Notes under the pieces: model-generated | Seen by the model: the letters and a program-made list of their open reading frames with translations, nothing else | What the model was told of the DNA's origin: nothing | The model's database searches: none | Program-made: the position numbers and the translations under genes | Shown: positions 1 to 64,000 of the stretch, piece after piece | Layout: the number at the start of each line of letters is the position of its first letter | Position numbering within the stretch: the stretch's first letter is position 1 | Source of the DNA: a virus | Lineage: Duplodnaviria > Caudoviricetes | Reading direction: 5' to 3' (one strand) | Length of the DNA: 64,000 bases | IMG/VR virus record: IMGVR_UViG_3300005282_000008 | Span: 1 to 64,000 of that record

Positions 1-139
1 AAGTAATTTTTGTTTATACATCAATTATACGCTTATAATCTATTATAAACTACCTAACGAATCTAAACATTCGAAATAAAGATTACCTATTAGCACTAAG
101 CTAGATTGTCTAAAGACAACTTACTAATCTAATATAAAA

Positions 140-184
140 CAGATATATAAGTTTTAACACATTCTCAGACTATCTGCATTGTCT
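140..184 (-). ncRNA. small H-type pseudoknot motif, copy with long loop 3
   Basis: Minus strand AGAC-AAUG-CAGAUA-GUCU-(21 nt containing UUAAAAC)-UAUCUG; S1 AGAC/GUCU, S2 CAGAUA/UAUCUG; same layout as four other copies. Confidence 0.5.
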
Positions 185-193
185 TACTGGTGT

Positions 194-360
194 ACTTGAT
201 TTTATAGCCCGCACGATTATTTATTCATTAACTCTCCATGATGAGCACCACACGTATTTTAAGTAACCATCTACTTTAATGTAGACATGAATTACTCCAT
301 GGAATTACGTCTGAATGTGAATAAATTTACGCCCCACAAGTTTGTTATTTTCTAATGGTT
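194..360 (-). ncRNA. hatchet ribozyme-like element with ~90-nt insertion in P4
   Basis: UAACAAA-CUUG-UGGGGCG...CGUGCGGGC-UAUAAAAU-CAAGU follows the hatchet core; P2 ACUUG/CAAGU and P3 GCG/CGU co-vary with the 2460 copy; P4 AUUUAUUCA/UGAAUAAAU; P1 is weak. Confidence 0.7.
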
Positions 361-429
361 GTTATAAATCAGTGGCATATCCTACTTTCACAAGTAAGAT
401 ATGTCTAATAGTAGTATTAACCTGGATAT

Positions 430-834
430 TTACTTCTTAGGCGTCGCAATGCTCGCGACTGCCTTTTCAATAGAATCATCCCTAATGGCCTGTACTCCTT
501 TCTGTGCATAAGTTGCTAATACTATACCGTCATAATATACTTTATTAGAGTTATATTCACTAACGATTGCAACTTTGCTGGCATCCTCCCCGGTTTTCAT
601 GAGAATTGCCATAAATGCCATATCTGGTATACTATAATAAGTATCCAAACATTGTCGTTCCTGTAACTCATTAGCACGTTCTTGTAAACGCGACACTCTT
701 GCTACAGAATCCTGCTTAATAATCGTATCAGTCTTTTCAACTGGTACTTCTTTCTTGTCCCACCAATAGTGATCACAAGAACTCAACGAAATTATGGTCA
801 AAAGACCACAAATCAAAACAAGTAACTTTTTCAT
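430..834 (-). CDS. putative lipoprotein
   Basis: MKK + hydrophobic stretch + LSSC lipobox. Confidence 0.7.
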   Translation of the reverse strand: MKKLLVLICGLLTIISLSSCDHYWWDKKEVPVEKTDTIIKQDSVARVSRLQERANELQERQCLDTYYSIPDMAFMAILMKTGEDASKVAIVSEYNSNKVYYDGIVLATYAQKGVQAIRDDSIEKAVASIATPKK

Positions 835-850
835 TTTTGATAAATGTTAA

Positions 851-1366
851 TTAATAAATAGATATACTTATATCTGAAAGATTACATTGTAATTCACGTC
901 GCATCACGTCTTGCCATTTAATTCGAAGTTTTTGTACATCATCTAAAGACGAATCTTCCTTAAACTTATTTTTTGGAAATTCATATTTAAATGAATAATA
1001 AGACGATGTTTCGTTTATTAATTGCATAGAATCTACTATATCCTTTGCTTCTTTTAAACCTAATCCAGAAACATATTTAAATGCTTTTACTATTTGTAGT
1101 TTTGCATGACAAATATCTCCTGAAAGTTTAAAAGTGAATCCTTTTACGTTGCTTAGAACAAATGTTCTAAGTTTAGGGATCTCTACTGATACGTCTTCTT
1201 TTTTTGTATCTTGAATTATTTCTGTTAGAAAATCTAGAGCAATAAGTGTAACTACAAACTTTTGTACAGAACCAATAGCGCCATCACTTACTGCTACTTT
1301 ATCAACGAGATAATGTACATCTTCAATTTTAACAACTTTCCCAACTAATTCTGATGGATTTTTCAT
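851..1366 (-). CDS. protein with ribosomal protein bL12 (L7/L12) C-terminal domain
   Basis: AKLQIVKAFKYVSGLGLKEAKDIVDS matches the bL12 CTD signature KI.VIK..R..TGLGLKEAKDLVE. Confidence 0.8.
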   Translation of the reverse strand: MKNPSELVGKVVKIEDVHYLVDKVAVSDGAIGSVQKFVVTLIALDFLTEIIQDTKKEDVSVEIPKLRTFVLSNVKGFTFKLSGDICHAKLQIVKAFKYVSGLGLKEAKDIVDSMQLINETSSYYSFKYEFPKNKFKEDSSLDDVQKLRIKWQDVMRRELQCNLSDISISIY

Positions 1367-1378
1367 TTTGATATGAAT

Positions 1379-1591
1379 TTAAATTAATAACGTATAAACA
1401 AAAAAGTTTATAATGATAGATAAGCCTAAACCCAAACCTACAGTAATAGCATATACTATCATTTTACATTTACCAAATGCTTTATTAGCAATATAATAAA
1501 CTAATAGATAGCATAATACACTAATTACTGCAAGTAATAAAAGCATTCCACTACTTGGTGCAGGAGTAGACGCGAATGTAACTGTGTCCAT
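1379..1591 (-). CDS. small membrane protein
   Basis: Two hydrophobic segments; tightly packed with neighbours. Confidence 0.6.
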   Translation of the reverse strand: MDTVTFASTPAPSSGMLLLLAVISVLCYLLVYYIANKAFGKCKMIVYAITVGLGLGLSIIINFFVYTLLI

Positions 1592-1600
1592 TTTTTCTGA

Positions 1601-1876
1601 TTAATCTTTTTGACATGTTCCTATAATTATTGGTAAAACGTTTTCAAATATTAACCAATTTTGTATTTTGTTAACATTTGTTAGATTCTTTATCTCCACT
1701 TTAGTCTTTATAGATACTGTAATATGCTGCTTCTTTAAAGCTTGCAATATATTACCAATATCAAAAGTATTATTACTACCTATCACAATTTTATTATGAT
1801 CTATACTAATAATTGGAAATTCACATAAACCAAAGGTTTTGTTTCCAATTTTTATATAGGCATTACAAACTGACAT
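1601..1876 (-). CDS. hypothetical protein
   Basis: ORF packed in the minus-strand operon. Confidence 0.6.
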   Translation of the reverse strand: MSVCNAYIKIGNKTFGLCEFPIISIDHNKIVIGSNNTFDIGNILQALKKQHITVSIKTKVEIKNLTNVNKIQNWLIFENVLPIIIGTCQKD

Positions 1877-1878
1877 AG

Positions 1879-2088
1879 TTATTCACCGATAAGATTGTAA
1901 TAAACACTATCTATAGTTGTTTGTAAGGCATCTATAGCATTTTCAACATGATCAAGTTCTTTGATCAATCCAATTGATGGATGTGTTTCTCTAAGCTTGT
2001 CAATACATTCACTTTGTTTAGTAACCATATTATCAATTTCAATTAAACCCTTAATAAGGGTAAGTACTTCATCTAAATCTTTTTTCAT
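1879..2088 (-). CDS. hypothetical helical protein
   Basis: ATG ORF with AT-rich leader, abuts the next gene. Confidence 0.6.
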   Translation of the reverse strand: MKKDLDEVLTLIKGLIEIDNMVTKQSECIDKLRETHPSIGLIKELDHVENAIDALQTTIDSVYYNLIGE

Positions 2089-2236
2089 ATATTTTATTGA
2101 TTAAAATTTCAATTTAAGTTTTATTTCAAATATTCTCAACTGGCAGTTATAGTTGATAGATTTGCGGTTAAAACTTCAAGTGCAGTGTATTAAACATGAC
2201 TTTGTAAAAACCATTTCATCTGGCAGGACGAAACAA

Positions 2237-2310
2237 GTGCGCATACCTGAATCGAACAGGTGTACTATTATTCGCCAAAACAATAGGTTCTTCCACTAAA
2301 CTAATGCGCT
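2237..2310 (-). tRNA. tRNA-like element (possibly degenerate tRNA-Gln UUG)
   Basis: Acceptor GCGCAU/AUGCGC, D arm GUUU-AGUGGAA-GAAC, T arm ACCUG-UUCGAUU-CAGGU; anticodon arm longer than canonical; no CCA. Confidence 0.55.
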
Positions 2311-2315
2311 TTCCA

Positions 2316-2340
2316 GATAGATTTAAGACATATCAGGTCT
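2316..2340 (-). ncRNA. small H-type pseudoknot motif
   Basis: AGAC-CU-GAUA-U-GUCU-UAAAUC-UAUC. Confidence 0.65.
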
Positions 2341-2459
2341 ATGCTAACCATAATAGAGACAATAGGAGTCGGAACATCCTATAATTTAGCCAAGGTTTGT
2401 TATGGCTTCACGAGTTTTAATTGGCGTTTTGTATACCTTGTATACACACAATCTCCAAT

Positions 2460-2540
2460 ACATGATTTTAATGTCTGCACTAATACTTACTTATAGTAAG
2501 ATATAAGCCCCACATGCTTGTTACTGATTCTCACAGTTGT
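2460..2540 (-). ncRNA. hatchet self-cleaving ribozyme
   Basis: ACUGUGAGAAUCAGUAACAAGCAUGUGGGGCUUAUAUCUUAC-UAUAA-GUAAGUAUUAGUGCAGACAUUAAAAUCAUGU; very close to the hatchet sequence as I recall it, with P1-P4 all formable. Confidence 0.92.
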
Positions 2541-2543
2541 ACA

Positions 2544-2571
2544 GGATAGTTTATAGACTTATCCCAGGTCT
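2544..2571 (-). ncRNA. small H-type pseudoknot motif
   Basis: AGAC-CUG-GGAUA-A-GUCU-AUAAAC-UAUCC. Confidence 0.7.
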
Positions 2572-2648
2572 CAAAGTAATACCAAAACCACATTTAGTTA
2601 TATTTAACACTACTTTGTAGTTTTGGTTACTTTGTTCTTAGTTTTTGT

Positions 2649-2677
2649 TGGCGATTTTATAGACTGCCATTTTGTCT
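2649..2677 (-). ncRNA. small H-type pseudoknot motif
   Basis: AGAC-AAAA-UGGC-A-GUCU-AUAAAAUC-GCCA. Confidence 0.65.
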
Positions 2678-2772
2678 CAAATAACTCTTGCTGAGCTACA
2701 TCCCGTTCATTGGGTTGCCTAGCTTGTTACTAGGGGCCTTCTGCAAATCTAGCAGCTGCTCTCATTATTTAA
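2678..2772 (-). ncRNA. twister-like ribozyme variant with extra helices
   Basis: 5' UAAUG, hairpin CCUAG-UAACAAG-CUAGG, 3' GAGUUA (T1-like UAAC/GUUA); extra stems GAGC/GCUC, CUGC/GCAG, CCC/GGG. Confidence 0.5.
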
Positions 2773-3031
2773 TTTTTGTATACTCTATGATAACCCATAG
2801 ATAAGCTTACTGCTCTAGTATACTTTAGAGAAGACCAACTATTCTAATTAAAAATGAATAGGTTCTATTTATAACAAGATTGTGTCTTTTCATCTTTGTT
2901 ATATCCATTTCTCTTTAAGGTTACACTGATCTAATGGAAAGATCACCCTTACTACGTAGATTATAATAGTACTATTTATGTATTACAATTCGTTTTGTGT
3001 ATAAACTTTTCATACTTAAATAATCTATTAT

Positions 3032-3091
3032 TATTGTTGACTCTGCATTCAACAGGCTTGTCACTGTGTATTCGCGCTGCATTAAACAATA
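3032..3091 (-). ncRNA. twister self-cleaving ribozyme (P1 type)
   Basis: UAUUGUU-UAA-UGC-AGC...ACAG-UGACAAGC-CUGU...GCA-GAGUC-AACAAUA; P1, P2, P4, T1 (UGAC/GUCA) and T2 (GC/GC) all formable. Confidence 0.9.
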
Positions 3092-3132
3092 TTATAGTAG
3101 ACGCAAGGCTTGGTTACCCTTGTTTGACCGTA

Positions 3133-3417
3133 TTAATCCGGTTGACGATTATAAGTAAGCCATTTATCATAGATATTTTTCCAGAATTCAAAACCTTCAT
3201 TTCTAATTTCTGTTTCTTTCCATATAAATGAAACATTAAGAATATGAATGTCAGCATCTAAGATTATCTTTAATAAGACATCTGCGCCAATTTTTTTGGC
3301 ATGATCATAAACATTTTCCTTATATCTATCCCAAACTTTTTCTTGTTTCATAAATTCAATGAAATCATTTGGTAATTGTCTAAGAAGTTGTCTTTCTTTT
3401 AGTTCTGTAGGACTCAT
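3133..3417 (-). CDS. hypothetical protein, paralog of 4160..4444
   Basis: Shared F.W..T.....G..FW..I.DKW C-terminal motif. Confidence 0.7.
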   Translation of the reverse strand: MSPTELKERQLLRQLPNDFIEFMKQEKVWDRYKENVYDHAKKIGADVLLKIILDADIHILNVSFIWKETEIRNEGFEFWKNIYDKWLTYNRQPD

Positions 3418-3422
3418 TTTAT

Positions 3423-3852
3423 TTATGAATTGAATTTATTTTTATAGTCAATTATTAACTGATTATCTCTTAGAAAATCAGAACCAAGTATACCAATTAT
3501 TTTTATTCCTAATGCTAAGTTTAAATTCTGCATAGATATTGTTTTAAACTATATATGTAATACTATCTACTTTTACATTTATTGTAGAAGTTTGATATTC
3601 TAAGTTATAATTAATACTTGCAAAAGCTTTTGTATTATTTGGAGTATAATGCCCAATACTATTTAGATATTCAATTGATAACCAAGATGAATTACTTCCG
3701 GTATCTATTAAAAAATTACCTCGTTCTAGATGCACAATTGGTAAAGAAGATTTCTCTATAAATGTCATATTATTTAAAGTTGTTAATTCTAAACTATGAC
3801 TATTACAAGAAGTTACTAGAGCAACTAGTAATAATAAAATAAATTGTTTCAT
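3423..3852 (-). CDS. lipoprotein retropepsin-like aspartyl protease (split by 1-nt insertion near 3551)
   Basis: Lipobox VTSC and FLIDTGS catalytic motif; the GILGSDFL motif continues in another frame to a stop at 3423; span 430 nt = 143 codons + 1. Confidence 0.75.
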
Positions 3853-3877
3853 TTTGATGATGAATTAATTGTTACTT

Positions 3878-3903
3878 AGCAGTTTTATGTCATGCTTAGG
3901 ACA
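3878..3903 (-). ncRNA. small H-type pseudoknot motif
   Basis: UGUC-CUA-AGCA-U-GACA-UAAAAC-UGCU; S1 co-varies with the AGAC/GUCU copies. Confidence 0.7.
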
Positions 3904-3933
3904 AGTCCACTTTATATAAAATGGGCTAGAAAC

Positions 3934-4167
3934 TTATTTTTGAACAATTATTTTATCAATCTTTGTTCTAGTATTTTTATCCCAATTATCGATCATTTTA
4001 GTTAAATCAATAATAGCAAGATCTATATTAGTTTTTTCAACTGTATCATGCACTCTATCATAAGCGTTAGTATGTGAATTCCTAATCGTTTTAAGATTAG
4101 CTATAATACCTAAAATACGCATCTTATTATAGTTACGCATTCTTGCCATGTCTTGTTTTCTACTCAT
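3934..4167 (-). CDS. hypothetical protein
   Basis: ATG ORF overlapping the upstream gene end. Confidence 0.65.
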   Translation of the reverse strand: MSRKQDMARMRNYNKMRILGIIANLKTIRNSHTNAYDRVHDTVEKTNIDLAIIDLTKMIDNWDKNTRTKIDKIIVQK

Positions 4168-4444
4168 GATTAAATTCTTTTAGCCATTTGTCATGAACAT
4201 CATTCCAAAAATCATAACGTCTTCCAGATGTCTCTGGTGTATTTGACCAACTAAATGCATATACAATTGCCCATTCTGTGGTTAGATTATAAATTCTGCA
4301 TTCTGCATCAGCTGAACTTACTTCTCTAAGACGTTTTGTCATATTGTTGATAAACGCACATAATGCTTTTTCTTTCTTTAAAAACTTAATTAGTTTTTCT
4401 GGCATAAGGTAACGCAACTGTTTTTTACTTATCTTTGTTTCCAT
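4160..4444 (-). CDS. hypothetical protein, paralog of 3133..3417
   Basis: FSWSNTPE...YDFWNDVHDKW motif. Confidence 0.7.
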   Translation of the reverse strand: METKISKKQLRYLMPEKLIKFLKKEKALCAFINNMTKRLREVSSADAECRIYNLTTEWAIVYAFSWSNTPETSGRRYDFWNDVHDKWLKEFNHE

Positions 4445-4445
4445 A

Positions 4446-4667
4446 CTATTTGTGTTTTAAGTATAAAATAGTCATGATAATACCATAACCTGATACAATT
4501 AGAAAACACAATGCTTCTGGTAGATTCCAAGCAAAACGAGGTTGTCTAGTTGTAATACCAAAATGATTTAAAGTTGAGAAGATACAACCAAATGCGATTC
4601 CTATATTTAATACAGTAGCAATACACATAAAGAATGCTAATAGCCAAATTTTAATTTCTTTTTTCAT
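4446..4667 (-). CDS. small membrane protein
   Basis: Two hydrophobic segments. Confidence 0.6.
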   Translation of the reverse strand: MKKEIKIWLLAFFMCIATVLNIGIAFGCIFSTLNHFGITTRQPRFAWNLPEALCFLIVSGYGIIMTILYLKHK

Positions 4668-4919
4668 TTGATATGATTATTAAAGAGTTTATAGTTAATC
4701 GGCTTAAAGTACCGATTATGAATTCTGTAAATACTAAATTATAGTATCCCGAACAACTTATTATACACTTACATAGTATTGCAACTATGTTTAATCTTTA
4801 TAGATATATTTTTACTCACAGTGGAGTCATACCGCCATTTATAGGCAAATATGAATACTCTATATTGCAAGTGTCTGCAACGTTTATTTAGTTTATCTTA
4901 AAGATGTGGATAAAAATAG

Positions 4920-5150
4920 TTATTCCATATAACTTTGTTCAGTGATGACATGTTCTGTACCAACGTAAGTAGCACCTACTATTTGTTCAAGATCTTTATC
5001 TAAGAACTTTTCAGTTGTATATGACCTAATTATCTTCATGGCATTAAAAGCGTTCTTTGCCGCTACTACTATTATACCATTACCATAATCTTCATGACGC
5101 TTACAGATATATAGTAACATTTGTTCTTTTAAAGTTTCTTCATTGTTCAT
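4920..5150 (-). CDS. hypothetical protein
   Basis: ATG ORF with AT-rich leader. Confidence 0.65.
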   Translation of the reverse strand: MNNEETLKEQMLLYICKRHEDYGNGIIVVAAKNAFNAMKIIRSYTTEKFLDKDLEQIVGATYVGTEHVITEQSYME

Positions 5151-5408
5151 AAGATTAATTATTAAGTTAAGCTATATATTAAAGCAAAGAATAGAAATAA
5201 AGTAGATATAAACGAAGGGCTTATTTACGGGTTGGGTGTAGACGTACCTGCATATATGCACACGAATCCTTAAAATTCATAAACAGTTTCCTTCGTTTAA
5301 TACAAGATTGCCTAACAATGAAAAAAAGTTCGGTGTTGAAATATATTTCAGTATAAGGAGGATCTCGGTATTAGTGATACAGTGTGTTAAGGGACTAAAA
5401 AAAGGTAA

Positions 5409-5495
5409 TTAATTACCCATTTTGTGCCACACCCACTTGGTGATTTCAATGATAGCACATGCAATTGGCATGTACACTAGTACTACTACTAACAT
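5409..5495 (-). CDS. possible 28-aa membrane peptide
   Basis: Read by eye: MLVVVLVYMPIACAIIEITKWVWHKMGN; below the ORF-track cut-off. Confidence 0.3.
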   Translation of the reverse strand: MLVVVLVYMPIACAIIEITKWVWHKMGN

Positions 5496-5522
5496 ATTAT
5501 ATAGATTTTTAGATTACTTTAG

Positions 5523-5551
5523 AAAAACCCCAACCATTGCTGGTCAGGGTT
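5523..5551 (-). terminator. rho-independent terminator
   Basis: AACCCUGACCA-GCAA-UGGUUGGGGUU followed by U-tract, just after the 5560 stop. Confidence 0.7.
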
Positions 5552-5559
5552 CATTACAA

Positions 5560-6153
5560 CTAATGACGGCGTTGTTGTTGACCGTTCTGTGGTGCAGGTG
5601 GAGCTACATTGTTCAATGGGTTTGCAGCATGTTCAGCCTCAGCTTTCGCTGCGATCTCTTCTGCAGTCATCTCTTCAGACTCATCCCATTCAAACATAGA
5701 ACCATTGTTAACACCTCTAGCACGTTGGCGTTCAGCCTCACGTTGAGTGTCAAGATCCAACAAAGGACTGACAATCTGAATACTCGTGAACTTAATGGGT
5801 TTACCATCCTTATCACAAACATCAGTTCCGGTACGATCACCAGATACCCATACACGTCCAAATGGAGCTACTTCAACACGATCAACGATCAAATCAACCA
5901 TGTCTCCTACCTTAACTTCAGCCTTGATACTGTCAACCATTTCCTGGCTTCCACCAGTCATGATGTTGAATGTGTAAGATAGGCTTGCTGCGCTAGCTGC
6001 AAACTTATTAGCACCCTTTAATGATGCATCAACGGTCTTAATTGTTACGAAGTCTTGCTTCGCTGGTGTTGCACCGTTCATTACTTGTACACCATTAGCA
6101 TAAAGGTCACATTGACCCCATTTCATTTCTACAATCTTACATTGCTTTTTCAT
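5560..6153 (-). CDS. hypothetical protein, possibly ssDNA-binding (beta-rich core, acidic/low-complexity tail)
   Basis: GC-richer ORF; ATG at 6153 preceded by AGGAGG; function is inference only. Confidence 0.6.
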   Translation of the reverse strand: MKKQCKIVEMKWGQCDLYANGVQVMNGATPAKQDFVTIKTVDASLKGANKFAASAASLSYTFNIMTGGSQEMVDSIKAEVKVGDMVDLIVDRVEVAPFGRVWVSGDRTGTDVCDKDGKPIKFTSIQIVSPLLDLDTQREAERQRARGVNNGSMFEWDESEEMTAEEIAAKAEAEHAANPLNNVAPPAPQNGQQQRRH

Positions 6154-6245
6154 ATCCAATCCTCCTATATTTTTACGTAGCTACACCGCGTAACTACTCT
6201 TATTTCATAGATAATCCCCGTATAGCCGATGGGACAGCTTAAATC

Positions 6246-6536
6246 TTAATCATCGAAACTACCACATACTAATGTAAGGTTCTCTGAATCTGCATATATA
6301 GGGAATGTTGCACCTACTGCAATTGCTCCGTTATATATAGCTTCAGTTATAACATCTTCATCTTCTTGGTCATAGACCTCAAATGTAGACGCGTATAAAC
6401 CCATACATAGCTCTAACTCACGATTAACCCACGTTAGCATAGCGTTAAGCGAATGTGTTCTACCTACTCTAGTGTAAGTTGCCTTTACGATTATACCATT
6501 TATTGGTAGAATTGTTTCATAAATTCGTAGTGCCAT
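6246..6536 (-). CDS. hypothetical protein, first gene of the leftward block
   Basis: ATG ORF next to the strand switch. Confidence 0.6.
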   Translation of the reverse strand: MALRIYETILPINGIIVKATYTRVGRTHSLNAMLTWVNRELELCMGLYASTFEVYDQEDEDVITEAIYNGAIAVGATFPIYADSENLTLVCGSFDD

Positions 6537-6872
6537 ATCTTTAAGTTATTGATTACAAAAGAATGGCACGTTTATGGTACGTGCCCAACCCTATTCTGAT
6601 CCGTTTATTTCATCTATCAGTGTGTATCAGCTAACCACTAACAGCGGAAGTCAGTTCCCATACTAGGGGTACTTCCTCCAATTACTAACCCGGGGGAGTG
6701 ATTTGTGTACAGGTTCACACACTTGTTAATCTGATAACTTTTTTTTATTTTAAAAAAATTATTTTATAGGTTCACACGTTTACTAAACCAATTGTTTATG
6801 TATCTTAACCGTTAATGAATGTTAAATATATGTTAATAGTCTATTAAATAATAATAATATTTTATGGATTAG

Positions 6873-6897
6873 CAACCTTAGGTTATTCTATACGTTA
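6873..6897 (+). promoter_or_regulatory. putative phage promoter CAAC-N16-CGTTA
   Basis: Same motif and spacing at 8233 and 8725, each upstream of a plus-strand gene. Confidence 0.6.
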
Positions 6898-6959
6898 AAG
6901 ACAGTATATAACAGTTTAATAATACTCTTACTCTAGAGTAAACATAATATTAGTATAAC

Positions 6960-7157
6960 ATGAATAGTGAACAAGTTAAGAAAGCCGTTGAATCAGGATA
7001 TGTACAGATAGGTAGTAAAATATATAATCTTACTCCAGCAATAGATAATAGATGTAATGATTGTCATTTTGTTAATAGTGGTTGCCCTACAAAAGCAATA
7101 GATGTATGTACAGTTGGACATGTTACTTTACATTTAGTTAAGAAACACAATGGGTGA
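6960..7157 (+). CDS. small Cys-rich protein, paralog of the next gene
   Basis: CxxC...CP...C-T-x-G motif. Confidence 0.7.
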   Translation: MNSEQVKKAVESGYVQIGSKIYNLTPAIDNRCNDCHFVNSGCPTKAIDVCTVGHVTLHLVKKHNG

Positions 7158-7350
7158 ACCAGAGGCAATTGAAGCAATTAGGAAAGGTTCTGTTACTATA
7201 GACGGTACTAAACTAAAGGTAGTTAAACAAGAACATGGTTGGTGCGATGGTTGTATCTACAATAAACAAGAGACAATGCCAATATGCCCAGATTTAGCTA
7301 GACATATATGTTGCACAGGTGGTTATATTTTAATAAAAGGTAGAAGATGA
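7150..7350 (+). CDS. small Cys-rich protein
   Basis: CDGC...CP...CCTGG motif; aligns by eye with 6960..7157. Confidence 0.7.
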   Translation: MGEPEAIEAIRKGSVTIDGTKLKVVKQEHGWCDGCIYNKQETMPICPDLARHICCTGGYILIKGRR

Positions 7351-7449
7351 CAGAATATGAAATTAGAGTAATCAAACTCCAACAACGTGGAGATTGTCCA
7401 CATTTGGCATATTTGATATACCAAGAAAATAATTCTATTTTTAGAAAAA

Positions 7450-7851
7450 ATGAAAATAACAGATCTTGATAAAATTAAAGAATTAACTAAACCATTTATT
7501 ATGCATTATAATGATAGTGAATGGGGTGAAGAAATTCTAATAATGCAAGAACATGGATTAGCATTTGCTCGTATATATTGGTATAATGATGACGACACTT
7601 CAGTATATTTAGATTGGTTAAGTGTATCAGAAGATTCCCGTAAACAAGGTATTGGTACAAAATTAATAACATTATTAGAAGAAATTGGAAGATTATTAGG
7701 TGCTTCATTTTCTTATTTATATGTAAGAAAGATGTCATGGATGTATGACTGGTATAAAAGAAATTCATATATTGATTATAAAGAAAATAAAGATAATACA
7801 AATATGATATGGATGGTAAAATCATTAATAAAAGATAAAGATGGAAAATAG
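7450..7851 (+). CDS. GNAT family acetyltransferase
   Basis: LSVSEDSRKQGIGTKLI motif A; WYKR near the C-terminus. Confidence 0.85.
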   Translation: MKITDLDKIKELTKPFIMHYNDSEWGEEILIMQEHGLAFARIYWYNDDDTSVYLDWLSVSEDSRKQGIGTKLITLLEEIGRLLGASFSYLYVRKMSWMYDWYKRNSYIDYKENKDNTNMIWMVKSLIKDKDGK

Positions 7852-8248
7852 TATAGCAAGAATAAAGGAATTGGATATTGAATATAAAGTTGCATCTGAT
7901 AAGATGAATAATATTAACAATGAGATGCGTAAACTTATAAATGATATAGATTTATCTGGTAAATGTTTCTTCGTAACTAAGACTAATAACTATGAAGTAT
8001 TAATTAAGTTATTAAATAGAATTGAACACAAACCTATAGAAGATTGTGAGGATATTGATTTACCTAATCTAGAATATACTGCGATTAAGATAAGTAAATA
8101 CACTAGTTCAAAGGGTATAATTGATTATAGTATATCTAATGATGTTGAATATATCTATCCAGATAAGATAATTAATGAGATAACAGAAGAAGAATTTGTT
8201 AGTTATTTTACTAATGTTAATAAAGAAATAAGCAACCTTCTCGATTAA
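7841..8248 (+). CDS. hypothetical protein
   Basis: ORF overlapping the GNAT stop. Confidence 0.65.
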   Translation: MENSIARIKELDIEYKVASDKMNNINNEMRKLINDIDLSGKCFFVTKTNNYEVLIKLLNRIEHKPIEDCEDIDLPNLEYTAIKISKYTSSKGIIDYSISNDVEYIYPDKIINEITEEEFVSYFTNVNKEISNLLD

Positions 8249-8257
8249 ATTACGTTA
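8233..8257 (+). promoter_or_regulatory. putative phage promoter CAAC-N16-CGTTA
   Basis: Second copy of the motif. Confidence 0.6.
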
Positions 8258-8277
8258 TTGATATAAAATAATATATT

Positions 8278-8640
8278 ATGGAAGAAATTAAAGATCCCCT
8301 TTTGGAAGAAGTTATTGCTGGTATTGGTTATAGTCCTATTACTTGTTTTCTAGTTAAACCATTAGAACCTATTATGGTTAGTAAAGATATTACTACTATG
8401 AAACCTAATGGTGTTAAAGATGAAGATGGTATAGAAGGATTCGACACAGAAACTGAAACAAAAGAAGTAGAGTCTAATTTTAAAGAAGGTATTGTACTTA
8501 AGTTACCATTGCAAGGTGCTTGTGATAATGTTTATATTGGTACAAGAATTGTTTATAATAAGAAATTTGCAATTGATTTTGATTTGTTTAAAGATTCACA
8601 ATTGGTTAAACCTTTTGATATTGTTGCAATAAAAGATTAG
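8278..8640 (+). CDS. GroES-like co-chaperonin
   Basis: LVKP...EGIVLK...IGTRIVY...DIVA pattern of the GroES beta-barrel. Confidence 0.6.
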   Translation: MEEIKDPLLEEVIAGIGYSPITCFLVKPLEPIMVSKDITTMKPNGVKDEDGIEGFDTETETKEVESNFKEGIVLKLPLQGACDNVYIGTRIVYNKKFAIDFDLFKDSQLVKPFDIVAIKD

Positions 8641-8671
8641 TTATAGTTAGTGTTAGGTTGTGTGTTATACT

Positions 8672-8702
8672 AGGCTGGGTATTAAGTTATCCAGCCTTTT
8701 TT
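8672..8702 (+). terminator. rho-independent terminator
   Basis: AGGCTGGGTA-TTAAGT-TATCCAGCCT followed by T-tract. Confidence 0.85.
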
Positions 8703-8724
8703 ACGTTTAATTGTTAACATAGTA

Positions 8725-8749
8725 CAACATTATAGCGGTTCTTGCGTTA
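8725..8749 (+). promoter_or_regulatory. putative phage promoter CAAC-N16-CGTTA
   Basis: Third copy, directly after a terminator. Confidence 0.6.
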
Positions 8750-8769
8750 TAGATATAAAACAAACTAAT

Positions 8770-8907
8770 ATGACTGAAGATAAAGAATTTAAACGTAGAA
8801 TAGAAACAATGGAGATGCTTATGATTAATCAATCCAATACGATTAGAGGAGAACATTGGTTTCATTCTGATATTTATACAGCCTATATGTGTAATTTAAA
8901 TAATTAA
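8770..8907 (+). CDS. small hypothetical protein (45 aa)
   Basis: Read by eye MTEDKEFKRRIETMEML...; fills the gap between the promoter motif and 8912. Confidence 0.5.
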   Translation: MTEDKEFKRRIETMEMLMINQSNTIRGEHWFHSDIYTAYMCNLNN

Positions 8908-8911
8908 TAAA

Positions 8912-9319
8912 ATGAGTGATTTTAAAGTAATTAAAGAATTCGGTCTTGCTGACTTTAACGATGTGTTTTGCTATGATGAAGATAATGATACATATGTACT
9001 ATGTATGACATATTCTAATGGTGATTATAAGGTTTTAGAAGATATAAAACTAGTACCATCTATTGTAGATATTCTTGCTAAAGAAGGTTATCTTAAAGAG
9101 ATAAAAGCAGAACCTGTTATTACTCCAGAAGTGAATAAACTGAAAGAAGTAAGTGATTTTGTTTATAAGCAGATCGAGAACTGTAAGAAAGATAATACAG
9201 TTATTGCAAATAAGTTTGATAAAGGTGAGATTCAACCGTGTGTTAAAGTTGAAAGTGATACCGTACATTATAATTTATTGAAAGTACTTAACCACATTAA
9301 AGATATTATTAATGAATAA
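8912..9319 (+). CDS. hypothetical protein
   Basis: ORF; overlaps the next gene. Confidence 0.75.
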   Translation: MSDFKVIKEFGLADFNDVFCYDEDNDTYVLCMTYSNGDYKVLEDIKLVPSIVDILAKEGYLKEIKAEPVITPEVNKLKEVSDFVYKQIENCKKDNTVIANKFDKGEIQPCVKVESDTVHYNLLKVLNHIKDIINE

Positions 9320-9680
9320 ATTAGTAAAAACTGTATCAAACAGTGATCTTTATAAGGAGTTTTTAAAGTCCTTAAATGGTATATTAAATCTTACAGACAG
9401 GGAATTAGAACTGATGGCTACGTTTGTTAAACTAGACATAGAGTATCAGAAGTTTCCTGGAATAAGTAAGAATGTTGCAAATACAATCAATCGTAAATTT
9501 ATAATTCAAAGTATGCATATTACTAGAGATAATCTAAGTAGGTATATTAAGAGATTTAAAGAACAAGGTTTACTTGTACAAGGTAAAGTTGAAGATGAGT
9601 TATTTGTTAACAAAATGTTAATACCAGAGATCATTGTGGATAGAGTACAGATAACAATAATATTAAAATTAAACAAATGA
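9312..9680 (+). CDS. winged-HTH / RepL-like DNA-binding protein
   Basis: LTDRELELM...ITRDNLSRYIKRFKEQGLL HTH pattern; syntenic position in crAss-like phages. Confidence 0.7.
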   Translation: MNKLVKTVSNSDLYKEFLKSLNGILNLTDRELELMATFVKLDIEYQKFPGISKNVANTINRKFIIQSMHITRDNLSRYIKRFKEQGLLVQGKVEDELFVNKMLIPEIIVDRVQITIILKLNK

Positions 9681-10048
9681 ACAATAGTGAAATAAAGCCA
9701 GGTATGATCCTTTTAGAAAAAAGGTATAACTGTATCAAAAGATTAATATACAAAGTACTTGGTAAAGAGTTACCTTTTAATAGTCTGTGTCTTACTCTAG
9801 GAGAACTTATACATGATAATAATGGAGTGTGGTATACTCCTAAGAAAGATTATTCTAAAGTAGAAATAGCAAAGTTAGAGTTACTACTAGATGATGCTAG
9901 TTTATCTGCAGTAGAAATTATTAATCTTATTAGACCAAAGACAATTACAAATGTAGATACTTTTAGAATCGATGACATTGCTAAGAACAAGTATTACAAA
10001 GTAATAGATGGCAAAGAAACAAAACATATATCAGGAACTAGGAAGTAA
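9677..10048 (+). CDS. hypothetical protein
   Basis: Coupled ORF. Confidence 0.7.
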   Translation: MNNSEIKPGMILLEKRYNCIKRLIYKVLGKELPFNSLCLTLGELIHDNNGVWYTPKKDYSKVEIAKLELLLDDASLSAVEIINLIRPKTITNVDTFRIDDIAKNKYYKVIDGKETKHISGTRK

Positions 10049-10226
10049 GTATAGTTTACCTCAACATGTAATAGAAGTTATATGTAATAGTCCATTTAAA
10101 TTTGCGAATAAAGTAATGCAAGATCCCAATGATCTTACACCAGTAATGTTTGCTTATCTATTTAAAATTAAATTAAAGAATTATTATGCTACCACAAAAC
10201 AACGACAAAGAGATGCAGGTAAATGA
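10008..10226 (+). CDS. IHF/HU-like small DNA-binding protein
   Basis: IYQELGSKYSLPQHVIEVIC...YLFKIK; size and position typical of the crAss IHF-like subunit. Confidence 0.55.
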   Translation: MAKKQNIYQELGSKYSLPQHVIEVICNSPFKFANKVMQDPNDLTPVMFAYLFKIKLKNYYATTKQRQRDAGK

Positions 10227-10719
10227 TTTTAAGAAAGATCGTATCGATGGTAAATTAAGATGGGAATTATTACCTTTAGACTTAATTGAAGATCTTGTTA
10301 AAATATATGGGGAAGGTGCAAAGAAGTATTTTGTAGAAAGTTGGAAGCAAATAGATGATGGTAAGAATCGTTGTAAAGGTGCTTTATTAAGACATTTACT
10401 TGAGTCTGAAACTAAAGATTTTGATGATGAAACAGGATGTTATCATTTGGCACAAGTGGCATGGAATGCTTTAACAATGTTATGGTATAGAAAACAAGAA
10501 TTAAAAGATACTACAAAAATTAGTGATTTAAATTTAAGTTGCACTAAAAAACAAGAATTGGACCATAATAATATTGATACATTTGTTAATTATACTAAAG
10601 AAACTTTAGGTGATCAAAATTATTTGCATACTGGTGATAAAGAGATTAAAGTGGATGGTAAGATAGAAAAATGTGCTATAATTAAACAAGGTTACGACTA
10701 CAGTTTAACAAAAGGTTGA
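10186..10719 (+). CDS. dATP/dGTP diphosphohydrolase (DUF5664-like)
   Basis: K.RWELLP...GAKKY...WK...ALLRHL...DDETG.YHLAQVAWNAL signature. Confidence 0.85.
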   Translation: MLPQNNDKEMQVNDFKKDRIDGKLRWELLPLDLIEDLVKIYGEGAKKYFVESWKQIDDGKNRCKGALLRHLLESETKDFDDETGCYHLAQVAWNALTMLWYRKQELKDTTKISDLNLSCTKKQELDHNNIDTFVNYTKETLGDQNYLHTGDKEIKVDGKIEKCAIIKQGYDYSLTKG

Positions 10720-10725
10720 TATAAT

Positions 10726-10941
10726 ATGGATATTCTTAATTCAAATATGGTTGAGTATTCTAATACTATAACAAATAAATCTTTAATAGATCTTACAAAA
10801 GATATATTTAATAAACCAGAAAGACCTACAATACATACTCTTCGTGTTGGTTCATATATAATAAGTGGTACTGACTATGCGCAAGTTGTAAAAAAGTTTA
10901 TTAAAGTTTGTAAAGAAGAATTTATCAATGAAGAAAAATAA
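10726..10941 (+). CDS. hypothetical protein
   Basis: ORF in operon. Confidence 0.55.
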   Translation: MDILNSNMVEYSNTITNKSLIDLTKDIFNKPERPTIHTLRVGSYIISGTDYAQVVKKFIKVCKEEFINEEK

Positions 10942-11320
10942 TAATGTATATCCTAAAGTCAATATAACTAAATGTGGTTTTGATCAATCTAGTTATCAAT
11001 ATGATAATATGAAATGGGATGCTGCAACAATGGTGGCATTTTGTAAAAGAAAAGACTATAAGACTTTTGATATGCCATTGGCATGCGTAAATTTAAAGAA
11101 ATTTCCTTTTGTTGTAGATAGTTTTAGTGATTTTATTTATCATGCACAAAGAGTAAATAATACTGATTTAAAGTATCCAATATTAATAGATGATGATGGT
11201 ATTATATGTGATGGTTGGCATCGTATTGCAAAAGCTTTACTAGAAGGTAAGACTTCGATAAAAGCAATTAGAATGGAAGAAATGCCAAATGTATCAGGTT
11301 ATACTAACATAAAAGAATAA
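10928..11320 (+). CDS. ParB/sulfiredoxin-like protein
   Basis: YPILID.DG.ICDGWHRIAKA motif. Confidence 0.8.
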   Translation: MKKNNNVYPKVNITKCGFDQSSYQYDNMKWDAATMVAFCKRKDYKTFDMPLACVNLKKFPFVVDSFSDFIYHAQRVNNTDLKYPILIDDDGIICDGWHRIAKALLEGKTSIKAIRMEEMPNVSGYTNIKE

Positions 11321-11333
11321 AAAAATAAAAGAA

Positions 11334-11855
11334 ATGATTAAGTTTAAAAAATTAGATTATACAGTAAAAGATAAAGAAGGTAATGAAACTACAATTACTT
11401 CTCAGGGAGTATTACCAACAAGAGCGCATAGTACAGATGCGGGACTAGATTTAACAGCAACTAGGCTTACTCAAGAAGTAGATGCTAGTGGTAAGTTAAC
11501 TCTAGTGTATCATACTGATATTGCAGTGGAGATTCCAGAAGGATTTGTTGGGTTATTGTTTATGAGAAGTTCAATTGCGAATAGGTCTATTACTCTAGTT
11601 AATGCAGTAGGTGTGATTGATTCTGGTTATAGAGGTGAAATCATTAGTAAGTTTAAGATTACTACAGATGCCATTCCTTCAGTATACCAGCCAGGTGAGA
11701 AGTTTGCACAGTTAGTTATTGTACCAATTCAATTAGATGATACTGAATTTGTAGATGAACTTAGTGAGTCAGATAGAGATACAGATGGTTTTGGTTCTAC
11801 TGAGAAGAATGAAACTGTTGAATCTGAAGTAAGCAATAATGAAATTAAAGAATAA
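11334..11855 (+). CDS. dut: trimeric dUTPase
   Basis: AGLDL, RSS, GVIDSGYRGEI, AQL and R..DGFGST motifs. Confidence 0.95.
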   Translation: MIKFKKLDYTVKDKEGNETTITSQGVLPTRAHSTDAGLDLTATRLTQEVDASGKLTLVYHTDIAVEIPEGFVGLLFMRSSIANRSITLVNAVGVIDSGYRGEIISKFKITTDAIPSVYQPGEKFAQLVIVPIQLDDTEFVDELSESDRDTDGFGSTEKNETVESEVSNNEIKE

Positions 11856-12237
11856 TATTATGAAGTATATTTTAACTAATAAAAATAGAAATACCTTATT
11901 AAAAATTAATGTTGAAACTTTAAATTTTGATGTGTGTGAACGAGCGCCTATAGAAATTGATTATAGTTGGTTTATTGAAGAAGATGGTTTATTAGAATAT
12001 GCTGGTAAAACTTATGAAGTAAATGCGGGGGATACTGTGATTATGGTGTATTCAATAACAAAAGAAACTCAAAATTTACCATATAAAGATCGTGTTAGAG
12101 AAATTTTGGTTATTGAAAGAGATTCTACATTTGGTAAATATATTAATAGGAGACATACTGAAATATTAGAAGAATCTAAAAAAGACTTTGAGTCAAAAAA
12201 ACTTGGTGAATGTTGTACAGAATCATGTTCTAATTAA
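11839..12237 (+). CDS. hypothetical protein
   Basis: ORF in operon. Confidence 0.65.
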   Translation: MKLKNNIMKYILTNKNRNTLLKINVETLNFDVCERAPIEIDYSWFIEEDGLLEYAGKTYEVNAGDTVIMVYSITKETQNLPYKDRVREILVIERDSTFGKYINRRHTEILEESKKDFESKKLGECCTESCSN

Positions 12238-12239
12238 TT

Positions 12240-12773
12240 ATGAAGTTCTTTGATATACAAGATGGTAAAGTGGTAATCCATCCAGATGCACTTGGATTAC
12301 CATTCTTTCATAAGTTATGGGATTCTGAAGATGATAAAGATCTAGTTAATAAGTGGATAACATTTGTTATTTTTAAAAACTATTATGATTCGCCATATGT
12401 AAAAGCATACTCAAGTTCTGAATTGGAACCTAAGGTAAAGTTGGATGTATTTGATGATAAAACTTATATAATACCAGATAAGGTTAGACTAGTTGAAACT
12501 GAATTTAATGAAACTTTACAAAATTCTTTACTACTTAGATTCTTAATGAGCTCTAGAAAAAAGATAGACTCTATTAGAGAATACTATGAGAATTCATTAG
12601 CAGATGAATTAGATGACGGTAAAGTACAAAAGATAATGATGTCTATGGCTAAAGTTGCTGATATGTTTACTAGTTTAAAGAATCTAGAGAAGGCAGTTAA
12701 GGTTGAAGAATCAGAATCAGAACGAGCAAGGGGTGGTGCTGAAGTTAGTTGGTTTGAACAAGTTAGGAAGTAA
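12240..12773 (+). CDS. hypothetical protein, candidate terminase small subunit
   Basis: Helical protein upstream of TerL; function inferred from position only. Confidence 0.5.
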   Translation: MKFFDIQDGKVVIHPDALGLPFFHKLWDSEDDKDLVNKWITFVIFKNYYDSPYVKAYSSSELEPKVKLDVFDDKTYIIPDKVRLVETEFNETLQNSLLLRFLMSSRKKIDSIREYYENSLADELDDGKVQKIMMSMAKVADMFTSLKNLEKAVKVEESESERARGGAEVSWFEQVRK

Positions 12774-12846
12774 AAAGTTGTACATTGAAGTACACAAATA
12801 AAAACAAAAAGAAATTAAAACGTTTTAAATTAAAAATTAAGATATT

Positions 12847-13098
12847 ATGACAAAGACTAAGAATAATTCTGTAGTAGATACTACATTGGAAAATACAGTT
12901 AATGTTAATGAAGTTGGTGCTAATAATAAGATTATATTAGACTTTACTCAAGATAAACCAACAGGATTAGTTATTGCAGAAGCAAAGAAAGCTAATGGTT
13001 TAACATTAAACAATAATGATTTAGATTGGTTAGAACAGAATAAAGTAGGGTTTTTTACAAAGGTAAAAACTTATATTAAGACTCTATTTAAAAAGTAA
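12847..13098 (+). CDS. hypothetical protein
   Basis: ORF directly upstream of TerL. Confidence 0.65.
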   Translation: MTKTKNNSVVDTTLENTVNVNEVGANNKIILDFTQDKPTGLVIAEAKKANGLTLNNNDLDWLEQNKVGFFTKVKTYIKTLFKK

Positions 13099-13104
13099 AC
13101 TAAT

Positions 13105-15181
13105 ATGGTTGATTTCACTAAAAAGATCAAAAATAGTGATAAATTTAGAGGCCCTGCTTTGGAGTATATTCGAAGCGGGGTTTACTGTTCATATCCTAGA
13201 GGAACTACCGAATATATCAAATTTTGGGAAGAAGAACAGGAAAGATGTATAAATGGGTATACTGCATCCGATGGTGATCGCATCACTGGATATTATTATT
13301 TCTATTTGAATTACTGTCCTATTCTACGAATTGTGAATAGACTTACTGTAGATAAAGATGGTAAACAACATAATAAACGAGGTAGTGAATTAACATTTCC
13401 AGACTTCTATGATTATGATTATTACTATTATAATTCTGTGCAATTAGCTGAAGATGAAGGTAAACACTTATGTGTAATTAAATCTCGTAGAAAGGGATAT
13501 TCATATAAAGGCGGTTCAATGGCCTGCCGTAATTATTATCTTATTCCTAATTCAAAGACATATGTTTATGCTTCAAATAAACAGTATCTTACTGAAGATG
13601 GTATACTTACCAAAGCTTGGGAATATATGGACTTTTATTGATAAGAACACAGCTTGGGGTAAGAAACGTACAGTGAGTACTACAATGCGTCGTAGAGCTG
13701 CTTATATCATTACTGATGAGTTTGGTAATAAAATAGAATGTGGTTATAAGTCAGAAATTATTGGAGTGTCACTAAAAGATAACCCTGATGCACTACGTGG
13801 TAAACGTGCTAAATTAATTCTATTTGAAGAGGGTGGTACATTCTCAGAATTAGGTGCAGCATGGCAAATCGCTAGACCATCTGTAGAACAAGATGGACTT
13901 ACCTTTGGATTAATGATTGTATGGGGTACAGGTGGTGATGAAGGTTCTGCTTTTGCTACATTAAAGGATATGTTTTATCATCCAGATGGATATAACTGTT
14001 TGGGTTTTAAGAATATATGGGATGATGATTATTCTGATAATAAATGTGGATTCTTTATACCACAATATACAAATCTAGATAATAGAGATGAATTTGGTAA
14101 TAGGATCTATATGGATAATGATGGTAATACTATTCATAAACCATCATTACAATTTATATTAGAAGAACGTCGTAAAGTAACTGAAACTGCTACAAGTACT
14201 ACTGCAATTGATAGATACGTTGCAGAACGTCCAGTAACGCCTAAGGAGGCAATGTTAGAGTTTAATGGTAATATCTTTCCTAAGAAAGAGATGCAAATGC
14301 AGTTATCTTACATTAGAACTAACAAAAAATTACATAATCAAAAACACATTGGTGATCTAGTTTGGGAACAAGGCATTCCAAAATGGATACCAAAGAAAAC
14401 AGGTGATATTACTCAATACCCATTACCAAAAGATGCAGATCCTACTGGTTCTATAGTTATATGGGAGCATCCTATGAAAGATCCACCAATAGGTTTATAT
14501 ATTGCTGGCTGTGACCCCTACGATCACGATCAGTCTGGTACTAATTCATTAGGTTCCACTTTTATATACAAACGTATTCAAAGTTTTGAAGAATATTATG
14601 AGATGCCTGTTGCAGAATATACAGGTAGACCAGAAACAGCTGAGGCGTACTACGAAAACGTTCGTAAGTTATTGGTGTATTATAATGCTAGGTTACTTTA
14701 TGAAAATGAACGTAAAGGTATATTCCCATACTTTACTTCTAAACATTGTGATTATTTATTAGCAGATCAACCTGATATTATTAAGGATATTGTTGGTAAA
14801 TCTGGAGTAAATAGACAGAAAGGTATCCACATGAGCAAACCCATTAAAGATTGGATGGAAGGTCTAATTAAAGAATGGTTATGTGAGGAATATGCGCCTG
14901 GTAAAAAGAACTTAACAAAGTTATTATCTGAACCGTTACTTGAAGAACTCATTAGTTATAATGACACTGGCAATTTCGATAGAGTAATCGCATTTGGACT
15001 TCTAATGGTCTACAGAGAACAATTACACAACCTTCATGTAAAAGATAAAAAGAAGGTACAAAAGAAATTAGATTTATTTGGGAGTCCTATTTTTAGTGAT
15101 ACTTGGTGGGGTAATACTAAAGATGATTCAATAGATAATGATAGAACAAACACAACAACTGAAGAAATATATACTTTTTAA
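13105..15181 (+). CDS. terL: terminase large subunit (split by an extra T at ~13635)
   Basis: KSRRKGYS Walker A, ILFEEGG Walker B, GTGG motif, IAGCDPY nuclease and NFDRV; removing one T from ACTTTTATTG gives WEYMDFIDKNTAWG. Confidence 0.95.
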
Positions 15182-15183
15182 TT

Positions 15184-17721
15184 ATGAGACACAATCCTAA
15201 TACGTTTCCTGTACAGAAATTATCTTTATCTAAGAAGAATGATGAATGGAAAGAAACATGTGTAGACTATATCATTGGTTCTGGTGAATCTGCTAGAAAT
15301 GGACAAGATAGAACTAGAGTTGATGAAATGCAAACTTATTACGATCTATATAATAGTATTTATAATGAGAAAGATCTAAAGTATGTTACTAATCCATTCA
15401 AACAAGATGATGGATTTCCAGCAACTGCTCAAGACTATAATATAATTAGACCTAAAATAGATTTATTAATAGGTGAAGAAACTAAACGACCTTTTAATTT
15501 TAAAGTGTGTCGTACTAGTGATATTGCAACTGGTGAAGTACAAGATAAAGCTAAACAAATGCTCCTTGATTATGTACAAGCAAGTATGATGGCAAAGATG
15601 GGTCCTGAAGAACAAAAACGATATCAGGAAGCATTACAATCTGGAGAAATAATGCAACCAGAGTCAATTCAAAGATATCTTACTAGAGATTATAAAGATA
15701 TCGCTGAAACTACTGCATACCATACTATAAATTATCTTAGACGTAAAAATAACATAGATCATGAATTTATTAAAGGTTGGAAAGACGCTTTAATAAGTAG
15801 TGAAGAAATTTATTATGTAGGTATTGTTAATGGAGAACCAATACTTGAAAAAGTAAATCCATTATACTTTGATTATGAATCATCAGCAGACTTAGAGTTT
15901 ATACATGAAGCATCATGGTGTTGTCGTAAGATGTTTATGTCTTACTCAGATGTATATGATCGTTTTTATGATAAAATGACTGAGAAACAATTAGATGAAG
16001 TACTAGATCTAGTACAAGGCAAACCAGGTAGTCATGGTGATGATCGTGGACCAAAAGATGATTATAATCATATAAAAATGCATATTAATCATACTCCATT
16101 TGAAAGTGGTGATACAATTACAGTGTATCATGTATGTTGGAAATCATTTAAAAAAATTGGTTTCGTTACAATTCAAGATGAAAATGGTGAACAGAAAGAA
16201 ATAAAAGTTGATGAAACTTATAAACCAATTGGTAATGAAATAAGTGTAGAGTGGGATTGGATTATAGAAGTATGGGAAGGTTATAGAGTTGGTGATGATT
16301 TATATATTGGTATTCAACCAGTAGAATATCAACATGTTTCTGCAGATAACCCCAATGCTCAAAAATTACCTTATACTGGTGCAGTCTATAGTAATACGAA
16401 TAGTAAACCAAGATCATTGGTAAGTATAATGAAACCATTGCAGTATATGTATATTGTAGTATGGTACCGTTTAGAGATGGCAATGGCACGTGATAAAGGT
16501 AAAGTGCTTACTATAGATATAACACAGATACCTAAAGGATTGGGTATAGATGTTAATAAATGGATGCACTATTTATCAGCATTAGGTGTTAACTTTGTAA
16601 ACCCATATGACGAAGGTTGGGATATACCAGGTAGAGAAGGTGGTAAACCATCCCAGTTTAATCAGATTACAGCAGTAGACTTAACCATGGCAAATGTTAT
16701 AGATCAGTATATTAATCTTATGTCTAAGATTGAAAATATGATCTCTGAGATATCTGGAGTAAGCCCACAACGTGAAGGAGCCATATCATCTAATGAATTA
16801 GTTGGCAATGTTACTAGAGCAGTAGTACAATCTGCAAATATTACAGAACCTTTATTTTGGTTGCACAACCAAGTAAAGAAACATGCTGTCACAATGTTGT
16901 TAGATACCGCCAGAGTAGCATGGAGAAATAATAGTAAAGAGTCTTTGAATTATATACTTGATGATACTACTAGAGCATTTATAAAGTTCTCAGATGATTT
17001 CTATTATGAGGATATGGATATCTTTGTTTCAGATAGTACTAAAGATCAGCAAGTAGTAGAACAGTTAAGAAATCTTATGCAACCTGCTATGCAGAATGGT
17101 GCAACTTTGTTAGATGTTGCTGAAATTATGACATTGGATAATACTACATTGATTAAGAATAAACTTGAAGAAATTGAGAACAAACGTATTCAACAACAGC
17201 AAGCAATGCAGGATCAACAGAATCAACAGCAACAGCAATTGGCACAATTGCAGAATCAGTATAAAGAAGCTGATCAGATGCTTAAACAAGCTGAGTTAGA
17301 TCTTAAAAGATATGAGATTGATTCTAAGAATTCAACTGCTATTACTACTGCAGAGATATCAGCATATAGAGGTGCACAGAATATGGATTTAGACCAGAAT
17401 GGTATTCCTGATCCAATTGAAATAGGTAATCAAGCAATTGCACAGCAGAAAGTTAATTCAGAACATGTTTCAAAACAAATGGAACTCAATAACAAACAAC
17501 GAGAGATCGAATATAAGAAAGATATCGAGAATAAAAAGATTGAGGCACAGAAGAAATCGGATGAATATAAAAATGCGATTGAACAAGAAAGAATTGCTTT
17601 AGAAAATAGAAAGTTAGAAGCTGCCAAACAATTACAAAATGCTAAAGATAATGCTGCATATAAAAGAGAAGAATTAAAAGCAAAAACGGCAATGAAAAAT
17701 AAAACCGTTGGAGAAAAATAA
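15184..17721 (+). CDS. portal protein
   Basis: 845 aa after TerL; YNIIRPKIDLLIGEE.KRPF motif; Q-rich coiled-coil C-terminus typical of crAss portals. Confidence 0.9.
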   Translation: MRHNPNTFPVQKLSLSKKNDEWKETCVDYIIGSGESARNGQDRTRVDEMQTYYDLYNSIYNEKDLKYVTNPFKQDDGFPATAQDYNIIRPKIDLLIGEETKRPFNFKVCRTSDIATGEVQDKAKQMLLDYVQASMMAKMGPEEQKRYQEALQSGEIMQPESIQRYLTRDYKDIAETTAYHTINYLRRKNNIDHEFIKGWKDALISSEEIYYVGIVNGEPILEKVNPLYFDYESSADLEFIHEASWCCRKMFMSYSDVYDRFYDKMTEKQLDEVLDLVQGKPGSHGDDRGPKDDYNHIKMHINHTPFESGDTITVYHVCWKSFKKIGFVTIQDENGEQKEIKVDETYKPIGNEISVEWDWIIEVWEGYRVGDDLYIGIQPVEYQHVSADNPNAQKLPYTGAVYSNTNSKPRSLVSIMKPLQYMYIVVWYRLEMAMARDKGKVLTIDITQIPKGLGIDVNKWMHYLSALGVNFVNPYDEGWDIPGREGGKPSQFNQITAVDLTMANVIDQYINLMSKIENMISEISGVSPQREGAISSNELVGNVTRAVVQSANITEPLFWLHNQVKKHAVTMLLDTARVAWRNNSKESLNYILDDTTRAFIKFSDDFYYEDMDIFVSDSTKDQQVVEQLRNLMQPAMQNGATLLDVAEIMTLDNTTLIKNKLEEIENKRIQQQQAMQDQQNQQQQQLAQLQNQYKEADQMLKQAELDLKRYEIDSKNSTAITTAEISAYRGAQNMDLDQNGIPDPIEIGNQAIAQQKVNSEHVSKQMELNNKQREIEYKKDIENKKIEAQKKSDEYKNAIEQERIALENRKLEAAKQLQNAKDNAAYKREELKAKTAMKNKTVGEK

Positions 17722-17740
17722 TAATTTAAAATTTAATATT

Positions 17741-17791
17741 ATGGCTTGCGGAGGTAAGAAAAAAGGTGGTAAAGGTAAAGGAGGCAAATAG
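17741..17791 (+). CDS. 16-aa basic micropeptide MACGGKKKGGKGKGGK
   Basis: Read by eye; AT-rich leader; abuts the next ORF. Confidence 0.6.
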   Translation: MACGGKKKGGKGKGGK

Positions 17792-17793
17792 TA

Positions 17794-17973
17794 ATGAGTG
17801 CCTTAAGTAAAGCAAAAGCAAAAGTTGCTTCTTCTAAAAAGAAAGGTAACTATGTTGGATTTAAAGCTTTAGCTAAGAAAACCTCACCAGCAATAGCTGC
17901 GGCTATTGGTAGAAAAAAGTATGGTAAAGCAGGAATGGCTGCTTTAGCAAAAGCTGGTAAAAAATCAAAATAA
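17794..17973 (+). CDS. 59-aa Lys/Ala-rich basic protein
   Basis: MSALSKAKAKVASSKKKG...AAAIGRKKYGKAGMAALAKAGKKSK; fills the gap exactly; missed by the 60-aa cut-off. Confidence 0.75.
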   Translation: MSALSKAKAKVASSKKKGNYVGFKALAKKTSPAIAAAIGRKKYGKAGMAALAKAGKKSK

Positions 17974-17977
17974 ATTT

Positions 17978-18220
17978 ATGAAAGAATTTATGAATAAACT
18001 TACTAATTTTATGAAACAGATGTTCACATCTACTAGTGAAATTAGTTCTAAACGAGTATCAGGTTTTACTGGTTGGTTAGCATTTATAGGTATCTGTCTT
18101 TATTGTACAGTTATGAAACGTCAAGCACCAGTAATAACCGATACTTTGGCAATATGTAGTTCAGCTTTATTAGGTCTGGATTCTATTACCTCAATTTGGA
18201 AACGAAATACAACAATCTAA
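17978..18220 (+). CDS. small two-TM membrane protein (holin-like)
   Basis: SSKR followed by two hydrophobic helices. Confidence 0.65.
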   Translation: MKEFMNKLTNFMKQMFTSTSEISSKRVSGFTGWLAFIGICLYCTVMKRQAPVITDTLAICSSALLGLDSITSIWKRNTTI

Positions 18221-18232
18221 TTAAATATAATT

Positions 18233-19384
18233 ATGGAAGACAATAGTAAAAAAGGACTATTAGGTGGATTTGAAGCAATTTTTAATGATGACTTTACTCC
18301 AAGTGAAGAAAAGGATGATGTTAATTCTAAAGTAGTAGAAGATGCTGCTGAAGATATTGATGATGAGGAATTACCTAATAAAAAGAAAGAGACTAAAGAA
18401 GTAGTAGATGATACTACTGAAGAAGATGATGACGATGACAATGATGATATCATTGAAGAAACTAAATCTAAGTCTAAAAAAGAATCTAGAGTAAAAGAAA
18501 CTGAGACTGTTGAAACTGAAGAAGACGATGATACTGATGAAGTTGAGGCAACTGCAGTATCTAGTTTATTCGATTCAATTGCAGAACAGTTAGGATGGGA
18601 ACTTGGTGATGATGAAGAAAAACCAAAGGATGCAGAAAGTATTGTTAAGTATTTTCAAGATGTTATTGAAGAAAGTTCAGTACCAACATATGCAAATGAT
18701 GAAGTAAAGGCATTGGATGAGTTTGTACGTAATGGTGGTGATTTAAAAGACTTCTATAAAATTGAATCTGAATTAGATATTGAAACTGCAGACATCGAAG
18801 ATGAAGATGTACAAAAGAAAATAGTTGGTGATTACTTAAGAGAAAAGGGTTTAAATGATAAACAAATAGAACGCAAACTTATTAAGTATGAGGATGCAGG
18901 TATTCTAGAAGATGAAGCTAATGATGCTTTAGAGTCTCTTAAAGAGATCAAAGAGCAAAAGAAAGAACAGCTATTAGAGAATCAGAGAAATGCCTCAGAG
19001 GTGTCTCAAAAGAAGCAACAAGAGTTTTATACTAACGTTGTCGAAGAAATAAATGGTATGAAAGATGTACGTGGTATTAAAATACCAGATAATGACAAGA
19101 AAACATTATTAGAGTATATATTCAAACCAGACGCAAATGGTGTTACTAAATATCAAAAGGAATATGCCAAAAGTGTTAAAAATTTAATTGAGTCTGCATA
19201 TTTTACAATGAAGGGTGACGCATTGCTTAGTGCTGCTAAGAATGAAGGTAACAAATCAGCAATAAAAAACTTTAAAGAAAGTTTAAGAACTGCACCAGTT
19301 GGTAAGACTCGAAAAGTAATCTCAGATACAGGTAAAACTTCTATTTGGGACACAGTGGCACAACAACTAACCACAAAAAAATAA
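18233..19384 (+). CDS. acidic scaffolding-like protein
   Basis: Very D/E-rich, coiled coil, immediately upstream of MCP. Confidence 0.75.
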   Translation: MEDNSKKGLLGGFEAIFNDDFTPSEEKDDVNSKVVEDAAEDIDDEELPNKKKETKEVVDDTTEEDDDDDNDDIIEETKSKSKKESRVKETETVETEEDDDTDEVEATAVSSLFDSIAEQLGWELGDDEEKPKDAESIVKYFQDVIEESSVPTYANDEVKALDEFVRNGGDLKDFYKIESELDIETADIEDEDVQKKIVGDYLREKGLNDKQIERKLIKYEDAGILEDEANDALESLKEIKEQKKEQLLENQRNASEVSQKKQQEFYTNVVEEINGMKDVRGIKIPDNDKKTLLEYIFKPDANGVTKYQKEYAKSVKNLIESAYFTMKGDALLSAAKNEGNKSAIKNFKESLRTAPVGKTRKVISDTGKTSIWDTVAQQLTTKK

Positions 19385-19411
19385 TTAATTAACTTAAATT
19401 ACTAGTATTTT

Positions 19412-20902
19412 ATGGATAATGGAATTCTAAACAATCTACAACTTTATAAAGGAAAATGGTTTTCAGATCTTGTAGACGAAGCTAAGATATCAGAAGCTAT
19501 GGGCATTAAGCCATATGAAATCTCAACAATTGTTTCATATGTTTTTGGTCAGAAAGATGATGGTGGTAGCACTTCTCTAGATATGATTACAGGAGGCCTT
19601 GGTAACCAAATTACAATCGATCAGCGTATGTTCGAGTGGAAGGTTATGATCGACTCAGATAGAGCTGTAACAATTCGCTCTGCAAAATGGCAGGGAACTG
19701 AAATTACTTCAAGTACTGCTGATACAGTTATGGCTGGTCTTGGCAATACTCCAATCCAACTTTGGTTGGAAGACAAATGGTTTGGACCAGGTGCAATTAT
19801 AGAGTTTGATAATAAAGATTTTCAAGTTCGTGTTGCTTCTGAACCTTATCAGGATGGTAACGAATGGGTTTATACTTGTTTCGTTGCTGATGGACAATCT
19901 AGTTCATACATTCCTAATGAATATTTATTGCCAGGAAAACAAGTATCTCGTGTAGCTTCTGCTTACGAAGAATACTCAGAACAGGGCGATATCTTGAACT
20001 ACAATACTCATTTCGCAATGAGAAATCACTTGATGATTACTCGTGTTGATTATGATATTACTGGTTCTGCTTATTCTACAGTAATGGCAATCGCTTTAAA
20101 GGATCCTAAATCTGGAAAGACTTCTTACTTATGGGCTGACTATCAAGAATGGGTAGCTATGCGTGAATGGTATAAGAGATCTGAAAGACTTTTGATGTAT
20201 GCTAAATCTAACGTTAAACCAGATGGTACAACTGACTTAGTTGGTGCTAATGGTCGTCCAGTTTATATTGGTGCAGGTTTGCTTCAGCAAATTGCTCCTT
20301 CTAATAGACGTACTTATACAGAATTAACTGTCTGAGTTACTTGTAAGAACTTCTTGTTTGATCTATCTTATAACATCTTAGGAACTAATGAACGTAAGTT
20401 TATTGCTCTTACTGGTGAAATGGGTATGAGAGAATTTGATAGAGTACTTAAGATTAAGACTGCTAGCATGCAGTTGACAGATACTGTATTCGTTACAGGT
20501 TCTGGTCAGAACTTAACTTTAGGTGGTCAGTTTACTACATACAAAATGACTAATGGTATCGAGTTAACCTTGAAACATTTCCCATTGTATGATAATACTA
20601 CTTATAACCGTCAGTTACATCCAGTTACTAAGAAACCTTTGGAATCTTATCGTATGACATTCTTAGACTTAGGTCGTAGAGATGGTGAAGCTAATATTGT
20701 TAAGGTAGTTAGAAAAGATCGTGGTTTTGTACTTTGGAATACTGCAGGTTCTGTAGCACCAGGCGCAGGTTATGGTAAAGCTGCTTCTACACTTAGAGCT
20801 AATGCAAAAGATGGTTATTCAGTACATATGTTAGGTGAAATGGGTATCATGTTACGTGATCCTCGCGCATGTGGTGAATTAGTAATGGAGTCTGAGGACT
20901 AA
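19412..20902 (+). CDS. major capsid protein (interrupted at ~20331-20350 by three apparent 1-nt insertions)
   Basis: crAss-type MCP sequence; both ORFs are in the same frame; deleting three bases gives RRTYTELTAELLEDFLFDLSYN. Confidence 0.92.
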
Positions 20903-20911
20903 ACAATAATA

Positions 20912-20947
20912 ATATGTGGGGTTAGAAGTAACCCCCATATTCTTTTT
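20912..20947 (+). terminator. rho-independent terminator after MCP
   Basis: ATATGTGGGGTT...AACCCCCATAT followed by TCTTTTT. Confidence 0.8.
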
Positions 20948-20988
20948 ATAAAAACTTATGGTTGAGAAATCTATAATTAATAAATTAT

Positions 20989-21741
20989 ATGGAAGTTACA
21001 CTAAGATTTAAAAGTATTGACCCATGGGCAAAGGTCACTAAATATAAAGATTGCCAAGATTATATTGCAACTTATTGGACAAGAAGTGGAAATAAATACA
21101 CTGGTCTTACTCAAGAAGATGCAGAGAGATTAGAAAAAGCGTGTGGTTATACTGAAGGTACATTATCACCGTTTAGTGAATTTTGGAATACGTTCGCGGT
21201 AAAATTAGGAGTTAAAGGTCTTATTTTACATACAGAAAGAGCCGTTGATGAGTTACAGTATTTGTTCTTAAAAGGACATAAGAGAGTAGCAAATGGTGTA
21301 TCAAATGTTAGGCCAGGTCACAATTATATATTAGTTAATAAAGACTTTGAAGCAGAAGAACAAAATAAACTTAATAAAGTTAAACGTGAAGCTTTTGCTG
21401 CATTTAATAAAATGTCACTTGATGATATGCGTAAATGTCTTAGACTTTATGGACACAAATCCGATACTTATAGTAATGAATTGGTAGAAAGTAAATTGTT
21501 TGAAACAGTTGAAAATAATCCCGATCGTTTCTTTACAGTATGGGTAAATAACAAAACAAAGGATACTCAGTACTTACTTGAGACTGCTGTATCTAAAAAT
21601 ATCATTCGTAAGAATAGAACTAATTATATGTATGGTACAGATATGATTGGTAATACAATTGATGATGCTATTTCTTATTTAGATAATAAGAAGAATCAGG
21701 ATATTAGACTTACTATTATGTCTGAGATAGACGCAAAATAA
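20989..21741 (+). CDS. conserved crAss-like protein following MCP
   Basis: Synteny; long ORF. Confidence 0.7.
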   Translation: MEVTLRFKSIDPWAKVTKYKDCQDYIATYWTRSGNKYTGLTQEDAERLEKACGYTEGTLSPFSEFWNTFAVKLGVKGLILHTERAVDELQYLFLKGHKRVANGVSNVRPGHNYILVNKDFEAEEQNKLNKVKREAFAAFNKMSLDDMRKCLRLYGHKSDTYSNELVESKLFETVENNPDRFFTVWVNNKTKDTQYLLETAVSKNIIRKNRTNYMYGTDMIGNTIDDAISYLDNKKNQDIRLTIMSEIDAK

Positions 21742-21744
21742 ATT

Positions 21745-22440
21745 ATGAATATAAACGATTTACATCTTGCATTTAAAGTAGAGTTAGACAAGAATTCCAG
21801 TGGATATGCATTCGCTGGAAATCCTGCTTTCTTACCTGGTGAAATAGATTACTGGTTAAATAAAGCTCTTATTCAAACTGTAAATACTAAATTTACTGGT
21901 AATAATAAATTACAGGAACCTTTTGAATCTAGTGTAAAACGTAATGCGGATCTTGAGAAGTTAGTTAAAACTGATACTGGTTTAACTTTATTAGTTAATC
22001 CTAATAGTAATACTTTACAATTAAGTGATTTCAGTACGAATAGTGTAATAGTAGATGGTACTGTTAGAATGTTTTATATACAATCAGTTTTAGTGTTTGG
22101 TACTAAAAAAGCAAATGTTAGTTTAATAAGTCATGAGCAATCAAAGAAGTTCTTAAAGACTTATAACAATAATCCTTGGATTCCAGAACCAGTTGCTACA
22201 CTTCATGATGATAAACTTACTATATTTATAGATACTACTACAATGACTGGTACATTTACTTTAGAATTAACTTATGTAAAGAAACCAACAAAATTAGCAT
22301 ATGCGGATACTACAGAATTTACAGAGTTACCTGATTATGTATATAATGAGATAGTTTCAACTGCAGTAGCACTTGCCTTAGATAATATCGAATCTAAACG
22401 AATAGAAACAAAATTACAATTAAATACATTAACTGAATAA
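21745..22440 (+). CDS. neck/tail ring protein
   Basis: F..ELDK...EIDYWLN.A...KR..DL; paralog of the next two genes. Confidence 0.75.
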   Translation: MNINDLHLAFKVELDKNSSGYAFAGNPAFLPGEIDYWLNKALIQTVNTKFTGNNKLQEPFESSVKRNADLEKLVKTDTGLTLLVNPNSNTLQLSDFSTNSVIVDGTVRMFYIQSVLVFGTKKANVSLISHEQSKKFLKTYNNNPWIPEPVATLHDDKLTIFIDTTTMTGTFTLELTYVKKPTKLAYADTTEFTELPDYVYNEIVSTAVALALDNIESKRIETKLQLNTLTE

Positions 22441-22442
22441 TT

Positions 22443-23378
22443 ATGACTGCAAGAGAAATGCAAGTTGAATTCGAAAGAATTATAACTCTAATGAATTCTG
22501 ATTTTGAATTAAAAGATAAATTAACATCAGATACTATATTTGCTTTTTTAAATTCAGCACAAGAACGTTTTATACGTAACAATTATCTTCTTGAAGATAA
22601 TGTACAAGATGGCACTAGGGCTCAAAAGAAAAACGCAGATAGTTTAAAAGGACTTATCACAAGAACTACATTAATACTAAATAGTGCAGTTACTACTACT
22701 CCAGTCATTACTGAAGTTGTATATTCTACTGGAAATTTAGATAGTGTTATTATCAATAAAGATATTAATGATATTGTAACCAGTAAAGTTACTACGGAAT
22801 ATGGTAATATGTATTTAGTAGGTGCTGATCAGAAACAAAAGAAAACAGTTACCACTTACACTTATGCTTCTGATATTGATGTGTTTAATACAGATAATAC
22901 CTCTGCTAGAGTAAAATTACCAATTAATTATTTTTTATATATTAGATCAAATAGTTTGATATCTAAAAATTATAAGATTGATACTGAAATTGCAGTAGAA
23001 TCTGATTTTGTGATTACTCCAAACAAGACTATTAGAGAAGACGATGTTGAAAAGATAATTTCTACATTTTATAACAAAGCAATATTACGCAATCCATATG
23101 TAGTACTTAATTCGGGTAATGAAGCGGATTCAGTTAATAATACTTATATTAATGTAATACATGATGAATACACAACTATAAAGAAATTAGATTTGGTTTA
23201 TTATCGTAAACCATTGAAGTTTGATGTAATTGATGCTGATAATATTGCTATATTGGATACATGTGAACTACCAGAGAATGTACATAGAGAAATCGTAGAG
23301 TTAGCTGTAGATATGTTTATAACAGAAGCTAAATATAGATTGAATATGAAACAACCTGAACAACCTCAAAATAGATAA
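22443..23378 (+). CDS. neck/tail ring protein
   Basis: Same family; YYRKP...ELPE..HREIVELAV. Confidence 0.75.
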   Translation: MTAREMQVEFERIITLMNSDFELKDKLTSDTIFAFLNSAQERFIRNNYLLEDNVQDGTRAQKKNADSLKGLITRTTLILNSAVTTTPVITEVVYSTGNLDSVIINKDINDIVTSKVTTEYGNMYLVGADQKQKKTVTTYTYASDIDVFNTDNTSARVKLPINYFLYIRSNSLISKNYKIDTEIAVESDFVITPNKTIREDDVEKIISTFYNKAILRNPYVVLNSGNEADSVNNTYINVIHDEYTTIKKLDLVYYRKPLKFDVIDADNIAILDTCELPENVHREIVELAVDMFITEAKYRLNMKQPEQPQNR

Positions 23379-23381
23379 TAA

Positions 23382-24107
23382 ATGAAATATATAGATTTAC
23401 AAATTGCCTTTGAGCTTGAAATTAATAAATTTGATGACGCTCTTACTAAACCAAAATCAGAAGATACTGAATATTGGTTAAATATTGGCTTAGACAAGTT
23501 TGTAAAAACTAGATATTCTGGTATTAACTATAAAGGTGAAGGTTATAATCAATCTCAAAAAAGAACAGATGATCTTAGGATGGTGACAGTTACTAAAGAT
23601 TATTTATCAACAGATGAACTTGTTACTAAAACAACTGTAACTACTGGAGATAAATATGTTATAACATTACCAACGGATTATTTACTTACTTTAGGTGAAG
23701 ACGTTAATATAACAAGTACTTTAGATAGTTGGCCAAAAGTAAATGATGTTGCTATCATTAAACATGAACCAGTAATTGAAAGTACTATTGAAAACGTTAC
23801 TGAAAAGTTAACAAATAGTTTATCAGAATATAGGTTACATGCGAACAATGCTAAACCAATAAGAGTATACACCGATAATTCAATTATATTATATACAGAT
23901 GGTCAATATACTATAAGTAATTATACATTAACATATTTAAAGTATCCAGTTAAAATTGACATTCATACAAAACCTTTTGATCTTTATTCTAGTATGCCCG
24001 AACATACACATATAGAGATCGTTAAATTAGCTGCACAAGCTTATTTAGAAAATCAAACAAATCAAAGATATAACTCATATTCAAATGAGGTTTCTACTAT
24101 GGAATAA
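23382..24107 (+). CDS. neck/tail ring protein
   Basis: Same family; YLKYP...MPEHTHIEIVKLA. Confidence 0.75.
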   Translation: MKYIDLQIAFELEINKFDDALTKPKSEDTEYWLNIGLDKFVKTRYSGINYKGEGYNQSQKRTDDLRMVTVTKDYLSTDELVTKTTVTTGDKYVITLPTDYLLTLGEDVNITSTLDSWPKVNDVAIIKHEPVIESTIENVTEKLTNSLSEYRLHANNAKPIRVYTDNSIILYTDGQYTISNYTLTYLKYPVKIDIHTKPFDLYSSMPEHTHIEIVKLAAQAYLENQTNQRYNSYSNEVSTME

Positions 24108-24127
24108 CCATAGTTTATAAAAAATTA

Positions 24128-24200
24128 AGTCTAACGCGGAAATGATGAAAAACTCAAAGTAGAAAGACTAAATTATTGAACTTAACGCGTAAAGTTCGAT
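24128..24200 (+). promoter_or_regulatory. putative structured 5' leader with two AACGCG-bearing hairpins
   Basis: AGTCT-AACGCG...AGACT and ATTGAACTT-AACGCGT-AAAGTTCGAT. Confidence 0.45.
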
Positions 24201-24216
24201 TATAAAAATAATTATT

Positions 24217-25212
24217 ATGCTTAATCACGTAAATACCGTATTAATCGGTTCAAATTGTCCAGCATCTTATACCAATGTTGCTGCTTTAACTACTGGTGAC
24301 GTAGCTTTGTTTGATGAGAATAAAGCAATCTTAACTACTACTGGTGCTGCTGCTGCTGCAAAAGCAATCTATGTAGGTGTTGTTAAAGGTACAGAAACTG
24401 TTTCAGATAATGCTGGTACAGTAAGTACAGTTAATATAATTGCTTATTCAAATGCAATTCAGAAAGGTTCTAAACCTAACATGGTTTATTCTGATTATAT
24501 TGCTGCTACAGAAGATGTTATTTCTTTTAACCTAGCATCAGTAGTTCCTACTGTTGGTGATAGATATGTACTTAGAGTTGTTTATAATGACATTTATGAA
24601 CATCCTGGACAGTTTACTCATACTTATGAAGTAATTGCTAAAACAACTACTCCTGCTGATCTAGTTGCTGCTTTCAAAGCAAAAATCAATAAACATACAA
24701 ACCGTAGAGTTAATGCTACTAATGTAGTTGCTACTACTTTAGTTATAACTGCAATGACTAAGAATGATAACGAAGGACTTGATTCTTTAAATTATTATTC
24801 TCAGGTTTCTATGGAAGCTACAATGTATTCTCAGGACTTAGGTTCATTTATTTTAAATCAACCTACTACTATTCCTAATTTAACAATTTCTAAAACTCAA
24901 GGTGGTCCTGGTAAAGGTAATGCTAAGATTATTAGAGATCGTGAGAATGCTGCACTTGGTTATAAAGGTATTATCAATCGTATGTATTGGCCAGTTATCA
25001 AACCAACTTTAACTGTTGATTTGACTGCTACTTATGATACATTGGTAATTGAAAACCAGAATCATTACTTAAGTGATGATAATCAATATATCAAAAACAC
25101 TCCATTAGCTACTGAACTTTATGTTAAGGCTGGTGAATTGGTAACTGATGGCGAAACTCCAACAGATTCCGTATTGAAAGATATGATCGAAGCATTTGTT
25201 GCGATCGCTTAA
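24217..25212 (+). CDS. virion structural protein (auxiliary capsid-like)
   Basis: Ala/Thr/Val-rich beta protein with its own terminator; synteny with crAss-like phages. Confidence 0.6.
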   Translation: MLNHVNTVLIGSNCPASYTNVAALTTGDVALFDENKAILTTTGAAAAAKAIYVGVVKGTETVSDNAGTVSTVNIIAYSNAIQKGSKPNMVYSDYIAATEDVISFNLASVVPTVGDRYVLRVVYNDIYEHPGQFTHTYEVIAKTTTPADLVAAFKAKINKHTNRRVNATNVVATTLVITAMTKNDNEGLDSLNYYSQVSMEATMYSQDLGSFILNQPTTIPNLTISKTQGGPGKGNAKIIRDRENAALGYKGIINRMYWPVIKPTLTVDLTATYDTLVIENQNHYLSDDNQYIKNTPLATELYVKAGELVTDGETPTDSVLKDMIEAFVAIA

Positions 25213-25240
25213 TCTTTTTTAATAAAGAATTAACCAAACA

Positions 25241-25272
25241 AAAGGGGAGGGAGAAATCCTATCCCCTTTTTT
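25241..25272 (+). terminator. rho-independent terminator
   Basis: AAAGGGGAGG...CCTATCCCCTTT followed by T-tract. Confidence 0.75.
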
Positions 25273-25285
25273 AATATAAAAAATT

Positions 25286-26236
25286 ATGGTAAAGTTTTAT
25301 AAAGATCCTAGTGGGAATTGGCACATTGGTGATAAATTGATTCCATCAGGTACGTGTTGGATTGATTATGATATTGTAACTGATATTAAAATTGTATCAT
25401 TATATGATCAAAACGATATTAAGTTTCAGGGTCCATTTTCAGAGTTAGCAGATAAAGATGGTGTTGCATTTAGTGACGTTGCTACAATGCTTTCAACAAA
25501 TTCTGATTTTTTCGTTGATGCCGATGTGGCGGCAATAACTAATCATGAAGCATTAGAAGGTTTACAAGGTGGTGCCACATCAGACCATCAACATTTAACT
25601 ACTCTACAAGTTGGTTTAGTTAATAATGCGGTTCAAAAGACAGGCAATGAAACTATTAACGGTGTTAAAACGTTTGTTACTTCACCAGTAGTGCCTACTC
25701 CAGATGAGGATATGGAGGCTGCAACAAAGAAATACGTAGATGATAAAGTGATATATAAAGCGTTAGCCCCAGTAGTAGTCAATGGTACTACTGAATCTAC
25801 TTTGTTTTCACCAACATATAAAGGGATTGGTAGATTAATACCAGCAAATACTTTAAAAGTTGGAGATGTTATTGTATTTAAAAATAATGGTTTCTTTACA
25901 ACGGCAACTGGTGGAACTTCTGCTTTTAGAGTTAAGTTTGGTAATTTAACATTATTTACACAAAATGTCACATATGCCAACAATAGAACTAACTATTATA
26001 TTGAATTAGAATTAATTACTACGATAAGATCCATTGGTTCAACTGGAGTACTTATCTCACAAGGTAGAGCAATGATACAAAGTAGTATTTCTTATGGTGT
26101 TGAAGTAAATCCATTAGTGACGTTAGTTCCCATTACTATAGATACTACTATAGATAACTTATTAGACTTAACATTCCAATGGGGAAGTGCTGGCCAATCT
26201 ATTACCGTTAGTAATACAATTATAGAATTAAAATAA
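25286..26236 (+). CDS. fibre-like structural protein
   Basis: H..L.GLQGG...HQHLT, GNETINGVKTF and AATKKYVD fibre motifs. Confidence 0.7.
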   Translation: MVKFYKDPSGNWHIGDKLIPSGTCWIDYDIVTDIKIVSLYDQNDIKFQGPFSELADKDGVAFSDVATMLSTNSDFFVDADVAAITNHEALEGLQGGATSDHQHLTTLQVGLVNNAVQKTGNETINGVKTFVTSPVVPTPDEDMEAATKKYVDDKVIYKALAPVVVNGTTESTLFSPTYKGIGRLIPANTLKVGDVIVFKNNGFFTTATGGTSAFRVKFGNLTLFTQNVTYANNRTNYYIELELITTIRSIGSTGVLISQGRAMIQSSISYGVEVNPLVTLVPITIDTTIDNLLDLTFQWGSAGQSITVSNTIIELK

Positions 26237-26237
26237 A

Positions 26238-26888
26238 ATGGATGCAGAAACAAGTCTAGCAATACAGGCAATATATAATGAGTTTAATAAATATTGTAGT
26301 AAAACAATATATGCCGCATTAAATAATACTGTAACTTTATTAACCAATCGTGTAGTTACTCTAGAAAATACAGTTACTGCTTTACAAACAACTGTACAAA
26401 AATTAAACAAACTTACTGAATTATTAGATGTAACTATTACAGATATAAAAGAAGGTGATATTCTACAGTATAGTAATAATAAATGGGTTAATATTAAACC
26501 GAGTTTAGTAATATCAGATGACACAAATAATCTTGCATTAAGTGCATTAAGTGATGTTAATTTAACTACTCTATCAAACGGTCAAGTATTAACTTATAAT
26601 ACTACTAATTCAAAATGGACAAATTCTACTATATCTGGAGAAGGTGGCACTAGTTATACTGATTATTCTCAAGTGCAAGCATTGGCTAATTATACTTCTT
26701 TATTTACATCAGATGTAAATACTATACTAAGTGCATCTACACTATTTGTTAAGTCCTTAAATGGAACTGCAACAAATTTAACAATTAAAGATAGTTCTGG
26801 TAATATTAGATTTATACCAACTACTACTGGTATAACTGTAACAGGAGATACATTATCAACAGGAGAAATAACTGCATATACTATATAA
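26238..26888 (+). CDS. short fibre / fibre-attachment protein
   Basis: Coiled coil, two L..L.DV...G..L.Y...KW.N repeats, terminal TGEITAY. Confidence 0.7.
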   Translation: MDAETSLAIQAIYNEFNKYCSKTIYAALNNTVTLLTNRVVTLENTVTALQTTVQKLNKLTELLDVTITDIKEGDILQYSNNKWVNIKPSLVISDDTNNLALSALSDVNLTTLSNGQVLTYNTTNSKWTNSTISGEGGTSYTDYSQVQALANYTSLFTSDVNTILSASTLFVKSLNGTATNLTIKDSSGNIRFIPTTTGITVTGDTLSTGEITAYTI

Positions 26889-26906
26889 TAGGATAAATTA
26901 AAAGAC

Positions 26907-29900
26907 ATGATTAAGAATAACCAATACGTTGTAGATAAATTATATACTGATATAGTAACTACTACTAATGCAGATGGTACTGTAAATAATTATTATACTG
27001 GTGGATATTATGATGGTGGATATTATGATGGTGGTACTACTAACATAGGTAGTGGATTAACTACTGCACAATTAGATAAACTAAATAGTATTCAGTATGG
27101 CGCTGAAGTAAATCAATTTGCATTTAGTTTTATTAATGTTAATGGTTCTACTTCTACGTTATCTGCAATAAATAAAACAGACACCATTGTTATTGAAGGG
27201 GTTTCACCAATCGTTACTACAATAGTAGATGGTAAATTACAGATATCAATTAGTACTAGTGATCCAACTACAGGTATTGGTTTAGCTAATTTAAAAGATG
27301 TTCTTATAACTAATCCACAAAATAATGATAGTTTAATATACAATAGTGGTAAATGGATTAATTCATCGACTGGTAGTGGTACTAATCCAATAGAACATTT
27401 ATTCTATGATTCAGTAAATAATAAATTATGGACGAATGTACCTTTTTATTCTACTGGAGAAATCTCAGCATATGGTATAGGTAATGGAACTGGTGGTGGA
27501 GGTGGTACTGGTGTAAGTTCCTTATACCAGTTAACTGATGTTGCTAAAGATGATGATAATAATCCAACGGGAGTTTTAAATGCTGCTGATGAGGCAGTAC
27601 TTAAATATAATATGGCAACTAGTCATTGGGAGGGTTGGTATATAAGTGATTTATTAGTACATACCAATCGTGCTCAACTTGATGTTATTAATCAAGATAA
27701 TATAGATGTATTATCAAGATTAACATATGACGCAGTTCACGGTTGTATTAGATCTATTGTAGGATTACAATCTACTGGAGAAATAACGGCTTATACAACT
27801 GGAGATGGTACTGGTGGTGGTACTGGAAGTGCTACAAGTTTAAGTGAACTTACTGATGTTATAGATACTTTAAATCCCATTAATGGTGATGTACTATATT
27901 ATGATAATGTAACAACTAAATGGATTAATAAAGCATCTTCTAGTTTACAAACAGATTTAACTGGTTATGCTACTGAAACATACGTTACTACTAAAGTAAA
28001 CGACCTTATTAATGGTGCACCAGCTGCTTATGATACTCTTAAAGAGATAGCAGATGTTCTTCAGACTAATATAAACTCAATTGGTGATATTATAACTACC
28101 CTTGGAACAAAATGGACACAAGATAATACAAAAATTACTAATTGGGATTCTGCATACACTCATTCATTAATAACTGGAGATTCTACTATACATCATATTC
28201 ATACTAATAAATCATTATTAGATTTATTATCACAAGAGAATATAGATGTATTATCACATCTTACTTATGATGAAGTAAATAATAAAGTTAAAGTAGACAT
28301 TAGTCTTTATTCTACTGATGAGATTACTGCATATAGTACTGGATCTGATTCTAGTGGATCAGGAAGTGTATTAGAATTATCACAATTAACTGACATTGTT
28401 GATGGATGGACTCCATTGAATGCTGATATACTTTATTATGACAGTACTTTAGGTAAATGGAAAAATGTTGCGTCATCTACATTAAGAACTGACTTATCAG
28501 GATATTCAACAGAAGTATTTGTAACTAATATAACAAATACTAAATGGACTCAAGACAATAGTAAGATAACCAATTGGGATTTGGCATATACTAATAATCA
28601 TACACATTCTAATAAAACAGTACTAGATGGAATAATTAGTACAGATATAACTAATTGGAATAATAAAGAAACTTCTTTAGGTAATCCTACTACTAGTGGT
28701 TATTTATTATCATCTACCGTATCTGGAGTAAGAAACTGGGTTGCACCTTATTCACACCCTGCTTACTCTAGTTATAATGTAGGTGGAACTAGAAACTTTA
28801 TTACTTCATTTACTTCAGATACACTTGGTCATATAACTAGTATTACTAGTAGTGCAATGATAAAGAATGATATTGAAACATTATTAACTGGTGATTCAAT
28901 AACGTCACATTATCATGATTCTAGATATTATAAGAAAGGAGAATTATTTGAATTAAAAGGTACTGGTACAATTGAAGATCCTTATAAGATAGAAGCAAAA
29001 TATAACTTCTATGGATTAGGTGAAGTTAGTGCGTATGGTGTAGGCTCTGGAGGATCAGGAGGAGGATTAATCCAAACAGTCTATTCCTATGGTGATTTAG
29101 GAGGATCTTTTTCTGATACCATCCTTACAGATACATTTAATGCATATACAATTAATAAGATTAATGCTGATTTAGGTACAAGAATTTCTAGTTTAGAAAG
29201 TGGATCTGCATTATCAGTAACAACTACTGGTTCTGGAAATGCAATAACTAGTTTATCAAAGACTGGCACTATAATAACTGCAACTCTTGGTGGTACATTT
29301 AGTTTAAGTTCTCATATACATAATCTTTCAACACTTACAAATGACGCAGGGTTTATTTATTCGAACGATGCTAGACTTTCAGACGCTCGTACTGCTTCTG
29401 ATGTATACAGTTGGGCTAAGGCTTCTGTTAAACCTGCTTATATATTTAGTGAAATTGGTAGTTTACCAACAACGTTAGGTGGTTATGGAATTACTGATAG
29501 CGTAAGGTTTTTAGGTAATATAGGAACAAGTGCTAATCCGGTCTTTCTAGATAAAAATGTTCAATTTGGTTGGAATAGAACAGATGGTTCTGGAGAATTT
29601 GACATAATTATTAAGAATGGTACTCAAGCAGTTTATTTAAGTGGTTTTACATGGGATGGTACAACGCTTACTAAAAAATATCAAATTGATTCTAATGGAA
29701 TTGTTGTAAATAATAATACTGTTTGGCATACAGGTAATTTAACTCCTTCCAATTATCTTCCACTTGCAGGTGGTACTATTAGTGGTAAACTAATAGTTCA
29801 ATCATCAACGTATGCACCAATTCAATTTTTAAATAATGATTATCCAGGTAATTCAGGTTTACTTTTAATGGGTGGTGCAAATGATTTGGTTATTAGAAAT

Positions 29901-32900
29901 TTAATTGGAACTAGTACATATGATTTAAGATTTAATCAATCATCATTACGATATAATAATTATACTGTATATCATTCAGGTAATTCTAATTTAGGTACTA
30001 TTGATTGGAATGCTAAAGCATTAACTCTTGGTGGTAAACTTACATTCAATGCGGACTACTCACCTTCAATAGATACCATTAACAGTACAACTGCATTAAC
30101 ATTTGGTATTGGTGGAGTTGGTAAAATTGCATTATCAACTGTGAATGAATTTAGACCATTTTCTACACAAAATAATGTAATTGCACTAGGTTCTACAATT
30201 GCACGTTGGAGCAATATATATTCGGTTAATGGTAATTTTAGTGGTGATCTTACAACAAATGGAATAATTAGATCATCAGCAAATGATTTAAAATTATATT
30301 CTTCTAGTGCTTATTTATTACGATTCGTTCAAGCAACTGCTGGTTGGACTGATGCTGTAACTACATCATTTATTCAAACTGGTGATGCTACTAATTTAGC
30401 ATTAACTGCTGCTAATGGTAGTGTTTTAAATAGAGTTCAAATTAGCACAGGTAGTTTACAAATTGGAAATATTAGTTATAATACTTTTACTGTACCTGCA
30501 TATCAATTTGAAGTATTAGGTACAAGTAGGTTTAGCGATAATAGTTTATTCAATGGATATTCTTTAAGTATTCAAAATGAAACAGGAAATCGTTATATTT
30601 TTAGTCGCACTGCTTCACAGAAAATAGGGTTTTGGACAGGCGGTGATTCTGCAATTGCATCTAATGTAGATATGAAATTTAAAACAGGACATGCATTTGA
30701 TGATGTTACTTATGGTACTGAAAAAATGCGGTTAACTACTGGTGGAAATTTACTAATTGGAATTACAACTGATTCAGGTTATAAATTAGATGTTGCAGGG
30801 CCTGGTAGATTCATAGGCTTGTTAAATGCTGACAGTGGTATTCAGATTGGTTCAGCAAGACTCTTATATGATGCTACAAATAATGCTCTATATGTTCAAA
30901 AATCAGATGGTACTTCTGCTAACTTTTATGCCACTGGGGAAGTAAGTGCTTATGGTACTGGTACTGGAACAACTGGAGGTGGTGGCATAATACAAACAGT
31001 TTATTCATATGGTAATTTAGGTGGATCTTATTTGGACACAGATTTAACAAATACTTTTAATGCTTATACTATTGATAAATTAGCAACAAGAATTAATTCT
31101 TTAGAAGGTGGTTCCGCATTAACATTTAACACCACAGGTGCTGGTAATGCAATTACAAGTATTAGTAAGACTGGTACAACAGTTACTTCTGTTTTAGGTA
31201 GTACTTTTAGTTTAGATGGGCATACGCATAATATTATAACCAATGACTCGGTAAGTTTATTACTTTCAAATGGTAGTATGTATTATACATATGGGCATCA
31301 ATTTTATACTAGACATATTACTGGTATAAACACAACTAGTGATGGAACTTCTGGTACTGATTCAGATTTATATTTAAATTATGGTAATACTACAGGCAAA
31401 ATTAATTTAGGTTCAATTGGTAGTTATTATATATCAACTGATGGAGGTTATTATAGTGGCAATGTCTACGCATCATATAGATTATGGACTACTTCACATC
31501 CTTATGATTGGTATATTAGTTCTGTTCACGATGGTACATATTTTCAAATACAAGCAAAATCTGTTGATAATACTTTTTTACCTGTTAGTGTTAACCACGC
31601 TTATAATGCAGGTAATTCAGACACATTAGATGGTTATCATATGTGTTCAAATAATAGTAATAATGGTATTACTTGGGGATATATTCCATGTGTTAAACCA
31701 GATGGTGTAATGGAAGTTGGTAAATATATTGATTTTCACGAAGCATCAAATGATGGAATTGATTACAATGTTAGATTATATTCATCTGCAAATAATCTTT
31801 ATTTAAATAGCAATACAATATGGCATTCTGGTAATAGTAATTTAAGTACTGTTGATTGGAAATCAAGAAATAACTACACTAAATCTATACAATTTTACCA
31901 TCCTGATAATGAAACAGTTAGAGGTACATTTGGATATATAAGTAGTACAGTTTTTGGTTCTGGATATGGTTTACTATTAAATTTAGATACTATACCTGCA
32001 GGATTTAAGAACTTTGCAATTTATGGTGCTGAAAATGTAACTATTCAAGGTGCTATTCATTTTAATAGCACATTAGATGTAGCAGATAACGTTACTTTTT
32101 TGAATGGTATATATGCTCAAAAATCAGATGCAACTTGTTATAATGCTTTAAATCTTTATAATACTTATGCATATGGTGACTCTAACAAAGCAGAAACAAG
32201 AATTAATTTAGGTAAAATAGAAGGAGGTACAACTTATGAACCAATGGGCGCTATTGGAGCATCACCTGTAATTAATCTTGATTCAAATCATGGAAGTTTA
32301 TACTTTTATACAAGGACTAGTCAAGCATTAACAGAGAAAGCAAGAATATTATCAAGTGGTAATTTACTAGTCGGTACAACTACAGATGCAGGTTATAAAC
32401 TAGATGTTAACGGTGCTGGTAGGTTTACAGGAAATGTTACTGCTCCTACATTTTTAGGATCTTTAAGTGGTAATGCTGATTCAGCTACTAAATTAGCAAC
32501 AGTTCGTACTATATCTGTAACAGGTGTTGTTACTGGTTCTGGTTCATTTGATGGTTCTGGAAATTTAGCTATTGCTACTTCTGTAGCTGCTAATAGTGTT
32601 ACTCTTGGAACTAATACAGTAGGAAATTATGCACTTAGTGTAGGAGTTTCAGGAAGTGGTTTATCAATAACAGGAGCTGCTGGAGAAGGAATTGATTTTA
32701 TTGTAAACTCAAATGCAACAAACTTAAATACTGCTTCTACACTTGTATTTAGAGATGCAAGTGGAAATTTTAGTGCAGGTACTATAACAGCAGCTTTATC
32801 TGGGAATGCTAGTACTGCAACTAGTTTATTAAATAGTAGAACACTTTGGGGGCAATCATTTAATGGTTCTGCTAATATCAGTGGTGCTTTATCTTCTGTT

Positions 32901-34061
32901 ACTACAATAACAATGAATGGTGCTCTAAGTGGTGGTACAACTGCTTCATTTAGTTCTTATATTACTGCCGATAGATTTTATACTGGTTATGATGCGGCTG
33001 TTTCTAATTCGTTCAGTTGTTCTAATTGGTTTAGAAGTAATGGACAGACCGGATGGATTAATAGTACTTATGGGGGCGGTATCTATATGCTAGATTCTAC
33101 TTATGTACAAATATATGGAAGTAAAGCTTTTAAGGTTACTTCAACGGCTAACGATTCTATTAATACAGCAGGTGGTATTCAGATTGGAAGTGCTCAGTTG
33201 ATTTATGATGCTGCTAACAACGCAATATATGTCCGTAAGTCGGACGGCTCTGCAGCTAATTTTTATGCTACTGGTGAGGTAAGTGCTTATGGAATGGGTG
33301 GTGTAAGTGGCACTAAGATGGACGATCTAATATTTGCTAATAGTGGAACTACTACCAGACAAATACAGTTCAATATGGGTGATAACGATTACGGTCGTAT
33401 TGCTTGTGGAGCTGCTGCTTTAAATGCTGGTTGGCTTGAAATAGCTACGGCAGATGATGGTACTGAGCCTATTTATGTTCGTCAATATTCGGGTGCATTT
33501 GGTACAGTTGTTAATCAACTAACGCTATTAGATTCTTACGGGAATACTGCTATGACTGGTTCGTTGAATATTGGTTCAAATATATTTAAGCAACATGATA
33601 CTGCTGCATTTAATCTAACTTTATATAATACTTCTGGTGGCACTAGGAGTAAAATATCACTATCAGACAGTACTGTTAGCATTACGGGAGCTATTACATC
33701 TACAGGCTCAGGAACATTTAATGGTGGTTCTTTTAGTTCACTAAGATCTTTAAAGAATGTTCATGAAGACTGGAATGGTAATGCTTTGAATGAAATTTCT
33801 AAAGTAAAAGTAAGATCTTTCAACTATAAATCAGAACCAATTATAAATAAAACATTAGGTTTTATAATAGATGAGATACCAGATAGTATATCAGAATATG
33901 TATTATTTGGTAAAGAGAAAGATTCTATAAATCTATATACATTACACGCTTTAAGTTTCTTAGCACATCAACAGACTAAAACTAGATTAGAAGAACTTGA
34001 AGAAGAGGTAATTGATTTAAAACAAAAAATAAACGAATTGGAAAATAAACAAAATGGCTGA
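26907..34061 (+). CDS. long modular tail fibre with C-terminal peptidase S74-like chaperone
   Basis: 2384 aa, G/S/T-rich; repeated (T/G)GE(I/V)(S/T)AY and L..L.DV modules; GAPAAYDTLKEIA; SSLRSLKN...FNYK...GFIIDE plus terminal coiled coil. Confidence 0.85.
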   Translation: MIKNNQYVVDKLYTDIVTTTNADGTVNNYYTGGYYDGGYYDGGTTNIGSGLTTAQLDKLNSIQYGAEVNQFAFSFINVNGSTSTLSAINKTDTIVIEGVSPIVTTIVDGKLQISISTSDPTTGIGLANLKDVLITNPQNNDSLIYNSGKWINSSTGSGTNPIEHLFYDSVNNKLWTNVPFYSTGEISAYGIGNGTGGGGGTGVSSLYQLTDVAKDDDNNPTGVLNAADEAVLKYNMATSHWEGWYISDLLVHTNRAQLDVINQDNIDVLSRLTYDAVHGCIRSIVGLQSTGEITAYTTGDGTGGGTGSATSLSELTDVIDTLNPINGDVLYYDNVTTKWINKASSSLQTDLTGYATETYVTTKVNDLINGAPAAYDTLKEIADVLQTNINSIGDIITTLGTKWTQDNTKITNWDSAYTHSLITGDSTIHHIHTNKSLLDLLSQENIDVLSHLTYDEVNNKVKVDISLYSTDEITAYSTGSDSSGSGSVLELSQLTDIVDGWTPLNADILYYDSTLGKWKNVASSTLRTDLSGYSTEVFVTNITNTKWTQDNSKITNWDLAYTNNHTHSNKTVLDGIISTDITNWNNKETSLGNPTTSGYLLSSTVSGVRNWVAPYSHPAYSSYNVGGTRNFITSFTSDTLGHITSITSSAMIKNDIETLLTGDSITSHYHDSRYYKKGELFELKGTGTIEDPYKIEAKYNFYGLGEVSAYGVGSGGSGGGLIQTVYSYGDLGGSFSDTILTDTFNAYTINKINADLGTRISSLESGSALSVTTTGSGNAITSLSKTGTIITATLGGTFSLSSHIHNLSTLTNDAGFIYSNDARLSDARTASDVYSWAKASVKPAYIFSEIGSLPTTLGGYGITDSVRFLGNIGTSANPVFLDKNVQFGWNRTDGSGEFDIIIKNGTQAVYLSGFTWDGTTLTKKYQIDSNGIVVNNNTVWHTGNLTPSNYLPLAGGTISGKLIVQSSTYAPIQFLNNDYPGNSGLLLMGGANDLVIRNLIGTSTYDLRFNQSSLRYNNYTVYHSGNSNLGTIDWNAKALTLGGKLTFNADYSPSIDTINSTTALTFGIGGVGKIALSTVNEFRPFSTQNNVIALGSTIARWSNIYSVNGNFSGDLTTNGIIRSSANDLKLYSSSAYLLRFVQATAGWTDAVTTSFIQTGDATNLALTAANGSVLNRVQISTGSLQIGNISYNTFTVPAYQFEVLGTSRFSDNSLFNGYSLSIQNETGNRYIFSRTASQKIGFWTGGDSAIASNVDMKFKTGHAFDDVTYGTEKMRLTTGGNLLIGITTDSGYKLDVAGPGRFIGLLNADSGIQIGSARLLYDATNNALYVQKSDGTSANFYATGEVSAYGTGTGTTGGGGIIQTVYSYGNLGGSYLDTDLTNTFNAYTIDKLATRINSLEGGSALTFNTTGAGNAITSISKTGTTVTSVLGSTFSLDGHTHNIITNDSVSLLLSNGSMYYTYGHQFYTRHITGINTTSDGTSGTDSDLYLNYGNTTGKINLGSIGSYYISTDGGYYSGNVYASYRLWTTSHPYDWYISSVHDGTYFQIQAKSVDNTFLPVSVNHAYNAGNSDTLDGYHMCSNNSNNGITWGYIPCVKPDGVMEVGKYIDFHEASNDGIDYNVRLYSSANNLYLNSNTIWHSGNSNLSTVDWKSRNNYTKSIQFYHPDNETVRGTFGYISSTVFGSGYGLLLNLDTIPAGFKNFAIYGAENVTIQGAIHFNSTLDVADNVTFLNGIYAQKSDATCYNALNLYNTYAYGDSNKAETRINLGKIEGGTTYEPMGAIGASPVINLDSNHGSLYFYTRTSQALTEKARILSSGNLLVGTTTDAGYKLDVNGAGRFTGNVTAPTFLGSLSGNADSATKLATVRTISVTGVVTGSGSFDGSGNLAIATSVAANSVTLGTNTVGNYALSVGVSGSGLSITGAAGEGIDFIVNSNATNLNTASTLVFRDASGNFSAGTITAALSGNASTATSLLNSRTLWGQSFNGSANISGALSSVTTITMNGALSGGTTASFSSYITADRFYTGYDAAVSNSFSCSNWFRSNGQTGWINSTYGGGIYMLDSTYVQIYGSKAFKVTSTANDSINTAGGIQIGSAQLIYDAANNAIYVRKSDGSAANFYATGEVSAYGMGGVSGTKMDDLIFANSGTTTRQIQFNMGDNDYGRIACGAAALNAGWLEIATADDGTEPIYVRQYSGAFGTVVNQLTLLDSYGNTAMTGSLNIGSNIFKQHDTAAFNLTLYNTSGGTRSKISLSDSTVSITGAITSTGSGTFNGGSFSSLRSLKNVHEDWNGNALNEISKVKVRSFNYKSEPIINKTLGFIIDEIPDSISEYVLFGKEKDSINLYTLHALSFLAHQQTKTRLEELEEEVIDLKQKINELENKQNG

Positions 34062-34581
34062 TATAAATAAGTTAGTACCATTAATTTTTAAATGGGAAGG
34101 GGATTGGTCAAATAATAAGAATGATAAAGGTGGTGCAACTAATATGGGTATCACCTTATCAACTTGGAAATCTCAAGGTTATGATAAAGATAGGGATGGT
34201 GACATTGATATCAATGATCTTAAGTTAGTAACTAAGCAAGATGTTATAGAAATACTAAGAAAGAATTATTGGAATAGATGGCGTGCAGATCAAATACAAA
34301 ATCAATCTATTGCAAACTTATTAGTAGATTGGATATGGAATTCTGGTGTACATGGTATTAAAATACCTCAAAAAGTATTAGGAGTCACGGTAGATGGTTT
34401 AGTTGGTAATAAAACAATAGATGCTATTAATAAATCAAATCCTGAAGTATTATTTAATAAGTTAAAACAAGCTAGGCGAGAATTCTTTATTCAGATTACT
34501 CGTAATGATAAAACACAATTGATGTTTCTCAAAGGCTGGCTTAATAGACTAGATGATTTTAAATTCGTTCAGACAGTATAA
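34054..34581 (+). CDS. endolysin, glycoside hydrolase family 108 with PG-binding domain
   Basis: WEG.W.N...DKGGATNMGIT; DGLVG.KT; FLKGWLNR. Confidence 0.9.
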   Translation: MADINKLVPLIFKWEGDWSNNKNDKGGATNMGITLSTWKSQGYDKDRDGDIDINDLKLVTKQDVIEILRKNYWNRWRADQIQNQSIANLLVDWIWNSGVHGIKIPQKVLGVTVDGLVGNKTIDAINKSNPEVLFNKLKQARREFFIQITRNDKTQLMFLKGWLNRLDDFKFVQTV

Positions 34582-34632
34582 ACAATATATCTAGAGTAAG
34601 AATACTAGATTAATAATAATATAATATAGAAT

Positions 34633-35856
34633 ATGGCATTAGGAACTACAAATATAACTACAACATTAATAGCTAATACAATAGGCGTTGGTAGTAATGA
34701 TGTTGGTACATTGTGTGCTTCAAACAAAGTTAATAAATGGAGCAAGTATAAACCAATAAGGCTTAATAAACTATCTGGTGTTACATTAGATGATCAAATA
34801 AATAATAATTTTTCATTTGATCTTGATAATGAAGTATCTACTTCTCCAGAAACTGCGTCATTAAAGAATTGGGCATATTTAAAACCAACTGGAGGAGCAA
34901 CTTCTCAATATCGTATGGGTGATTTTAGAGGATATTATCATCAGGCATTACCTCTTATGAATCTTATAGATAATTTTAGTTCAATAAATATTTATGGATA
35001 TAATACTTTTAAGATAAGAGTTAGTGATGCTGATAATACCATAAGTGGTCAAATTAATATGTCAGATTTTACTAAATTATCATTTAATATTTCATCTTGG
35101 ATACCATGTATATTAGTAAAATATAATAGTACAATATATACTTATAAATATACTGGAGAAACTAGTGTAACTGGAGCTAAATATATAACTTTAGATTTTA
35201 CAACTGCTCCATTTAATGGTATAACTGATAATTCAGATATGACATTTATGTATTTATTAGCATCTGATCCTGATAAAATATCTGGGACATGCTATTATTT
35301 ACCAATGCCATTCGCAGAAACAGAACCATGTAATAAAACGGTTACAATATATAACCATCAATCAATTACTGCTACTTTTTTACAAGTATCATCTGTATAT
35401 AATACTGGATATGAGGATATAACATTCTATAGTGGTCCAACACAAGAAGATAGTTTATATTTCCTTGTTCCAAGAAATATTGGTAGTGTATATTATAAAA
35501 TTAAATTGCACAATTCAAGTACTAGTACAGAAACTATTGATTTATCTTATTTGACATTAGAATATACTAATCTATTTACTAGTTATCAAAATTTAAAGTT
35601 ACGTCCATCATGTTATGATGCGTCTTTTAATTCAGTAGATATAATAAACTCACATATTATAACTATTCCAGCTAATACTGATGCTTATTTTTATATTGGG
35701 ATACCTAGTGCACTATTAATGACTAGTCAAACTGAAGTTGGTCCGGCGGTAGTTACTGGAATAAAAATATCATCATCTATAACACTGTATTTTACTAACA
35801 ATACTAATGAAATAACATTAGCGCATGTGAGTTCATTACGATTACAATCTAATTAA
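34633..35856 (+). CDS. fibre-associated structural protein
   Basis: DVGTLC...VNKWSKYKP...YRMGDFRGY N-terminal motif of Bacteroidota phage fibre-associated proteins. Confidence 0.65.
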   Translation: MALGTTNITTTLIANTIGVGSNDVGTLCASNKVNKWSKYKPIRLNKLSGVTLDDQINNNFSFDLDNEVSTSPETASLKNWAYLKPTGGATSQYRMGDFRGYYHQALPLMNLIDNFSSINIYGYNTFKIRVSDADNTISGQINMSDFTKLSFNISSWIPCILVKYNSTIYTYKYTGETSVTGAKYITLDFTTAPFNGITDNSDMTFMYLLASDPDKISGTCYYLPMPFAETEPCNKTVTIYNHQSITATFLQVSSVYNTGYEDITFYSGPTQEDSLYFLVPRNIGSVYYKIKLHNSSTSTETIDLSYLTLEYTNLFTSYQNLKLRPSCYDASFNSVDIINSHIITIPANTDAYFYIGIPSALLMTSQTEVGPAVVTGIKISSSITLYFTNNTNEITLAHVSSLRLQSN

Positions 35857-35864
35857 TAAAAATT

Positions 35865-36143
35865 ATGGAATTAACAAATAAAAAGATACAATACACTGTT
35901 AATAACGATGGTGTTAATATTAAATTAAGTGGGGTTGCTTACTTAAGTGATACTCTTAAAGTAACAGAATTTAATGGTTCAATTACAAAGATAAGTGCAG
36001 ATTTAAATGCATTCATTGGGAATTTTAATTGGAATACAAACAATATATCAATAAATATGCAAGATGAAAAAGAACATCTAAGTGAGGCATCTCAGTTAGT
36101 GTTAGATACAATTGCATTAATCGAAACTCAATTAGCAGTTTAA
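35865..36143 (+). CDS. hypothetical protein
   Basis: ORF in operon. Confidence 0.65.
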   Translation: MELTNKKIQYTVNNDGVNIKLSGVAYLSDTLKVTEFNGSITKISADLNAFIGNFNWNTNNISINMQDEKEHLSEASQLVLDTIALIETQLAV

Positions 36144-36160
36144 TTATTTTAAAAAACAAT

Positions 36161-36577
36161 ATGGAAAAGCTTAAAAAAGGTATTATAAGTTCATTAGCTA
36201 AAATATTAGCAACAGTAGATACATCTAAAATGTCATCTGAAAGCAGAGTAGCAATCGTACGTAATTTTATTGCAACCAAGTTAGTAGCAAATGAGATTGC
36301 CACACTTGAAGAAGAAACTGGTAAGAAATTAATTACTGATGAATTTAAAGAATTACAAGCAAAAGAAACTAAGACAGAAGAAGAAACTAAACGATTTACT
36401 GAATTGACTGAACAGATTAATAAAGAATATGTTGATGTTTTAAATTCTAATTTAAATGAAGAAATTGATATTGATTTAAAAACAATGTCAGAGGATGATT
36501 TTGATAAATTGATTGGTGAAATTGTAGACTTAAAACCAAATCAGTTTGATCTAATTCATGAAGTGTTAGTTAAATAA
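36161..36577 (+). CDS. hypothetical acidic helical protein (possible fibre chaperone)
   Basis: ORF in operon; function from position only. Confidence 0.6.
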   Translation: MEKLKKGIISSLAKILATVDTSKMSSESRVAIVRNFIATKLVANEIATLEEETGKKLITDEFKELQAKETKTEEETKRFTELTEQINKEYVDVLNSNLNEEIDIDLKTMSEDDFDKLIGEIVDLKPNQFDLIHEVLVK

Positions 36578-36696
36578 GAATCAAACGCTATATTCTAATA
36601 AAATAATTGTTACAATCAATGTAACTGTTTAATTATTATTAAATTTAGAACGTTGTCTAATTTATAACATTCTTTCATAAATATCAAAATCTAACT

Positions 36697-37248
36697 ATGA
36701 ATTTAATAACTATATTTGAAATGATCAATAAATATACAAATACATTAGGCAAATGGCTATTCTCTATAGTCGGTGGCGTATTGGCAGTTTTCGAACCGAT
36801 ACAAGCCTTTGTTTTTGTATGTGGACTCGCTATTATTGGAGATTTATATACTTCCATTAAACTAGGTATAAGAATAAGTAAACAGCATCCAGATAAGGCT
36901 AGTGGTAAAATACAAAGTTCTAAATTAGGACAATCTATGACTACCATACTTAAAGTACTATTTGCATTATACTTTGCATGGCAAATAGATGTATATATAC
37001 TTTGTGATACTGCTTTATATGCTACAAAAGTAACTGCTGGTATATTTTGTTTTTCACAAATCTGGTCAATGCTTGAAAACGAGTCTTCTTTCTCAAATAA
37101 AAAATGGGCTAAAATTCTACAAAAAATAATGATTGATAAAACTATCCGTCATTTAGATCTGGCAGTAGACACATTCGATACATTAATAAATTGTAAAAAT
37201 GATAATAGAAACTCTAGGTGTATTAAATACACTAAAAAGCGTTTATAG
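36697..37248 (+). CDS. holin-like protein
   Basis: Several TM segments; D..T.I...S.K...QIWSMLEN resembles phage holin family 4. Confidence 0.7.
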   Translation: MNLITIFEMINKYTNTLGKWLFSIVGGVLAVFEPIQAFVFVCGLAIIGDLYTSIKLGIRISKQHPDKASGKIQSSKLGQSMTTILKVLFALYFAWQIDVYILCDTALYATKVTAGIFCFSQIWSMLENESSFSNKKWAKILQKIMIDKTIRHLDLAVDTFDTLINCKNDNRNSRCIKYTKKRL

Positions 37249-37864
37249 ATTTATTAAAAACCATTTTAATTATTTCTTAATAGGATTATTAATTCTGTTA
37301 GGAAGCATTATCTATTTACAAAAAGGTACTATAAAAAGACAGGATACTGAGATAGGTTCATTAAATAATAATTTAATTGAGTATGCAAGTTCAGTTAATG
37401 GTTTAAGTACTGAGAAACGTGTCCTACAGTTGAAATTAAGCGATTTAAGCAACTCTAGGGATAAAGATATACAAACTATCGATTCTTTGGCAAAAGCCCT
37501 TAAAATCGCTCCTAAGACTATTAATAGTGTTACTCATATAGAAACTTTAGTGCATGATACTATATCTGGAGTAATAATACAAGATTCCACATCATGTGAC
37601 TTCACTAAAGTACTTAACTATAATAAAGAAACTAAAATAGAAGTAATTAAGAAAGACTCTCTATTAACAGTTATCCCAACTATTACTAATTCAAGTGATC
37701 TATTTATAATAACCAATAAAGTCTATAGAAATAAGAGGTCAAATTGGTTTAGTAGATTAATTCATTGGGATTGGAAAAAGGATAACATAAAGAAATATGA
37801 ACTACATAATTCTAATGACATTATTCAAGTAAAGAATATAAAAGTCATTGAAGTAGAACAATAA
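37199..37864 (+). CDS. spanin-like membrane-anchored coiled-coil protein
   Basis: N-terminal TM helix plus coiled coil, next to the holin. Confidence 0.55.
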   Translation: MIIETLGVLNTLKSVYRFIKNHFNYFLIGLLILLGSIIYLQKGTIKRQDTEIGSLNNNLIEYASSVNGLSTEKRVLQLKLSDLSNSRDKDIQTIDSLAKALKIAPKTINSVTHIETLVHDTISGVIIQDSTSCDFTKVLNYNKETKIEVIKKDSLLTVIPTITNSSDLFIITNKVYRNKRSNWFSRLIHWDWKKDNIKKYELHNSNDIIQVKNIKVIEVEQ

Positions 37865-37875
37865 AATATAACAAC

Positions 37876-38532
37876 ATGACATTTAACTCATTAAATACTA
37901 TTATTGACGATATTATGCTTGAGTTACGTAATAGTAACATAAGTGAGTCAGAACAGTTAAGTCGTATTCAGATTGAACAGTGGATACATAACTATCGTGC
38001 AATGTTAATCAAACAAGACATTGATAAAGGTAGAGATATTAATCCTGCATATATTCAAAGTAAAACTCTTACTCTAGAGAATTCAACTAGTCCTTATTCA
38101 AGTACAACTACTTTACCAAAGACTATTGATTTTCATTTTAAACCAGGTATCGTTAGTGTTAGAGATAATACTGGTAAACTAATTCAAGTAGGTTCAAGAC
38201 TTAAAGCTGAATTACAACCAATTAGACAGTATGCTATATATGATCCAATCGCATATATACAGAATGACTATTTAAAACTTATGGATGGTCGTACTGTACC
38301 AGCAACTTCTTTAACTGTAGACATTATTGCAGAAGATCCTACTTCTATTGATGGTACATATAATTATGATGGGCAATATCCTTGTCCAGCAAATATGATT
38401 CCTACGATTAAAGATCTCATATTTACTAAAGAATTATATATAATGCCACAAGAGACAGTAGATACTACAAATGATAGTGATGATGATACACAAAATAAAG
38501 TATCTACTAGGTCACTAAGAAAAGCAAAATAA
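37876..38532 (+). CDS. tail ring protein
   Basis: Synteny and motif similarity to crAss tail ring proteins. Confidence 0.65.
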   Translation: MTFNSLNTIIDDIMLELRNSNISESEQLSRIQIEQWIHNYRAMLIKQDIDKGRDINPAYIQSKTLTLENSTSPYSSTTTLPKTIDFHFKPGIVSVRDNTGKLIQVGSRLKAELQPIRQYAIYDPIAYIQNDYLKLMDGRTVPATSLTVDIIAEDPTSIDGTYNYDGQYPCPANMIPTIKDLIFTKELYIMPQETVDTTNDSDDDTQNKVSTRSLRKAK

Positions 38533-38978
38533 TGACAAAAACTAAATCATATACCATTAAAGATTTTTATGAATCCTATAATAATTTTGTTGAAGGTAAT
38601 GAATTATATAGTATAGATTATAAAACATATAGAGAAATAGTTACTGATTATTTTAAATATATTTATAATAGAGTTATCGAACAAAGTGCTGAATTTAAAC
38701 TACCATGTAGATTAGGTTCACTATGTGTTGTTAAACACTTGCCAAAACATTATGATAGTAAAAGTCTTAGAGTTGATTTTAAAGCGACAAACGAATTACA
38801 TAAAACAATATTCCATCTAAATGAACATAGTAATGGTTATAAGTTTAGATTTTACTGGAATAAAAAAGAGTCCTTGGTTACTAATAAAACCAAATATCAA
38901 CTAGTTGCTACAAGATTCAATAAACGTAGACTAGCTCAAATAATCAAGAATAATGAACATGACTATATTACAATTTAA
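38532..38978 (+). CDS. IHF-like protein
   Basis: FKLPCRLG.L.V.K...NEHSNGY.FRF.W.K; crAss IHF-like subunit preceding the tail tubular gene. Confidence 0.7.
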   Translation: MTKTKSYTIKDFYESYNNFVEGNELYSIDYKTYREIVTDYFKYIYNRVIEQSAEFKLPCRLGSLCVVKHLPKHYDSKSLRVDFKATNELHKTIFHLNEHSNGYKFRFYWNKKESLVTNKTKYQLVATRFNKRRLAQIIKNNEHDYITI

Positions 38979-38980
38979 TT

Positions 38981-39907
38981 ATGGTAGCAAAATTAGTATC
39001 TAGTAAATCAGTTATTGCTAAAGTAATAGCAGACCTAGACTTAAAAGACGACAATTTACGCATTACTGATATGTTACATTGGATGGGAGAGGCCGTTGAA
39101 AAAATAGGTGCTCCACAACAATTGATACGCAATGTATCAGGTGTTAATGATACACCTATATTAACTCTAAGTAATCATCAAGTAGCAATGCCTACTGATC
39201 TATATAGATTGGAGCAGGTTGCTTATTCTCAAAATGAAAACGGCCCTTGGGCATCTATGCGTAAAGCAACTGGTTCATTTGATGTATGGGGTGCTGATAA
39301 TAATGAAACGACTCCTATAATATTGATTCCAGACGCAGCATTAATAACATTGGTTAAAATATTATATAATATTATTACTGATGCTGATGCATATATAAAA
39401 CTCAATAGTGATCCTAGTATACGTACTACGTTAAGTGTGTTAGTGAATAATGGAACATATAATATACCTGGATATAAACGTGGGTTTATGAAGACAAATG
39501 TAAGTTGCGATTTACAGTACACTACTAAACCTGGTTATATTATGACTAATATACCAAGTGGATATTTAAAGATATCTTATTATGCAATTCCTAGAGATGA
39601 AGATTATTATCCTTTAATTCCAGAAACACAATCTTACTTTGAAGCATTATACTGGTATATAGTGATGAAACTAAAGTATCCTGAATATTTAGGCGGCCGA
39701 TTAAATAGACAGACTTATTATGATATGAAAACATCTTGGAATTATTATTGTAAACAAGCATATGGTGAAACAATGATGCCTAGTACAGATGATATGGAAT
39801 CTATAAAGAATAATTGGATTAGACTTGTTCCTATACAAGATGAACATGATACATTCTATTCTAACTTAGGACAAAAACAAGAAGTATATAACGCAATGTA
39901 CGAATAA
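38981..39907 (+). CDS. tail tubular / ring protein (P22 gp4-like)
   Basis: Synteny; W.GEA.EKIG and P.DED.YP.IP...EAL.WYI motifs. Confidence 0.75.
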   Translation: MVAKLVSSKSVIAKVIADLDLKDDNLRITDMLHWMGEAVEKIGAPQQLIRNVSGVNDTPILTLSNHQVAMPTDLYRLEQVAYSQNENGPWASMRKATGSFDVWGADNNETTPIILIPDAALITLVKILYNIITDADAYIKLNSDPSIRTTLSVLVNNGTYNIPGYKRGFMKTNVSCDLQYTTKPGYIMTNIPSGYLKISYYAIPRDEDYYPLIPETQSYFEALYWYIVMKLKYPEYLGGRLNRQTYYDMKTSWNYYCKQAYGETMMPSTDDMESIKNNWIRLVPIQDEHDTFYSNLGQKQEVYNAMYE

Positions 39908-39909
39908 TT

Positions 39910-42900
39910 ATGAATAGTCAAATATATCAAACTAACACCTTTTTAAAAGGTTTAAACTTAGATGCAGATGTATCTTTGATTGGTAGTGATCAGTATAGAT
40001 ATGCTGAGAACATAAGACTATTAACTAATGATGGTGGTACTACTGGAGTAATGCAAGGCGTTGAAAATATTGAAAAATTAACATTAACTAGTATTACTCA
40101 AGGAGAAACAGTGCTTGGTATTAATGAAGTGATAATTGGCGTTACTTCAGTAAAAGAATATGGAGTAGTTTTTACAAAAGATCATACCAATGGAACATGT
40201 TACAATCGAGTATGGAGACTAGATTTTACCAATAATAAGAAAGTTCCAGTATGTACTTGTATATTACAGGGTATATTTGATATTGAAAATAAATTAAGTT
40301 TAGTTACGCATTATACAAGTGATACAAATATAAAAGTGTATTTTGCAGATAGTGAAAACTTAATACGTACTGTGAATATAATGATGGTTATTCCATATAG
40401 TCCTACATTTAGTATAGGATCGTTGGATATAATACCTAGTGCAGTATTGCCACCTTTGGATATAGTTGGTTTAGGTATTGGTTCTTTGCCATCTGGTACT
40501 ATTCAATATTGTTATCAACTATTTAATATGTATGGTAATGAATCATCTATATCAACACTTGGATCATTAGTACCATTATCTAATTCTAATTTAGATGATA
40601 TATATTCTTATGGGCAGGCTTCAAATAAAAACTCTAATAAATCTGTAATACTAAAGGCAGATTTAGTAAACGTTGGTTCATTTAACAAATGTCGTATAAT
40701 ATCCATACATTACTCTAGTAATACATCAATACCAACAATAAGTATTGTTAATGAAATAGAAGTAGGTTCTTTAGATACAGTTATTTATTATGAAGATAAA
40801 GGTAATGGCTATCTAAGTGAATTAACTGTTGAAGAATTCAATGCATTAGTCGATGGGCAATTTGCTCCAGTATCTATTGAGAAAATGAACAATCGTTTAT
40901 TTGCTAGTAATATCAAAGATTTAACTTGGGATGTATCTAATTATGATACTAGAGTATATAGAGCGAACTCATTAGGATCTATTAGATTAGAATCATCTTC
41001 AGATGATCCTATTATTTTTAATGTAACTGATATAAATACACAAGTAATTCCATATAATTATGATTGTATAAATCCATTTAATATCCTTAAATCTTCATCA
41101 TTTACTTCAACAAATAGATATGAATATAAAGATTCTGGAGTAACAATAGGTGGAATCGGTAAGAATATTTCATATGAGATTATTAATACGAAATTAAACG
41201 TTGAAAATATAACCACCTATCCACCAGATAATCAACAGAATTATGAAAGTGATGTTATCACTCGTTATAAAGTTGCTGATAGTGCTGAATTAAAAACTAA
41301 TTCTGTATCAGGTAATACCTTACCTATATATAAAAATACTGGATTGATTGGTTCAAGTCAATATGCACCAGTTGCATATAGTTCTAAAAAGAACTATTCA
41401 GATCCAATAATTGCTAGTAAATTTAGAGGTTATCAGAGAGATGAAGTATATCGTTTTGGTATAATCTTTTATAATGATAAAAACATACCATCTCCAGTTC
41501 ACTGGATTGGTGATATTAGAATGCCACATGCAAGTGATAATCCAATATTTGAAAGTTCTTATTCTGTTGTATATGGTATTAATAAAACATATACTACAGA
41601 TGTTAAACCATTAGGTATTAGGTTTACTATAAATAATCTTCCAATCGGAGTATATGCATATGAGATTGTAAGATGTCAACGCACCGTAACGTGATCGTAC
41701 TGTATTAATGCAAGGTGCATTATCTAATGTCGTTAGATATTCAGCAGATGGTACTGCTGGTATGGACGTTGATATTAGACCATACTCGTATTTATCTTAT
41801 AGTACTAGAATGAATAGTAACAATGGTAAAGCAGATTCGTGGAATGATCTCTCTAGTGTATATGAAAAAACAAAAGATTATTATACACTGATTTCTCCAG
41901 AAGTCTGTTATAATAAAGAACATGCAATAGATTTAATAACTAATACCGTTTATTTAGATACTATTTGTGGGTTAGCTTCTCCAGTAAATAGATGGAGAGC
42001 ACCATCAGACTCTTCTACACAAGTATATCGTCCTGCAGTAATGCATTCATTACCTAAAATAAAGAATCTTTCTGGAACTATCACTGATGTTTCAGGAGAT
42101 GATAATTATTATTTAGCTGGAGAACGTTATGATTGGACTGGTGAAACTGATGAAACGTATGCGTATCCTATAGTAAATATTTCTACTGGAACACATTCTG
42201 CATTAATTAGTAGATATTTATATACTTTCTATAATGCGGATATTCGTTTGTATCTTGGTGATGCTAGTAATTTTATGAATATTAGTAAACATAATCTTGC
42301 AGTTTCATCTATTAAATATCCCAAACCATTGTTGTGGAATAATTATTCTAGTGGTGATATATTAGCTAGTGGTATTAATATTGGTGAAAAGATATTTCAT
42401 AACTGGTCTGTAAATTTTTCAGCACCAGATGGAAATAGTGGCGGATATCAAGCAGCACAAAAACATGGACCACATGGGTATTGCCTTATATTAAATTCTC
42501 CAGAATTAGGTAATACTATTTCTAATATTTATCAAATAGATGCGTATACTGCAGATGCAGCAACTCAAAATTTTAATAGATTATACGCAATGAATTCTAT
42601 ATTGATTGCAAATCTTAAACAAAGTGTAATTCAATATGGTGGTAATACATACACTTCTATTCAGAATTCAATATATATATCTACTGGAACTTATACTAGA
42701 AATAACACTTCAATTGTAAATTGTTTTGGTGGAGATACTTTTATTGATATCTTAGATTATACAACCACTTCAATATTTTCACAACCAGATACTTCTGCGG
42801 ATCAAGTTAGAAAAGGTTATTTTGGAGCATATATACCATTTGAATCATCTATAAACTTTGCATTTAAACAAGATAAAAACTTTAGTAATACTTATGTAAA

Positions 42901-44140
42901 TGGTTATGCTGACGCATTTATACAAAATAAAGCAGGTCAATTTTTAAGTTATAAAGTTCAAGACTTAGATCCGTATACTTATAATGATGCCTACTCTAGT
43001 CAACCAGGTAATAAAAAGTTTGTTGCAAAAAGTATATATGATATATCAAATATTACTTATACAAATCGTATAACTTGTTCAGAAGTAAAGAGCGGTAATG
43101 ATGTTATAGATAAATGGACTAAGTTTAAGTTTGCAAATTATATAGATATTGATACTCAATATGGTGATGTTACTAATTTAAAAGCATTTAATAATAAGTT
43201 ATATTATTGGCAAGACAATGCTTTTGGTATTACTTCAGTTAATGAACGTTCATTAATTCAAGATAATAATTTAGGTGCACTAACACTTGGTACTGGTGGT
43301 ATATTAGTTAGATATGATAATATCTCAACTAGTAATGGTAATAGTATTAAGAATGATAAGAGTATTGTTAAATCTGATACTACTATTTATTGGTATGACT
43401 TTAATAATAATGAGATAGTTGCTTTTGGTAATGATATACACTCTTTATCTAAAGTAAAAAGTGTGCAATCATATTTTAATGAATTACCTAGTGTTAAAAG
43501 AAATGATGCACTATCTTACTATGATAAAAAGTATAATGAGATTGTATTTAAGATATACGATAAAGCATTAGTATTTAATGAGCAATTACAATACTTTACT
43601 TGTTTCTATACTATTGATCCAGAGTGGGTTCTAAACTTTGCAGATAGATATTATAGTATAAGTGATAGAGTTATGTACTTACACAATACTACAGATAATC
43701 TTAGTGAACAAACATATCCTGCGTATACTCTAGATGATGGTAGTTATGCCGATATTAATATTAGTAAAATACAATTTTTAGTTAATAAAGACTTTGAATA
43801 TACAAAAACATTCGATAATGTATTCTTCAATGGAGATCTAATAGTACCGACTTCTAATGAAGTTACTGATACTAATGTAATGAAAGATGTTTGGTTTAAG
43901 ACTAAGAATCAAGAAACGATTCCTATTTTACAAGCAGATATTGATAATAGAGAAGATACATACAGATTTGCAATAGGTCGTGAGAAGAATGACAACGCTG
44001 TAAACAACATATATAATAATTCGTTCCTTAGTAGAATGAAGGGTAAATACTTAATTTGTAACTATTCATTTGACTGTCGACAAGGTAAATCTTTTAGAAT
44101 ACCAAGTATTAGAACGACATATAGATATTCCTTAGTATAA
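39910..44140 (+). CDS. tail stabilization / muzzle protein (P22 gp10-like), split by 1-nt insertion at ~41690
   Basis: NTF.KG.N.D...YRYAENIR start; GYQRDEVYRFGI; deleting one C gives VRCQRTVSDRTVLMQG. Confidence 0.85.
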
Positions 44141-44141
44141 T

Positions 44142-45677
44142 ATGAAAAGAAAAAAAATAAATAAAGTTCCAGCATATGCTTTTGGTTTAGATCAAGCTGG
44201 GCAATTAGCAAATCTTGCTGGTACTACATTAAGTGCTACAGGAAATGATACATTATCTACAGTTGGTGGCACTCTATCTGGAGCTTCTTCAGGTTTTGCA
44301 GTAGGTGGACCAATAGGAGCTGCTATCGGTGGTGTAGCTGGTTTAGCTACTGGACTAATTGGTGGAGCAGCTAAAAGACGTGCTGCAAACAAAGCTAAAC
44401 GAGTTGCTACTCAGAACCAGGTAATGAATAACGCAGTGTCTAATACTGCTGAAATACAGCAAGAAGCAAATAGCGAAAATCCTTTAGCTTATACATTCGC
44501 AAACGGTGGTATTGTTCCAAATAGTTTAGCATATGTTGATGATGGTGAAACCATTAGAGATCCGTATGGTAATATGATGCAAGTACCAGAACAAGGACAG
44601 TCTACTGATCAGAACTTAGTAAGTCTACCTGAACAAAGTACTATACTTAGTGATAGAATGAAGTTAAAACAACTTAATAACATGACACCATCACAATACT
44701 ATAAGAGTAAATCTAGCAAAGTTGTAGAAGGTACTGATGAATATTCAAAGAACGCTGCAGAACTTAATAAAAAGAATAATGATTCTTTATATAGTAATTT
44801 ATTAGCATTACAAACACAAGAGAACTATAATAAGAATCGTAAACAGACCATGAAGTCTATTCCAAAGTATGCAGATGGCAAACCTGCATTTAATCCTAAT
44901 GATTATTATACAATACCAAATGTATCTATAACTGCTACTAAAAAACCAATCGGCATATTAGAAGGTGCTAATAAGTATATTAATAATGTAAATTTAAATC
45001 AAAAATTACCAACTAATTATAAAAATCCAATAACAACTCCAGAGACTCCACCGCCAGGGAAATCTACAGGATTTGATTTTGGATCAATTGCAGCATTAGC
45101 ACCAGTTGCTTTTAATTTAGCTCAATCTTTCAAAGAACCAACTTTAGAACAACCTGTGCAGAATCCATATGCTAATCAAGTACGTAATACTATGGCTGGT
45201 AGAACTTATAATATTAATCCAGCATTAAGTGAAGCGTCTAGAGTAAGGACTATAAATAACTATAACTTATCCCAAGTATCACCAAATACCGGTGCAAGTA
45301 TGGCGCAAAGAGTTCAATCTGCTGTTGGACAATATGATAATGCTGCTGATTTATTTGCACAGAAACAAAATATTGAAAATCAATATGCAGGTGAATATGC
45401 AAATACATTAAACTCATTAGGTCAACAGAATGCGCAAGCACAGTTATATGCTAATCAACAAAATAGAGCGGCAATAGCTAAACAACAAGAATTTGCAGGT
45501 ACTGCTGCAACACAGTTTGGTCAATGGGGGCAGACACAGCAACAGATGAAGAATCAATATAATATGGACCAATTAAGTTTCTCAGCATTAAATAAGTTAT
45601 TATCGCAAGGATATACTAATGCTGAAATGCAAAATCTTAATAGATTGGTTAACCAAAGAACTAGAGGAGTATTTTAA
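44142..45677 (+). CDS. virion cargo (ejection) protein with Gly/Ala-rich TM segment
   Basis: GGPIGAAIGG segment, FANGG/YADG motifs, Q/N-rich tail; follows the muzzle gene. Confidence 0.7.
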   Translation: MKRKKINKVPAYAFGLDQAGQLANLAGTTLSATGNDTLSTVGGTLSGASSGFAVGGPIGAAIGGVAGLATGLIGGAAKRRAANKAKRVATQNQVMNNAVSNTAEIQQEANSENPLAYTFANGGIVPNSLAYVDDGETIRDPYGNMMQVPEQGQSTDQNLVSLPEQSTILSDRMKLKQLNNMTPSQYYKSKSSKVVEGTDEYSKNAAELNKKNNDSLYSNLLALQTQENYNKNRKQTMKSIPKYADGKPAFNPNDYYTIPNVSITATKKPIGILEGANKYINNVNLNQKLPTNYKNPITTPETPPPGKSTGFDFGSIAALAPVAFNLAQSFKEPTLEQPVQNPYANQVRNTMAGRTYNINPALSEASRVRTINNYNLSQVSPNTGASMAQRVQSAVGQYDNAADLFAQKQNIENQYAGEYANTLNSLGQQNAQAQLYANQQNRAAIAKQQEFAGTAATQFGQWGQTQQQMKNQYNMDQLSFSALNKLLSQGYTNAEMQNLNRLVNQRTRGVF

Positions 45678-45678
45678 T

Positions 45679-47382
45679 ATGAATGAATATAACAATCCTG
45701 CACAAGCGCAGTTTATGAACACCTATGTTCCAATACCATTTAATCAATTGTATCAACTTGGAGTACAGGCAAAACAAGATGTTGAGAATGCAACAAATCA
45801 GTTAGGCAATACTATTAGTAAATGGTCTGAATTTACTTCTCCATCACAAGCTGATACACAAACGTGGTATAATGAAACTATTGGAAAAGCTAAACCATTA
45901 ATTAATGAAATGGCTAATAATATGGATTTAATGAAGTCTCCAGAAGGTAGGGCTAGAATTAATTCTATTATTAATAATATTGATACTAATAAATTAGCGG
46001 CTATAAGACAAAGCGCAGTTAATCTAGGTGAACGTCAAAAGTTAAATCAACAGTTGATGCTAGCTGGTAGATATAATCCAGATTGGCACAATGTTGATTT
46101 TACTAATTACAATACAGCACAGAAAGGTGTGTATAGTGATTTAACCCCATTAGCGTATAAATCTGTTGCTGAGATAGCTAATCCTTACTTTAATGATTTA
46201 AAAGACCATTTCATTAATCAGAAGGGTGCTTATGACTATGTTGGTATAACCCAAGGAGATATCGCAAACGTTGCTAAATCTAAATTTAATGATATTTACG
46301 ATACTCCTGAAGCACAACGTCATATGCAGATTATGATGCAGAAGGATCCTAATCTTACTATAGAAGGTGCTCAACAGAATCTATATAAAGAAGTATTACA
46401 ATCACAACAAGATAAAGTTAGAAGTAATCGTGAAGTTAATCAACTTTATTTAACTAACTTAAAAGAAGGATATGCAAATGCAAGAGCTGCTGCATCTAGA
46501 GCAGCCAAAAGTGGTGCTGGTGTTGGTGGTATGGCTACTTTGACTGATAAATTAAGAGTTGGTGGTGTGATGAAATTTGGAGAACAAATGGGTAAGTATT
46601 ATAACTTATCTCCAGAACAAGCTTATAGATCAATGCGACACGATGCTAGTACTACATTTAATGCGCATGCGTTTAATACTCCATATGTTACTGATAAGAT
46701 GCTTACTGATAAAAAGTATAATGCAGAGCAACTTGGTAGAGGCTCACAAGCATTGATGAATAAGTTCTCATGGAATGCTGGAACTGGTGCTGTACAGAGT
46801 GTCATTAATGGTATGTTTAAAGTAGGTAAGAATCAATACAGTGTTGATACTTCTAAGATGATGTTACCTACTGACTTTGCTAGTGGTATGTTGGGGTTGG
46901 GTGATCAAAAAGACCCGTTCTTAAAAGCTTTTAGACAAGGTAAGTTTAAAGATGTATCTGTATCTCCTACTTCAGAAGTAATTACTGATGGTAACAATGA
47001 ATACGCTAGAGTAAAAGTAACAATACCTGGTTATAGCTTAGTAAAAAGTGGAATTAAGGATTACAAGACATTTGGTAAGAAATATTTACCACAAATAAAA
47101 GAAGTATCTAATGAAGTTTCATCCAATATTAGTTCGAATAGTATAAAGGAGGGTATACAAACTACCGTCATAAAACAAAACATTAGTTCAAAAGCTCCGT
47201 TAGGACAACAAAAATATCATAATTTTACTATAGATGCTTTGATACCTATTAATAGGATTAAAGGTACAACTACAGAAGAATTAGTAAATCATGATTATAA
47301 CACACAAATCATGACCAATGCAGGTGCTGGCAAATTAGCACCCAGTGTAGAAACTGATACATATGATTATTTAAATCAATAA
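45679..47382 (+). CDS. virion cargo (ejection) protein
   Basis: Likely start ATG 45679 right after the upstream stop; NPAQAQF.NTYVPIPF N-terminus. Confidence 0.7.
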   Translation: MNEYNNPAQAQFMNTYVPIPFNQLYQLGVQAKQDVENATNQLGNTISKWSEFTSPSQADTQTWYNETIGKAKPLINEMANNMDLMKSPEGRARINSIINNIDTNKLAAIRQSAVNLGERQKLNQQLMLAGRYNPDWHNVDFTNYNTAQKGVYSDLTPLAYKSVAEIANPYFNDLKDHFINQKGAYDYVGITQGDIANVAKSKFNDIYDTPEAQRHMQIMMQKDPNLTIEGAQQNLYKEVLQSQQDKVRSNREVNQLYLTNLKEGYANARAAASRAAKSGAGVGGMATLTDKLRVGGVMKFGEQMGKYYNLSPEQAYRSMRHDASTTFNAHAFNTPYVTDKMLTDKKYNAEQLGRGSQALMNKFSWNAGTGAVQSVINGMFKVGKNQYSVDTSKMMLPTDFASGMLGLGDQKDPFLKAFRQGKFKDVSVSPTSEVITDGNNEYARVKVTIPGYSLVKSGIKDYKTFGKKYLPQIKEVSNEVSSNISSNSIKEGIQTTVIKQNISSKAPLGQQKYHNFTIDALIPINRIKGTTTEELVNHDYNTQIMTNAGAGKLAPSVETDTYDYLNQ

Positions 47383-47384
47383 CA

Positions 47385-50300
47385 ATGAATAATAATAATA
47401 CTTATAACCGTAGTAAAGCCAATCCCATAACGAGATTGGCTAACTCGTTTCCACCAGTTACTTTGGGTTTTGCAGATAGATCTAAACTTGAAGAACAAAA
47501 AATAAGTAGTGAATACGAAAAATTTAGACAGTCTCCTGCAGCTAGAACTACTGAACCTAGTATTGATAATTTCAATCCTAAAGAAGAAGCTACTACTAGA
47601 CCGGTAAATCTTAGTACCGGAGATGTTATAAAACCAGAAGATTCTGAATTCGTATCTAGTATAAAAGAAGGTAATTCTTTAGATAATGCTTGGTTTTCTA
47701 CAGATCGTGCAAATGCGATGTATAATCAAGAACAAGCACAAATATCTCAACAGAATAAGAATCTTAAGAATGGAACAATAATTCCAACGGTTCCTCCAGT
47801 TGCTTCTGTAAAACAGAGTAACCAATCATACAATGTATTACAATACTTTAAGGATGCGTGGAGAGCAAACCAGAATGGTAAAGATGAGACTGATATTTCA
47901 AGTAAGAATGGTGAAATTATATCAGATATTCTTCCAAAACTAAATGCTGCACAAACACAATTAGAATATGCTACGACTTCTCAAAAATATGATGATCAGA
48001 TTAATAGTGTAATTGCTAACAAAATTGCAGGAAAAGGCGTTGGTAATTGGGATTCCGAGATAGCAAGGTTAACTAAAGAAAAGAGTCTTGCACTAGGTGG
48101 TATAAGTATTAGAGATAAAGCAAGTGCTCAGTATGTTAAGGATTTAGTTACATGGGATAAGTATATACAAGACCCCTCTAGAGTAATAGGACAACTTAAA
48201 GCAGATATCGGAAATAGAACTGCGCAATATAATGATAAATTAAACGAGATTAAACAACTACAGGATGATATAAACGATCGTCCAAAGGTTAGCGATTATT
48301 ATTTAAATAAGGAAAAGAATGCAGGCTTTGGCTATACTAACATAGATGCATGGTTATATGGTATGCCACGTACATTGGGATCTTCTATGCAAACATGGAA
48401 ACAGCAAGGTGCAAACATGTTATATAACTTTGGTGCTAGTTTGGCTCAAAAAAGTTTAATGGAAGATATGGCATTATCTGTTTCCGCTGCAACTGGTGGT
48501 TCCGGATTATATGCTAAAGCTGCTATAATGGGATTAAGTACCGTTGGTATGGGTCTGAATTTAGAGACACAAGCGTTATCTAGACATTTAGAAACTGATG
48601 CAGAACTTTATACTAACTATAAAGATAGAATAAAGAAAGATGCTGCAGCAAGAGGTATAGACACCAACAAATTGATAAATGATGCAAAAGATAAATTAAA
48701 AAATTATGTAGATACCGATTCTAATATTTCTAAGAAACCAGAAATAACTGATGATGAGGCTATGGATTTTTTGCTTACTACTAATTTAAAAAGCGGTGAT
48801 ACTAAATTTGATGCATTGAAAGATGATGGTAGAAAAGGTTTACAATCTCTTAGAAATGTCAATTATGGTTTAAGTGCATCAGATATTGCAGAGAGTATTG
48901 CCTTTGTACCTTATCTTGGTACCGTACTTGGAAACTCTTATAAAGCACTTAAGACTACAGAAAAACTTGGGAAAGGTATTGCAAGAACTGAACAAGCTGT
49001 TGAAGCAGCAAAAGGATTTGCAAAAGCATTACCTACAGAGATTGCTGGTAAAATACTAAATAGTGCAGTAGTTAAAGGTGCTACAAAAACAATTGAAGAT
49101 CTTGCTGAAAAGACTGTACTAAAAGTTCCAAAACTTACTGAGTTTGCCGGAAAGGTAGCTGAGAAGGTTGCTGGCGCTGATGGTAAAACTTATGCAAAAT
49201 ACGTAAAAGGTATTGCAAAACGTGGGTTATTTGGTATGGCTTCTGAAGGTGGTGAAGAAGGTACACAACAAGAGAAAGGTTATAAGTATCAGAATGGTCT
49301 GTATGATGATAAGACCATGGGATTCTTTGATACCGTTTCTGATGTAGTTGGAGGTATGTTTAATGGCGCCAAAACTGCATTTGGATTGAGTGTTAATCCC
49401 GCATTAGATAATGATCAGGATTATCAACAAAGTGTTGTTGCTGGTGCAATGATGGGTGGTTTATTTAGTGCAGTTGGTGGTATTCAACCAACCATTGAAC
49501 TTAAGAATCAGATACAAACCAATCACATTATTCAGAATTATACAGTAGACCAATTAAAAGCTAAAGAGAATTTAACAAAAGCTAATTTATGGACAGATAA
49601 AGCATTGAAAGGTAAAGGTGAACAGGTTATTAGTACTCTAGATATGATGAAAGAGAATCTACCTGAAGGACTTACTTCCAATGACGTTGACAATATAAAG
49701 AAACAAGCAGAGTATACCATGAATTATGCTAGTTCACCTATTGCTAAAAAGTTAGCAAAGGAATCTGGTATAACATATGGTTCGCAAGACTATAAAACGA
49801 TAGTTGGGCTTGCTCTAGATTCATTTGATCAATTACAAAATGAAGTTGATGCCAATAAAGCAATTGATGCTAAATTGACAAGTACAAGAACATTCGGTGA
49901 AGGTGCATTGAAAGGTAATTTAGAGAATATTAGTAAATACACTGGTATTGATTCAAATTTATTATTACAACTACACAACCTTAACCAACACCAACAATCT
50001 TTAGTATCTTTGATTGATGAATTAAAGAATAGGAAGACAGTCATTGATGAAATGAATGCAGATAAAGACTTTTCTATGTCTTTAAATAGTGACAAGATTG
50101 GTGAATACGTTGATAGGCTTAATGAAAAGTTAATAGATGTAACAAATAATCGTAATTCTTTTATAAGTGAATTTACTTCACAAATGAAAGTTGATAAAAA
50201 TACTATTGAAACTGGTAAAAGTCAAAAACCATATACAGAAGAAGAACTAACTGATGTACTTAATAGTTTATCTACAGTAGGTGGATATAAACAGAATGAA

Positions 50301-53300
50301 GTAACCGATCTTATAAAGATGCAAGAACTATCTAACTTATCGTTAGATGATACTATCAATAGATATAATGCGTATAATGGTTTATTCTTTAATGATAAAT
50401 ATGCAACTAAAGGTATATCTTTTGATAAGGCAACAAAAGATATGTCTAAAGTTGAAAGACGTAACTTTGCAGCATCAATGCTAGCAAAAGATGAGATAAA
50501 CCATTATGTTAGTAATACCAATAAAGATAAAGAAGGTATGGCTTCATATGTAGATGACATCTCAAAAGAAGCAAATGCTAGAGGTACGGTAGAATCATTG
50601 CAAGCAATAAGTCAACCAACTTCTGCATCAGAAATACAAAATACAGTTGCATCAGTACAGCCTTTAACCCATATTGAAGAGTCTACTCCAATAGAAGATA
50701 CACAGAAACAACAAGAAGTACATCTAGAAAGTTTAAAAACGCATATAGATGAAACTGGTAACATACTTACTACTTTAAAGAATAATCCTGAGAATACTAT
50801 AAAGTATTTACCAAAAGAACTTAGGAAAGAAGTTGGTAAGAATGGTTTTGTTAAAACCGTTAATAAGTATGAAAGACAATTAGATTCATTACAGACTGAA
50901 TATAATAAAGGTGTCACTAAAGCACCAACAGTAGATCCTACCGAAGTTAATCCAAAGAAGTTAGAAGTAGTTGAAAAGATTAAGAAAGCATATAACGACG
51001 TATCCTCTGCTTATGCTGATAGAACTAATGAACTTAATGATCTTGCTGCTAAAAATGGTGGTACAATTACAGATGAACAAGCACTTAGTGTTATTAATAG
51101 TTATCGTACTAGAATAAATGAAGCTACCTACAGACATCAGGACGCTTTAAAAGAATTAAATAAACCCGAGTACGTTAGTACTAAAGAACCAACTAGAGTA
51201 GAACAACCTAGTCATATTGCTGAACTTAGCAATGAGGAAGTTCAGCCATCTTTACCAGTTGAAGAGATTGTTCCAGTCGAGGAAGAACAACAACCTCAAA
51301 TGGAAATAAAAGCATCTGAGCAAGACGGATTTATGTCTACTCTAGATAAGATGGTTGCTGAATCTCCAGAGTTTAGAACATTGCCTGTTAATAAACAGCG
51401 TAATGAGATAAACAGGATGAGACGTAGGGCTTTGAAAGAAAATCCAGAACGTGAGACTGAAATTAAGACCTATTTCGATGATTTAATAAGCAAATCGATA
51501 GTTCCTTCACAGAAAGAACAAGAGTCGCTTAAAACGCCTAAGAATGCGCCACAGGAGGTATCTCCAACAACTGCTATTGAAACTCCAAAGGTAACTTCAA
51601 AAAAGTCATTAAATCAAATATTATCTGATAATGCTGCAGAAGGTAAACTTAGTGTTGAAAGTGGCGAGATTACACATACTGAAGAAAAACCGGTAGAAGT
51701 TGCACCAGAACCAATTGTTACTGAAAAGGAAACAATTAAAGTAGAACCGACTCCTGTTATTGCTCCAGAGGTTGAAGAAAAACCAGCGCAATGGGTAATA
51801 GATCAAGCAATGAATTTATTGGTTGATTCTGAACAAACTACTGAACAATTAAATGCTAAAATCTTAAGTAATGAGGTAGCACCTAATCAGATTGAAGGTA
51901 CCCCTGGTTCTATTATGGATATAATGTTAAATTATGATCCTACTAATAGTAAACCAATGACTATTGAAGGTTATCCGAATGTTAAATCAGGTAAAGAACT
52001 TGCTAAAGTTTTAGATAAACCAAATGCATTAGATGAACTTGATACTGAAATTGTAATTAGAGATTGGAAAAAGAATAGTAGTTTTGATCCAACTAAAGAA
52101 TCTACATATGATAATGCTGGTATTTATATAATACTTACCGATAAGAATGGTAATCAATACGCGACTGCATTAAGAACTACACAGTGGGTTAAAGATAATA
52201 TTGTTTCTGAAGAGGTAGGTAATAGGCTTAATGAACTTAGAACTAAGATTATTAGATTATCTGAACAGATTAAAAGTCAACCAAATGCCATATTGAAACC
52301 TACTAAAGTAAGTAGAAATAACGGTTTATTTGATAATCAAACTGATGCAAATGGTGCACCAATATATAGACCTATTCATGAAATAAAAGGGTTTGATATA
52401 CCTAAAGATTTTAAAGAAATCGATAAAGGTAGTGTAACATTAGGTATAGGTCGTGGAGTTAGATATGGTAATACTATTATGGATATGTTTGGTGATCCAT
52501 TACCAGGTGCTGGTGCTTCTGGTAAGATCTATATATATCCAAAAGTAACAAATGTACCAGATGGTAAATCAATGGTAAATATACAGTTACGAGAGAAACC
52601 ATTTAAAACTAGTGCACAATCTAGAGAGATTGCTTCATTGATTTATGATACTCTAATAACAAAGTATAATAATAATGACTTTGCTATGCAAGTTATGCAT
52701 AATGGTACATTGATAGATACTCCATTTACTCCATATGTGTTAGGTAGATTCTTAGTTAACAATAGTGAAAAGACATTATTGAAGACTGAGAGTATGGCTG
52801 AACAATATCCATTCTTGGCTGCAAAACAATTGTTTGTTGATACTAAGAATGGTAAAGTATATTATGGTAATGAAGTGCATACATTGTCTGATATGCAAAA
52901 TGATCCTAAGTTAAAAGAAGAATTTATTCAACATATTATAAATAATCAACACTGGGCAATGGACAAAGAGTGGTTATTTAATAATATGCGAGATAATTTA
53001 CTCGGATCTAAAGTTACTGCTACATCTTACTTTAATAAAACTAAATCTGATAAGTTATCTTTTATACCTGGAGAATTAGAATTTGATAAATCTGATTTTG
53101 GTTTAATCTCAGATCAATACGAAACGAAAGAAGATCCAAATGATAAAGGATTATCTTGGATGGCATGGTATACTAAAAATGGTAAATTAGTATCCGATTT
53201 AAGTGATAATTTATTTAAATCGCCAATAAATTATATTGAAGATGTCGAAATAGCACAAAAGACTAAAACGAGTTCACCAGAAATCATAGAAGCACAATCC

Positions 53301-56300
53301 ATAAAAGAAGAACAAGTTACTACAACTGAAGTAAAAGAAATACCAAACGTACCTGTTGAAGAAGAAAGACCAAAGTCTTTAAATAGTATATTGGCTGCTT
53401 TTGGAGATAAAGCTGAAGTTTCTACTGATGATCAGATTATACCCGATTCTGAATCAGTGTATACTGCTGATCAAAATGCTGATCTTGATGATATGCTTGG
53501 AGGTCTTGGTGTAGGTGCATGGAAACCTTTTATAAAAGCAACTAATCGTAAAATCAATACTGCAAAAGCAGTTAAATGGCTTAATCACAAACTTGGTTTA
53601 GATCCCAATGAAGTTAAGATCACTAGTACTCTTATACATGCAAATAAAGCAGGTATGAAGGTAGTTGGTGGTATGACCACCGATAGTATTTTACTTTGGG
53701 AAGGTGCTGAAAAGGGTGTTGAATATCATGAAGCATTCCATAGAGTTTCATTGTTATTGTTTAATGATAACGAAAGAAAGAACCTATACGATTACTATAG
53801 AAGTAAGAATAAGGTATATAAGATGTCTGATAAAGATGTTGATGAAAATCTTGCTGATGAATTCATGGACTTTAACTTAAACCCATTTATAAAACATGGT
53901 TATGAAATTGTTAGAGGATTTAAGAAAATGCTACAATTCTTACATGTTATAAAAGATGCAACTCCTAATCAAGCATATGAGGTATTTAGAGCCATCAATA
54001 GTGGTAAGTTTGCTGGTATCGCATACAATCCAAAATCAGTTGAAAGATTTCAACAGATATATGGAGATATGGCACCATATAGTTTTAATGGTAAAGCATT
54101 TAAGAATATTCCAACTTTAACTGACTATTATAACATTGTTGAGAGTTTGCAAGCTTTGTTATTCAGTTCTAATAATGTTGAAACTATACAAGATGTTGAT
54201 AACATTGATACTAATAGATTATACAATGCATTAGTTAAAGAATCAAATTCAGAATTACGAAGTCCTGCGCAACGTGAAACGTTAAAGGAAATTGTTGATA
54301 GATTTGAAACAGACTTTTTACCTGATGTAAAGAAATCTTTAAAACAATTTGCTATACGTGTTATAGATAGAAATAGCGCAGAAGAGACCGAAAAAGCTGA
54401 GAATGAAGGTACAAATGTACCATTTGCTGATAAAGCATCATACGAAGTAGATAAAGTTGATAATGCACAGATGTCTGTTAAGATGTTTATTGCTGCTACA
54501 CCAAAAGTTAAATTTGAATATAGTACCAAAGATGGTGTTTTACAAAAGAGATTAGTTGCAGCATCAGAACCTTTATCTGGTTTACCATTAATTGACGATT
54601 ATAAAACAGCATTTCATACAGTATTAGAAAGATTGCATAACTTTGATACATGGGATAAGATATTAAAAGAAACAGAACGTCTTGGTAAAGATGATCCGTT
54701 TTTTCAGAATCTATACTTAAGATTAAGCAATCCTCGAATTGTAAGTGAGAATTTACAAACACAGTTCTTAACTACAGTATGCAGTAATAAACATAACATG
54801 ATTTATTTAAGTTATGCTTATAACACCTCTCCAGTTGATGATAGAACTTTACAGGTATCTTTTAGAGTAGGTGATAGTAATATACAAAGAACTTCTAGGC
54901 AATATGCTAGTCAATGGAGTAACACTTTCTATAATGGAGATTTGTTAATATCAACTGAAAGTGGTATTGTTGCAAATGCTGATAAGTTGGAATCTATATG
55001 TAGAGAATATAATCAACTATCATCAGATTATTCTAAAGAATTTGATGCAAATAAGATTAATGATATAGGTGTAATAAATGCTAAAAAAGAACTTATTAAT
55101 ATTTTATCTAAACTTGGTGTTAACATTGACTTAGAAGTATTAAATGACTATCTTGCTCAGAATAACAAACTTGGCACAATGGATAAGGCTAAGGAACTTA
55201 GACATCTATTGACATCTAGTTACGCTGGTTCATTAAGTTACTTATTCTCATGGAATACTACCAAAACTAAAAATAGTAGAACTGGTTTATTACAATCTGT
55301 TGCTAATGGTGATGTATTGAAATATAAAGAAGGTGGTATTGAAAAAGTAAAACGTTTAAATGAAATATTTAAAGGTGAAGCTACAATCAATAAGTTTGCG
55401 GATAGTAATGCAAGAGTACACCCAAGATTAGATAGTATGTCAGTAATGGGTGCTGATGGTAATATGTTATATCCAATATCACAGAATTGTTATGCCACAG
55501 ATCAGACTAGATGGTTAAATGATAACAATGATGGTATTGTTGATAAGATGCAAAATGTTACATATAATAAACATTCTGTATTACTCCAGCATTTAAAGAA
55601 TGGTAATAAAATATCATTAAATACTTTTATTAACTTTGTAGAAGATTCTGCTGGTGATAGAGGTCGTGATTACTTAAGTATATCTGATTCTGAGGATTTC
55701 TTAAGTAAAATGACATTAGTTAGTAATGACTATTTAGTTTATCCTACAATGGCTGATAAAAAGATGTATTTTACCATCGGTGGTTATAAATTAAATCATC
55801 AGCCAATTAGATTTATAAATCGTGAAGATGGTAGAGGTAAATATGTTCAGTTTAATCAAGGTGTAGTAGATACTCTATATGGATATATGATTGATGAATT
55901 AAATACAATTGATCAATTCTATAGTAAAGAATCTCAAGAAGAACTTAGGTTGCATCCTGAAAAAGCAGTTAAGAATTATCATACTCTAGAGAAAGGTGGT
56001 AGACTTCGTTACTTTAATAAGATATATAAAGAAAATGCAGATGGTACTCGTACTATGATCGACTTGAATAAAGACATCATGGATGATAAGAGTATGACTG
56101 TTGAACAACGTATATCTAGAGTAAAAGAAGAGTTGCTTGGTAAACAGGATGCTACTGGCAAATATAACCAAATGCATGCAGAACAAGTTGTTAATAATAT
56201 GTTAGCAATGCGTTACATGGACGATATGAATAAAGCAGTTGAATTGGGTTTAATAGAAAAAACTGCTAATAACATGTATCAGAATAAGTTGTTAGACCAA

Positions 56301-59300
56301 GTTAAACTTGCTGAATATATGGATAAATATTCCAATGATCCTGTAACATCAGCATTCCCTGAAACTTATGCAGTACGTGCAATGTTAGCAGATTATTCAG
56401 TTGGTTCTGTTATATCAGTAATGGAGTTTGAAAAGTTGTTTACAAAAGATCCAGCATACTATAAAAACACTGATGATAAGATCAAACGTGTTACAGCAGT
56501 ATTATCAACTGGTGATGGAATAAGAACCCAATGGGAACCAGGTAATCCTGCAAATGGTGAAACTAAATTTAATGTAACTGAATTCAAAGATAATGAGATT
56601 GTAAGTAATCAAATTAAACAACTTAATGATGAATTTACATATGCTAATTTACGTGATTTACTTATAGCAACTTCTAAATATGATGGGAAACCTATTACAG
56701 AAAATAATGTAGATAAGTTATTAGAGTTAAGTGAAGAAGAAAGAAAGGATAAACTTAAAGACTATACTCAATTAAAAGCAAAAGCCTCAGCGCTTGCTAA
56801 TAACGGTTTGGATGCATATGGCCCAGGTAGAATTAATCAAACTGATGCTACTGTTATAATTGGTCCACGTATGTATCAGAAGATTGTAAAAGGTTTAGGA
56901 GAATGGTCAGAAGATGTTGCTAAAGCTTTTGAAATAATGGAAGGTGATGGTAATTTCTTATCAGATGCAGCATTATATCAAGCCTCTTTAAAGACTCTGA
57001 TAAAACCATTAAAAACAATGTACTTTGGTGATCACTTTGACGCCAAACTCGGATTAGATGTTCCAGTATTCAATAAAATGGCAATGTTCCCATTATTTAA
57101 AGTTTTAGCTAAAGGTGATAGTAGAACTTTATATGATAGAATGAATAAAGAAAATGATATCGTTGATATGGTAGCATTTTCATCAGCTGTAAAAGTTGGT
57201 ACTAAAAAAGCAAGTTCATTCTATACAGACAATACCAATACTGCAATAAACGATTTATCTGGAGTACAGGTATACCAACAGGATTACAAATATTTGCGTA
57301 GACAGTTAGTTACAGATCCACACCATGCTGAAAGACAGTTATTTGGTACGCAGGCTTCTAAAGCTGCTTTATCAAATCTTAGAATGGATAGAACTTATGG
57401 AGAAGGTGATAACAAATATACTGGTACTCAGATTAAATCTGAGGTTATGGGTACAATTAAAGCATTATCTAGTAAAGGTTTGAATAGATTCTTAGATAGC
57501 ATTACTAAAGTAAATGAAGATGGAAGTAGAACAAAAGATAATGTTCTACTATCTAAAATGCTTATACGTGAGGCCGAATCAGGCGGTATGACGAACGATG
57601 TCATTGAAGGCTTACAATTAGTCAATGGTGAGTTTAAAGTGCCTCTATCGGCTTTATCTGACGCCAAATGGATCGAGAGTAGGTTTATATCATTGTTGAA
57701 TAAAGAAGCAGTTGATATTCAACTACCAGGTGGTGCATTTATTCAAAGATCATCATTTGGTTTTAAACAAATAACTACTTTATCTGACGGCACTCTAGAT
57801 AGAGGTAAATATCTTAATTTTAGAAATGACGACGGTAGTATGGATACTGAAATATCTATAAACTTACTAGCGCATGTTATTCCTAATTATGATAAGATGT
57901 CTTTTGAAGAAGCTAGACAATACTTAATTGATAATAATATTATTGGTGAAAATTCATCGCCTAGTGCAATGGGTTATCGTATTCCTACACAGGGGCAGTC
58001 TTCAATTGTATCATTACGTATTAAAGAAGTAATGCCATCTATCGTTGGTGATATGATAATATTACCAGATGAATTTACAGCACTTACTGGTTCTGACTTT
58101 GATATTGATAAACTATATGTTGCTAGATTTAATTATGAAACATATGAAGAAGACGGCACTAAAAAGATTAGAAAAGTACAGTTTAATGACAATGTAGAAC
58201 AAGGTAAGAATAAGTTTGAAGAGAATGGCCGTGAAGCTAACGAAAATAGATTGTTAGATATGTATATGACAGTTCTTAATGATAAGTCAAATGTACATGA
58301 AACTAAAGCATCATTAGATGCACCAACTGAGAAATTAAAGAGTGGTGCATTAAAAGCAGTACGTGCTGCAATTACTTCAAAGAATGAAAGTCCTTTCTAT
58401 GAATTATCACCATCTTATCAGTTAAATAAGAAACATGAGTATACTGGTGGTAAAGCTGGCATTGCACCATTTGCGTTGAATAATGTGCATCATGTTTTAA
58501 CACAGTTATTTAATATAGATTTTGCAACTAATACAAAAGGTGAGTTTAAAGGTGCGCTTGGTAAATATGGATTTGGTACCTTATCAGAAATACATGGTAA
58601 GGATGGATTCCGTATTCTAGACTGGTTATCTGCTATGATTAATGCACACGTAGACGTTGCAAAAGATCCTTATATCATTGAGTTGAATGTTACACAACCG
58701 ACATATAATATGACTAACTTCTTATTAAGAAGTGGTATGGGTGAAGGTACATTTTATTTCTTACCACAACCTATTCTAAAAGAATATGTTACTGAAATGG
58801 AAAAACTTAATGGTCGATATGGTATTGATAAAACTAAGTCTAACTTTACATTACGTAGAGATGCTGTAACTGCATTAAAGAACAAGTATATTGAAAACGC
58901 TAGAGTTCTTGCTGGTGATAATAAGTCTAAACTAAGTTTATTAGAAGAATTAGATAATGTCGATGAAAGAAGTGGTTTAAACAAAGCTGGAGACCCGTAT
59001 GTATTTACTATTAAATTCTTAAATGACCAATTAACTTCTTTTAAAAATAAAACTAATGATTTTGATTATTTCTATAATCAGTTATTGATATTAAATGCTT
59101 ATCAAGAACTCACTCCATTTGCAGAAGAATTATCAGAACTGGTACATATCTCACAGATTGATACTAAGAAGTTTGGTAATAGTTTTGCATTACAACAGAG
59201 ATTCTTATATAGAGTAAGAAACATGTTATCTTCTACTAGTGCATTTGATAAAGAAGATCTTATAAGATTATTTGAAGATTCATTCTTAGATGCCAAATTA

Positions 59301-62300
59301 CGCAATAGTGTTATTGCTGGTAATGAATTAGCTAAAGATATGTTAATAACATCAACTGATGCTTTTAATCAGGAAATGGAATCAATAATGTCTAAAACTA
59401 ACCATAGTAAGACAAAGGATGAAACCTTTATTAAGAATGTATCTAATGGTATAGAAGCGTTTGTTAGAAGTAAATTCTTTACTGAATATGCTGCAGATAA
59501 TGCTGAAAATCCTTATATGGATACTTATAACTTATTCTATAATAATCCATCTGCTGGTACTTTAAGTATGGCAAACCGATTTGCTAAGATTAAGTCTGAT
59601 ATGATTAATGGTAAATATCCTGAATTCATAGATAAGGAAGGACGTATTGTTGATGATTTTATAAATTATCTATCTGCTCAACCAAAGACTGAGAATGATT
59701 TATGGAATATACCAGATGTAATTGGTCGTAATGTACCAATTGGTACTGATAAGTATTTACAAGATAAACTTACTAGTTATTGGAATGAACTTATTAATAA
59801 TAAACAATATCCTGAATTAGCACAGTTTGGTAAAGATCTAGTATACTATGCATTTGTGACATCTGGTGGTAATACTAAACTTAATTCTATATTTCATTTA
59901 GTACCATCTGATTACTTAGCTGAAATAGGTTATCATAATTCAATAAAACAATCTCTTGAAGATTTAACAAATAATTCATTTGATATTGACACTGATGATA
60001 TATTTAAAAACAATTGGTGGAATGGAAATCTAGTTCCTGATATTACTCTAGATAAGGGTAATAGTCATATTGCTAGAGTAAATTCTACTATAGAAATACC
60101 AGGCACTCATATTAAGTATCCGATTGTACTATTCAATCATAAAGCAAATCCAATAGGTATCAATAGCGATGGTGAAACTTTATTTAGACCTTATATTAAA
60201 GCTAACTTAGATAAATCTAAGAACCCTAATACAACTTTACTATATAAGTATATTGGTAATTATAATTATGTTTCAAACTTTGGAGGTAAAACAGAAGTGT
60301 CTGTAAAACCTGTATATGTTTTAGTTAATAAGAAAGGTTTAAGCCAAGAAGGTGTATTCATCGTAGAACATGATGGTTATAGTAATTCAGCATTTGGTTT
60401 TAATAACATACCAAGTGCAGTAGATTTCCATACTTCAGACCCTACTACTGGTTTTATGTTAGATGGCAGTAGTGCTGCAAATGTAGCATTAGTTAACTCA
60501 ACCAATCTACGTAGTACTGAAAAAGTAAAATTAATGTCAACTTTAAATAAGATTGAGTATATAAAGAACTTTGATATTGAAGATGCTGCTTATACTAAAA
60601 CTTATGATGATATTATGCTTGGTGAAGATAATGAATTATCTCAAGAAGAACAATTAGATATTGCTAGATCAGTATTACTTGCGGACGATGAAGCAGAAGG
60701 TGATATTGTTACTAATAAATTTAGAGGTAATACAGGTTGGGCTAGACACTCTGAAAATTCTTATGAAGTATCTTCTGCTGGAGATAATAGATTTAGTGCA
60801 TTAAGTGCTAGATTAAAAGATGGTAGAACTATAGAAGAAGCGTATCAATTAGATGTAAAAGGTTATCGTAATCTAAACTACACTTGGCAACAAGCAAAGA
60901 AAGATCATGGTGTAAATGCACCAATTAAATTAAATGAGGAGCAGTTATATAATGCATATAAAGAGTTGTGGCAACAATGGGCTGATGAGAATCCAGAGTT
61001 AATGCAAGAACTACGTAATAACACTGTTGATAAAATATTAACTGATAAATTTGCAACAGGTCTTGTTACACAAGCACGCGCGTTATCTGAGATATTAAAT
61101 GAAACTGAAGGCATATCTATGCCAATTGTAGATTCTGAAGTAAGAGATACCGATATTGCTAAACCGCAATACTATATTGGCAATATTACTCCAGATGAAA
61201 ATACTATATTTGTATTTGGAAGCAATCCGGTTGGTATAAATGGTAATCCAGCAAAAGGAACTGGTGGGGCTGCTTTAGTGGCATCTACACAATTTGGAGT
61301 AAAACAAGGAGAACGAATGGATAACAAGTTATCAGATTCTGGTAATGCGTATGGGTTAACTACTGTTACATACCCTGGTAGAAAGAGATCAATGTCTCCT
61401 GAACAAATTACGCAAGGTATTAAAAAGCTATATGAAACTGCAAAACTAAATCCAGATAAACAATTTAAGATTGCTTATAGGAATACTACTGAAAAATCAT
61501 TAAATGGTTATACTGGATTAGAAATGATTGATATGTTTAATGCTGCTGGAGAAATTCCTACCAATATTGTATTTAGTAAAGAATGGTTTGATACTGGTTT
61601 ATTAGACCTCGCTAAAGTAGTAGCAACAACAGAACAAGAAGTCGCACTATCCTTACCAGTGAATGGAAAAGAGGTTGTTTATAATAACCAAACCTTTATA
61701 GTTACACCGAATGGAAAAGTATATGGAAAAGATGGTAAAGAAAAGTATACTAGTACCGATAAAGGTACAATGCTATCTAAAAGTGCTATTTTAAATAAAG
61801 CATTTTTTCCATCTGCAACTTTACCAACAACAATTACTAAAAAGGCAAATCCCATTATTACAGATAATGGTATAAAAATATCTGGTGAGAATCCAAATAT
61901 TATAAATATAAATGGTAGACAAATTGATATAAAACAATATGGTGTTCCATTTAAACTTAATAGTGACCAAATAACAGCGTTAACTAGAATTGATGATTGG
62001 TATAACAATAGTGATACTATATCTCATACTTTAATAGGTGCTGCTGGTACAGGCAAGACGTCTATAACTAAAGTAATAGTAAATAGTATAGCTAGTCAAC
62101 ATCCTAGAGCAGATATAGTATTAGCATCATTTACACATAGTGCAGTTAAGAACTTAGCTAAACTTACAGGTAGAGAGGCAATTACTATTCATAGTATGCT
62201 TGGATTAAGTCTTAATTACGATCTTGATAACTTTAAATTAGACGATTTAAACTTTGAAAAAGTTAATGATGGTCATAAATTTGAAGAGAACGGTATCATT

Positions 62301-63461
62301 GTTATAGATGAGTGTTCTATGGTGAATGAGAACTTGGTAGAAGCTTTAAGGGATATTGCTAAAGAGAATGGTGTTAAGATCTTATTTATTGGTGATGATA
62401 AACAGTTAATGCCAGTAGGTGAGAATAGGATGTCATTATCATTTAGAGATGAAGATGGTAATATGTCTAGACTTACTAAAGTAGAAAGACAACAAGGTAG
62501 TAATCCATTATTAAAACAATTAGATGCTGCTAGAGCAAGTCAAGAAGATCCTACTAAGTTAGGTGTTAGTTTTAGTACAGATTATGACTCTTATGGTAAT
62601 GGAGTCGTTACAATACCTAATAAGAACCCTTATATGACTAACTTACTTGATACAATGGTTGGTTTACTTAAATCAGAGGAAGCTAAAACAAATCCTTATA
62701 TAATAAGAGGCTTAGCTTTTAGAAATGAAACAGTTGACGCTATAAATAGAGGTGTTAGAATAAGAATGGGTTACGAATCTAAACTGGAAGTTGGTGAACC
62801 AATTAAGTTCTATTCTGGTTCTGATAAGTTTACAAACTCGGCAGAAGCTAGAGTATCTAGAGTAAGTGAAGATAAAGAAGCCGACTTATTCTCAATATGT
62901 GGTTTTAAATCAAGTAAATACCCAAATGGGTTCATGGTTAAATATAATACCGTGGAAGTATCTGATTTTGATGATGCTACTTATAATGAAACTTTCCACA
63001 TGATATCTGATGAGTCTTATAAAAATGATTTAGCACAGATATACAAAGATTATCACGACCTTACTGTTAGAACTGCTGCTGCTAATCCTATGTATAGAGG
63101 TCGTATTTGGAGAGAGTATTATAAAAATACTGGTGCAATAGTAACTCCATACGATCTTAAAGTTGGTAGAGAATTAGTTAAAAAAGTAGTATTTAAACCA
63201 GCGTATGCATCTACAGTACATAAATCACAAGGATCTACTTATACTAATGTAATGGTTCATCAAGAAGATATAAATGCAGCAAGTGATCCTATGTTAAGGA
63301 AACAATTAACTTATGTAGCAATGTCTAGACCTACTAGAGCAGCATTCGTGGTAACTAATTCTGATCTATTCCACGAGAATGCAATTAATGAATATAATGA
63401 AGAAATGAATAAAGCAAATGATGAATTTGATTCTGATGCTATGACAAAATGTAAAGCTTAA
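47385..63461 (+). CDS. giant virion RNA polymerase polyprotein (zincin, two-barrel RNAP, NADAR-like, macro-like, Dda/RecD helicase)
   Basis: HEAFH (53727); RIPTQG and GSDFDIDK (58095); TIEEAYQ/ENPELM; IFVFGSN..G; GAAGTGKT, VIDECSM, GDDKQL, TVHKSQGSTY, YVAMSR. Confidence 0.9.
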   Translation: MNNNNTYNRSKANPITRLANSFPPVTLGFADRSKLEEQKISSEYEKFRQSPAARTTEPSIDNFNPKEEATTRPVNLSTGDVIKPEDSEFVSSIKEGNSLDNAWFSTDRANAMYNQEQAQISQQNKNLKNGTIIPTVPPVASVKQSNQSYNVLQYFKDAWRANQNGKDETDISSKNGEIISDILPKLNAAQTQLEYATTSQKYDDQINSVIANKIAGKGVGNWDSEIARLTKEKSLALGGISIRDKASAQYVKDLVTWDKYIQDPSRVIGQLKADIGNRTAQYNDKLNEIKQLQDDINDRPKVSDYYLNKEKNAGFGYTNIDAWLYGMPRTLGSSMQTWKQQGANMLYNFGASLAQKSLMEDMALSVSAATGGSGLYAKAAIMGLSTVGMGLNLETQALSRHLETDAELYTNYKDRIKKDAAARGIDTNKLINDAKDKLKNYVDTDSNISKKPEITDDEAMDFLLTTNLKSGDTKFDALKDDGRKGLQSLRNVNYGLSASDIAESIAFVPYLGTVLGNSYKALKTTEKLGKGIARTEQAVEAAKGFAKALPTEIAGKILNSAVVKGATKTIEDLAEKTVLKVPKLTEFAGKVAEKVAGADGKTYAKYVKGIAKRGLFGMASEGGEEGTQQEKGYKYQNGLYDDKTMGFFDTVSDVVGGMFNGAKTAFGLSVNPALDNDQDYQQSVVAGAMMGGLFSAVGGIQPTIELKNQIQTNHIIQNYTVDQLKAKENLTKANLWTDKALKGKGEQVISTLDMMKENLPEGLTSNDVDNIKKQAEYTMNYASSPIAKKLAKESGITYGSQDYKTIVGLALDSFDQLQNEVDANKAIDAKLTSTRTFGEGALKGNLENISKYTGIDSNLLLQLHNLNQHQQSLVSLIDELKNRKTVIDEMNADKDFSMSLNSDKIGEYVDRLNEKLIDVTNNRNSFISEFTSQMKVDKNTIETGKSQKPYTEEELTDVLNSLSTVGGYKQNEVTDLIKMQELSNLSLDDTINRYNAYNGLFFNDKYATKGISFDKATKDMSKVERRNFAASMLAKDEINHYVSNTNKDKEGMASYVDDISKEANARGTVESLQAISQPTSASEIQNTVASVQPLTHIEESTPIEDTQKQQEVHLESLKTHIDETGNILTTLKNNPENTIKYLPKELRKEVGKNGFVKTVNKYERQLDSLQTEYNKGVTKAPTVDPTEVNPKKLEVVEKIKKAYNDVSSAYADRTNELNDLAAKNGGTITDEQALSVINSYRTRINEATYRHQDALKELNKPEYVSTKEPTRVEQPSHIAELSNEEVQPSLPVEEIVPVEEEQQPQMEIKASEQDGFMSTLDKMVAESPEFRTLPVNKQRNEINRMRRRALKENPERETEIKTYFDDLISKSIVPSQKEQESLKTPKNAPQEVSPTTAIETPKVTSKKSLNQILSDNAAEGKLSVESGEITHTEEKPVEVAPEPIVTEKETIKVEPTPVIAPEVEEKPAQWVIDQAMNLLVDSEQTTEQLNAKILSNEVAPNQIEGTPGSIMDIMLNYDPTNSKPMTIEGYPNVKSGKELAKVLDKPNALDELDTEIVIRDWKKNSSFDPTKESTYDNAGIYIILTDKNGNQYATALRTTQWVKDNIVSEEVGNRLNELRTKIIRLSEQIKSQPNAILKPTKVSRNNGLFDNQTDANGAPIYRPIHEIKGFDIPKDFKEIDKGSVTLGIGRGVRYGNTIMDMFGDPLPGAGASGKIYIYPKVTNVPDGKSMVNIQLREKPFKTSAQSREIASLIYDTLITKYNNNDFAMQVMHNGTLIDTPFTPYVLGRFLVNNSEKTLLKTESMAEQYPFLAAKQLFVDTKNGKVYYGNEVHTLSDMQNDPKLKEEFIQHIINNQHWAMDKEWLFNNMRDNLLGSKVTATSYFNKTKSDKLSFIPGELEFDKSDFGLISDQYETKEDPNDKGLSWMAWYTKNGKLVSDLSDNLFKSPINYIEDVEIAQKTKTSSPEIIEAQSIKEEQVTTTEVKEIPNVPVEEERPKSLNSILAAFGDKAEVSTDDQIIPDSESVYTADQNADLDDMLGGLGVGAWKPFIKATNRKINTAKAVKWLNHKLGLDPNEVKITSTLIHANKAGMKVVGGMTTDSILLWEGAEKGVEYHEAFHRVSLLLFNDNERKNLYDYYRSKNKVYKMSDKDVDENLADEFMDFNLNPFIKHGYEIVRGFKKMLQFLHVIKDATPNQAYEVFRAINSGKFAGIAYNPKSVERFQQIYGDMAPYSFNGKAFKNIPTLTDYYNIVESLQALLFSSNNVETIQDVDNIDTNRLYNALVKESNSELRSPAQRETLKEIVDRFETDFLPDVKKSLKQFAIRVIDRNSAEETEKAENEGTNVPFADKASYEVDKVDNAQMSVKMFIAATPKVKFEYSTKDGVLQKRLVAASEPLSGLPLIDDYKTAFHTVLERLHNFDTWDKILKETERLGKDDPFFQNLYLRLSNPRIVSENLQTQFLTTVCSNKHNMIYLSYAYNTSPVDDRTLQVSFRVGDSNIQRTSRQYASQWSNTFYNGDLLISTESGIVANADKLESICREYNQLSSDYSKEFDANKINDIGVINAKKELINILSKLGVNIDLEVLNDYLAQNNKLGTMDKAKELRHLLTSSYAGSLSYLFSWNTTKTKNSRTGLLQSVANGDVLKYKEGGIEKVKRLNEIFKGEATINKFADSNARVHPRLDSMSVMGADGNMLYPISQNCYATDQTRWLNDNNDGIVDKMQNVTYNKHSVLLQHLKNGNKISLNTFINFVEDSAGDRGRDYLSISDSEDFLSKMTLVSNDYLVYPTMADKKMYFTIGGYKLNHQPIRFINREDGRGKYVQFNQGVVDTLYGYMIDELNTIDQFYSKESQEELRLHPEKAVKNYHTLEKGGRLRYFNKIYKENADGTRTMIDLNKDIMDDKSMTVEQRISRVKEELLGKQDATGKYNQMHAEQVVNNMLAMRYMDDMNKAVELGLIEKTANNMYQNKLLDQVKLAEYMDKYSNDPVTSAFPETYAVRAMLADYSVGSVISVMEFEKLFTKDPAYYKNTDDKIKRVTAVLSTGDGIRTQWEPGNPANGETKFNVTEFKDNEIVSNQIKQLNDEFTYANLRDLLIATSKYDGKPITENNVDKLLELSEEERKDKLKDYTQLKAKASALANNGLDAYGPGRINQTDATVIIGPRMYQKIVKGLGEWSEDVAKAFEIMEGDGNFLSDAALYQASLKTLIKPLKTMYFGDHFDAKLGLDVPVFNKMAMFPLFKVLAKGDSRTLYDRMNKENDIVDMVAFSSAVKVGTKKASSFYTDNTNTAINDLSGVQVYQQDYKYLRRQLVTDPHHAERQLFGTQASKAALSNLRMDRTYGEGDNKYTGTQIKSEVMGTIKALSSKGLNRFLDSITKVNEDGSRTKDNVLLSKMLIREAESGGMTNDVIEGLQLVNGEFKVPLSALSDAKWIESRFISLLNKEAVDIQLPGGAFIQRSSFGFKQITTLSDGTLDRGKYLNFRNDDGSMDTEISINLLAHVIPNYDKMSFEEARQYLIDNNIIGENSSPSAMGYRIPTQGQSSIVSLRIKEVMPSIVGDMIILPDEFTALTGSDFDIDKLYVARFNYETYEEDGTKKIRKVQFNDNVEQGKNKFEENGREANENRLLDMYMTVLNDKSNVHETKASLDAPTEKLKSGALKAVRAAITSKNESPFYELSPSYQLNKKHEYTGGKAGIAPFALNNVHHVLTQLFNIDFATNTKGEFKGALGKYGFGTLSEIHGKDGFRILDWLSAMINAHVDVAKDPYIIELNVTQPTYNMTNFLLRSGMGEGTFYFLPQPILKEYVTEMEKLNGRYGIDKTKSNFTLRRDAVTALKNKYIENARVLAGDNKSKLSLLEELDNVDERSGLNKAGDPYVFTIKFLNDQLTSFKNKTNDFDYFYNQLLILNAYQELTPFAEELSELVHISQIDTKKFGNSFALQQRFLYRVRNMLSSTSAFDKEDLIRLFEDSFLDAKLRNSVIAGNELAKDMLITSTDAFNQEMESIMSKTNHSKTKDETFIKNVSNGIEAFVRSKFFTEYAADNAENPYMDTYNLFYNNPSAGTLSMANRFAKIKSDMINGKYPEFIDKEGRIVDDFINYLSAQPKTENDLWNIPDVIGRNVPIGTDKYLQDKLTSYWNELINNKQYPELAQFGKDLVYYAFVTSGGNTKLNSIFHLVPSDYLAEIGYHNSIKQSLEDLTNNSFDIDTDDIFKNNWWNGNLVPDITLDKGNSHIARVNSTIEIPGTHIKYPIVLFNHKANPIGINSDGETLFRPYIKANLDKSKNPNTTLLYKYIGNYNYVSNFGGKTEVSVKPVYVLVNKKGLSQEGVFIVEHDGYSNSAFGFNNIPSAVDFHTSDPTTGFMLDGSSAANVALVNSTNLRSTEKVKLMSTLNKIEYIKNFDIEDAAYTKTYDDIMLGEDNELSQEEQLDIARSVLLADDEAEGDIVTNKFRGNTGWARHSENSYEVSSAGDNRFSALSARLKDGRTIEEAYQLDVKGYRNLNYTWQQAKKDHGVNAPIKLNEEQLYNAYKELWQQWADENPELMQELRNNTVDKILTDKFATGLVTQARALSEILNETEGISMPIVDSEVRDTDIAKPQYYIGNITPDENTIFVFGSNPVGINGNPAKGTGGAALVASTQFGVKQGERMDNKLSDSGNAYGLTTVTYPGRKRSMSPEQITQGIKKLYETAKLNPDKQFKIAYRNTTEKSLNGYTGLEMIDMFNAAGEIPTNIVFSKEWFDTGLLDLAKVVATTEQEVALSLPVNGKEVVYNNQTFIVTPNGKVYGKDGKEKYTSTDKGTMLSKSAILNKAFFPSATLPTTITKKANPIITDNGIKISGENPNIININGRQIDIKQYGVPFKLNSDQITALTRIDDWYNNSDTISHTLIGAAGTGKTSITKVIVNSIASQHPRADIVLASFTHSAVKNLAKLTGREAITIHSMLGLSLNYDLDNFKLDDLNFEKVNDGHKFEENGIIVIDECSMVNENLVEALRDIAKENGVKILFIGDDKQLMPVGENRMSLSFRDEDGNMSRLTKVERQQGSNPLLKQLDAARASQEDPTKLGVSFSTDYDSYGNGVVTIPNKNPYMTNLLDTMVGLLKSEEAKTNPYIIRGLAFRNETVDAINRGVRIRMGYESKLEVGEPIKFYSGSDKFTNSAEARVSRVSEDKEADLFSICGFKSSKYPNGFMVKYNTVEVSDFDDATYNETFHMISDESYKNDLAQIYKDYHDLTVRTAAANPMYRGRIWREYYKNTGAIVTPYDLKVGRELVKKVVFKPAYASTVHKSQGSTYTNVMVHQEDINAASDPMLRKQLTYVAMSRPTRAAFVVTNSDLFHENAINEYNEEMNKANDEFDSDAMTKCKA

Positions 63462-63465
63462 AATT

Positions 63466-64000
63466 ATGATGTGTCCTATTTTAACAATCCCACAGGTTGC
63501 TCAAGAATTTAATGAGCTAGTACAAGCAGTTGGGGAAAAAGCTGCATATGATATATGGAATCAGAATAATGGTAATGGTATAGAGAGTGCTCCTAATGGA
63601 GCACCTTCTAAGCTATTTTCAGACCTTCTAAGCGAGTTTGATGGTAATCGCGAACTAACTATCAAAGCGAAGGCTAAAACCTTCTCTAAAGAGTTTAAAA
63701 CATGGTTTAATGATGAAATTCCAATATTTGATCCTAATACTGGTGAAGTACTGAGAATAGATACTGTTTCTTCTAAAGTAGTAGACGAAAATGGAGAACC
63801 ATTAATAATGTGGCATAGAACTCCTGTAAAAAATATAAAAGAATTTGATATAAACAAAACAGATGGAGACGATGGTTTTTGGTTTAGTAGAGATAAAAAT
63901 TATTATACAGATGATAACAAAGTAGAAGCATATCCTGTATTTTTGAAAATATCGAACCCTTTTGAAATAAATCATTCTGACTTTTTAGCTGGTATGGATG
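63466..64000 (+). CDS. cargo protein, partial, with ART-PolyVal-like ADP-ribosyltransferase domain
   Basis: Open to the window end; APNG.PSKLF...FKTWF...SKVVDENGEPLIMWHRT...GFWFS...YPVFLKISNP. Confidence 0.75.
   Translation, partial: MMCPILTIPQVAQEFNELVQAVGEKAAYDIWNQNNGNGIESAPNGAPSKLFSDLLSEFDGNRELTIKAKAKTFSKEFKTWFNDEIPIFDPNTGEVLRIDTVSSKVVDENGEPLIMWHRTPVKNIKEFDINKTDGDDGFWFSRDKNYYTDDNKVEAYPVFLKISNPFEINHSDFLAGMD

Follow-up and report, generated by a model that had tools for sequence, protein, structure and literature searches.

What is the short structured element that recurs among the non-coding RNAs of this crAss-like phage, and what could it be doing there? The window analyzed here is 64,000 nucleotides long (positions 1 to 64,000 of IMG/VR record IMGVR_UViG_3300005282_000008), and an earlier note, made from its sequence alone, described five copies of a small pseudoknot with compensatory changes, placed beside ribozymes and a tRNA-like fold. 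The elements discussed below are all on the minus strand and are as follows.

3903 to 3878, minus: pseudoknot copy E; S1 UGUC/GACA, L1 CU(A), S2 AGCA/UGCU, linker UAAAAC
3088 to 3035, minus: weak twister-P1-like match; RF03160, 37.9 bits, under the gathering score of 67.2
2677 to 2649, minus: pseudoknot copy D; S1 AGAC/GUCU, L1 AAAA, S2 UGGC/GCCA (4 bp, GC-rich), 8-nt linker
2648 to 2572, minus: stable 77-nt region between copies D and C, mainly one long hairpin; -22.7 kcal/mol, z -6.1
2571 to 2544, minus: pseudoknot copy C; S1 AGAC/GUCU, L1 CU(G), S2 GGAUA/UAUCC (5-6 bp), junction A, linker AUAAAC
2543 to 2460, minus: canonical hatchet ribozyme; Rfam RF02678, 80.3 bits
2340 to 2316, minus: pseudoknot copy B; S1 AGAC/GUCU, L1 CU, S2 GAUA/UAUC (4 bp), linker UAAAUC
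2310 to 2237, minus: tRNA-Gln, anticodon UUG; ARAGORN, and Rfam tRNA at 36.5 bits
2230 to 2210, minus: possible weak copy F; S1 CGUC/GAUG, L1 CU, S2 GCCA/UGGU, linker only AAA
359 to 194, minus: hatchet ribozyme with a long P4 insert; Rfam RF02678, 79 bits
184 to 140, minus: candidate copy A (doubtful); S1 AGAC/GUCU, 6-bp S2, 21-nt linker, 10-nt hairpin loop

The twister-P1-like match is the first element of the non-coding RNA array.

Copies of the motif in the window

The pairings claimed for the five copies are present at all five places on the minus strand, and the claim of a five-copy repeat is partly confirmed: copies B, C, D and E are genuine H-type pseudoknots of 25-29 bases, while copy A, with its 21-nt linker, is an outlier. 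Copy C is the nearest to the family consensus given below and copy D is a divergent variant, with AAAA in L1 where the others have CU. Copy A does not fit the family descriptor in spite of its pairings, was not recovered in searches with the family descriptors and gave no nested-folding signal (z +0.43). Copy F, which lies 6 nt past the 3' end of the tRNA-Gln, may be a chance match. In the complete 95-kb genome the only family-like copies are B to E.

A comparison with shuffled and plus-strand sequence had been suggested as a check, and its outcome depends on how the motif is defined. The generic layout has 6 matches on either strand of the window, which is not significant, and over 3.9 Mb it has 1019 matches in real sequence versus 626 in shuffles. 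The specific form AGAC-N6-12-GTCT-(N)-TAAA stands out, with 4 matches versus 0.17 expected and none of 100 shuffles reaching 4; copies B, C and D are three of these four matches.

A family of phage pseudoknots

The family to which copies B to E belong is widespread among DNA phages and uncatalogued; its members are H-type RNA pseudoknots of ~27 nt with the consensus NNNC-CU-RRRYA-W-GNNN-WUAAAC-URYYY. The layout consists of a 4-bp S1 closed by C-G, L1 CU, a 5-bp S2 (RRRYA/URYYY), a one-base junction and L3 WUAAAC, usually followed by A. In unbiased collection scans for covariation, one stem was fixed and the other left free. With S2 fixed, S1 was fully paired in 87 of the 122 collection matches and had three of its four pairs in 32 more; with S1 fixed, S2 was fully paired in 82 of 105 matches versus 41.8 (maximum 51) with permuted partners. 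Pairing in the unique set reaches 90.5% for S1, which has ~29 different sequences and varies in all four pairs on both sides (slid controls, 22-47%), and 85.4% for S2, in which all five pairs vary on both sides. The fold and its compensatory changes are established by this covariation of both stems, and the strand, spacings and breadth of the family are likewise a matter of observation. The junction base is variable (U 109, A 78, C 17, G 4), and the loop bases CU and WUAAAC and the A at +1 are conserved across very different phages.

The carriers include a relative of Roseobacter phage CRP-6 and the crAss-like phage of this window, together with genomes and MAGs labelled Firmicutes, Bacteroidota, Proteobacteria and Patescibacteria. 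The motif is limited neither to Crassvirales nor to ribozyme neighborhoods. The earlier note recognized no named family in it, and no Rfam family, preQ1-I included, matches it.

We considered whether the motif works chiefly as a repeat in the DNA, a recombination point at which gene or RNA cassettes are swapped, with the RNA fold secondary. Homology with contigs of related phages breaks exactly at motif edges, namely at 140/141 (candidate copy A), 2315/2316 (copy B), 2570/2571 and 3877/3878 (copy E), and copies within one genome tend toward a common S1. Breakpoints at element edges are, however, expected of any intergenic module, and the covariation of both stems, the strict co-orientation with genes and the fixed spacing to stops and tRNAs are constraints at the RNA level, so that we hold this explanation to be very improbable.

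Position relative to genes, tRNAs and ribozymes

All three types of position that the family occupies are on the coding strand: after stop codons, before tRNA 5' ends and before hatchet cleavage sites. Most are found just past ordinary stop codons in very diverse phages, where the distance from the stop codon to the start of S1 peaks at 5, 6 and 7 nt (29, 18 and 13 of 102 instances); the next start codon follows at widely varying distances (1-96 nt), and the opposite strand has no spacing pattern. The distance from the end of the motif to the tRNA 5' end is 3, 3, 4, 4, 4, 4, 4 and 5 nt in eight instances on seven contigs, and only one motif starts directly 3' of a tRNA. Before hatchets, the motif ends 0-3 nt from the cleavage site and replaces the P0 hairpin. 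The flank downstream of the motif is unstructured (its MFE equals that of shuffles), begins with the A at +1 in 63% of instances and has much U and little G, with at least 5 U in +1..+8 in 23% of instances versus 5% in a control window. Promoter-like sequences follow in several instances.

Of the four placements reported for the window, three are correct. Copy C directly adjoins the canonical hatchet, which cleaves at its own 5' end, immediately 3' of the copy, and the final C of copy C and the U at 2543 form the sole C-U step near the expected cleavage site. Copy B ends 5 nt upstream of the tRNA-like fold, which is a true tRNA-Gln, and copy A begins 9 nt 3' of the end of the insert-bearing hatchet. 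The placement of a copy just 3' of the twister-like element did not hold, as copy D is 358 nt away from a match that is itself weak. Copy E lies 30 nt past the stop of ORF 3934..4167, after a small hairpin, and 25 nt upstream of the ATG of ORF 3544..3852. The contig of one relative joins 2570 to 2652, with the intervening letters not known, and that relative may be without the 77-nt hairpin region.

Proximity to hatchet and twister-like elements, an association that lay behind earlier ribozyme discoveries, raises the question of whether the motif is itself a processing signal, one that cleaves itself as a minimal ribozyme or one that a host endonuclease recognizes. It is located at gene boundaries where other phages have ribozymes, and its A-rich linker has a string in common with the hatchet core. 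Against this, the motif is far smaller than the natural self-cleaving ribozymes that are known; no position is conserved in the manner of a cleavage dinucleotide, and in this window a second cut 0-5 nt from another cleavage site would be redundant. We therefore give a processing signal very little chance.

The pre-cleavage structure of hatchets bears on a further explanation. Across 88 unique hatchets a stable structure is found in the 40 nt 5' of the cleavage site (mean MFE -9.8 versus -3.2 in control windows), and it ends 1-5 nt from the site in 77 of them; this structure is the known P0 hairpin. P0 is present in ~90% of hatchets and dispensable for catalysis, and its role is not known (PMC4604424). 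The insert-bearing hatchet of this window has an ordinary P0 hairpin at 403 to 376 (-16.3 kcal/mol, z -5.3), and copy C occupies the P0 position of the canonical hatchet, as do L057/L100 and L062, the three pseudoknots having different S1 and S2 sequences. The motif could then be a folding insulator, a rigid and fast-folding bumper that prevents wrong pairing between upstream RNA and the element downstream, be it a ribozyme, a tRNA or a ribosome-binding site, which would generalize the function of P0. The immediate 5' position relative to structured RNAs (0-3 nt for hatchets, 3-5 nt for tRNAs) and the equivalent place of P0 in most hatchets fit such a role, but the hatchet is active in vitro without P0, a 27-nt knot sequesters itself alone, and in mRNA the knot is close to the upstream stop codon and not to the downstream start. 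We regard an insulator as improbable.

Comparison with known RNA structures

Among known structures, the plant-virus coremin xrRNA and the luteoviral frameshift pseudoknots come closest. When membership was tested, the motif proved to belong neither to these two groups nor to preQ1-I.

Coremin (xrRNA-C; beny-, cucumo- and other eukaryotic RNA viruses; Dilweg et al. 2019, 2023) shares with the phage motif a short C-G-closed hairpin with a pyrimidine first in the loop and a spacer UUAAAC followed by U, and it acts as a mechanical roadblock, a likeness that is predicted for the phage knot. Xrn1 and scanning ribosomes stall at coremin, which also stimulates -1 frameshifting, and its loop-spacer pseudoknot has been modelled on the luteoviral knots (PMC6546385, PMC10520033, PMC10321173). 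Its loop is YGAD or YGNNAD and its S2 has three pairs, partly non-canonical, whereas the loop of the phage motif is CU plus the 5-nt S2 strand and one base, and its S2 has five Watson-Crick pairs. The phage motif further differs in lacking the downstream hp2 hairpin, in its DNA phage carriers and many copies, in being anchored to stop codons, tRNAs and ribozymes, and in a presumed direction of protection that is the opposite.

Luteoviral -1 frameshift pseudoknots (BWYV, PLRV type) are likewise compact H-type knots with a 2-nt L1 beginning with C, a one-base junction and an A-rich L3 ending in AAAC, and in them too 5-7 nt separate the knot from the A-site codon of the ribosome. They follow a slippery heptamer, whereas the phage motif follows a stop codon, has no overlapping reading frame and occurs also in purely non-coding arrays, as in this window.

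These likenesses suggest a coremin-like 5'->3' roadblock against RNase J-type exonucleases, post-termination or read-through ribosomes or Rho, which would shield or insulate the downstream unit. The features that the motif has in common with coremin and its Watson-Crick variant (C-G-closed hairpin, pyrimidine first in the loop, UUAAAC(U) spacer and loop-spacer pseudoknot) speak for it. By the established geometry of frameshift signals, a start 5-7 nt past the stop would also put the knot where mRNA enters a terminating ribosome. However, where a hatchet or RNase P cuts 0-5 nt past the knot, the downstream RNA is severed from it and so cannot be protected by it; hp2, which coremin needs for Xrn1 resistance, is present in only 18 of 199 instances, with the flank no more stable than shuffles; and the knot keeps no tight spacing to the downstream start codon. 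A roadblock is unlikely in our estimation, while deserving some weight.

The preQ1-I aptamer (RF00522) resembles the motif in size, H-type topology and A-rich 3' tail, and the earlier description of a layout that recalls preQ1-I but belongs to no recognized family was borne out, with no preQ1 match in Rfam even for 81 nt at E <= 10. The motif could still be a binding site, for a small molecule as in a preQ1-I-like aptamer or for an RNA-binding protein of the phage or host, whose operator it would be, and the strong conservation of its loop bases across very different phages would suit this. The preQ1-I architecture has a longer loop that holds the ligand-pairing C; the motif has no counterpart of this multi-base loop between S2 and S1', only its single variable junction base, and no tie to queuosine genes. 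It is also present in many copies that precede unrelated genes, tRNAs and ribozymes, and the diversity of its carriers suggests that no one phage protein is common to them, so that a binding site seems to us quite improbable. A minimal ribozyme or aptamer, one of three functions proposed in the earlier note, is unlikely for these reasons of copy number and junction variability and also because the motif lies beside known cleavage sites and does not replace them.

Two further systems are relevant. The hatchet P0 (Weinberg 2015; Li 2015, PMC4604424) is, like the motif, without a fixed stem sequence, and the pseudoknots found in exactly its place are a few nt upstream of where the hatchet cleaves; descriptions of P0 show a plain hairpin, whereas the motif is a conserved pseudoknot found also far from any hatchet. 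The likeness of the A-rich tail to the hatchet 3' tail is real, and a 10-nt string is common to the single-stranded hatchet core and the coremin motif. The closest functional analogy would be with REP elements and the terminator or RNase III stem-loops of bacteria and T7, which are also multi-copy extragenic structures just past stops and which stabilize upstream mRNA. Such elements can stop 3' exonucleases and partition polycistronic RNAs. They are long lineage-specific hairpins, unlike the 27-nt knot with conserved loops in phages of many host phyla.

Proposed function

Of the three functions offered, which also included a protein-binding tag, we favor an exonuclease-blocking cap because it fits the positional evidence best. 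We tentatively propose that the motif is a compact 3'-boundary cap that comes to lie at the very 3' end of the upstream RNA, where it would block 3' exonucleases; both the blocking and the RNA ends are what we infer. The knot would be transcribed along with the genes and most likely act by itself, as a compact, mechanically stable structure at the 3' boundary of an RNA unit, serving both to mark this boundary and to protect it. The knot would be set behind a coding region as near as the terminating ribosome permits, or immediately 5' of a cut or end, be it a hatchet self-cleavage site, a U-tract or the point where RNase P cuts at the 5' end of a tRNA, and would therefore become the 3'-terminal structure of the upstream fragment after processing, leaving a single-stranded tail of 0-5 nt. 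PNPase, RNase II and RNase R need a longer tail to engage. In this window copy C would cap the RNA freed by hatchet self-cleavage, standing in for P0; copy B would cap the hatchet-containing RNA freed by RNase P at the tRNA-Gln, with a 5-nt 3' tail; copy E follows ORF 3934..4167; and copy D may be an internal or alternative boundary before the inserted hairpin module.

Several observations weigh against a cap. A 9-bp knot is small in comparison with hairpins that are known to halt PNPase or RNase II, and its stability would depend on presumed tertiary contacts. Coremin, the nearest characterized look-alike, blocks a 5'->3' enzyme and not a 3'->5' one. Most members lie between two ORFs with no known cleavage site after the knot, and the sharp 5-7-nt stop spacing could equally mean action on the terminating ribosome. 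An abundant RNA contig in the relatives extends 50-62 nt beyond candidate copy A, and what comes after copy D is not a known end but a structured RNA of 77 nt.

What this window adds to the picture of the family is the adjacency of the pseudoknot to a ribozyme and a tRNA.

Pseudoknot copies on the minus strand

The earlier note described five copies of a mini-pseudoknot, and the pairings it gave are present on the minus strand at all five sites: copies A (184->140), B (2340->2316), C (2571->2544), D (2677->2649) and E (3903->3878). The record containing them is a 95,193-nt virus contig whose large terminase is 71% identical to crAss-like phage terminases, for example cr6_1, and its minus strand carries genes and RNAs throughout the first 5 kb. 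The RNAs recognized in this part are:

2543->2460, minus strand, hatchet ribozyme (Rfam, 80.3 bits)
359->194, minus strand, second hatchet with a long insert (Rfam, 79 bits)
2310->2237, minus strand, tRNA-Gln(UUG) (Rfam / ARAGORN)
3088->3035, minus strand, twister-P1-like element (Rfam, below threshold)

The stretch 3130-2100 holds no minus-strand ORF of at least 40 aa and is an array of non-coding RNAs. The first stem, S1, is AGAC/GUCU in copies B, C and D, which differ in their second stem, S2, carry UAAA in their linkers and have a C-G closing pair; in copy E it is UGUC/GACA. Against the family consensus given below, C is nearly canonical; B and E deviate slightly from it, and D more strongly (first loop AAAA and a longer linker). 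Copy A has the S1 of B-D, but its hairpin loop is 10 nt long and its linker 21 nt. The proposal that all five copies are one motif holds for four of them, and in a scan of the whole genome only B-E resemble one another. The earlier note had also made the motif depend on the absence of equally good matches in plus-strand and shuffled sequence. The generic layout fails in this respect: it has 6 matches on each strand of the window and is nearly as frequent in shuffled DNA, so that alone it is no evidence. The sequence-specific form is significant, with 4 matches against 0.17 expected. A loosened scan added one weak candidate, copy F (2230->2210), 6 nt after tRNA-Gln.

Several other features of the genome were recorded. 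Between copies D and C lies a very stable 77-nt hairpin module (2572-2648, minus strand; -22.7 kcal/mol, z -6.1), which one relative may not have, because its contig joins 2570 to 2652. The 137 nt after tRNA-Gln (2100-2236, minus strand), with no ORF and no Rfam match, open with candidate F and have a CGAAAC-like string on the plus strand. Contigs of relatives, in small shares, served to place homology breakpoints and gave a weak hint of abundant non-coding RNA: in metatranscriptome contigs of related phages the word depth was 357-492 over 2774-3047 and 141-224, compared with 3-7 in neighbouring genes, a hint that stable RNAs are plentiful downstream of the first hatchet and in the interval from the twister-like element to copy D. 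Outside the window, at 92218-92518 (minus strand) of the record, are tRNA Tyr, with the unusual anticodon AUA, and tRNA Ile(GAU); just upstream of them is the 3' half of another tRNA-like sequence, and no knot copies stand beside these two tRNAs. Two long ORFs, of 5358 aa (47385-63461, plus strand) and 2384 aa (26907-34061), probably encode giant crAss-like virion or RNA polymerase-type proteins. Searches of the annotated phage collection for close relatives gave no megablast match with 1-4500, a blastn match to the hatchet core only with 2100-3200, and no relatives through the neighbouring 94-aa protein.

Covariation and distribution of the family

After inspecting the upstream regions of other hatchets, we turned to targeted scans of the viral collection; two loose patterns returned mostly chance matches, with S1 paired in 16/120 and 6/117. 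With S2 fixed and S1 left free there were 122 matches, S1 being fully complementary in 87 and forming three of its four pairs in 32 more, and about 29 different S1 sequences occur among unique family instances. With S1 fixed and S2 left free, S2 was fully paired in 82 of 105 matches, while permuted partners gave a mean of 41.8 and never more than 51. In these two unbiased sets 90.5% of S1 cells and 85.4% of S2 cells, respectively, are paired, and all four pairs of S1 and all five of S2 change on both sides; sliding the partners by 1-3 columns left only 16-56% paired.

The consensus of this compact H-type fold, hereafter the knot, is NNNC-CU-RRRYA-W-GNNN-WUAAAC-URYYY, usually followed by A. Of 63 distinct members, 57 close S1 with a C-G pair. 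The loop (CU, RRRYA and W) has 8 nt, its second base being U in 205 of 208 instances, and the junction is a single variable base (U 109, A 78, C 17, G 4). WUAAAC and the U after it are nearly invariant, and the bases that follow are not fixed and covary with the loop. A triplex is predicted, in which the C of the first loop, L1, would occupy the major groove of S2 and the AAA of the linker, L3, the minor groove of S1.

The knot family is uncatalogued. The earlier note did not recognise the motif as a named family, which agrees with our Rfam searches: the motif had no match in the window at either gathering or permissive thresholds, none in the 81 nt around a canonical copy, and none at 16 motif-bearing loci, where no further ribozymes adjoined it. 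Literature searches on phage pseudoknots, terminators and xrRNAs gave no description of the phage knot. Its carriers are very diverse and include, besides this crAss-like phage, a relative of Roseobacter phage CRP-6, in which the genes for ribonucleotide reductase and glutaredoxin flank the knot, and a 301-kb jumbo-sized contig. Some 30 further sites come from MAGs and bacterial genomes that belong to many phyla; these sites could be prophages or binned phage contigs.

The homology of relatives ends exactly at motif edges (140/141, 2315/2316, 2570/2571 and 3877/3878), which suggests, as a possible secondary role, a recombination site acting at the DNA level.

Placement at stop codons and tRNAs

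The knot is co-oriented with genes. Among 102 instances with an upstream ORF, the gap from the stop codon to S1 is 5, 6 or 7 nt in 29, 18 and 13 cases, respectively, whereas the next start codon is spread broadly over 1-96 nt, and the opposite strand shows no such pattern. An action of the knot on the terminating ribosome would account for the 5-7-nt spacing, but it leaves the non-coding contexts unaccounted for. At tRNAs the knot ends 3-5 nt before the 5' end in eight instances on seven contigs, copy B being 5 nt before that of tRNA-Gln; a start directly behind a tRNA occurs in a single instance. If the knot were a folding insulator, its nearness to ribozymes and tRNAs would be explained, though not its nearness to the upstream stop codon.

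The flank downstream of the knot is unstructured (MFE -1.04, compared with -0.86 for shuffles), with a hairpin of at least 4 bp within 3 nt downstream in only 18 of 199 instances. It is G-poor and U-rich, at least 5 U occurring in positions +1 to +8 in 23% of cases against 5% in the control window. Promoter-like sequences follow the knot at several loci. At some loci the knot and a U-tract are followed by a sequence containing GGTCGGGGGGTTACGG (L458, L497, L378, L292) or TTAATGCACCAT (L445, L369, L426, L423), both recurrent in unrelated contigs; they may represent phage promoters or some other conserved beginning of the unit that follows.

The knot in the place of hatchet P0

Cleavage by hatchet ribozymes falls between C(-1) and U(1), right at the 5' terminus of the ribozyme, and about 90% of hatchets have a hairpin just upstream, P0, without which catalysis proceeds (PMC4604424). 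Folding the 40 nt ahead of the site in 88 unique hatchets gave a mean of -9.8 kcal/mol, compared with -3.2 in control windows, and in 77 of them the upstream structure ends 1-5 nt before the cleavage site. In the window this place is occupied by copy C, which ends at 2544, the hatchet model starting at 2543. At copy C and at two other viral loci, L057/L100 and L062, 0-2 nt separate the end of the knot from the C-U step at the ribozyme's 5' edge, and the three differ in their S1 and S2 sequences. Nested folding gives these cases only -2.5 to -3.2 kcal/mol, as against the average of -9.8 for other P0s, and they stand out solely because nested folding is blind to knots; copy C is therefore P0 in pseudoknot form. 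The Rfam alignment of the 2543->2460 hatchet places U and A at the C(-1)/U(1) positions, so that the cut would fall at the sole C-U step, 2544|2543, or at most 3 nt beyond it. The two forms differ in that P0 of hatchets is described as a plain hairpin without sequence conservation and the knot is a pseudoknot with conserved loops.

Two observations concern the hatchets themselves. Many other crAss-like hatchets have, 20-40 nt before the ribozyme, a conserved P0 loop of the GUUCGUGAGAAUAG or AGUCUGUGAAGAUAG type (L010, L012, L013, L018, L024, L036, L041, L098 and others) that resembles the hatchet P1 loop UGAGAAU, and P0 may thus not be wholly free of sequence conservation. The 12-nt single-stranded hatchet core linking P3 to the 3' strand of P2 (consensus AGACGUUAAAAU) has the 10-nt string AGACGUUAAA in common with the plant-virus coremin motif and also resembles the S1'-linker part of the knot, a likeness that may reflect a common tertiary module or coincidence.

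Comparison with known RNA elements

The main rival reading is a 5'->3' roadblock of the coremin kind. Coremin needs a 5' hairpin of 3-5 bp closed by C-G (PMC6546385). The resemblance is real: both have the C-G closed hairpin, a pyrimidine first in the loop, a UUAAAC-U spacer, and a knot formed between loop and spacer on the model of luteoviral pseudoknots, and coremin stalls both Xrn1 and ribosomes. The coremin spacer is a conserved 10-nt string, GUUAAACUAC, with A16-A20 essential; in the knot WUAAAC-U is nearly invariant and the bases after it covary with the loop. The knot loop, however, does not fit the coremin consensus (YGAD or YGNNAD), and hp2, the second hairpin that coremin requires directly downstream for Xrn1 resistance, is absent. 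In addition, a knot that a hatchet or RNase P cut separates from the downstream RNA cannot protect it. This is the point at which the window is informative on the direction of protection.

The knot shares with luteoviral-type -1 frameshift pseudoknots the compact H-type fold, short L1 and A-rich L3, but these have an overlapping -1 frame and, 5-8 nt upstream, a slippery heptamer where the knot has a stop codon, and copies B-D lie in the non-coding array. The preQ1-I model (RF00522) had no match at E <= 10 in 1-4500 or in the 81 nt around a canonical copy; that aptamer has a multi-base S2-S1' loop with a ligand-pairing C and occurs as a single copy upstream of queuosine genes, unlike the knot with its one-base junction and multiple copies before unrelated genes, tRNAs and ribozymes. 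More generally, three features speak against an aptamer, protein operator or ribozyme, as the earlier note had suggested: the one-base junction varies, the element is spread in multiple copies, and such a role would be redundant beside neighbouring cleavage sites.

Other candidates were rejected. Copies B-E are not intrinsic (Rho-independent) terminators, no U-tract following any of them; a sigma-70, T4-late or phage-polymerase promoter would not be expected to show pseudoknot covariation in a dsDNA site, and half of the linkers are UUAAAC. Type III antitoxin repeats are tandem, which the copies are not; an anticodon-arm mimic does not fit in loop length or position 37; and half of a pistol ribozyme was dismissed for want of P2/P3 and of an Rfam match.

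Proposed function and significance

The exonuclease-blocking cap offered in the earlier note is the best supported interpretation, with its function predicted. It starts from the observed fold, strand, spacing and breadth of the knot, whose positions would all coincide with the 3' limit of an RNA unit: it would lie just outside the footprint of a ribosome on the stop codon, or immediately before a cut (ribozyme, RNase P) or an RNA end (U-tract). A cut would leave it as the last structure at the 3' end of the upstream fragment, followed by 0-5 nt. This is too short a single-stranded tail for PNPase, RNase II or RNase R to engage, and the same job is done elsewhere by hairpins (P0, terminators, REP elements and T7 RNase III sites). 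It is because of these boundary positions, the short tail and the hairpins doing the same job that we read the knot as a compact 3' cap and roadblock, to which we give slightly less than an even chance; that it blocks exonucleases and marks real RNA ends is what we infer. New for the knot are the P0 equivalence and the tRNA-leader spacing, and the argument for the direction of protection that results from the two.

A wider proposal, which we consider rather unlikely as a whole, is that the knot is a universal host-independent module that makes or protects the 3' ends of phage RNAs, replacing hairpins as hatchet P0 (and so giving P0 a function), serving as a leader cap at RNase P sites and, with a U-tract, as a hairpin-less intrinsic terminator, and perhaps sharing a tertiary building block (G-N-N-N then UUAAA) with the coremin xrRNA of eukaryotic RNA viruses and the hatchet catalytic core.

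Phage annotation pipelines currently miss the family because it is absent from Rfam. If the reading is true, one 27-nt RNA fold would commonly punctuate the transcripts of phages from many host phyla and would set the ends of stable RNA fragments, whether made by a ribozyme, RNase P, a terminator or decay. It would offer synthetic biology a small portable RNA-stabilising part, give a reason for the catalysis-dispensable structure found in about 90% of hatchets, and provide a function for the numerous ribozyme and tRNA arrays of gut crAss-like phages.

What the first reader, a model, noticed from the sequence alone, without database searches (positions are those of the whole stretch)
194..360. 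Hatchet ribozyme carrying a 90-nt structured insert that itself contains hatchet half-motifs in reversed order
Seen: the outer pairings are clean (P2 ACUUG/CAAGU, P3 GCG/CGU, 9-bp P4 AUUUAUUCA/UGAAUAAAU) and co-vary with the canonical copy (CAUG/CAUG, GCU/AGU). The P4 loop (228-317) holds CAGACGUAAUUCCAUG (like a hatchet 3' half), a long hairpin AGUAAU...UCUAC-AUUAAA-GUAGA...GUUACU, then ACGUGUGGUGCUCAU (like a hatchet 5' half). Pairings CAUG/CGUG, ACGUA/UACGU and UCCAUG/CAUGGA are all possible. Established: the hatchet product crystal structure is a dimer with swapped 3' strands. Inference: a nested or permuted double hatchet mimicking that swap in cis, or a hatchet with an allosteric/cargo domain.
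Basis: partly seen in the sequence, partly recalled or inferred. Interest (0 to 1): 0.8.

Follow-up and report, generated by a model that had tools for sequence, protein, structure and literature searches.

The report
Phage hatchet ribozyme, ordinary P4 arm
This is a genuine hatchet self-cleaving ribozyme of a crAss-like phage with a large folded side-arm, as most hatchets of these phages have, and the apparent second ribozyme inside that arm is a coincidence of letters that two related copies do not share.

Summary
The sequence observation holds. Window 194-359 (minus strand) is a full-length Rfam Hatchet match (79 bits, cut-off 51). It has a 3-bp P1, intact P2, P3 and P4, and a 90-nt insert capping P4. 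The letters CAGACGU and UGUGGUGC are in the insert.

The nested or permuted double-hatchet reading is not supported:
- Two homologous copies of the same insert (L162, L173) read CAAGCAU / CAAGCGU and GCGUGGUGC / GCGUGUAAUGAC at those places.
- The changes are compensatory for a stem, ACGUA/UACGU, that pairs the two "halves" with each other.
- Covariation also supports a second hairpin and a loop-loop pseudoknot, UCCAUG/CAUGGA. The proposed inner P2 (CAUG/CGUG) has no compensatory change and one mismatch.
- The inner motif lacks P3 and the core residues C20, G31, G63 and A73-75.

Long structured P4 arms are the norm here. I collected 96 distinct arms of 20-126 nt, in about 39 sequence clusters, from crAss-like contigs. 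All 73 distinct 3-bp-P1 hatchets from one pattern scan carry P4 inserts of roughly 50-105 nt.

Near-identical hatchet backbones carry unrelated arms, so the whole arm is exchanged as a unit.

Verdict: a new member of a known kind, of low to moderate interest. What the arm does is unknown and inferred only.

The parts
376..403 (-). P0 hairpin upstream of the cleavage site: 12-bp stem with a 4-nt loop. After cleavage it would sit near the 3' end of the upstream RNA.
   Evidence: MFE -19.2 kcal/mol, z = -3.86, 0 of 200 shuffles fold as well. An upstream P0 hairpin is a described, dispensable hatchet feature (PMC4604424).
355..356 (-). Predicted cleavage site, immediately 5' of the first P1 nucleotide (between RNA nt 4 and 5). 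Inferred by alignment, not measured.
   Evidence: alignment to RF02678. (PMC6561176): cleavage lies between -1 and U1, and U1 forms the terminal P1 pair.
345..355 (-). P1, the 3-bp type (UUA/UAA) with a GAAAA loop.
   Evidence: one compensatory change among the three homologs. P1 is 3 bp in 40% of hatchets (PMC4604424).
342..344 (-). Conserved CAA linker (C20-A22 of the crystal numbering).
330..341 (-). P2 5' strand ACUUG, conserved UGG, and P3 5' strand GGCG (includes the G31 equivalent).
318..326 (-). P4 5' strand AUUUAUUCA.
228..317 (-). 90-nt accessory domain capping P4, modelled as a three-way junction with a pseudoknot.
   Evidence: z = -2.3; six pairs within it change on both sides and stay paired.
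306..314 (-). S0/S1 5' strand UCA-G-ACGUA.
   Evidence: helix 5: A-U to G-C and G-C to A-U compensatory changes in L162, wobble pairs in L173.
248..256 (-). S0/S1 3' strand UACGU-G-UGG.
298..303 (-). Pseudoknot 5' strand UCCAUG, in the internal loop between S1 and hairpin 1.
   Evidence: helix 6: 100% paired, with a C-G to U-A compensatory change in L173.
261..297 (-). Hairpin 1, a long imperfect hairpin (GAGUAAUU...UCUAC-AUUAAA-GUAGA...).
231..246 (-). Hairpin 2 (GCUC/GAGU). Its loop holds the pseudoknot 3' strand CAUGGA (window 235-240).
   Evidence: helix 9: two compensatory pairs (GCCC/GGGU and GACC/GGUU).
219..227 (-). P4 3' strand UGAAUAAAU.
194..215 (-). P3 3' strand, L2 strand (GCGGGCUAUAAAAUC) and P2 3' strand CAAGU.
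   Evidence: The deviations from CAGACGUU fall at A65G, a common natural variant, and in the dispensable ACGU segment. Orthologs read GCUU there.

Best explanation
Window 194-359 (minus strand) is a standard, probably active hatchet self-cleaving ribozyme. It lies in an intergenic gap of a minus-strand gene block of a roughly 95-kb crAss-like phage. By homology it cuts the transcript just 5' of its 3-bp P1. That leaves the upstream RNA ending about 20 nt past a 12-bp P0 hairpin, and the downstream RNA beginning with the folded ribozyme. Its P4 helix is capped by a 90-nt, lineage-specific, independently folding domain. This domain consists of a stem (S0/S1) made by pairing the two supposed hatchet halves with each other, a long hairpin, a short second hairpin, and a 6-bp pseudoknot between an internal loop and the second hairpin's loop. 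The hatchet-like letters are a by-product of the present sequence of stem S1 in this one lineage. They are not a second catalytic core. Shown here: family membership of the outer fold, the insert's fold as supported by covariation, non-conservation of the hatchet-like letters, and exchange of whole P4 arms between near-identical backbones. Inferred only: that cleavage occurs, and what the arm does. My best guess is a peripheral module that aids folding or protects the 5' end of the downstream RNA, or that binds a lineage-specific factor. It is not needed for chemistry, since P4 loops can be replaced by UUCG in vitro.
For: Outer ribozyme: Rfam 79 bits over the full model. The conserved CAA, UGGG, GC(A/G)G and AAA segments listed are all present. 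The deviations lie in the ACGU segment, whose UUUU mutant keeps wild-type activity. Insert fold: the MFE of the whole element keeps P2, P3 and P4 and folds the insert as S0/S1 plus two hairpins, and RNAalifold on three homologs gives the same structure. The count of structure pairs: 96.2% of cells paired and 7 pairs changed on both sides, against 3.0 +/- 1.3 in shuffles (2 of 500 reach the observed value) and none when partners are slid; 6 of the 7 lie in the insert. Letters: CAGACGU is CAAGCAU in L162 and CAAGCGU in L173, and UGUGGUGC is GCGUGGUGC and GCGUGUAAUGAC; one Logan contig reproduces the L162 variant and a partial contig from a second run shares CAAGC. L162 and the more distant L173 (neighbouring ORF 87% and 74% identical) share CAAGC, which makes the window's letters the derived state. 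Norm for the group: all 73 distinct 3-bp-P1 hatchets from one scan have P4 inserts of roughly 50-105 nt, and 96 distinct arms of 20-126 nt fall into about 39 clusters. Natural P4 loops are dispensable in vitro (44 nt replaced by UUCG). Exchange: L182 has a near-identical backbone and flanks but an unrelated arm, and contigs in environmental runs skip window 218-326 and carry 56, 70 or 90 other letters instead.
Against: Only three sequences of this arm class were found, so the covariation statistics are thin, and the alignment is 93% identical. The co-occurrence of both hatchet-like motifs in one 90-nt insert is nominally improbable (5 in 100,000 shuffles). No cleavage data exist for this element. 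No function for the arm has been shown. The diversity of the arms and their conserved unpaired stretches hint at more than passive stabilisation.
Confidence: 0.85

Rival explanations
1. Nested or circularly permuted double hatchet: the insert forms a second hatchet-like core sharing P4 with the outer one, or supplies a swapped 3' strand in cis as in the crystal dimer.
For: CAGACGU (7 of 7) and UGUGGNGC lie in the right order for a permutation through P4. They are flanked by complementary CAUG/CGUG at about the right spacing. The joint shuffle probability is about 5e-5. Joining the hatchet's 3' end to its 5' end is sterically plausible because P1 stacks on P2.
Against: The letters are not conserved in L162 or L173. 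The inner P2 has no compensatory change and an A-C mismatch in L162, while the same nucleotides show a true compensatory change for the pseudoknot. The inner P3 cannot form (UGCU against CAU-U-C). C20, G31 (the residue one search lists as crucial for cleavage), G63 and most of A73-75 are absent (sequence read). The Hatchet model scores nothing in the insert. The dimer is not required for activity. None of the 95 other arms carries such motifs.
Confidence: 0.02
2. Evolutionary relic: the arm descends from a piece of another hatchet, for example the junction of a tandem pair, captured into P4 and now decaying, with no present catalytic role.
For: Tandem hatchets about 80 nt apart exist in related phages. 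The order 3' half, spacer, 5' half is what such a junction would give. The letter coincidence is nominally improbable.
Against: The more distant homolog L173 and the closer L162 share the non-hatchet letters, so the hatchet-like state is most simply derived, not ancestral. No other part of the arm resembles a hatchet. A blastn and nhmmer search of the arm against the whole phage genome and all fetched loci finds only the two homologs.
Confidence: 0.05
3. Functional add-on: the arm is a regulatory or binding module, such as an allosteric switch of cleavage, a protein or host-factor binding site, or a decoy, rather than a passive structural cap.
For: The fold is under selection. Other arm classes are likewise structured, with what look like pseudoknots, and keep conserved unpaired stretches. 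Arms are very diverse and are exchanged between backbones, a pattern seen in modules under diversifying selection.
Against: There is no ligand, partner or phenotype. About 39 unrelated classes are hard to reconcile with a shared small-molecule aptamer. P4 loops are dispensable for catalysis in vitro. The MFE fold shows no alternative pairing that would disrupt the core.
Confidence: 0.3

Closest known systems
Hatchet self-cleaving ribozyme (Rfam RF02678; Weinberg et al. 2015; Li et al. 2015, PMC4604424; Zheng et al. 2019, PMC6561176)
   Same: It makes a full-length model match. It has P1 (3-bp type), P2, P3 and P4, the conserved CAA linker, UGGG, GC(A/G)G and AAA segments, an upstream P0 hairpin, and a large variable P4 loop. 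The source is a phage metagenome.
   Different: The L2 segment reads GGGCUAU instead of AGACGUU. These changes lie in tolerated positions and are shared with orthologs as GCUU. The P4 arm is a three-way junction with a pseudoknot rather than the simple extended hairpin drawn in the consensus.
Other P4 arm classes of crAss-like phage hatchets (for example the 75-nt arm of L166, L176 and L182, and the 71-nt arm of L094)
   Same: They occupy the same position, capping P4 between GGGGCGUAA and (A/G)AUCGUGC. They are of similar size and, read by eye from the aligned sequences, appear to be compact pseudoknotted folds. They are exchanged as whole units.
   Different: There is no sequence similarity to the window's arm, and the order of helices differs. 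In the window the pseudoknot strand lies between S1 and hairpin 1. In the 75-nt class it appears to lie in a hairpin loop.
Peripheral tertiary-stabilising loops of natural hammerhead ribozymes
   Same: They are non-catalytic, lineage-variable peripheral elements attached to a conserved core, and are dispensable in minimal in vitro constructs.
   Different: No contact between the hatchet P4 arm and the core has been shown. This is an analogy only.

Membership tests
Hatchet ribozyme (outer element, window 194-359 minus strand) | Covariance-model score above the Rfam gathering cut-off over the full model | tested here: met
   79.0 bits against 51, model positions 1-133 of 133.
Hatchet ribozyme (outer element, window 194-359 minus strand) | Four stems P1-P4, with P1 of 3 or 6 bp | tested here: met
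   P1 3 bp, P2 5 bp, P3 4 bp, P4 9 bp. All cells are paired in three homologs, and the MFE keeps P2, P3 and P4.
Hatchet ribozyme (outer element, window 194-359 minus strand) | Highly conserved segments C20-A22, U28-G31, G63-G66 and A73-A75 | tested here: met
   CAA, UGGG, GCGG and AAA(A) are present. A65 is G, as in most 3-bp-P1 hatchets collected.
Hatchet ribozyme (outer element, window 194-359 minus strand) | Site-specific self-cleavage at the base of P1 | not testable with these tools
   This needs an in vitro transcription and cleavage assay. The contigs laid cannot show RNA ends.
Hatchet ribozyme (proposed inner or permuted copy within window 228-317) | P2 pairing supported across homologs | tested here: not met
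   CAUG/CGUG has 0 compensatory changes and an A-C mismatch in L162 in register. The same nucleotides covary with the pseudoknot partner.
Hatchet ribozyme (proposed inner or permuted copy within window 228-317) | P3 helix including the G31-C64 pair | tested here: not met
   Read from the sequence: the 5' strand is UGCU (U at the G31 position) and the 3' strand is CAU-U-C. At most one wobble pair can form.
Hatchet ribozyme (proposed inner or permuted copy within window 228-317) | Conserved core residues C20, G31, G63 and A73-75 | tested here: not met
   The equivalents read AUA for CAA, U for G31, U for G63 and AAUUC for UAAAAUC (sequence). In L173 the UGG itself is UAA.
Hatchet ribozyme (proposed inner or permuted copy within window 228-317) | Conservation of the motif letters in homologs | tested here: not met
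   CAAGCAU / CAAGCGU and GCGUGGUGC / GCGUGUAAUGAC in L162 / L173.
Hatchet ribozyme (proposed inner or permuted copy within window 228-317) | Detectable by the family model | tested here: inconclusive
   There is no Hatchet hit in the insert at E <= 10.

The most novel reading that the evidence does not exclude
The window's arm is one allele of a hypervariable set of structured, possibly pseudoknotted RNA modules that ride on hatchet P4 in crAss-like phages. They would be exchanged as cassettes through the conserved core flanks. They would have a role beyond catalysis, for example lineage-specific binding of a phage or host factor, a decoy, or protection of the 5'-OH end of the processed downstream mRNA.
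Probability: 0.3. Interest if true: 0.55.

Novelty: new member of a known kind. Interest (0 to 1): 0.27.

Why it matters
The striking claim, a natural nested or permuted double hatchet, would have been a first, but the evidence does not support it. What remains is a well-supported hatchet in a defined phage context, with a structural model for its P4 arm backed by covariation. The more useful by-product is that hatchet P4 arms in crAss-like phages are numerous, individually structured, and swapped between otherwise near-identical ribozymes. None of the papers I read mentions this; they treat P4 loops as dispensable. It could give a handle on the still unknown biological role of hatchets.

Tried and rejected
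- **Public phage records:** megablast and blastn of the region found no match.
- **Exact 17-mer of the inner motif in viral contigs:** one chance hit, in a GC-rich coding region.
- **Neighbouring ORF in viral contigs:** no relatives.
- **Two metagenome pattern scans:** the first found nothing, and the second gave four chance hits without hatchets. The first pattern also found nothing in viral contigs.
- **Rfam on the insert alone:** only noise, snoRNA-like hits at E > 0.2.
- **The arm against the whole phage genome and all loci (blastn, nhmmer):** no other copy. Two 14-nt matches lie in coding sequence.
- **Whole-block 3'-strand weight matrix:** it did not detect the inner motif.
- **Tandem reading:** I considered outer 5' half with inner 3' half, plus inner 5' half with outer 3' half. 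I rejected it because both cross P2 pairings have internal mismatches, whereas outer-outer P2 is perfect.
- **Sequencing runs:** all held only small shares of the stretch. No habitat claim is made, and the RNA run's contigs cannot show cleavage ends.
- **One protein look-up returned no DNA, and the 2015 discovery paper is not held.**
- **My column mapping for one stem of the 75-nt arm class was off.** That pseudoknot therefore rests on reading the aligned sequences by eye.

Full report
**What is there.** Rfam's Hatchet model (RF02678) matches window 194-359 on the minus strand across the whole model at 79.0 bits (cut-off 51). A second, compact copy lies at 2460-2543(-) at 80.3 bits. The window is the first 64 kb of a 95,193-base IMG/VR virus record. 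That record has a large terminase and a portal and giant ORFs of 2,384 and 5,358 aa, so it is a crAss-like phage.

In RNA numbering (p = 360 minus the window coordinate) the element has these parts:
- P1: a 3-bp UUA/UAA stem with a GAAAA loop
- the CAA linker
- P2: ACUUG/CAAGU
- UGG, then P3: GGCG/CGU-G-C
- P4: a 9-bp stem, capped by 90 nt (window 228-317)

The single-sequence MFE keeps P2, P3 and P4. A 12-bp hairpin lies about 20 nt upstream (window 376-403, z = -3.9). It corresponds to the dispensable P0 hairpin described for hatchets (PMC4604424).

**Is the outer ribozyme intact?** The crystal-structure paper lists the highly conserved segments as C20-A22, U28-G31, G63-G66 and A73-A75 (PMC6561176). 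The window has CAA, UGGG, GCGG and AAAA at those places. A65 is G, as in most 3-bp-P1 hatchets I collected. The remaining deviations (GCUA for ACGU) lie in the L2 segment that the paper calls non-conserved, and its UUUU replacement keeps wild-type activity. Orthologs in related phages read GCUU there. I therefore expect the outer ribozyme to cleave. That is an inference, not a measurement.

**Is a long insert unusual?** No.
- Rfam's own consensus carries about 50 nt in P4. Li et al. replaced 44 natural P4 nucleotides with UUCG without losing activity.
- Terminase-related crAss-like contigs carry one to three hatchets of 108-163 nt.
- A pattern scan for 3-bp-P1 hatchets in viral contigs gave 73 distinct sequences of 109-166 nt, every one with a P4 insert of roughly 50-105 nt.
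- Pooling everything fetched gives 96 distinct P4 arms of 20-126 nt in about 39 sequence clusters. The window's 110-nt arm (stem included) is long but not the longest.

**The half-motif claim.** The letters are real and nominally improbable. C[AG]GACGU appears in 0.57% of dinucleotide shuffles of the insert, UGUGGNGC in 0.16%, and both in 0.005%. Four points weaken this:
- The test is post hoc.
- The two motifs are not independent, because they pair with each other.
- Over all 96 arms (7,270 nt) each motif occurs exactly once, against about 0.44 expected.
- A weight matrix of the whole 3' strand does not single out the inner site (p = 0.54), and Rfam's Hatchet model finds nothing in the insert alone.

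Read against the conserved residues, the inner motif keeps only the less critical letters. It has U where G31 should be, and one search lists G31 as the residue crucial for cleavage. It has U for G63, AUA for CAA, and AAUUC for UAAAAUC. Its P3 (UGCU against CAU-U-C) cannot form.

**Homologs decide it.** The neighbouring ORF (window 430-834, minus strand) has relatives at 62-87% identity in ENA, Logan and JGI assemblies. Their contigs all carry a hatchet in the same intergenic position. Two carry the same arm class: L162:1195-1360 (166 nt, ORF 87% identical) and L173:845-1011 (167 nt, ORF 74% identical).

| Motif in the window | L162 | L173 |
|---|---|---|
| CAGACGU | CAAGCAU | CAAGCGU |
| UGUGGUGC | GCGUGGUGC | GCGUGUAAUGAC |

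(Alignment A1.) In L173 even the UGG is lost. A Logan contig from a freshwater run reproduces the L162 variant, and a partial contig from a wastewater run shares CAAGC. The closer and the more distant homolog agree on the non-hatchet letters. The window's letters are therefore most simply the derived state, which also argues against a decaying relic.

**What the changes do preserve.**
- ACGUA/UACGU becomes GCAUA/UAUGC in L162 (two compensatory pairs) and GCGUA/UGCGU in L173.
- Hairpin 2, GCUC/GAGU, becomes GCCC/GGGU and GACC/GGUU.
- The loop-loop pairing UCCAUG/CAUGGA becomes UCUAUG/CAUAGA in L173.

On the full structure, 96.2% of cells are paired. Seven pairs change on both sides, against 3.0 +/- 1.3 in shuffles (2 of 500 reach the observed value) and zero when partners are slid by 1-3 columns. 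Six of the seven lie in the insert.

With the inner P2 in place of S1, hairpin 2 and the pseudoknot, that helix has no compensatory change and one mismatch, and the whole structure is no better than shuffles (110 of 500). RNAalifold independently returns S0/S1, hairpin 1 and hairpin 2. Three sequences are few, so this is consistent support rather than proof. All of it points one way.

**Model.** The arm is a three-way junction on top of P4. S0/S1 is formed by the two supposed halves. Hairpin 1 extends it, hairpin 2 branches off, and hairpin 2's loop pairs back to the internal loop below hairpin 1. Other arm classes have different sequences. Reading their aligned sequences by eye, at least two of them also look like compact pseudoknotted folds with compensatory changes. 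That is an eye reading, because my attempt to count one stem formally failed on the column mapping.

**Arms are exchanged as units.**
- L182 has a backbone and flanks nearly identical to the window's (same P1, P2 and downstream sequence) but an unrelated 75-nt arm.
- In environmental runs, contigs that match the window on both sides skip 217/218/220 to 325/327. That is the P4 stem plus the insert. They carry 56, 70 or 90 other letters there.
- Conversely, single arm classes occur with different P2 sequences.
- Short-homology recombination through the invariant core flanks is a plausible route (inference).

**Context.** All neighbouring genes are on the minus strand. Downstream, across the record's arbitrary end, lie a 144-aa ORF and further small ORFs. 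After them come a permuted-tmRNA-like RNA and two tRNAs. This matches the gene order in relatives. Upstream lie the compact hatchet, a tRNA-Gln-like gene, a sub-threshold type-P1 twister and a RAGATH-7-like match. The hatchet therefore most likely separates two segments of a long processed transcript (inference).

**Verdict.** This is a new member of a known kind: a hatchet with a lineage-specific P4 arm. A 2026 preprint already states that hatchets are largely confined to Crassvirales. The diversity and exchange of structured P4 arms is the part worth following up.

Noticed in passing
window 218-326 (the whole P4 arm); L182; the runs laid: The complete P4 arm is replaced by unrelated sequences (56, 70 or 90 nt, and a 75-nt arm in L182) in phages whose hatchet core and flanks are otherwise near-identical. 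Across fetched loci there are 96 distinct arms in about 39 clusters, and none is shared between 3-bp-P1 and 6-bp-P1 hatchets.
   Followed up: partly
L166:3654-3784, L176:1058-1188, L163:1176-1306, L033, L074, L045 and others: A widespread 65-78-nt P4 arm class looks like a pseudoknot: helix order a, b, c, b', a', c', with apparent compensatory changes such as CUUGCA/UGCAAG, CGUAG/CUACG and CGUGAAU/AUUCACG. It also keeps conserved unpaired stretches. None of the papers I read describes it. This rests on reading the alignment by eye, because my formal count for stem c was mis-registered.
   Followed up: partly
window 2460-2543 (-) and 2237-2310 (-): A second hatchet (80.3 bits), of the 6-bp-P1 type with a minimal P4 hairpin, lies about 150 nt upstream of a weak tRNA-Gln(UUG)-like gene (36.5 bits).
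   Followed up: no
window 3035-3088 (-) and 2911-3024 (-): A sub-threshold type-P1 twister match (37.9 bits, cut-off 67.2, E = 1e-6 in a 601-nt search) and a RAGATH-7-like match (28.6 bits, cut-off 111.8) lie upstream on the same strand. The region may be a ribozyme-rich processed array.
   Followed up: partly
L184:2552-2730 (-) = genome 92551-92729; L184:2220-2294 and 2446-2519 (-); L166:4906-5084: A permuted-tmRNA model match (55.9 bits, cut-off 47) followed by two tRNAs lies downstream in the same transcription direction in this phage. The same match occurs in a relative (62.7 bits).
   Followed up: no
L163:2802-2945, L165:2266-2409, L166:4766-4900, L168:2526-2660, L179:3086-3229, L180:1913-2056: RAGATH-9 RNAs (76-82 bits, cut-off 75.2) lie 1-1.6 kb downstream of the orthologous hatchet in related phages. 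None reached the cut-off in the window or in the last 5 kb of its genome.
   Followed up: no
window 851-1366 (-): This 171-aa ORF carries a weak precomputed Pfam Ribosomal_L12 hit in the identical JGI copy and in a relative.
   Followed up: no
window 376-403 (-): A 12-bp P0 hairpin lies about 20 nt upstream of the predicted cut (z = -3.9). It would form a structured 3' end on the upstream cleavage product.
   Followed up: yes

Follow-up and report, generated by a model that had tools for sequence, protein, structure and literature searches.

Content of the island

A gene-free kilobase with two hatchet ribozymes, a minimal twister ribozyme, a tRNA-Gln gene and folded RNAs lies in the genome of a crAss-like gut phage, within a block of small leftward genes ~12 kb upstream of the portal gene. 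The window analyzed here comprises 64,000 nucleotides (IMG/VR record IMGVR_UViG_3300005282_000008, positions 1 to 64,000) of a 95-kb genome. All elements of the island are on the minus strand, co-oriented with the leftward genes, and no minus-strand ORF in 2237–3095 is longer than 37 residues. An earlier note on this DNA had claimed this co-orientation and the absence of a credible long ORF, and had described self-cleaving ribozymes and folded RNAs strung along one strand without proteins; this description is borne out. In transcript order, the elements are:

3122–3104, minus strand: 3'-UTR hairpin CAAGG-GUAACCAAG-CCUUG, 10 nt past the stop codon of a 94-aa ORF
3088–3035, minus strand: minimal type-P1 twister without P3 (Rfam twister-P1, 37.9 bits; our model R1, 68.3 bits)
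3034–2544, minus strand: non-coding RNA between the twister and hatchet 1 (491 nt, MFE −111.6 kcal/mol)
3031–2963, minus strand: long AU-rich hairpin, equivalent to RAGATH-7 P1 (z = −3.54)
2967–2908, minus strand: RAGATH-7 core-like domain (model R2, 30.6 bits, E 1.9e-5)
2772–2677, minus strand: twister-like element X (passes the twister descriptor; no covariance-model match)
2634–2572, minus strand: 19-bp long stem with small apical structure (−23.3 kcal/mol, z = −5.17)
2543–2460, minus strand: hatchet 1, with short P4 (Rfam RF02678, 80.3 bits)
2459–2345, minus strand: spacer after hatchet 1 with three hairpins (83–84% identity in relatives)
2310–2237, minus strand: tRNA-Gln, anticodon UUG (Rfam tRNA, 36.5 bits; ARAGORN)
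359–194, minus strand: hatchet 2, with long P4 insert and very short P1 (Rfam RF02678, 79.0 bits)
193–141, minus strand: conserved tail after hatchet 2 (89–92.5% identity to L138, L141 and L142)

The Rfam cmscan check proposed in the earlier note placed both hatchets and the tRNA above their gathering scores, but the twister fell below its own and the twister-like element had no match. At E ≤ 10, no Rfam family matched in 2544–3034 or in 2311–2459. Searches of a phage collection with 2100–3200 (blastn) and 1–8000 (megablast) returned a 41-nt hatchet core or nothing, and ten neighboring small proteins gave only weak PHROGs matches, to families of unknown function. A coding reading of the island was ruled out by the lack of ORFs above 37 residues, and the small ORFs are not conserved in the related locus L147. 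A sigma-70 promoter scan stayed at background (36 found versus 35.8 expected).

The twister ribozyme

The twister core consists of P1/L1 (UAA), P2, P4/L4 and the pseudoknots PK1 and PK2, with P3 and P5 as auxiliary elements (PMC11662667). The twister claimed at 3091–3032 was recovered at 3088–3035 with every core element present: P1 (3088–3085/3038–3035), the L1 UAA (3084–3082), P2 (3081–3078/3047–3044), P4 (3067–3065/3054–3052), PK1 (GC 3077–3076 with GC 3057–3056) and PK2 (GAC 3062–3060 with GUC 3041–3039). The match to Rfam twister-P1 (RF03160; E 6e-6) falls short of the gathering score of 67.2 for want of the optional P3, and the twister copies of relatives score the same 37 bits. Model R1, built from related phages, found the window twister as its sole match in the genome. 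Cleavage is predicted at U3084/A3083, between the U and A of the L1 UAA.

Covariation in 11 homologues also upheld the twister claim. P2, PK1 and PK2 are paired in 100% and P4 in 91% of them, and compensatory changes affect 3/4 P2 pairs, 2/3 P4 pairs and all three PK2 pairs, the last occurring as GAC:GUC, GGC:GCC, UAC:GUA and GAU:AUC. Over the whole alignment 82.8% of cells are paired and 13 pairs carry double changes, a level reached by 0/500 shuffles. From these alignments we assign the window twister to a P3-less subfamily of crAss-like phages, which is present in 13 of 20 wide crAss-like loci, on the same strand as the hatchets.

The hatchet ribozymes and their probable role at mRNA 3' ends

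Both hatchets cover positions 1–133 of the Rfam model and exceed its gathering score of 51 bits, so that the claims of hatchets at 2540–2460 and within 360–140 hold. The conserved core of the Rfam alignments (CAA linker after P1, UGGGGC and GUGCAGAC...UUAAAAUCA) was found, with hatchet 1 matching throughout (ACAAG, UGUGGGGC, GUGCAGACAUUAAAAUCA) and hatchet 2 having GUGCGGGCUAUAAAAUCA and a 3-bp P1. The hatchet 1 core is 100% conserved in L138–L144. Its Mg2+-dependent cut is predicted near A2540/C2539, at the 5' end of P1, placed after Zheng 2019 (PMC6561176). The two outer P1 pairs of hatchet 1 are mismatched, and the predicted −1 position is an A where characterized constructs have C; hatchet cleavage has been reported with any of the four nucleotides at −1 (Zheng 2019, PMC6561176).

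Hatchet 2 begins 70 nt after ORF 834–430. The tail that follows it (141–193) had no significant fold, and its identity to L138, L141 and L142 (listed above) compares with 77–83% for the flanking genes. Of 28 hatchets, 20 follow the stop codon of a same-strand ORF at a distance of 30–73 nt, and no hatchet is inside an ORF, which fits 3'-end formation; that most hatchets of the clade stand close behind stop codons lends support to a general function in mRNA 3'-end formation. The annotations of reference crAss-like genomes omit these elements, and in NC_055894 a CDS annotated as 'hypothetical protein' extends into a hatchet.

Upstream of the twister, the 94-aa ORF (3417–3133, stop codon 3135–3133) is followed by the 3'-UTR hairpin at 3104–3122. 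Its stem reads CAGGG...CCCUG in relatives, a double compensatory change from CAAGG/CCUUG, and in relatives without a twister it adjoins the upstream side of the hatchet as a hairpin of P0 type (term from Li 2015).

The 491-nt RNA in the RAGATH-7 slot

The 491-nt RNA fills the slot held in relatives by RAGATH-7 plus RAGATH-7-assoc. The earlier note's description of a hairpin-rich spacer was accurate: none of 100 shuffles folded as well as the whole RNA (z = −4.33), and hairpin 3031–2963 has a z-score of −3.54. The only match that blastn and nhmmer returned for the RNA, among all collected loci and elsewhere in the genome, was L147, a locus from read set SRR28248376, relative to which the indels are not multiples of three.

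The 5' domain resembles the RAGATH-7 core. Hairpin 3031–2963 lies directly after the twister, at the position of the RAGATH-7 P1 hairpin, and is retained in L147 despite indels and sequence change. Model R2, built only from the RAGATH-7 cores of six relatives, matched 2967–2908 as its sole hit in the 64-kb window with filters off. The domain contains a palindrome CUACGUAG (also written CUACGUAG / CCACGUGG) at 2959–2952 and a hairpin at 2950–2917. The marks of the RAGATH-7 5' core, namely a long P1 hairpin, an AAUCCACGUGGUAG linker and a hairpin with a GUGCA internal loop directly past the twister, are all found here, and we regard the domain as homologous to that core. Full-length RAGATH-7 (RF03159, gathering score 111.8 bits) had no match in the genome at E ≤ 10, RAGATH-7-assoc had no meaningful match in the genome, and model R3, of the RAGATH-7 3' half, gave only noise. 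Regarding the pseudoknots claimed by the earlier note, loop UCCAUU (2938–2933) can pair with AAUGGA (2909–2904), and relatives have different but complementary sequences there; this support for the pairing is by eye only, as MAFFT put the 3' strands into different columns.

The remaining ~360 nt match nothing and form hairpins that include the twister-like element and the 19-bp stem. The long stem claimed at 2572–2634 proved to be there, with 0/200 shuffles folding as well. As a terminator the stem was ruled out, there being no U-run after it.

The twister-like element

Element X has the layout of a twister, with P1 (UUAAA/UUUGA), UAA at 2767–2765, P2 (UGAG/CUCA), hairpins P3, P4 and P5, a P4 loop GUAACAAGC at 2730–2722, and GA+GUU at 2687–2683 complementary to the loop AAC; internal loop L1 has 4 extra nt (GCAA). 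The descriptor, written after seeing X, requires UAA after P1, P2, GC for PK1, a P4 loop GUnnnAAGC, and GA plus the complement of nnn before P1'. Its only matches across the 95-kb genome were the twister and X, against 1 match in 30 shuffled genomes (0.03 each) and no false match in 1.9 Mb of related loci.

The 'twister-like' call at 2772–2678 is at most weakly supported: X passes this post hoc descriptor, but it matched neither Rfam twister-P1 nor R1 (filters off, E ≤ 10), and twister-sister (RF02681) had no candidate across the genome at E ≤ 10. The twister fold of X also has a competitor in a plain 9-bp helix (UUAAAUAAU/GUUAUUUGA). Pattern scans of IMG/VR and JGI metagenomes found no homologues of X; scans for X or the 491-nt filler gave only chance matches without hairpins (4 in IMG/VR, 1 in JGI metagenomes). 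It is a tentative and somewhat doubtful reading that X is an active, structurally new variant of the twister, which has both P3 and P5 arms and four inserted nucleotides in its catalytic internal loop and splits a 545-nt RNA in two, and that the ~360-nt modules are a new class of phage non-coding RNA swapping as a ribozyme-bounded cassette. If X does cleave, present twister models miss real variants, and this variant would be one currently invisible to covariance models.

The tRNA and the spacer after hatchet 1

The fold that the earlier note called tRNA-like is present, but an ordinary tRNA gene accounts for it: the Rfam score (RF00005, gathering score 29 bits) and the ARAGORN assignment of Gln UUG identify a real tRNA gene rather than a tRNA-like element. 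A1:A72 is mismatched, as is one position in the anticodon stem. The tRNA is part of a 125-nt cassette (2357–2233) with a conserved leader. The 'multi-stem element' claimed after the hatchet (here 2459–2311) is at most weakly supported: RNAalifold gives three hairpins in 2459–2345, with 4 pairs showing double changes and two of the hairpins invariant in relatives, but the folding energy of 2459–2311 is no better than that of shuffles (z = −0.39).

The island in related phages

Identity and orientation of the elements, their synteny and covariation, and the gain and loss of modules between strains are matters of observation. A hatchet occupies the same genomic position in 43 of 50 related phage records (25/27 among those ≥90% complete), ~12 kb upstream of the portal gene and on the opposite strand, as in the window. 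The twister is upstream of the hatchets on the same strand in 12 of 13 twister-bearing loci; the exception is one genome (L114/L125), where the twister follows the hatchets by ~530 nt. The hatchet position is syntenic, but by the earlier note's own test of conserved element order the closest relatives fall short, being without the twister module and the tRNA.

The relatives carry head-to-tail arrays of RAGATH-6, twister, RAGATH-7, RAGATH-7-assoc, hatchet, tRNA and RAGATH-9; the Rfam families represented are RAGATH-14, Hammerhead_3, RAGATH-6, twister, RAGATH-7, RAGATH-7-assoc, Hatchet and RAGATH-9. L100 is gap-free, with RAGATH-6 at 2734–2584, twister at 2583–2531, RAGATH-7 at 2530–2306 and RAGATH-7-assoc at 2303–2173, and then a hatchet at 1597–1501. 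Hatchet is largely confined to Crassvirales (2026 preprint). The island is consequently not the undescribed system that the earlier note suggested, as relatives carry the same kind of array, made of Rfam families (compare the 2026 preprint on hatchet). Such islands are already known in related phages and only some parts are new; those specific to the window are the 491-nt RNA in the RAGATH-7 slot and the ~360 nt of it that remain unmatched.

Proposed processing of the transcript and alternative readings

Because type-P1 twisters and hatchets place their cut at or near their own 5' edge, the natural reading would be that the leftward transcript is diced into defined pieces, as the earlier note proposed. 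Most likely the ribozymes and folded RNAs, on one strand and without proteins, cut one long transcript into pieces. The small-gene block would be transcribed leftward as a polycistronic RNA that the ribozymes cut co-transcriptionally, and self-cleavage would likely serve to set RNA 3' ends. With the cut at the ribozyme's own 5' edge, the upstream RNA would acquire an exact 3' end with a 2',3'-cyclic phosphate, and each ribozyme would stay on the downstream RNA as a folded 5'-hydroxyl cap. The first product would be an mRNA that has the 94-aa ORF and its 3' hairpin as its last parts and is released by the cut at U3084/A3083. A second, cut near 2540/2539, would be a ~545-nt non-coding RNA of twister, RAGATH-7-like domain and ~360 nt of unclassified modules, which an active X would divide at 2767/2766 into pieces of ~317 and ~227 nt. 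The third would comprise hatchet 1, the spacer and pre-tRNA-Gln, to be finished by host RNase P and 3' nucleases, and then a five-ORF mRNA (2088–430); a further cut at hatchet 2, at about 356/355, would give the fourth. We infer transcription, cleavage in vivo and a benefit in uncoupled stability or dosage of the pieces and in the release of folded small RNAs. Processing of polycistronic transcripts is the proposed role of such ribozymes (PMC6765202).

The gain and loss of modules bears on this reading. Neither tRNA-Gln nor the ~527 nt of the twister module (3084 to about 2558) is found in relatives at 82–87% identity, which makes the full array as first described strain-specific and those parts dispensable. 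L143, in which left and right flanks are joined, resembles an empty site; the left edge of the indel and the predicted twister cut are only 1 nt apart; with the same leader and trailer on either side, the tRNA slot holds Gln in the window, tRNA-Ile(AAU) in L138 and nothing in L141–L144; and in IMG/VR and JGI metagenomes the twister and filler module was found only in L147 and the near-identical L148. (The exact 69-aa neighbor protein led only to L148, a copy of the window genome at 99.97% identity, and for the 94-aa neighbor, pattern searches of IMG/VR found no relatives and no recorded protein matched exactly.) Such observations favor selfish or neutral cassettes, mobile or recombining, that excise themselves harmlessly from the transcript at no benefit to the phage. 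We nevertheless consider this unlikely. The 52 nt of 2965–2914 are 100% identical in L147 while the flanks differ, which argues for selection on the RNA, and the RAGATH-7 core is kept across phages whose portal proteins are only 62–67% identical. Cassette and excised RNA do not coincide exactly, as the right edge of the indel lies ~18–20 nt before the hatchet cut, and no signature of a reverse transcriptase, an integrase or repeats turned up.

That the excised RNAs are circularized by an RtcB-type ligase, or act as decoys or regulators in a new protein-free RNA system, is very unlikely. By established chemistry, twister and hatchet cleavage would leave ends that RtcB joins, and the host could supply the enzyme, to judge from a Bacteroides control genome that encodes RtcB; but the phage encodes neither RtcB nor an RNA ligase, and the ends of the 545-nt fragment show no complementarity by eye, leaving the circles and decoys of the earlier note without support. 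The same kind of array is moreover catalogued in relatives, so the category is not new. Hardly any probability attaches to dedicated tRNA maturation, in which hatchet 1 would process the tRNA-Gln precursor much as theta ribozymes of gut phages are proposed to trim tRNA 3' trailers, a phage precedent for ribozyme–tRNA pairing (PMC10879173). The tRNA is 149 nt downstream of hatchet 1, and L114 has a tRNA-Leu 66 nt before two hatchets in tandem. Hatchet 1, however, precedes the tRNA instead of following it, and the leader would in any case be removed by RNase P; L141–L144 have an identical hatchet and no tRNA; and hatchets mostly follow ORFs rather than tRNAs, with a tRNA within 1.5 kb in only 4 of 30 hatchet loci. 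Dicing of one transcript by its own ribozymes remains the reading that we prefer.

Comparison with known systems

Retrozymes and viroid-like circular RNAs likewise have a non-coding RNA between two self-cleavage sites, with 5'-OH and 2',3'-cyclic-phosphate ends. The window differs in its two ribozyme classes, the lack of a repeated unit and the DNA phage context, and it has no ligation-competent helix joining the ends; circles are unsupported. HDV-like theta ribozymes adjoin tRNAs in gut phages (Kienbeck et al. 2024, PMC10879173). They too are small phage ribozymes wholly downstream of the cut site that define the 3' end of the upstream RNA, and both they and the window ribozymes occur in gut phages of Bacteroidota. 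Theta ribozymes are of another class and stand directly 3' of suppressor tRNAs, whereas ribozymes of the window kind mostly follow ORFs or folded RNAs, and the ordinary tRNA-Gln(UUG) is downstream of a hatchet.

The early polycistronic mRNA of phage T7 is cut by RNase III at structured sites, leaving stabilizing 3' hairpins. There, as proposed here, a long phage transcript is cut between cistrons at structured sites and 3'-end hairpins stabilize the products; in the window, however, the RNA would cut itself. The 19-bp stem (2634–2572) could, we infer, be an RNase III site in addition.

For the roles of bacterial and phage self-cleaving ribozymes and of RAGATH RNAs, the locus offers a compact natural comparison, in which the phage and relatives at 82–87% identity differ by whole modules while flanking genes and hatchet are the same. 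Weinberg et al. (2015/2017) reportedly found RAGATH and related motifs near twister- and hammerhead-associated genes. Closest to the window are the RNA islands of crAss-like phages (Hatchet RF02678, twister-P1 RF03160, Hammerhead_3, RAGATH-6, -7, -7-assoc, -9 and -14). Unlike these, the window has neither RAGATH-6 nor RAGATH-14, and only the 5' core of RAGATH-7 is recognizable, its 3' half and RAGATH-7-assoc being replaced by ~360 nt; the version in the closest relatives is much shorter, with a hatchet only. The phage order, genomic position and strand logic are the same, as are the P3-less twister and the succession of twister, RAGATH-7-type RNA, hatchet, (tRNA) and RAGATH-9, the last of which the window genome has further along the same strand. 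The locus is thus probably one case of the ribozyme-punctuated non-coding RNA islands of crAss-like phages (Crassvirales).

Contents of the RNA island

The window spans the first 64 kb of a 95,193-bp IMG/VR virus record that was judged complete. The portal protein of this genome (845 aa) has 62–68% identity to its counterparts in crAss-like phages of the human gut (cr4_1, cr125_1 and others; Crassvirales). Small leftward genes lie in bases ~5200 to 1, and three Rfam matches above cut-off lie in the same stretch:

2543–2460, minus: Hatchet (hatchet 1), 80.3 bits
359–194, minus: Hatchet (hatchet 2), 79.0 bits
2310–2237, minus: tRNA-Gln, anticodon UUG, also called by ARAGORN

The observation in the earlier note is largely right (see below). 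What it described as a 'tRNA-like fold' proves to be an ordinary gene for a tRNA, given the ARAGORN call of Gln(UUG). In 2237–3095 the minus strand has no ORF above 37 aa. Between the two hatchets, a 171-aa ORF (851–1366, minus) has a weak match to Pfam Ribosomal_L12 (PF00542), taken from the precomputed annotation of an identical contig (L148). The 50 nt after hatchet 2 (193–141, minus) are 89–92.5% conserved, above the neighbouring genes, and contain AAUGCAGAUAGUC, which resembles the twister's 3' part (AAUGCAGAGUC).

The same genome has a second RNA cluster on the strand of the island, at genome positions 92218–93899 (12218–13899 of the stretch L004):

RAGATH-9, minus: 75.0 bits against a gathering score of 75.2
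RAGATH-20, minus: weak match
'Permuted tmRNA', minus: 55.9 bits, gathering score 47; ARAGORN tag GKTFVTDYVRLSA
tRNA-Ile(GAU), minus
tRNA, minus: called Tyr with anticodon AUA by ARAGORN

The tmRNA-like tag is identical in a relative (L141). An Rfam tRNA match of 35 bits and 100 nt at L004 1698–1797 (genome 81698–81797, minus) received no ARAGORN call and could represent a tRNA carrying an insert.

A twister ribozyme lacking P3

At 3088–3035, Rfam twister-P1 scores 37.9 bits (E 6e-6); absence of the P3 stem keeps this under the 67.2-bit gathering score. The same form, lacking P3 and likewise scoring ~37 bits, was found beside hatchets in related phages. P3 and P5 are auxiliary in twister, the core of which tolerates many imperfections (PMC11662667). 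In an alignment of 11 twister copies, 82.8% of cells are paired and 13 pairs changed on both sides, a result reached by none of 500 shuffles. P2, PK1 and PK2 are 100% paired across the 11 copies, with PK2 occurring as GAC:GUC, GGC:GCC, UAC:GUA and GAU:AUC. A model made from these copies has the element at 3088–3035 as its sole match in the present genome (68 bits). Applied to 20 wide related loci, it finds a twister in 13, every time on the hatchet strand. By this score, covariation and recurrence, the twister proposed in the earlier note is real.

Type-P1 twisters are cut in the 5' strand beside P1. The predicted cut, U3084/A3083, lies 49 nt past the stop codon of a 94-aa ORF, and between the two is a 3'-UTR hairpin (3122–3104) that covaries (CAAGG/CCUUG here vs CAGGG/CCCUG in relatives).

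A divergent RAGATH-7 core in the 491-nt RNA

The 491 nt between twister and hatchet 1 (3034–2544) are strongly structured (z = −4.33) but lack any Rfam match at E ≤ 10. In the 5' part, a long hairpin (3031–2963; z = −3.5) is followed by AAUCUACGUAGUAAGGG and then by another hairpin, whose internal loop is GUGUAA; in the RAGATH-7 consensus, AAUCCACGUGGUAG precedes a hairpin with GUGCA. A model made from the cores of six relatives only has its sole match in the 64-kb window at 2967–2908 (30.6 bits, E 1.9e-5, filters off). This portion is a divergent RAGATH-7. Its hairpin loop UCCAUU is complementary to AAUGGA seven bases downstream, and relatives have GGUU and AACC at the matching places, which by eye suggests a covarying pseudoknot. 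The core linker (2959–2952, minus) is an 8-nt palindrome, CUACGUAG in the window and in a closer strain (L147) vs CCACGUGG in six of six relatives; two changes therefore preserved the palindrome, which could be an RNA dimerisation site or a dimeric protein site on DNA.

The present island lacks both RAGATH-7-assoc and the 3' half of RAGATH-7. The remaining ~360 nt (2907–2544) hold several weak hairpins, an element X (2772–2677), a 19-bp stem (2634–2572; z = −5.2) and, ahead of the hatchet, a small hairpin of P0 type.

X, which the earlier note called twister-like, has features that favour a twister relationship: P1, UAA, P2, GC for PK1, and P3/P4/P5 hairpins, with GA+GUU complementary to AAC of the P4 loop GUAACAAGC. 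A descriptor of twister features, written after X had been seen, matches only X and the true twister in the 95-kb genome, once over 30 shuffled genomes, and only true twisters in 1.9 Mb of related loci. The motif GU[AG]ACAAGC is found at three sites genome-wide, all in the array: in twister L4 (3064), an X hairpin loop (2730) and the P1–P2 linker of hatchet 1 (2524). Similar loops are present in two other hairpins, GUAACCAAG (3117–3109) and AUAACAAACC (near 2400). X is recognised by none of the covariance models used, and searches found no homologue. Against the relationship, besides the after-the-fact descriptor, its catalytic loop has four extra bases, and a plain 9-bp helix is a competitor of the twister fold. 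On balance we lean towards X being twister-derived, and regard its activity as a ribozyme as possible but less likely than not.

Variation among close strains

Contigs reached via homologues of the 94-aa protein (L138, L141–L146; 82–87% nucleotide identity) align as far as the 3'-UTR hairpin and then skip to the hatchet, lacking ~527 nt (3084 to ~2558). The left edge of this indel is 1 nt from the predicted twister cut and the right edge ~18–20 nt before the predicted hatchet cut. L143 looks like an empty site, since sequences matching both flanks are joined there. The closer strain L147, whose 94-aa protein is 91% identical, carries the twister plus the module's first 120 nt; its changes affect linkers or compensate each other within stems, and a 52-nt core is identical. 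The hatchet is invariant among the compared relatives.

The tRNA is a second cassette: the same slot (window 2357–2233; L138 6521–6679) holds Gln(UUG) here, Ile(AAU) in L138 and none in L141–L144. Its ~30-nt leader (GACCUGAUAUGUC..CUAU.UG) and trailer (UUCGUCCUGCCAGAUG) are constant, so that tRNA bodies appear to have been swapped within a fixed frame.

Islands in related phages

Hatchet is present in 43 of 50 related records (25 of the 27 with a completeness of at least 90%), usually in 1–4 copies, often two spaced 2–3 kb. The position is exactly that seen in the present genome: ~12 kb upstream of the portal gene, on the strand opposite to it. Rfam searches of 20 related loci revealed head-to-tail arrays, such as that of locus L100:

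3097–2932: RAGATH-14
2906–2850: Hammerhead_3
2734–2584: RAGATH-6
2583–2531: twister
2530–2306: RAGATH-7
2303–2173: RAGATH-7-assoc
between RAGATH-7-assoc and hatchet: ORF
1597–1501: hatchet

Ribozymes in reference Crassvirales genomes look unannotated. The RefSeq crAss-like genome cr6_1 (NC_055894.1 32959–37999, locus 2029–2517) has no annotated ncRNA, and a 'hypothetical protein' CDS extends into the start of the hatchet match (2501–2541).

Proposed role and relation to known systems

Ribozymes adjoin the 3' ends of RAGATH RNAs gaplessly in relatives, and the best reading is therefore 3'-end definition of upstream units. Among 28 surveyed hatchets, 20 lie 30–73 nt past a same-strand ORF stop codon and none within an ORF. 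Each ribozyme would set the 3' end of the upstream unit, be it a folded small RNA or a hairpin-bearing mRNA, before capping the downstream unit with a structured 5'-OH end, breaking the leftward transcript into independently stable pieces; here we infer leftward transcription, cleavage in vivo and benefit. A processing array, as the earlier note had it, is a reasonable reading. The note's further suggestion of circularised or decoy RNAs finds no support: neither RtcB nor an RNA ligase is encoded by the phage, and no pairing was seen between fragment ends.

The proposed breaking of the transcript agrees with the role put forward for bacterial and phage ribozymes, the processing of polycistronic transcripts (PMC6765202). 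In a related locus (L114 1501–2326, minus), a weak RAGATH-7 precedes tRNA-Leu(UAA), and a tandem pair of hatchets follows 66 nt after the tRNA, a layout resembling 3'-trailer processing. Given the same-type arrays of Rfam families in relatives and a 2026 preprint, according to which hatchet is largely restricted to Crassvirales, the island is of a known kind and the 'undescribed system' of the earlier note is not tenable. New here are the retention of the RAGATH-7 core alone with ~360 nt of unclassified RNA, a possible unrecognised twister variant, and the presence or absence of modules among close strains.

Follow-up and report, generated by a model that had tools for sequence, protein, structure and literature searches.

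Predicted NADAR-fold and macro-fold domains on a crAss-type virion RNA polymerase polyprotein that adjoins an ART-PolyVal protein

The window, by which we mean the whole stretch of 64,000 nucleotides that was analysed, contains a single open frame at 47385..63461 that encodes P0001, a predicted virion RNA polymerase (RNAP) polyprotein of 5358 aa. All features described here lie on the + strand. The crAss-type RNAP catalytic region is located at 56808..58205, where phmmer matches aa 3142-3607 to 6vr4_A, the phi14:2 gp66 virion RNAP, with an E-value of 1e-43. The RNAP motif DFDID is found at aa 3571 (58095-58109), and P0001 has both the phi14:2 gp66 similarity and the DFDxD motif of crAss-type virion RNAPs. 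Megablast found no match between the region and GenBank phages, the profile searches with Pfam and PHROGs gave no match in the first 4370 aa of P0001, and for the ORFs neighbouring P0001 these two collections returned nothing useful. The tail of the protein is composed of three modules, NADAR-like, macro-like and Dda/RecD-like helicase, which are most likely independent of one another and together form an accessory block. The last of these, an SF1B Dda/RecD2-like helicase at 61905..63380, matches Pfam AAA_30 (E 1e-24) and UvrD_C_2 (E 9e-11), part of TIGR01448 (RecD2) and phrog_325 (Dda-like helicase, E 2.5e-81). P0001 has the RNAP core, the DFDID motif and the gene position in a structural/cargo block in common with phi14:2 gp66 and the crAss001 cargo, but the 2194-residue gp66 chain in PDB 6VR4 lacks the C-terminal NADAR-like, macro-like and helicase modules. 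A preliminary description of this DNA had placed the putative ADP-ribose erasers on an RNAP, and their carrier is indeed a crAss-type virion RNAP with a C-terminal SF1B helicase.

The ORF after P0001 starts a cargo-type protein (63466..64000) with an ART-PolyVal domain at aa 107-244, which is cut by the window end; the ORF continues to genome position 67545. A near-identical genome encodes an intact ART protein of 1808 aa. The motif SKVVDENGEPL..WHRT..GFWFS is found in this ORF, from 63466, and the Pfam family PF18760 (ART-PolyVal) scores 46.8 bits against the part inside the window, which is above the gathering score. Against the full ORF (L002:467-4546) the score rises to 71 bits, compared with a gathering score of 31.2 (E 2e-19), and aa 107-244 cover the profile from 1 to 140 of 140. 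A search of the PDB sequences with the ART domain gave no match, and ART-PolyVal had only 3 matches in 401 genomes from the phylum of G003, too few for an alignment. Among 49 ART-PolyVal sequences H117, a candidate for the conserved His of H-Y-E type ARTs, is invariant, and G137 and F140 of the GFWFS motif are conserved. E221, which precedes NPNQIKSA, is a candidate catalytic Glu in a C-terminal part where the alignment is poor. Beyond the window, HEVVH (HExxH, the zincin motif) is found at aa 366, and the body of the ORF is a conserved crAss gene. Most likely a conserved RNAP-associated protein adjoining P0001 has gained an N-terminal ART-PolyVal domain and a zincin motif.

The NADAR-like domain is located at 60738..61106 (P0001 aa 4452-4574), where the motifs YEVSSAGDNRFSA...DGRTIEEAYQLDVKG...WADENPELMQEL are present. 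The segment belongs to the phrog_9995 family (E 1e-40), and a search of 1.84 billion representatives yielded 593 relatives of it at E<=1e-3. Its AF2 model has a pLDDT of 90.5. When the model was compared by VIA with 48,161 chains, the top three matches were the three solved NADAR representatives, 8bat (Z 8.8, rmsd 4.2, 132 aa), 2b3w (Z 7.5) and 8bau (Z 7.3), and the next match reached only 3.9. Foldseek ranks 8bat first and 8bau second, and the BFVD matches outside the family are enriched in annotated viral NADARs. PF08719 does not match the domain at E<=1, even at E<=10 it has no match anywhere in the phage genome, and none of 36 family members matches it at E<=1. The family profile found no NADAR chain among the PDB sequences, where phmmer and profile hmmsearch with this domain and the macro-like domain gave chance matches only, and the ESM Atlas gave no usable match. 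An hhalign comparison of the family with 28 canonical NADARs was colinear but insignificant (Prob <1%, 0.8%), and the global mode was uninformative. The predicted structure has the NADAR alpha+beta fold, and the domain is very divergent in sequence. The possibility that this segment is only a helical linker can be discarded, as it is a conserved, confidently folded and independently mobile domain.

In the family alignment of the NADAR-like domain, E45, Q49 and D115 are invariant and K53 is near-invariant (>=90%); the corresponding residues in P0001 are E4484, Q4488, K4492 and D4554, which are invariant or near-invariant in the family. In the single colinear and non-significant hhalign alignment (Prob 0.8%), these four positions fall on the NADAR motifs 'sEHyfQA.K' and 'LVE', which hold residues demonstrated as catalytic (PMC11543638). 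The catalytic residues of the E. coli C7 NADAR are E88 and K95 in the central helix, and the C-terminal motif contributes an acidic or His residue (D171 / E125). The P0001 domain offers candidate catalytic residues of the same kind. The predicted NADAR fold, the putative Glu, Gln and Lys of the central helix motif and the location in a phage are what it has in common with AdfN, the phage NADARs and DarG1. The putative C-terminal motif residue is acidic in the NADAR-like domain and Glu in the YbiA clade, whereas the T4-type phage NADARs have His. Compared with the AdfN and DarG1 NADARs, the domain has no detectable sequence similarity to Pfam-recognised NADARs, its Lys lies one residue farther from the Glu, and with about 125 aa it is shorter. 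AdfN is free-standing, while the NADAR-like domain sits inside a 5358-aa RNAP polyprotein.

The second domain, at 61182..61592 (P0001 aa 4600-4736), contains the motif IFVFGSNPVGINGNPAKGTGGAA and is a predicted macro-fold domain of the A1S_2505_Nterm / phrog_2072 family, in a subgroup with a loop insert and without the PTK lysine. It matches phrog_2072 and NCBIfam NF049995 (A1S_2505_Nterm, 48.1 bits compared with a cut-off of 45), and has 320 relatives at 50-65% identity. The AF2 model has a pLDDT of 88.8. Nearly all of the top 30 Foldseek matches are macrodomains (best E 8e-4, prob 1.0), as are nearly all of the top 29 chains in VIA, which include 4gua (Z 10.8), DarG 5m3i (Z 10.6, rmsd 3.1, 130 aa), TARG1 (Z 10.3) and Poa1p (Z 9.9). 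An hhalign of the family with a mixed macro alignment gives a weak match over 136 columns (E 9e-4, Prob 23%). The Pfam Macro clan (PF01661) does not match the domain or 47 family members at E<=1, the PADLOC DarG models do not match the domain, and the ESM Atlas returned its own clusters only, plus a near-miss to DUF7831. Taken by its predicted structure, the domain appears to be a very divergent macro fold of the TARG1/DarG branch.

For both domains the homology rests on predicted structures, because the profile-profile support is insignificant or weak. No Pfam, NCBIfam or PADLOC model calls either of them NADAR or macro, and hhalign of the family alignments with single YbiA, T4 AdfN and phiKZ AdfM sequences was insignificant, with short local alignments on the expected motifs. 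The preliminary description had named a NADAR, a macro and an ART-PolyVal domain by eye from short motifs. None of these motifs is a chance pattern and all lie in domain-family segments. The first two calls are upheld at the level of fold, by the AF2 models, Foldseek and VIA, with BFVD enrichment for the NADAR call and the weak hhalign match for the macro call, and the third by the full-length PF18760 match.

The macro-like family is characterised by the motif N..G..G.GAA and a conserved G-x-E. In P0001, N4614 is invariant and G.GGAA conserved, and they align to the motifs NAAN...GGGV / NTVN..GKGIA. With AdfM, DarG2 and TARG1 the domain shares the predicted macro fold, the loop-1 pattern N..G..G.G.A and a G-x-E at the position of the TARG1 Asp. 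The lysine context 'PTK' of DarG2 and TARG1 is also found in 82 of 121 family members, which make up a larger sister subgroup. A second pattern, without PTK and with an NPxKGTGG insert, is seen in 37 of the 121 members, the P0001 copy included. This copy reads GLTT-V, which puts V4661 at the catalytic lysine position (K80 in DarG, K84 in TARG1). It thus differs from AdfM, DarG2 and TARG1 by this Val, by a 10-residue loop-1 insert (NPAKGTGG), by the RNAP fusion and by being missed by the Pfam Macro and PADLOC DarG models. All 37 complete members of the lysine-less subgroup have the NPxKGTGG loop insert with its conserved basic residue, and this co-variation suggests that a functional residue has been relocated.

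The RNAP proteins gp47, gp49 and gp50 of crAss001 are virion cargo (PMC10172136), and the RNAPs of phi14:2 and crAss001 are known to be carried in virions and ejected into the host cell. From the homology to these relatives and the gene position we infer that P0001 is probably packaged in the virion. The association of the NADAR-like domain with such proteins recurs: in 15 of 80 viral loci it is found in one ORF with a crAss-type RNAP, at varying positions. It is also fused to DUF4326, to SLOG domains of the YAcAr/cpYpsA types and to DUF7831 in other proteins, which for the SLOG types and DUF4326 are both bacterial and viral. The NADAR-like and macro-like domains are both widespread as free-standing small proteins, and in phiKZ-like phages a NADAR-like gene directly follows the DNA polymerase gene.

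NADAR domains reverse DarT1 ADP-ribosylation and macro domains reverse that of DarT2, and phages use both (PMC11543638, PMC11257639, PMC13309987); the preliminary description had given this background correctly. The phage anti-DarT factors AdfN (NADAR, T4 gp30.3) and AdfM (macro, phiKZ gp104) are experimentally established (PMC11257639, PMC11543638, PMC13309987). With moderate confidence we favour the reading that the virion-delivered NADAR-like and macro-like erasers together with the ART form a ready-made kit against DarT-type defences. The cargo of the RNAP module would enter the cell with the DNA. From the cargo status of RNAP-module proteins in cultured crassviruses it follows that the P0001 domains would be at hand before phage gene expression. 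The hydrolase-type domains might then remove ADP-ribose that DarT-type host defences place on the incoming nucleic acid or on proteins, with N-glycosidic adducts of bases as the target of the NADAR-like domain and ADP-ribose products or linkages of other kinds as that of the macro-like domain, while the ART would modify host targets like T4 Alt. The catalytic activities, substrates and anti-defence role of the three domains are inferred. Fusion to a packaged protein may serve delivery only and so says little about the substrate. A selective pressure of this kind is suggested by DarT, which was found in 34 of 401 sampled genomes from the phylum of a Flavihumibacter MAG. The concept itself has been published already: polyvalent proteins and virion-packaged NAD/ADPr domains have been described, and ART, Macro and NADAR domains were predicted to be packaged and early-acting (Iyer et al. 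2017 PMC5512222; 2022 PMC9503650). The P0001 arrangement is a variant of this design. Like polyvalent proteins and T4 Alt, it is multi-domain and probably delivered together with the DNA, with an ART-PolyVal modifier beside a zincin peptidase motif. Unlike in the polyvalent proteins, the carrier is the crAss-type virion RNAP itself with an SF1B helicase, and the eraser-type families are not annotated as such in public libraries.

An alternative is that both eraser-like domains act not on adducts of DNA, RNA or protein but on small molecules derived from ADP-ribose, which they would degrade; ADPr-1''-phosphate, cyclic ADPR isomers and further signals or toxins of defence systems are candidates. 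Delivery at time zero would then blunt TIR/SLOG-type signalling. We consider this unlikely, though it deserves some weight. In bacterial and viral proteins the NADAR-like domain is accompanied by cpYpsA and YAcAr, which are SLOG domains of the sensor type, and by DUF4326, the missing DarG/TARG1 lysine of the macro-like copy fits another substrate, and Poa1p, an ADPr-1''-phosphatase, is among its best structural matches. Iyer et al. 2022 (PMC9503650) proposed such a role for the majority of the Macro, NADAR and SLOG domains of phages and also noted tandem NADAR+Macro proteins. However, all phage NADARs tested to date act on DNA that DarT1 has modified, and the phage macro that has been tested does so on DNA modified by DarT2. 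The neighbours of the NADAR-like domain are moreover enzymes of nucleic acids, namely RNAP and helicase and, in the phiKZ-like phages, the DNA polymerase gene.

A narrower version of the anti-DarT reading, which had been put forward in the preliminary description, is that the erasers act in cis, so that the injected RNAP and helicase would clear ADP-ribose from template bases during unwinding. This would explain the repeated insertion of NADAR-like domains into crAss RNAPs at different positions. If it were true, the protein would be a machine for transcription-coupled de-ADP-ribosylation and early transcription would be intrinsically DarT-resistant. We regard action in cis as quite doubtful.

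The preliminary description had also suggested a coordinated writer/eraser set. The three domains do stand together at this locus, but across related loci the writer and the erasers mostly occur without each other. In such a set the ART might be a weapon and the erasers a shield for the phage RNAP or DNA or a reset, in the manner of a toxin and its antidote. Besides the ART-PolyVal adjoining the eraser-type domains here, ART-PolyVal and the NADAR-like domain share an ORF at locus L140 and occupy successive ORFs at L096, and in gp051 of the RefSeq gut crAssphage cr116_1 an ART and a macro-like domain share one protein with the RNAP. Yet among the 80 viral NADAR-like loci a clear ART is found within 10 kb in only 2 and a weak one in 2 more, only 3 have a macro-like domain, and many crAss phages have ART-PolyVal with no detected eraser. 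The modules look like plug-ins that assort independently, and since writer and erasers mostly occur apart, independence of the modules is more probable than a coordinated set. We consider a matched pair improbable.

Many macrodomains are readers only. One or both eraser-like domains could therefore be non-catalytic and serve as a sensor of ADP-ribose or nucleotides, a sponge, a tether or a structural or packaging domain. The lack of the canonical catalytic lysine in the macro-like copy and a kinship to catalytic families that is visible by fold only would agree with this. But we find it just as improbable, as acidic, Gln and Lys residues that appear to fall on the catalytic motifs of NADARs are invariant or nearly so throughout the NADAR-like family, the insert and basic residue of the lysine-less macro subgroup co-vary perfectly, and both domains are common as free-standing small proteins, unlike a packaging spacer. 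An RNA-repair route, in which the domains would act on the ADP-ribose 1''-2'' cyclic phosphate or 1''-phosphate left by 2'-phosphate removal from cleaved tRNA, is suggested by the literature that ties Macro and NADAR to KptA-type RNA repair and by the strong structural match to Poa1p, but appears highly improbable, as no KptA or RNA ligase was found within P0001, P0003 and three flanking ORFs and the placement of the domains on proteins that are injected suggests that they work very early.

Crassvirales, the dominant human gut phages, have giant packaged proteins that for the most part lack annotation. Our results suggest that crAss RNAP polyproteins are delivery platforms for counter-defence enzymes. 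To AdfN and AdfM they add further candidates for factors that counter DarT or ADP-ribosylation, and they give a testable function to two large function-unassigned phage families, A1S_2505_Nterm/phrog_2072 and phrog_9995, the latter with 593 representative relatives. Members of these families are also found in phiKZ-like and N4-like phages, and in an N4-like phage a free-standing NADAR-like gene belongs to the early genes. For the study of how macrodomain active sites are rebuilt, the lysine-less macro subgroup with its co-varying insert is a natural case.

The window covers the opening 64 kb of an IMG/VR virus record of 95,193 bp. The window has a G+C content of about 30%, and its late-gene layout is crAss-like. 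A single open frame (47385-63461) encodes a polyprotein of 5358 residues (P0001), the middle of which is, judged from its sequence, a crAss-type virion RNA polymerase (RNAP). Residues 3142-3607 are similar to 6VR4 chain A (E 1e-43), which is gp66, the virion RNAP from Cellulophaga phage phi14:2, and a catalytic-type motif, DFDID, lies at residue 3571. The first ~4370 residues (47385-60494) have no Pfam or PHROG match and only this similarity to phi14:2 gp66; upstream of the RNAP core more than 3000 residues are without any of these matches.

The C-terminal ~990 residues are composed of three modules with low-complexity linkers between them. The preliminary description had placed NADAR-like and macro-like domains here and an ART-PolyVal domain on the next protein; we found all three where it had put them, and the quoted motifs are correct. 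The NADAR-like segment (residues 4452-4574; 60738-61106) has phrog_9995, of unknown function, as its sole match (E 1e-40). The macro-like segment (residues 4600-4736; 61182-61592) matches NCBIfam NF049995, 'A1S_2505 family phage non-structural protein, N-terminal', with 48.1 bits against a cut-off of 45, and also phrog_2072 (unknown function). The last module is an SF1B helicase (residues 4841-5332; 61905-63380), with AAA_30, UvrD_C_2, RecD2-like and phrog_325 'Dda-like helicase' (E 2.5e-81) matches.

From its predicted structure, the NADAR-like segment is a NADAR-fold domain. The AlphaFold2 model, built from a family alignment of 36 sequences, is confident (pLDDT 90.5), and in an exhaustive comparison the best three of 48,161 representative PDB chains were the three NADARs: 8bat from G. 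lovleyi (Z 8.8; 132 residues at rmsd 4.2), 2b3w, which is YbiA of E. coli (Z 7.5), and 8bau from P. nicotianae (Z 7.3). The fourth-ranked chain reached Z 3.9. Foldseek, which is independent of this comparison, put 8bat at the top (E 0.028, probability 1.0) with 8bau next. The NADAR call holds at the fold level. Among predicted viral structures, matches beyond its own family are enriched in annotated NADARs of giant viruses and nidovirus replicases.

By profile test the domain lies outside the Pfam NADAR family: PF08719 gave no match at E<=1 to the domain or to any of the 36 family members, and none anywhere in the whole phage genome. A profile-profile alignment with 28 canonical NADARs, collected from bacterial genomes plus YbiA and the T4 NADAR AdfN, was insignificant (Prob 0.8%). 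When extended, this same insignificant alignment is colinear and the family invariants fall on NADAR motifs, with RFSA on FSNF, DGR on DG, T-I-E-E-A-Y-Q...K on T-x-E-H-Y-F-Q-A-x-K and ENPxL...GKxLTD on QHPxL...TGxxLVE. The invariant or near-invariant residues of the 36 sequences are, in domain numbering, E22, S24, D28 and S32 in YEVSS.GD.RFSA, E45, Q49 and K53 in TIEEAYQLDVKG, W90, D115 and F117 in LTD.FA, and Q124 and A125. Schuller et al. (PMC11543638) identify as catalytic, in NADARs, the central-motif Glu and Lys together with an acidic residue of the last motif; at this last position the YbiA type has Glu, DarT1-associated NADARs have Asp, and NADARs of T4-type phages have His. A NADAR-like active site is probably kept in the phage segment. 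A search of 1.84 billion representative proteins returned 593 relatives (E<=1e-3), which are either free-standing at 125-170 residues or found within giant proteins of 2000-7000 residues.

For the macro-like segment the modelled fold is solid. The model is confident (pLDDT 88.8), and its best 30 PDB matches in Foldseek are almost all macrodomains (best E 8e-4), including alphavirus nsP3, TARG1 and designed proteins derived from macrodomains. The first 29 chains of the exhaustive aligner are likewise almost all macrodomains, with Z 10.8 for 4gua, 10.6 for M. tuberculosis DarG 5m3i (rmsd 3.1 over 130 residues), 10.3 for TARG1 and 9.9 for Poa1p, in agreement with the earlier macro-like call as far as the fold is concerned. 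A profile-profile comparison with a mixed alignment of 30 macro sequences (MacroD-type, DarG-like and others) reached Prob 23% (E 9e-4) across 136 colinear columns, placing FVFGSN..G..G.GGAA on the loop-1 N...GGG and SLNGYTG.E on the second glycine loop. The 320 relatives of the segment, which are 94-300 residues long and 50-65% identical to it, are nearly all nameless.

This macro-like family divides into two subgroups (alignment A1). In 82 of the 121 members a short loop 1 is combined with A-L-P-T-K-D after the central strand, which is the context of the catalytic lysine in DarG, TARG1 and the phiKZ macrodomain AdfM ('FPTKD'). Another 37, including the present phage, have GLTT-V at the lysine site and a 10-residue loop-1 insert with a conserved basic residue, NPxKGTGG. 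The division is otherwise without exception; the other two members are fragments with no N-terminal part. The copy of the present phage thus lacks the catalytic lysine of the DarG type, and the loop-insert type is a candidate for a relocated active-site residue.

The ORF next door starts 5 bases past the polyprotein stop codon and, with the rest of the genome, encodes 1359 residues. The proposed ART-PolyVal domain is borne out by a full-length Pfam match at residues 107-244 (71 bits). In 49 aligned ART domains the SKVVDENGEP lead-in, H117, F127, G137 and F140 are conserved, and E221 is a candidate for the catalytic Glu. An HEVVH motif is found at residue 366. The body of this protein is a conserved crassvirus gene present in 31 GenBank phage records, Cellulophaga phages included; one record names its relative 'RNAP associated protein fused to zincin protease'; many crAss-like genomes carry ART-PolyVal. 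A near-identical genome has an intact 1808-residue form (P0275). In the present record three successive frame changes, all within ~110 bases (L002:4530-4660, genome ~67.5 kb, outside the window), break the gene into parts of 1359 and 411 residues, and elsewhere the protein is 100% identical to P0275. The split most likely reflects an error in sequencing or assembly. On another contig, a 1422-residue protein (P0285) has ART-PolyVal fused to an SF1 helicase (AAA_30, PIF1, UvrD_C_2), echoing the helicase-then-ART gene order of the present phage.

We surveyed 80 IMG/VR loci encoding the NADAR-like domain, using simple profiles and 10 kb either side of the match. In 15 of them the domain shares one giant ORF with a detectable crAss-type RNAP, and its position before, inside or after the RNAP region indicates repeated and independent insertion. 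The macro-like domain is also present in only 3 of the 80, and a clear ART-PolyVal adjoins the NADAR-like domain in two: within one ORF in L140 (ART 1797-1923, then NADAR-like 2032-2183) and in the neighbouring ORF in L096. In the RefSeq gut crAssphage cr116_1, a single protein of 2507 residues contains ART-PolyVal (236-388) and a macro-like domain of the PTK type (969-1120) as well as the beginning of the RNAP. The way in which the modules assort from locus to locus speaks against an obligate writer/eraser pair, although counts limited to 10 kb per side and to simple profiles support this view only in part.

The arrangement is best read as plug-in modules carried by injected transcription machinery, in which two ADP-ribose-processing domains and a helicase would travel with the RNAP, with an ART next door. 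In crassviruses the proteins of the RNAP module travel as cargo in the virion, from which they are ejected ahead of the DNA or together with it (PMC10172136). DNA ADP-ribosylation by DarT1 and DarT2 is undone by NADAR and macro antitoxins, respectively (PMC11543638), and phages deploy the NADAR AdfN and the macrodomain AdfM against DarT systems (PMC11257639, PMC13309987). Candidate substrates would be DNA bases, RNA, protein or small ADP-ribose derivatives. Of 401 genomes sampled from the phylum to which a Flavihumibacter MAG belongs, 34 have DarT. This phylum is Bacteroidota, which by host name is also that of the cited Cellulophaga and Bacteroides crAss-like phages; DarT selective pressure on such phages is therefore plausible.

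The design concept is already known, as Aravind's group predicted virion-packaged, early-acting ART, Macro and NADAR domains (Iyer et al. 2022, PMC9503650). Apparently new, with no report found in the literature searched, are the NADAR fold of phrog_9995 (a family that Iyer et al. may already count as NADAR), the macro fold of A1S_2505_Nterm, the lysine-less, loop-insert macro subgroup, and the recurrent embedding of NADAR-like and macro-like domains in crAss virion RNAP polyproteins.

The NADAR-like domain is also found in other phages: an N4-like phage has it among its early genes, and in GenBank phiKZ-like jumbo phages it is a 'hypothetical protein' directly after the DNA polymerase gene. 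In phiKZ it is an open frame of 122 codons (AF399011.1 79876-80244; L006:1877-2245), which begins on the last base of the gp082 stop codon in another frame, has no ATG, GTG or TTG start, and is annotated for its last 38 codons only (PHIKZ082.1). gp082 is a homologue of 201phi2-1 gp144, an annotated DNA polymerase. In 201phi2-1 the polymerase is followed by the homologue gp143, a normal gene of its own; the phiKZ copy may reflect an unusual start, a frameshift or an annotation gap. Locus L156 (IMGVR_UViG_3300034349_000079, 83.6 kb) has three free-standing macro-like paralogues, one NADAR-like domain and one canonical NADAR within 11 kb of one phage contig, so that the canonical NADAR and the divergent one are probably not redundant.

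The NADAR-like domain is rare in bacteria (12 loci in ~185,000 genomes), where giant cyanobacterial proteins contain it together with SF1 helicase, RNase H and cpYpsA SLOG domains, or alongside DUF4326 and YAcAr; DUF4326 is present in 6 of the 36 family members. The cyanobacterial proteins at L008, L009, L012 and L013 (1500-3300 residues; NADAR-like, SF1 helicase, RNase H/RVT_3, cpYpsA SLOG) resemble polyvalent proteins from integrated or conjugative elements. In one protein (P0182) the NADAR-like domain is fused to DUF7831 (PF25176), which has a faint similarity to the macro-like family (FVFGDN..GHGGQA) and may be another unrecognised macro-like family. DUF7831 occurs in gut crAss phage proteins too.
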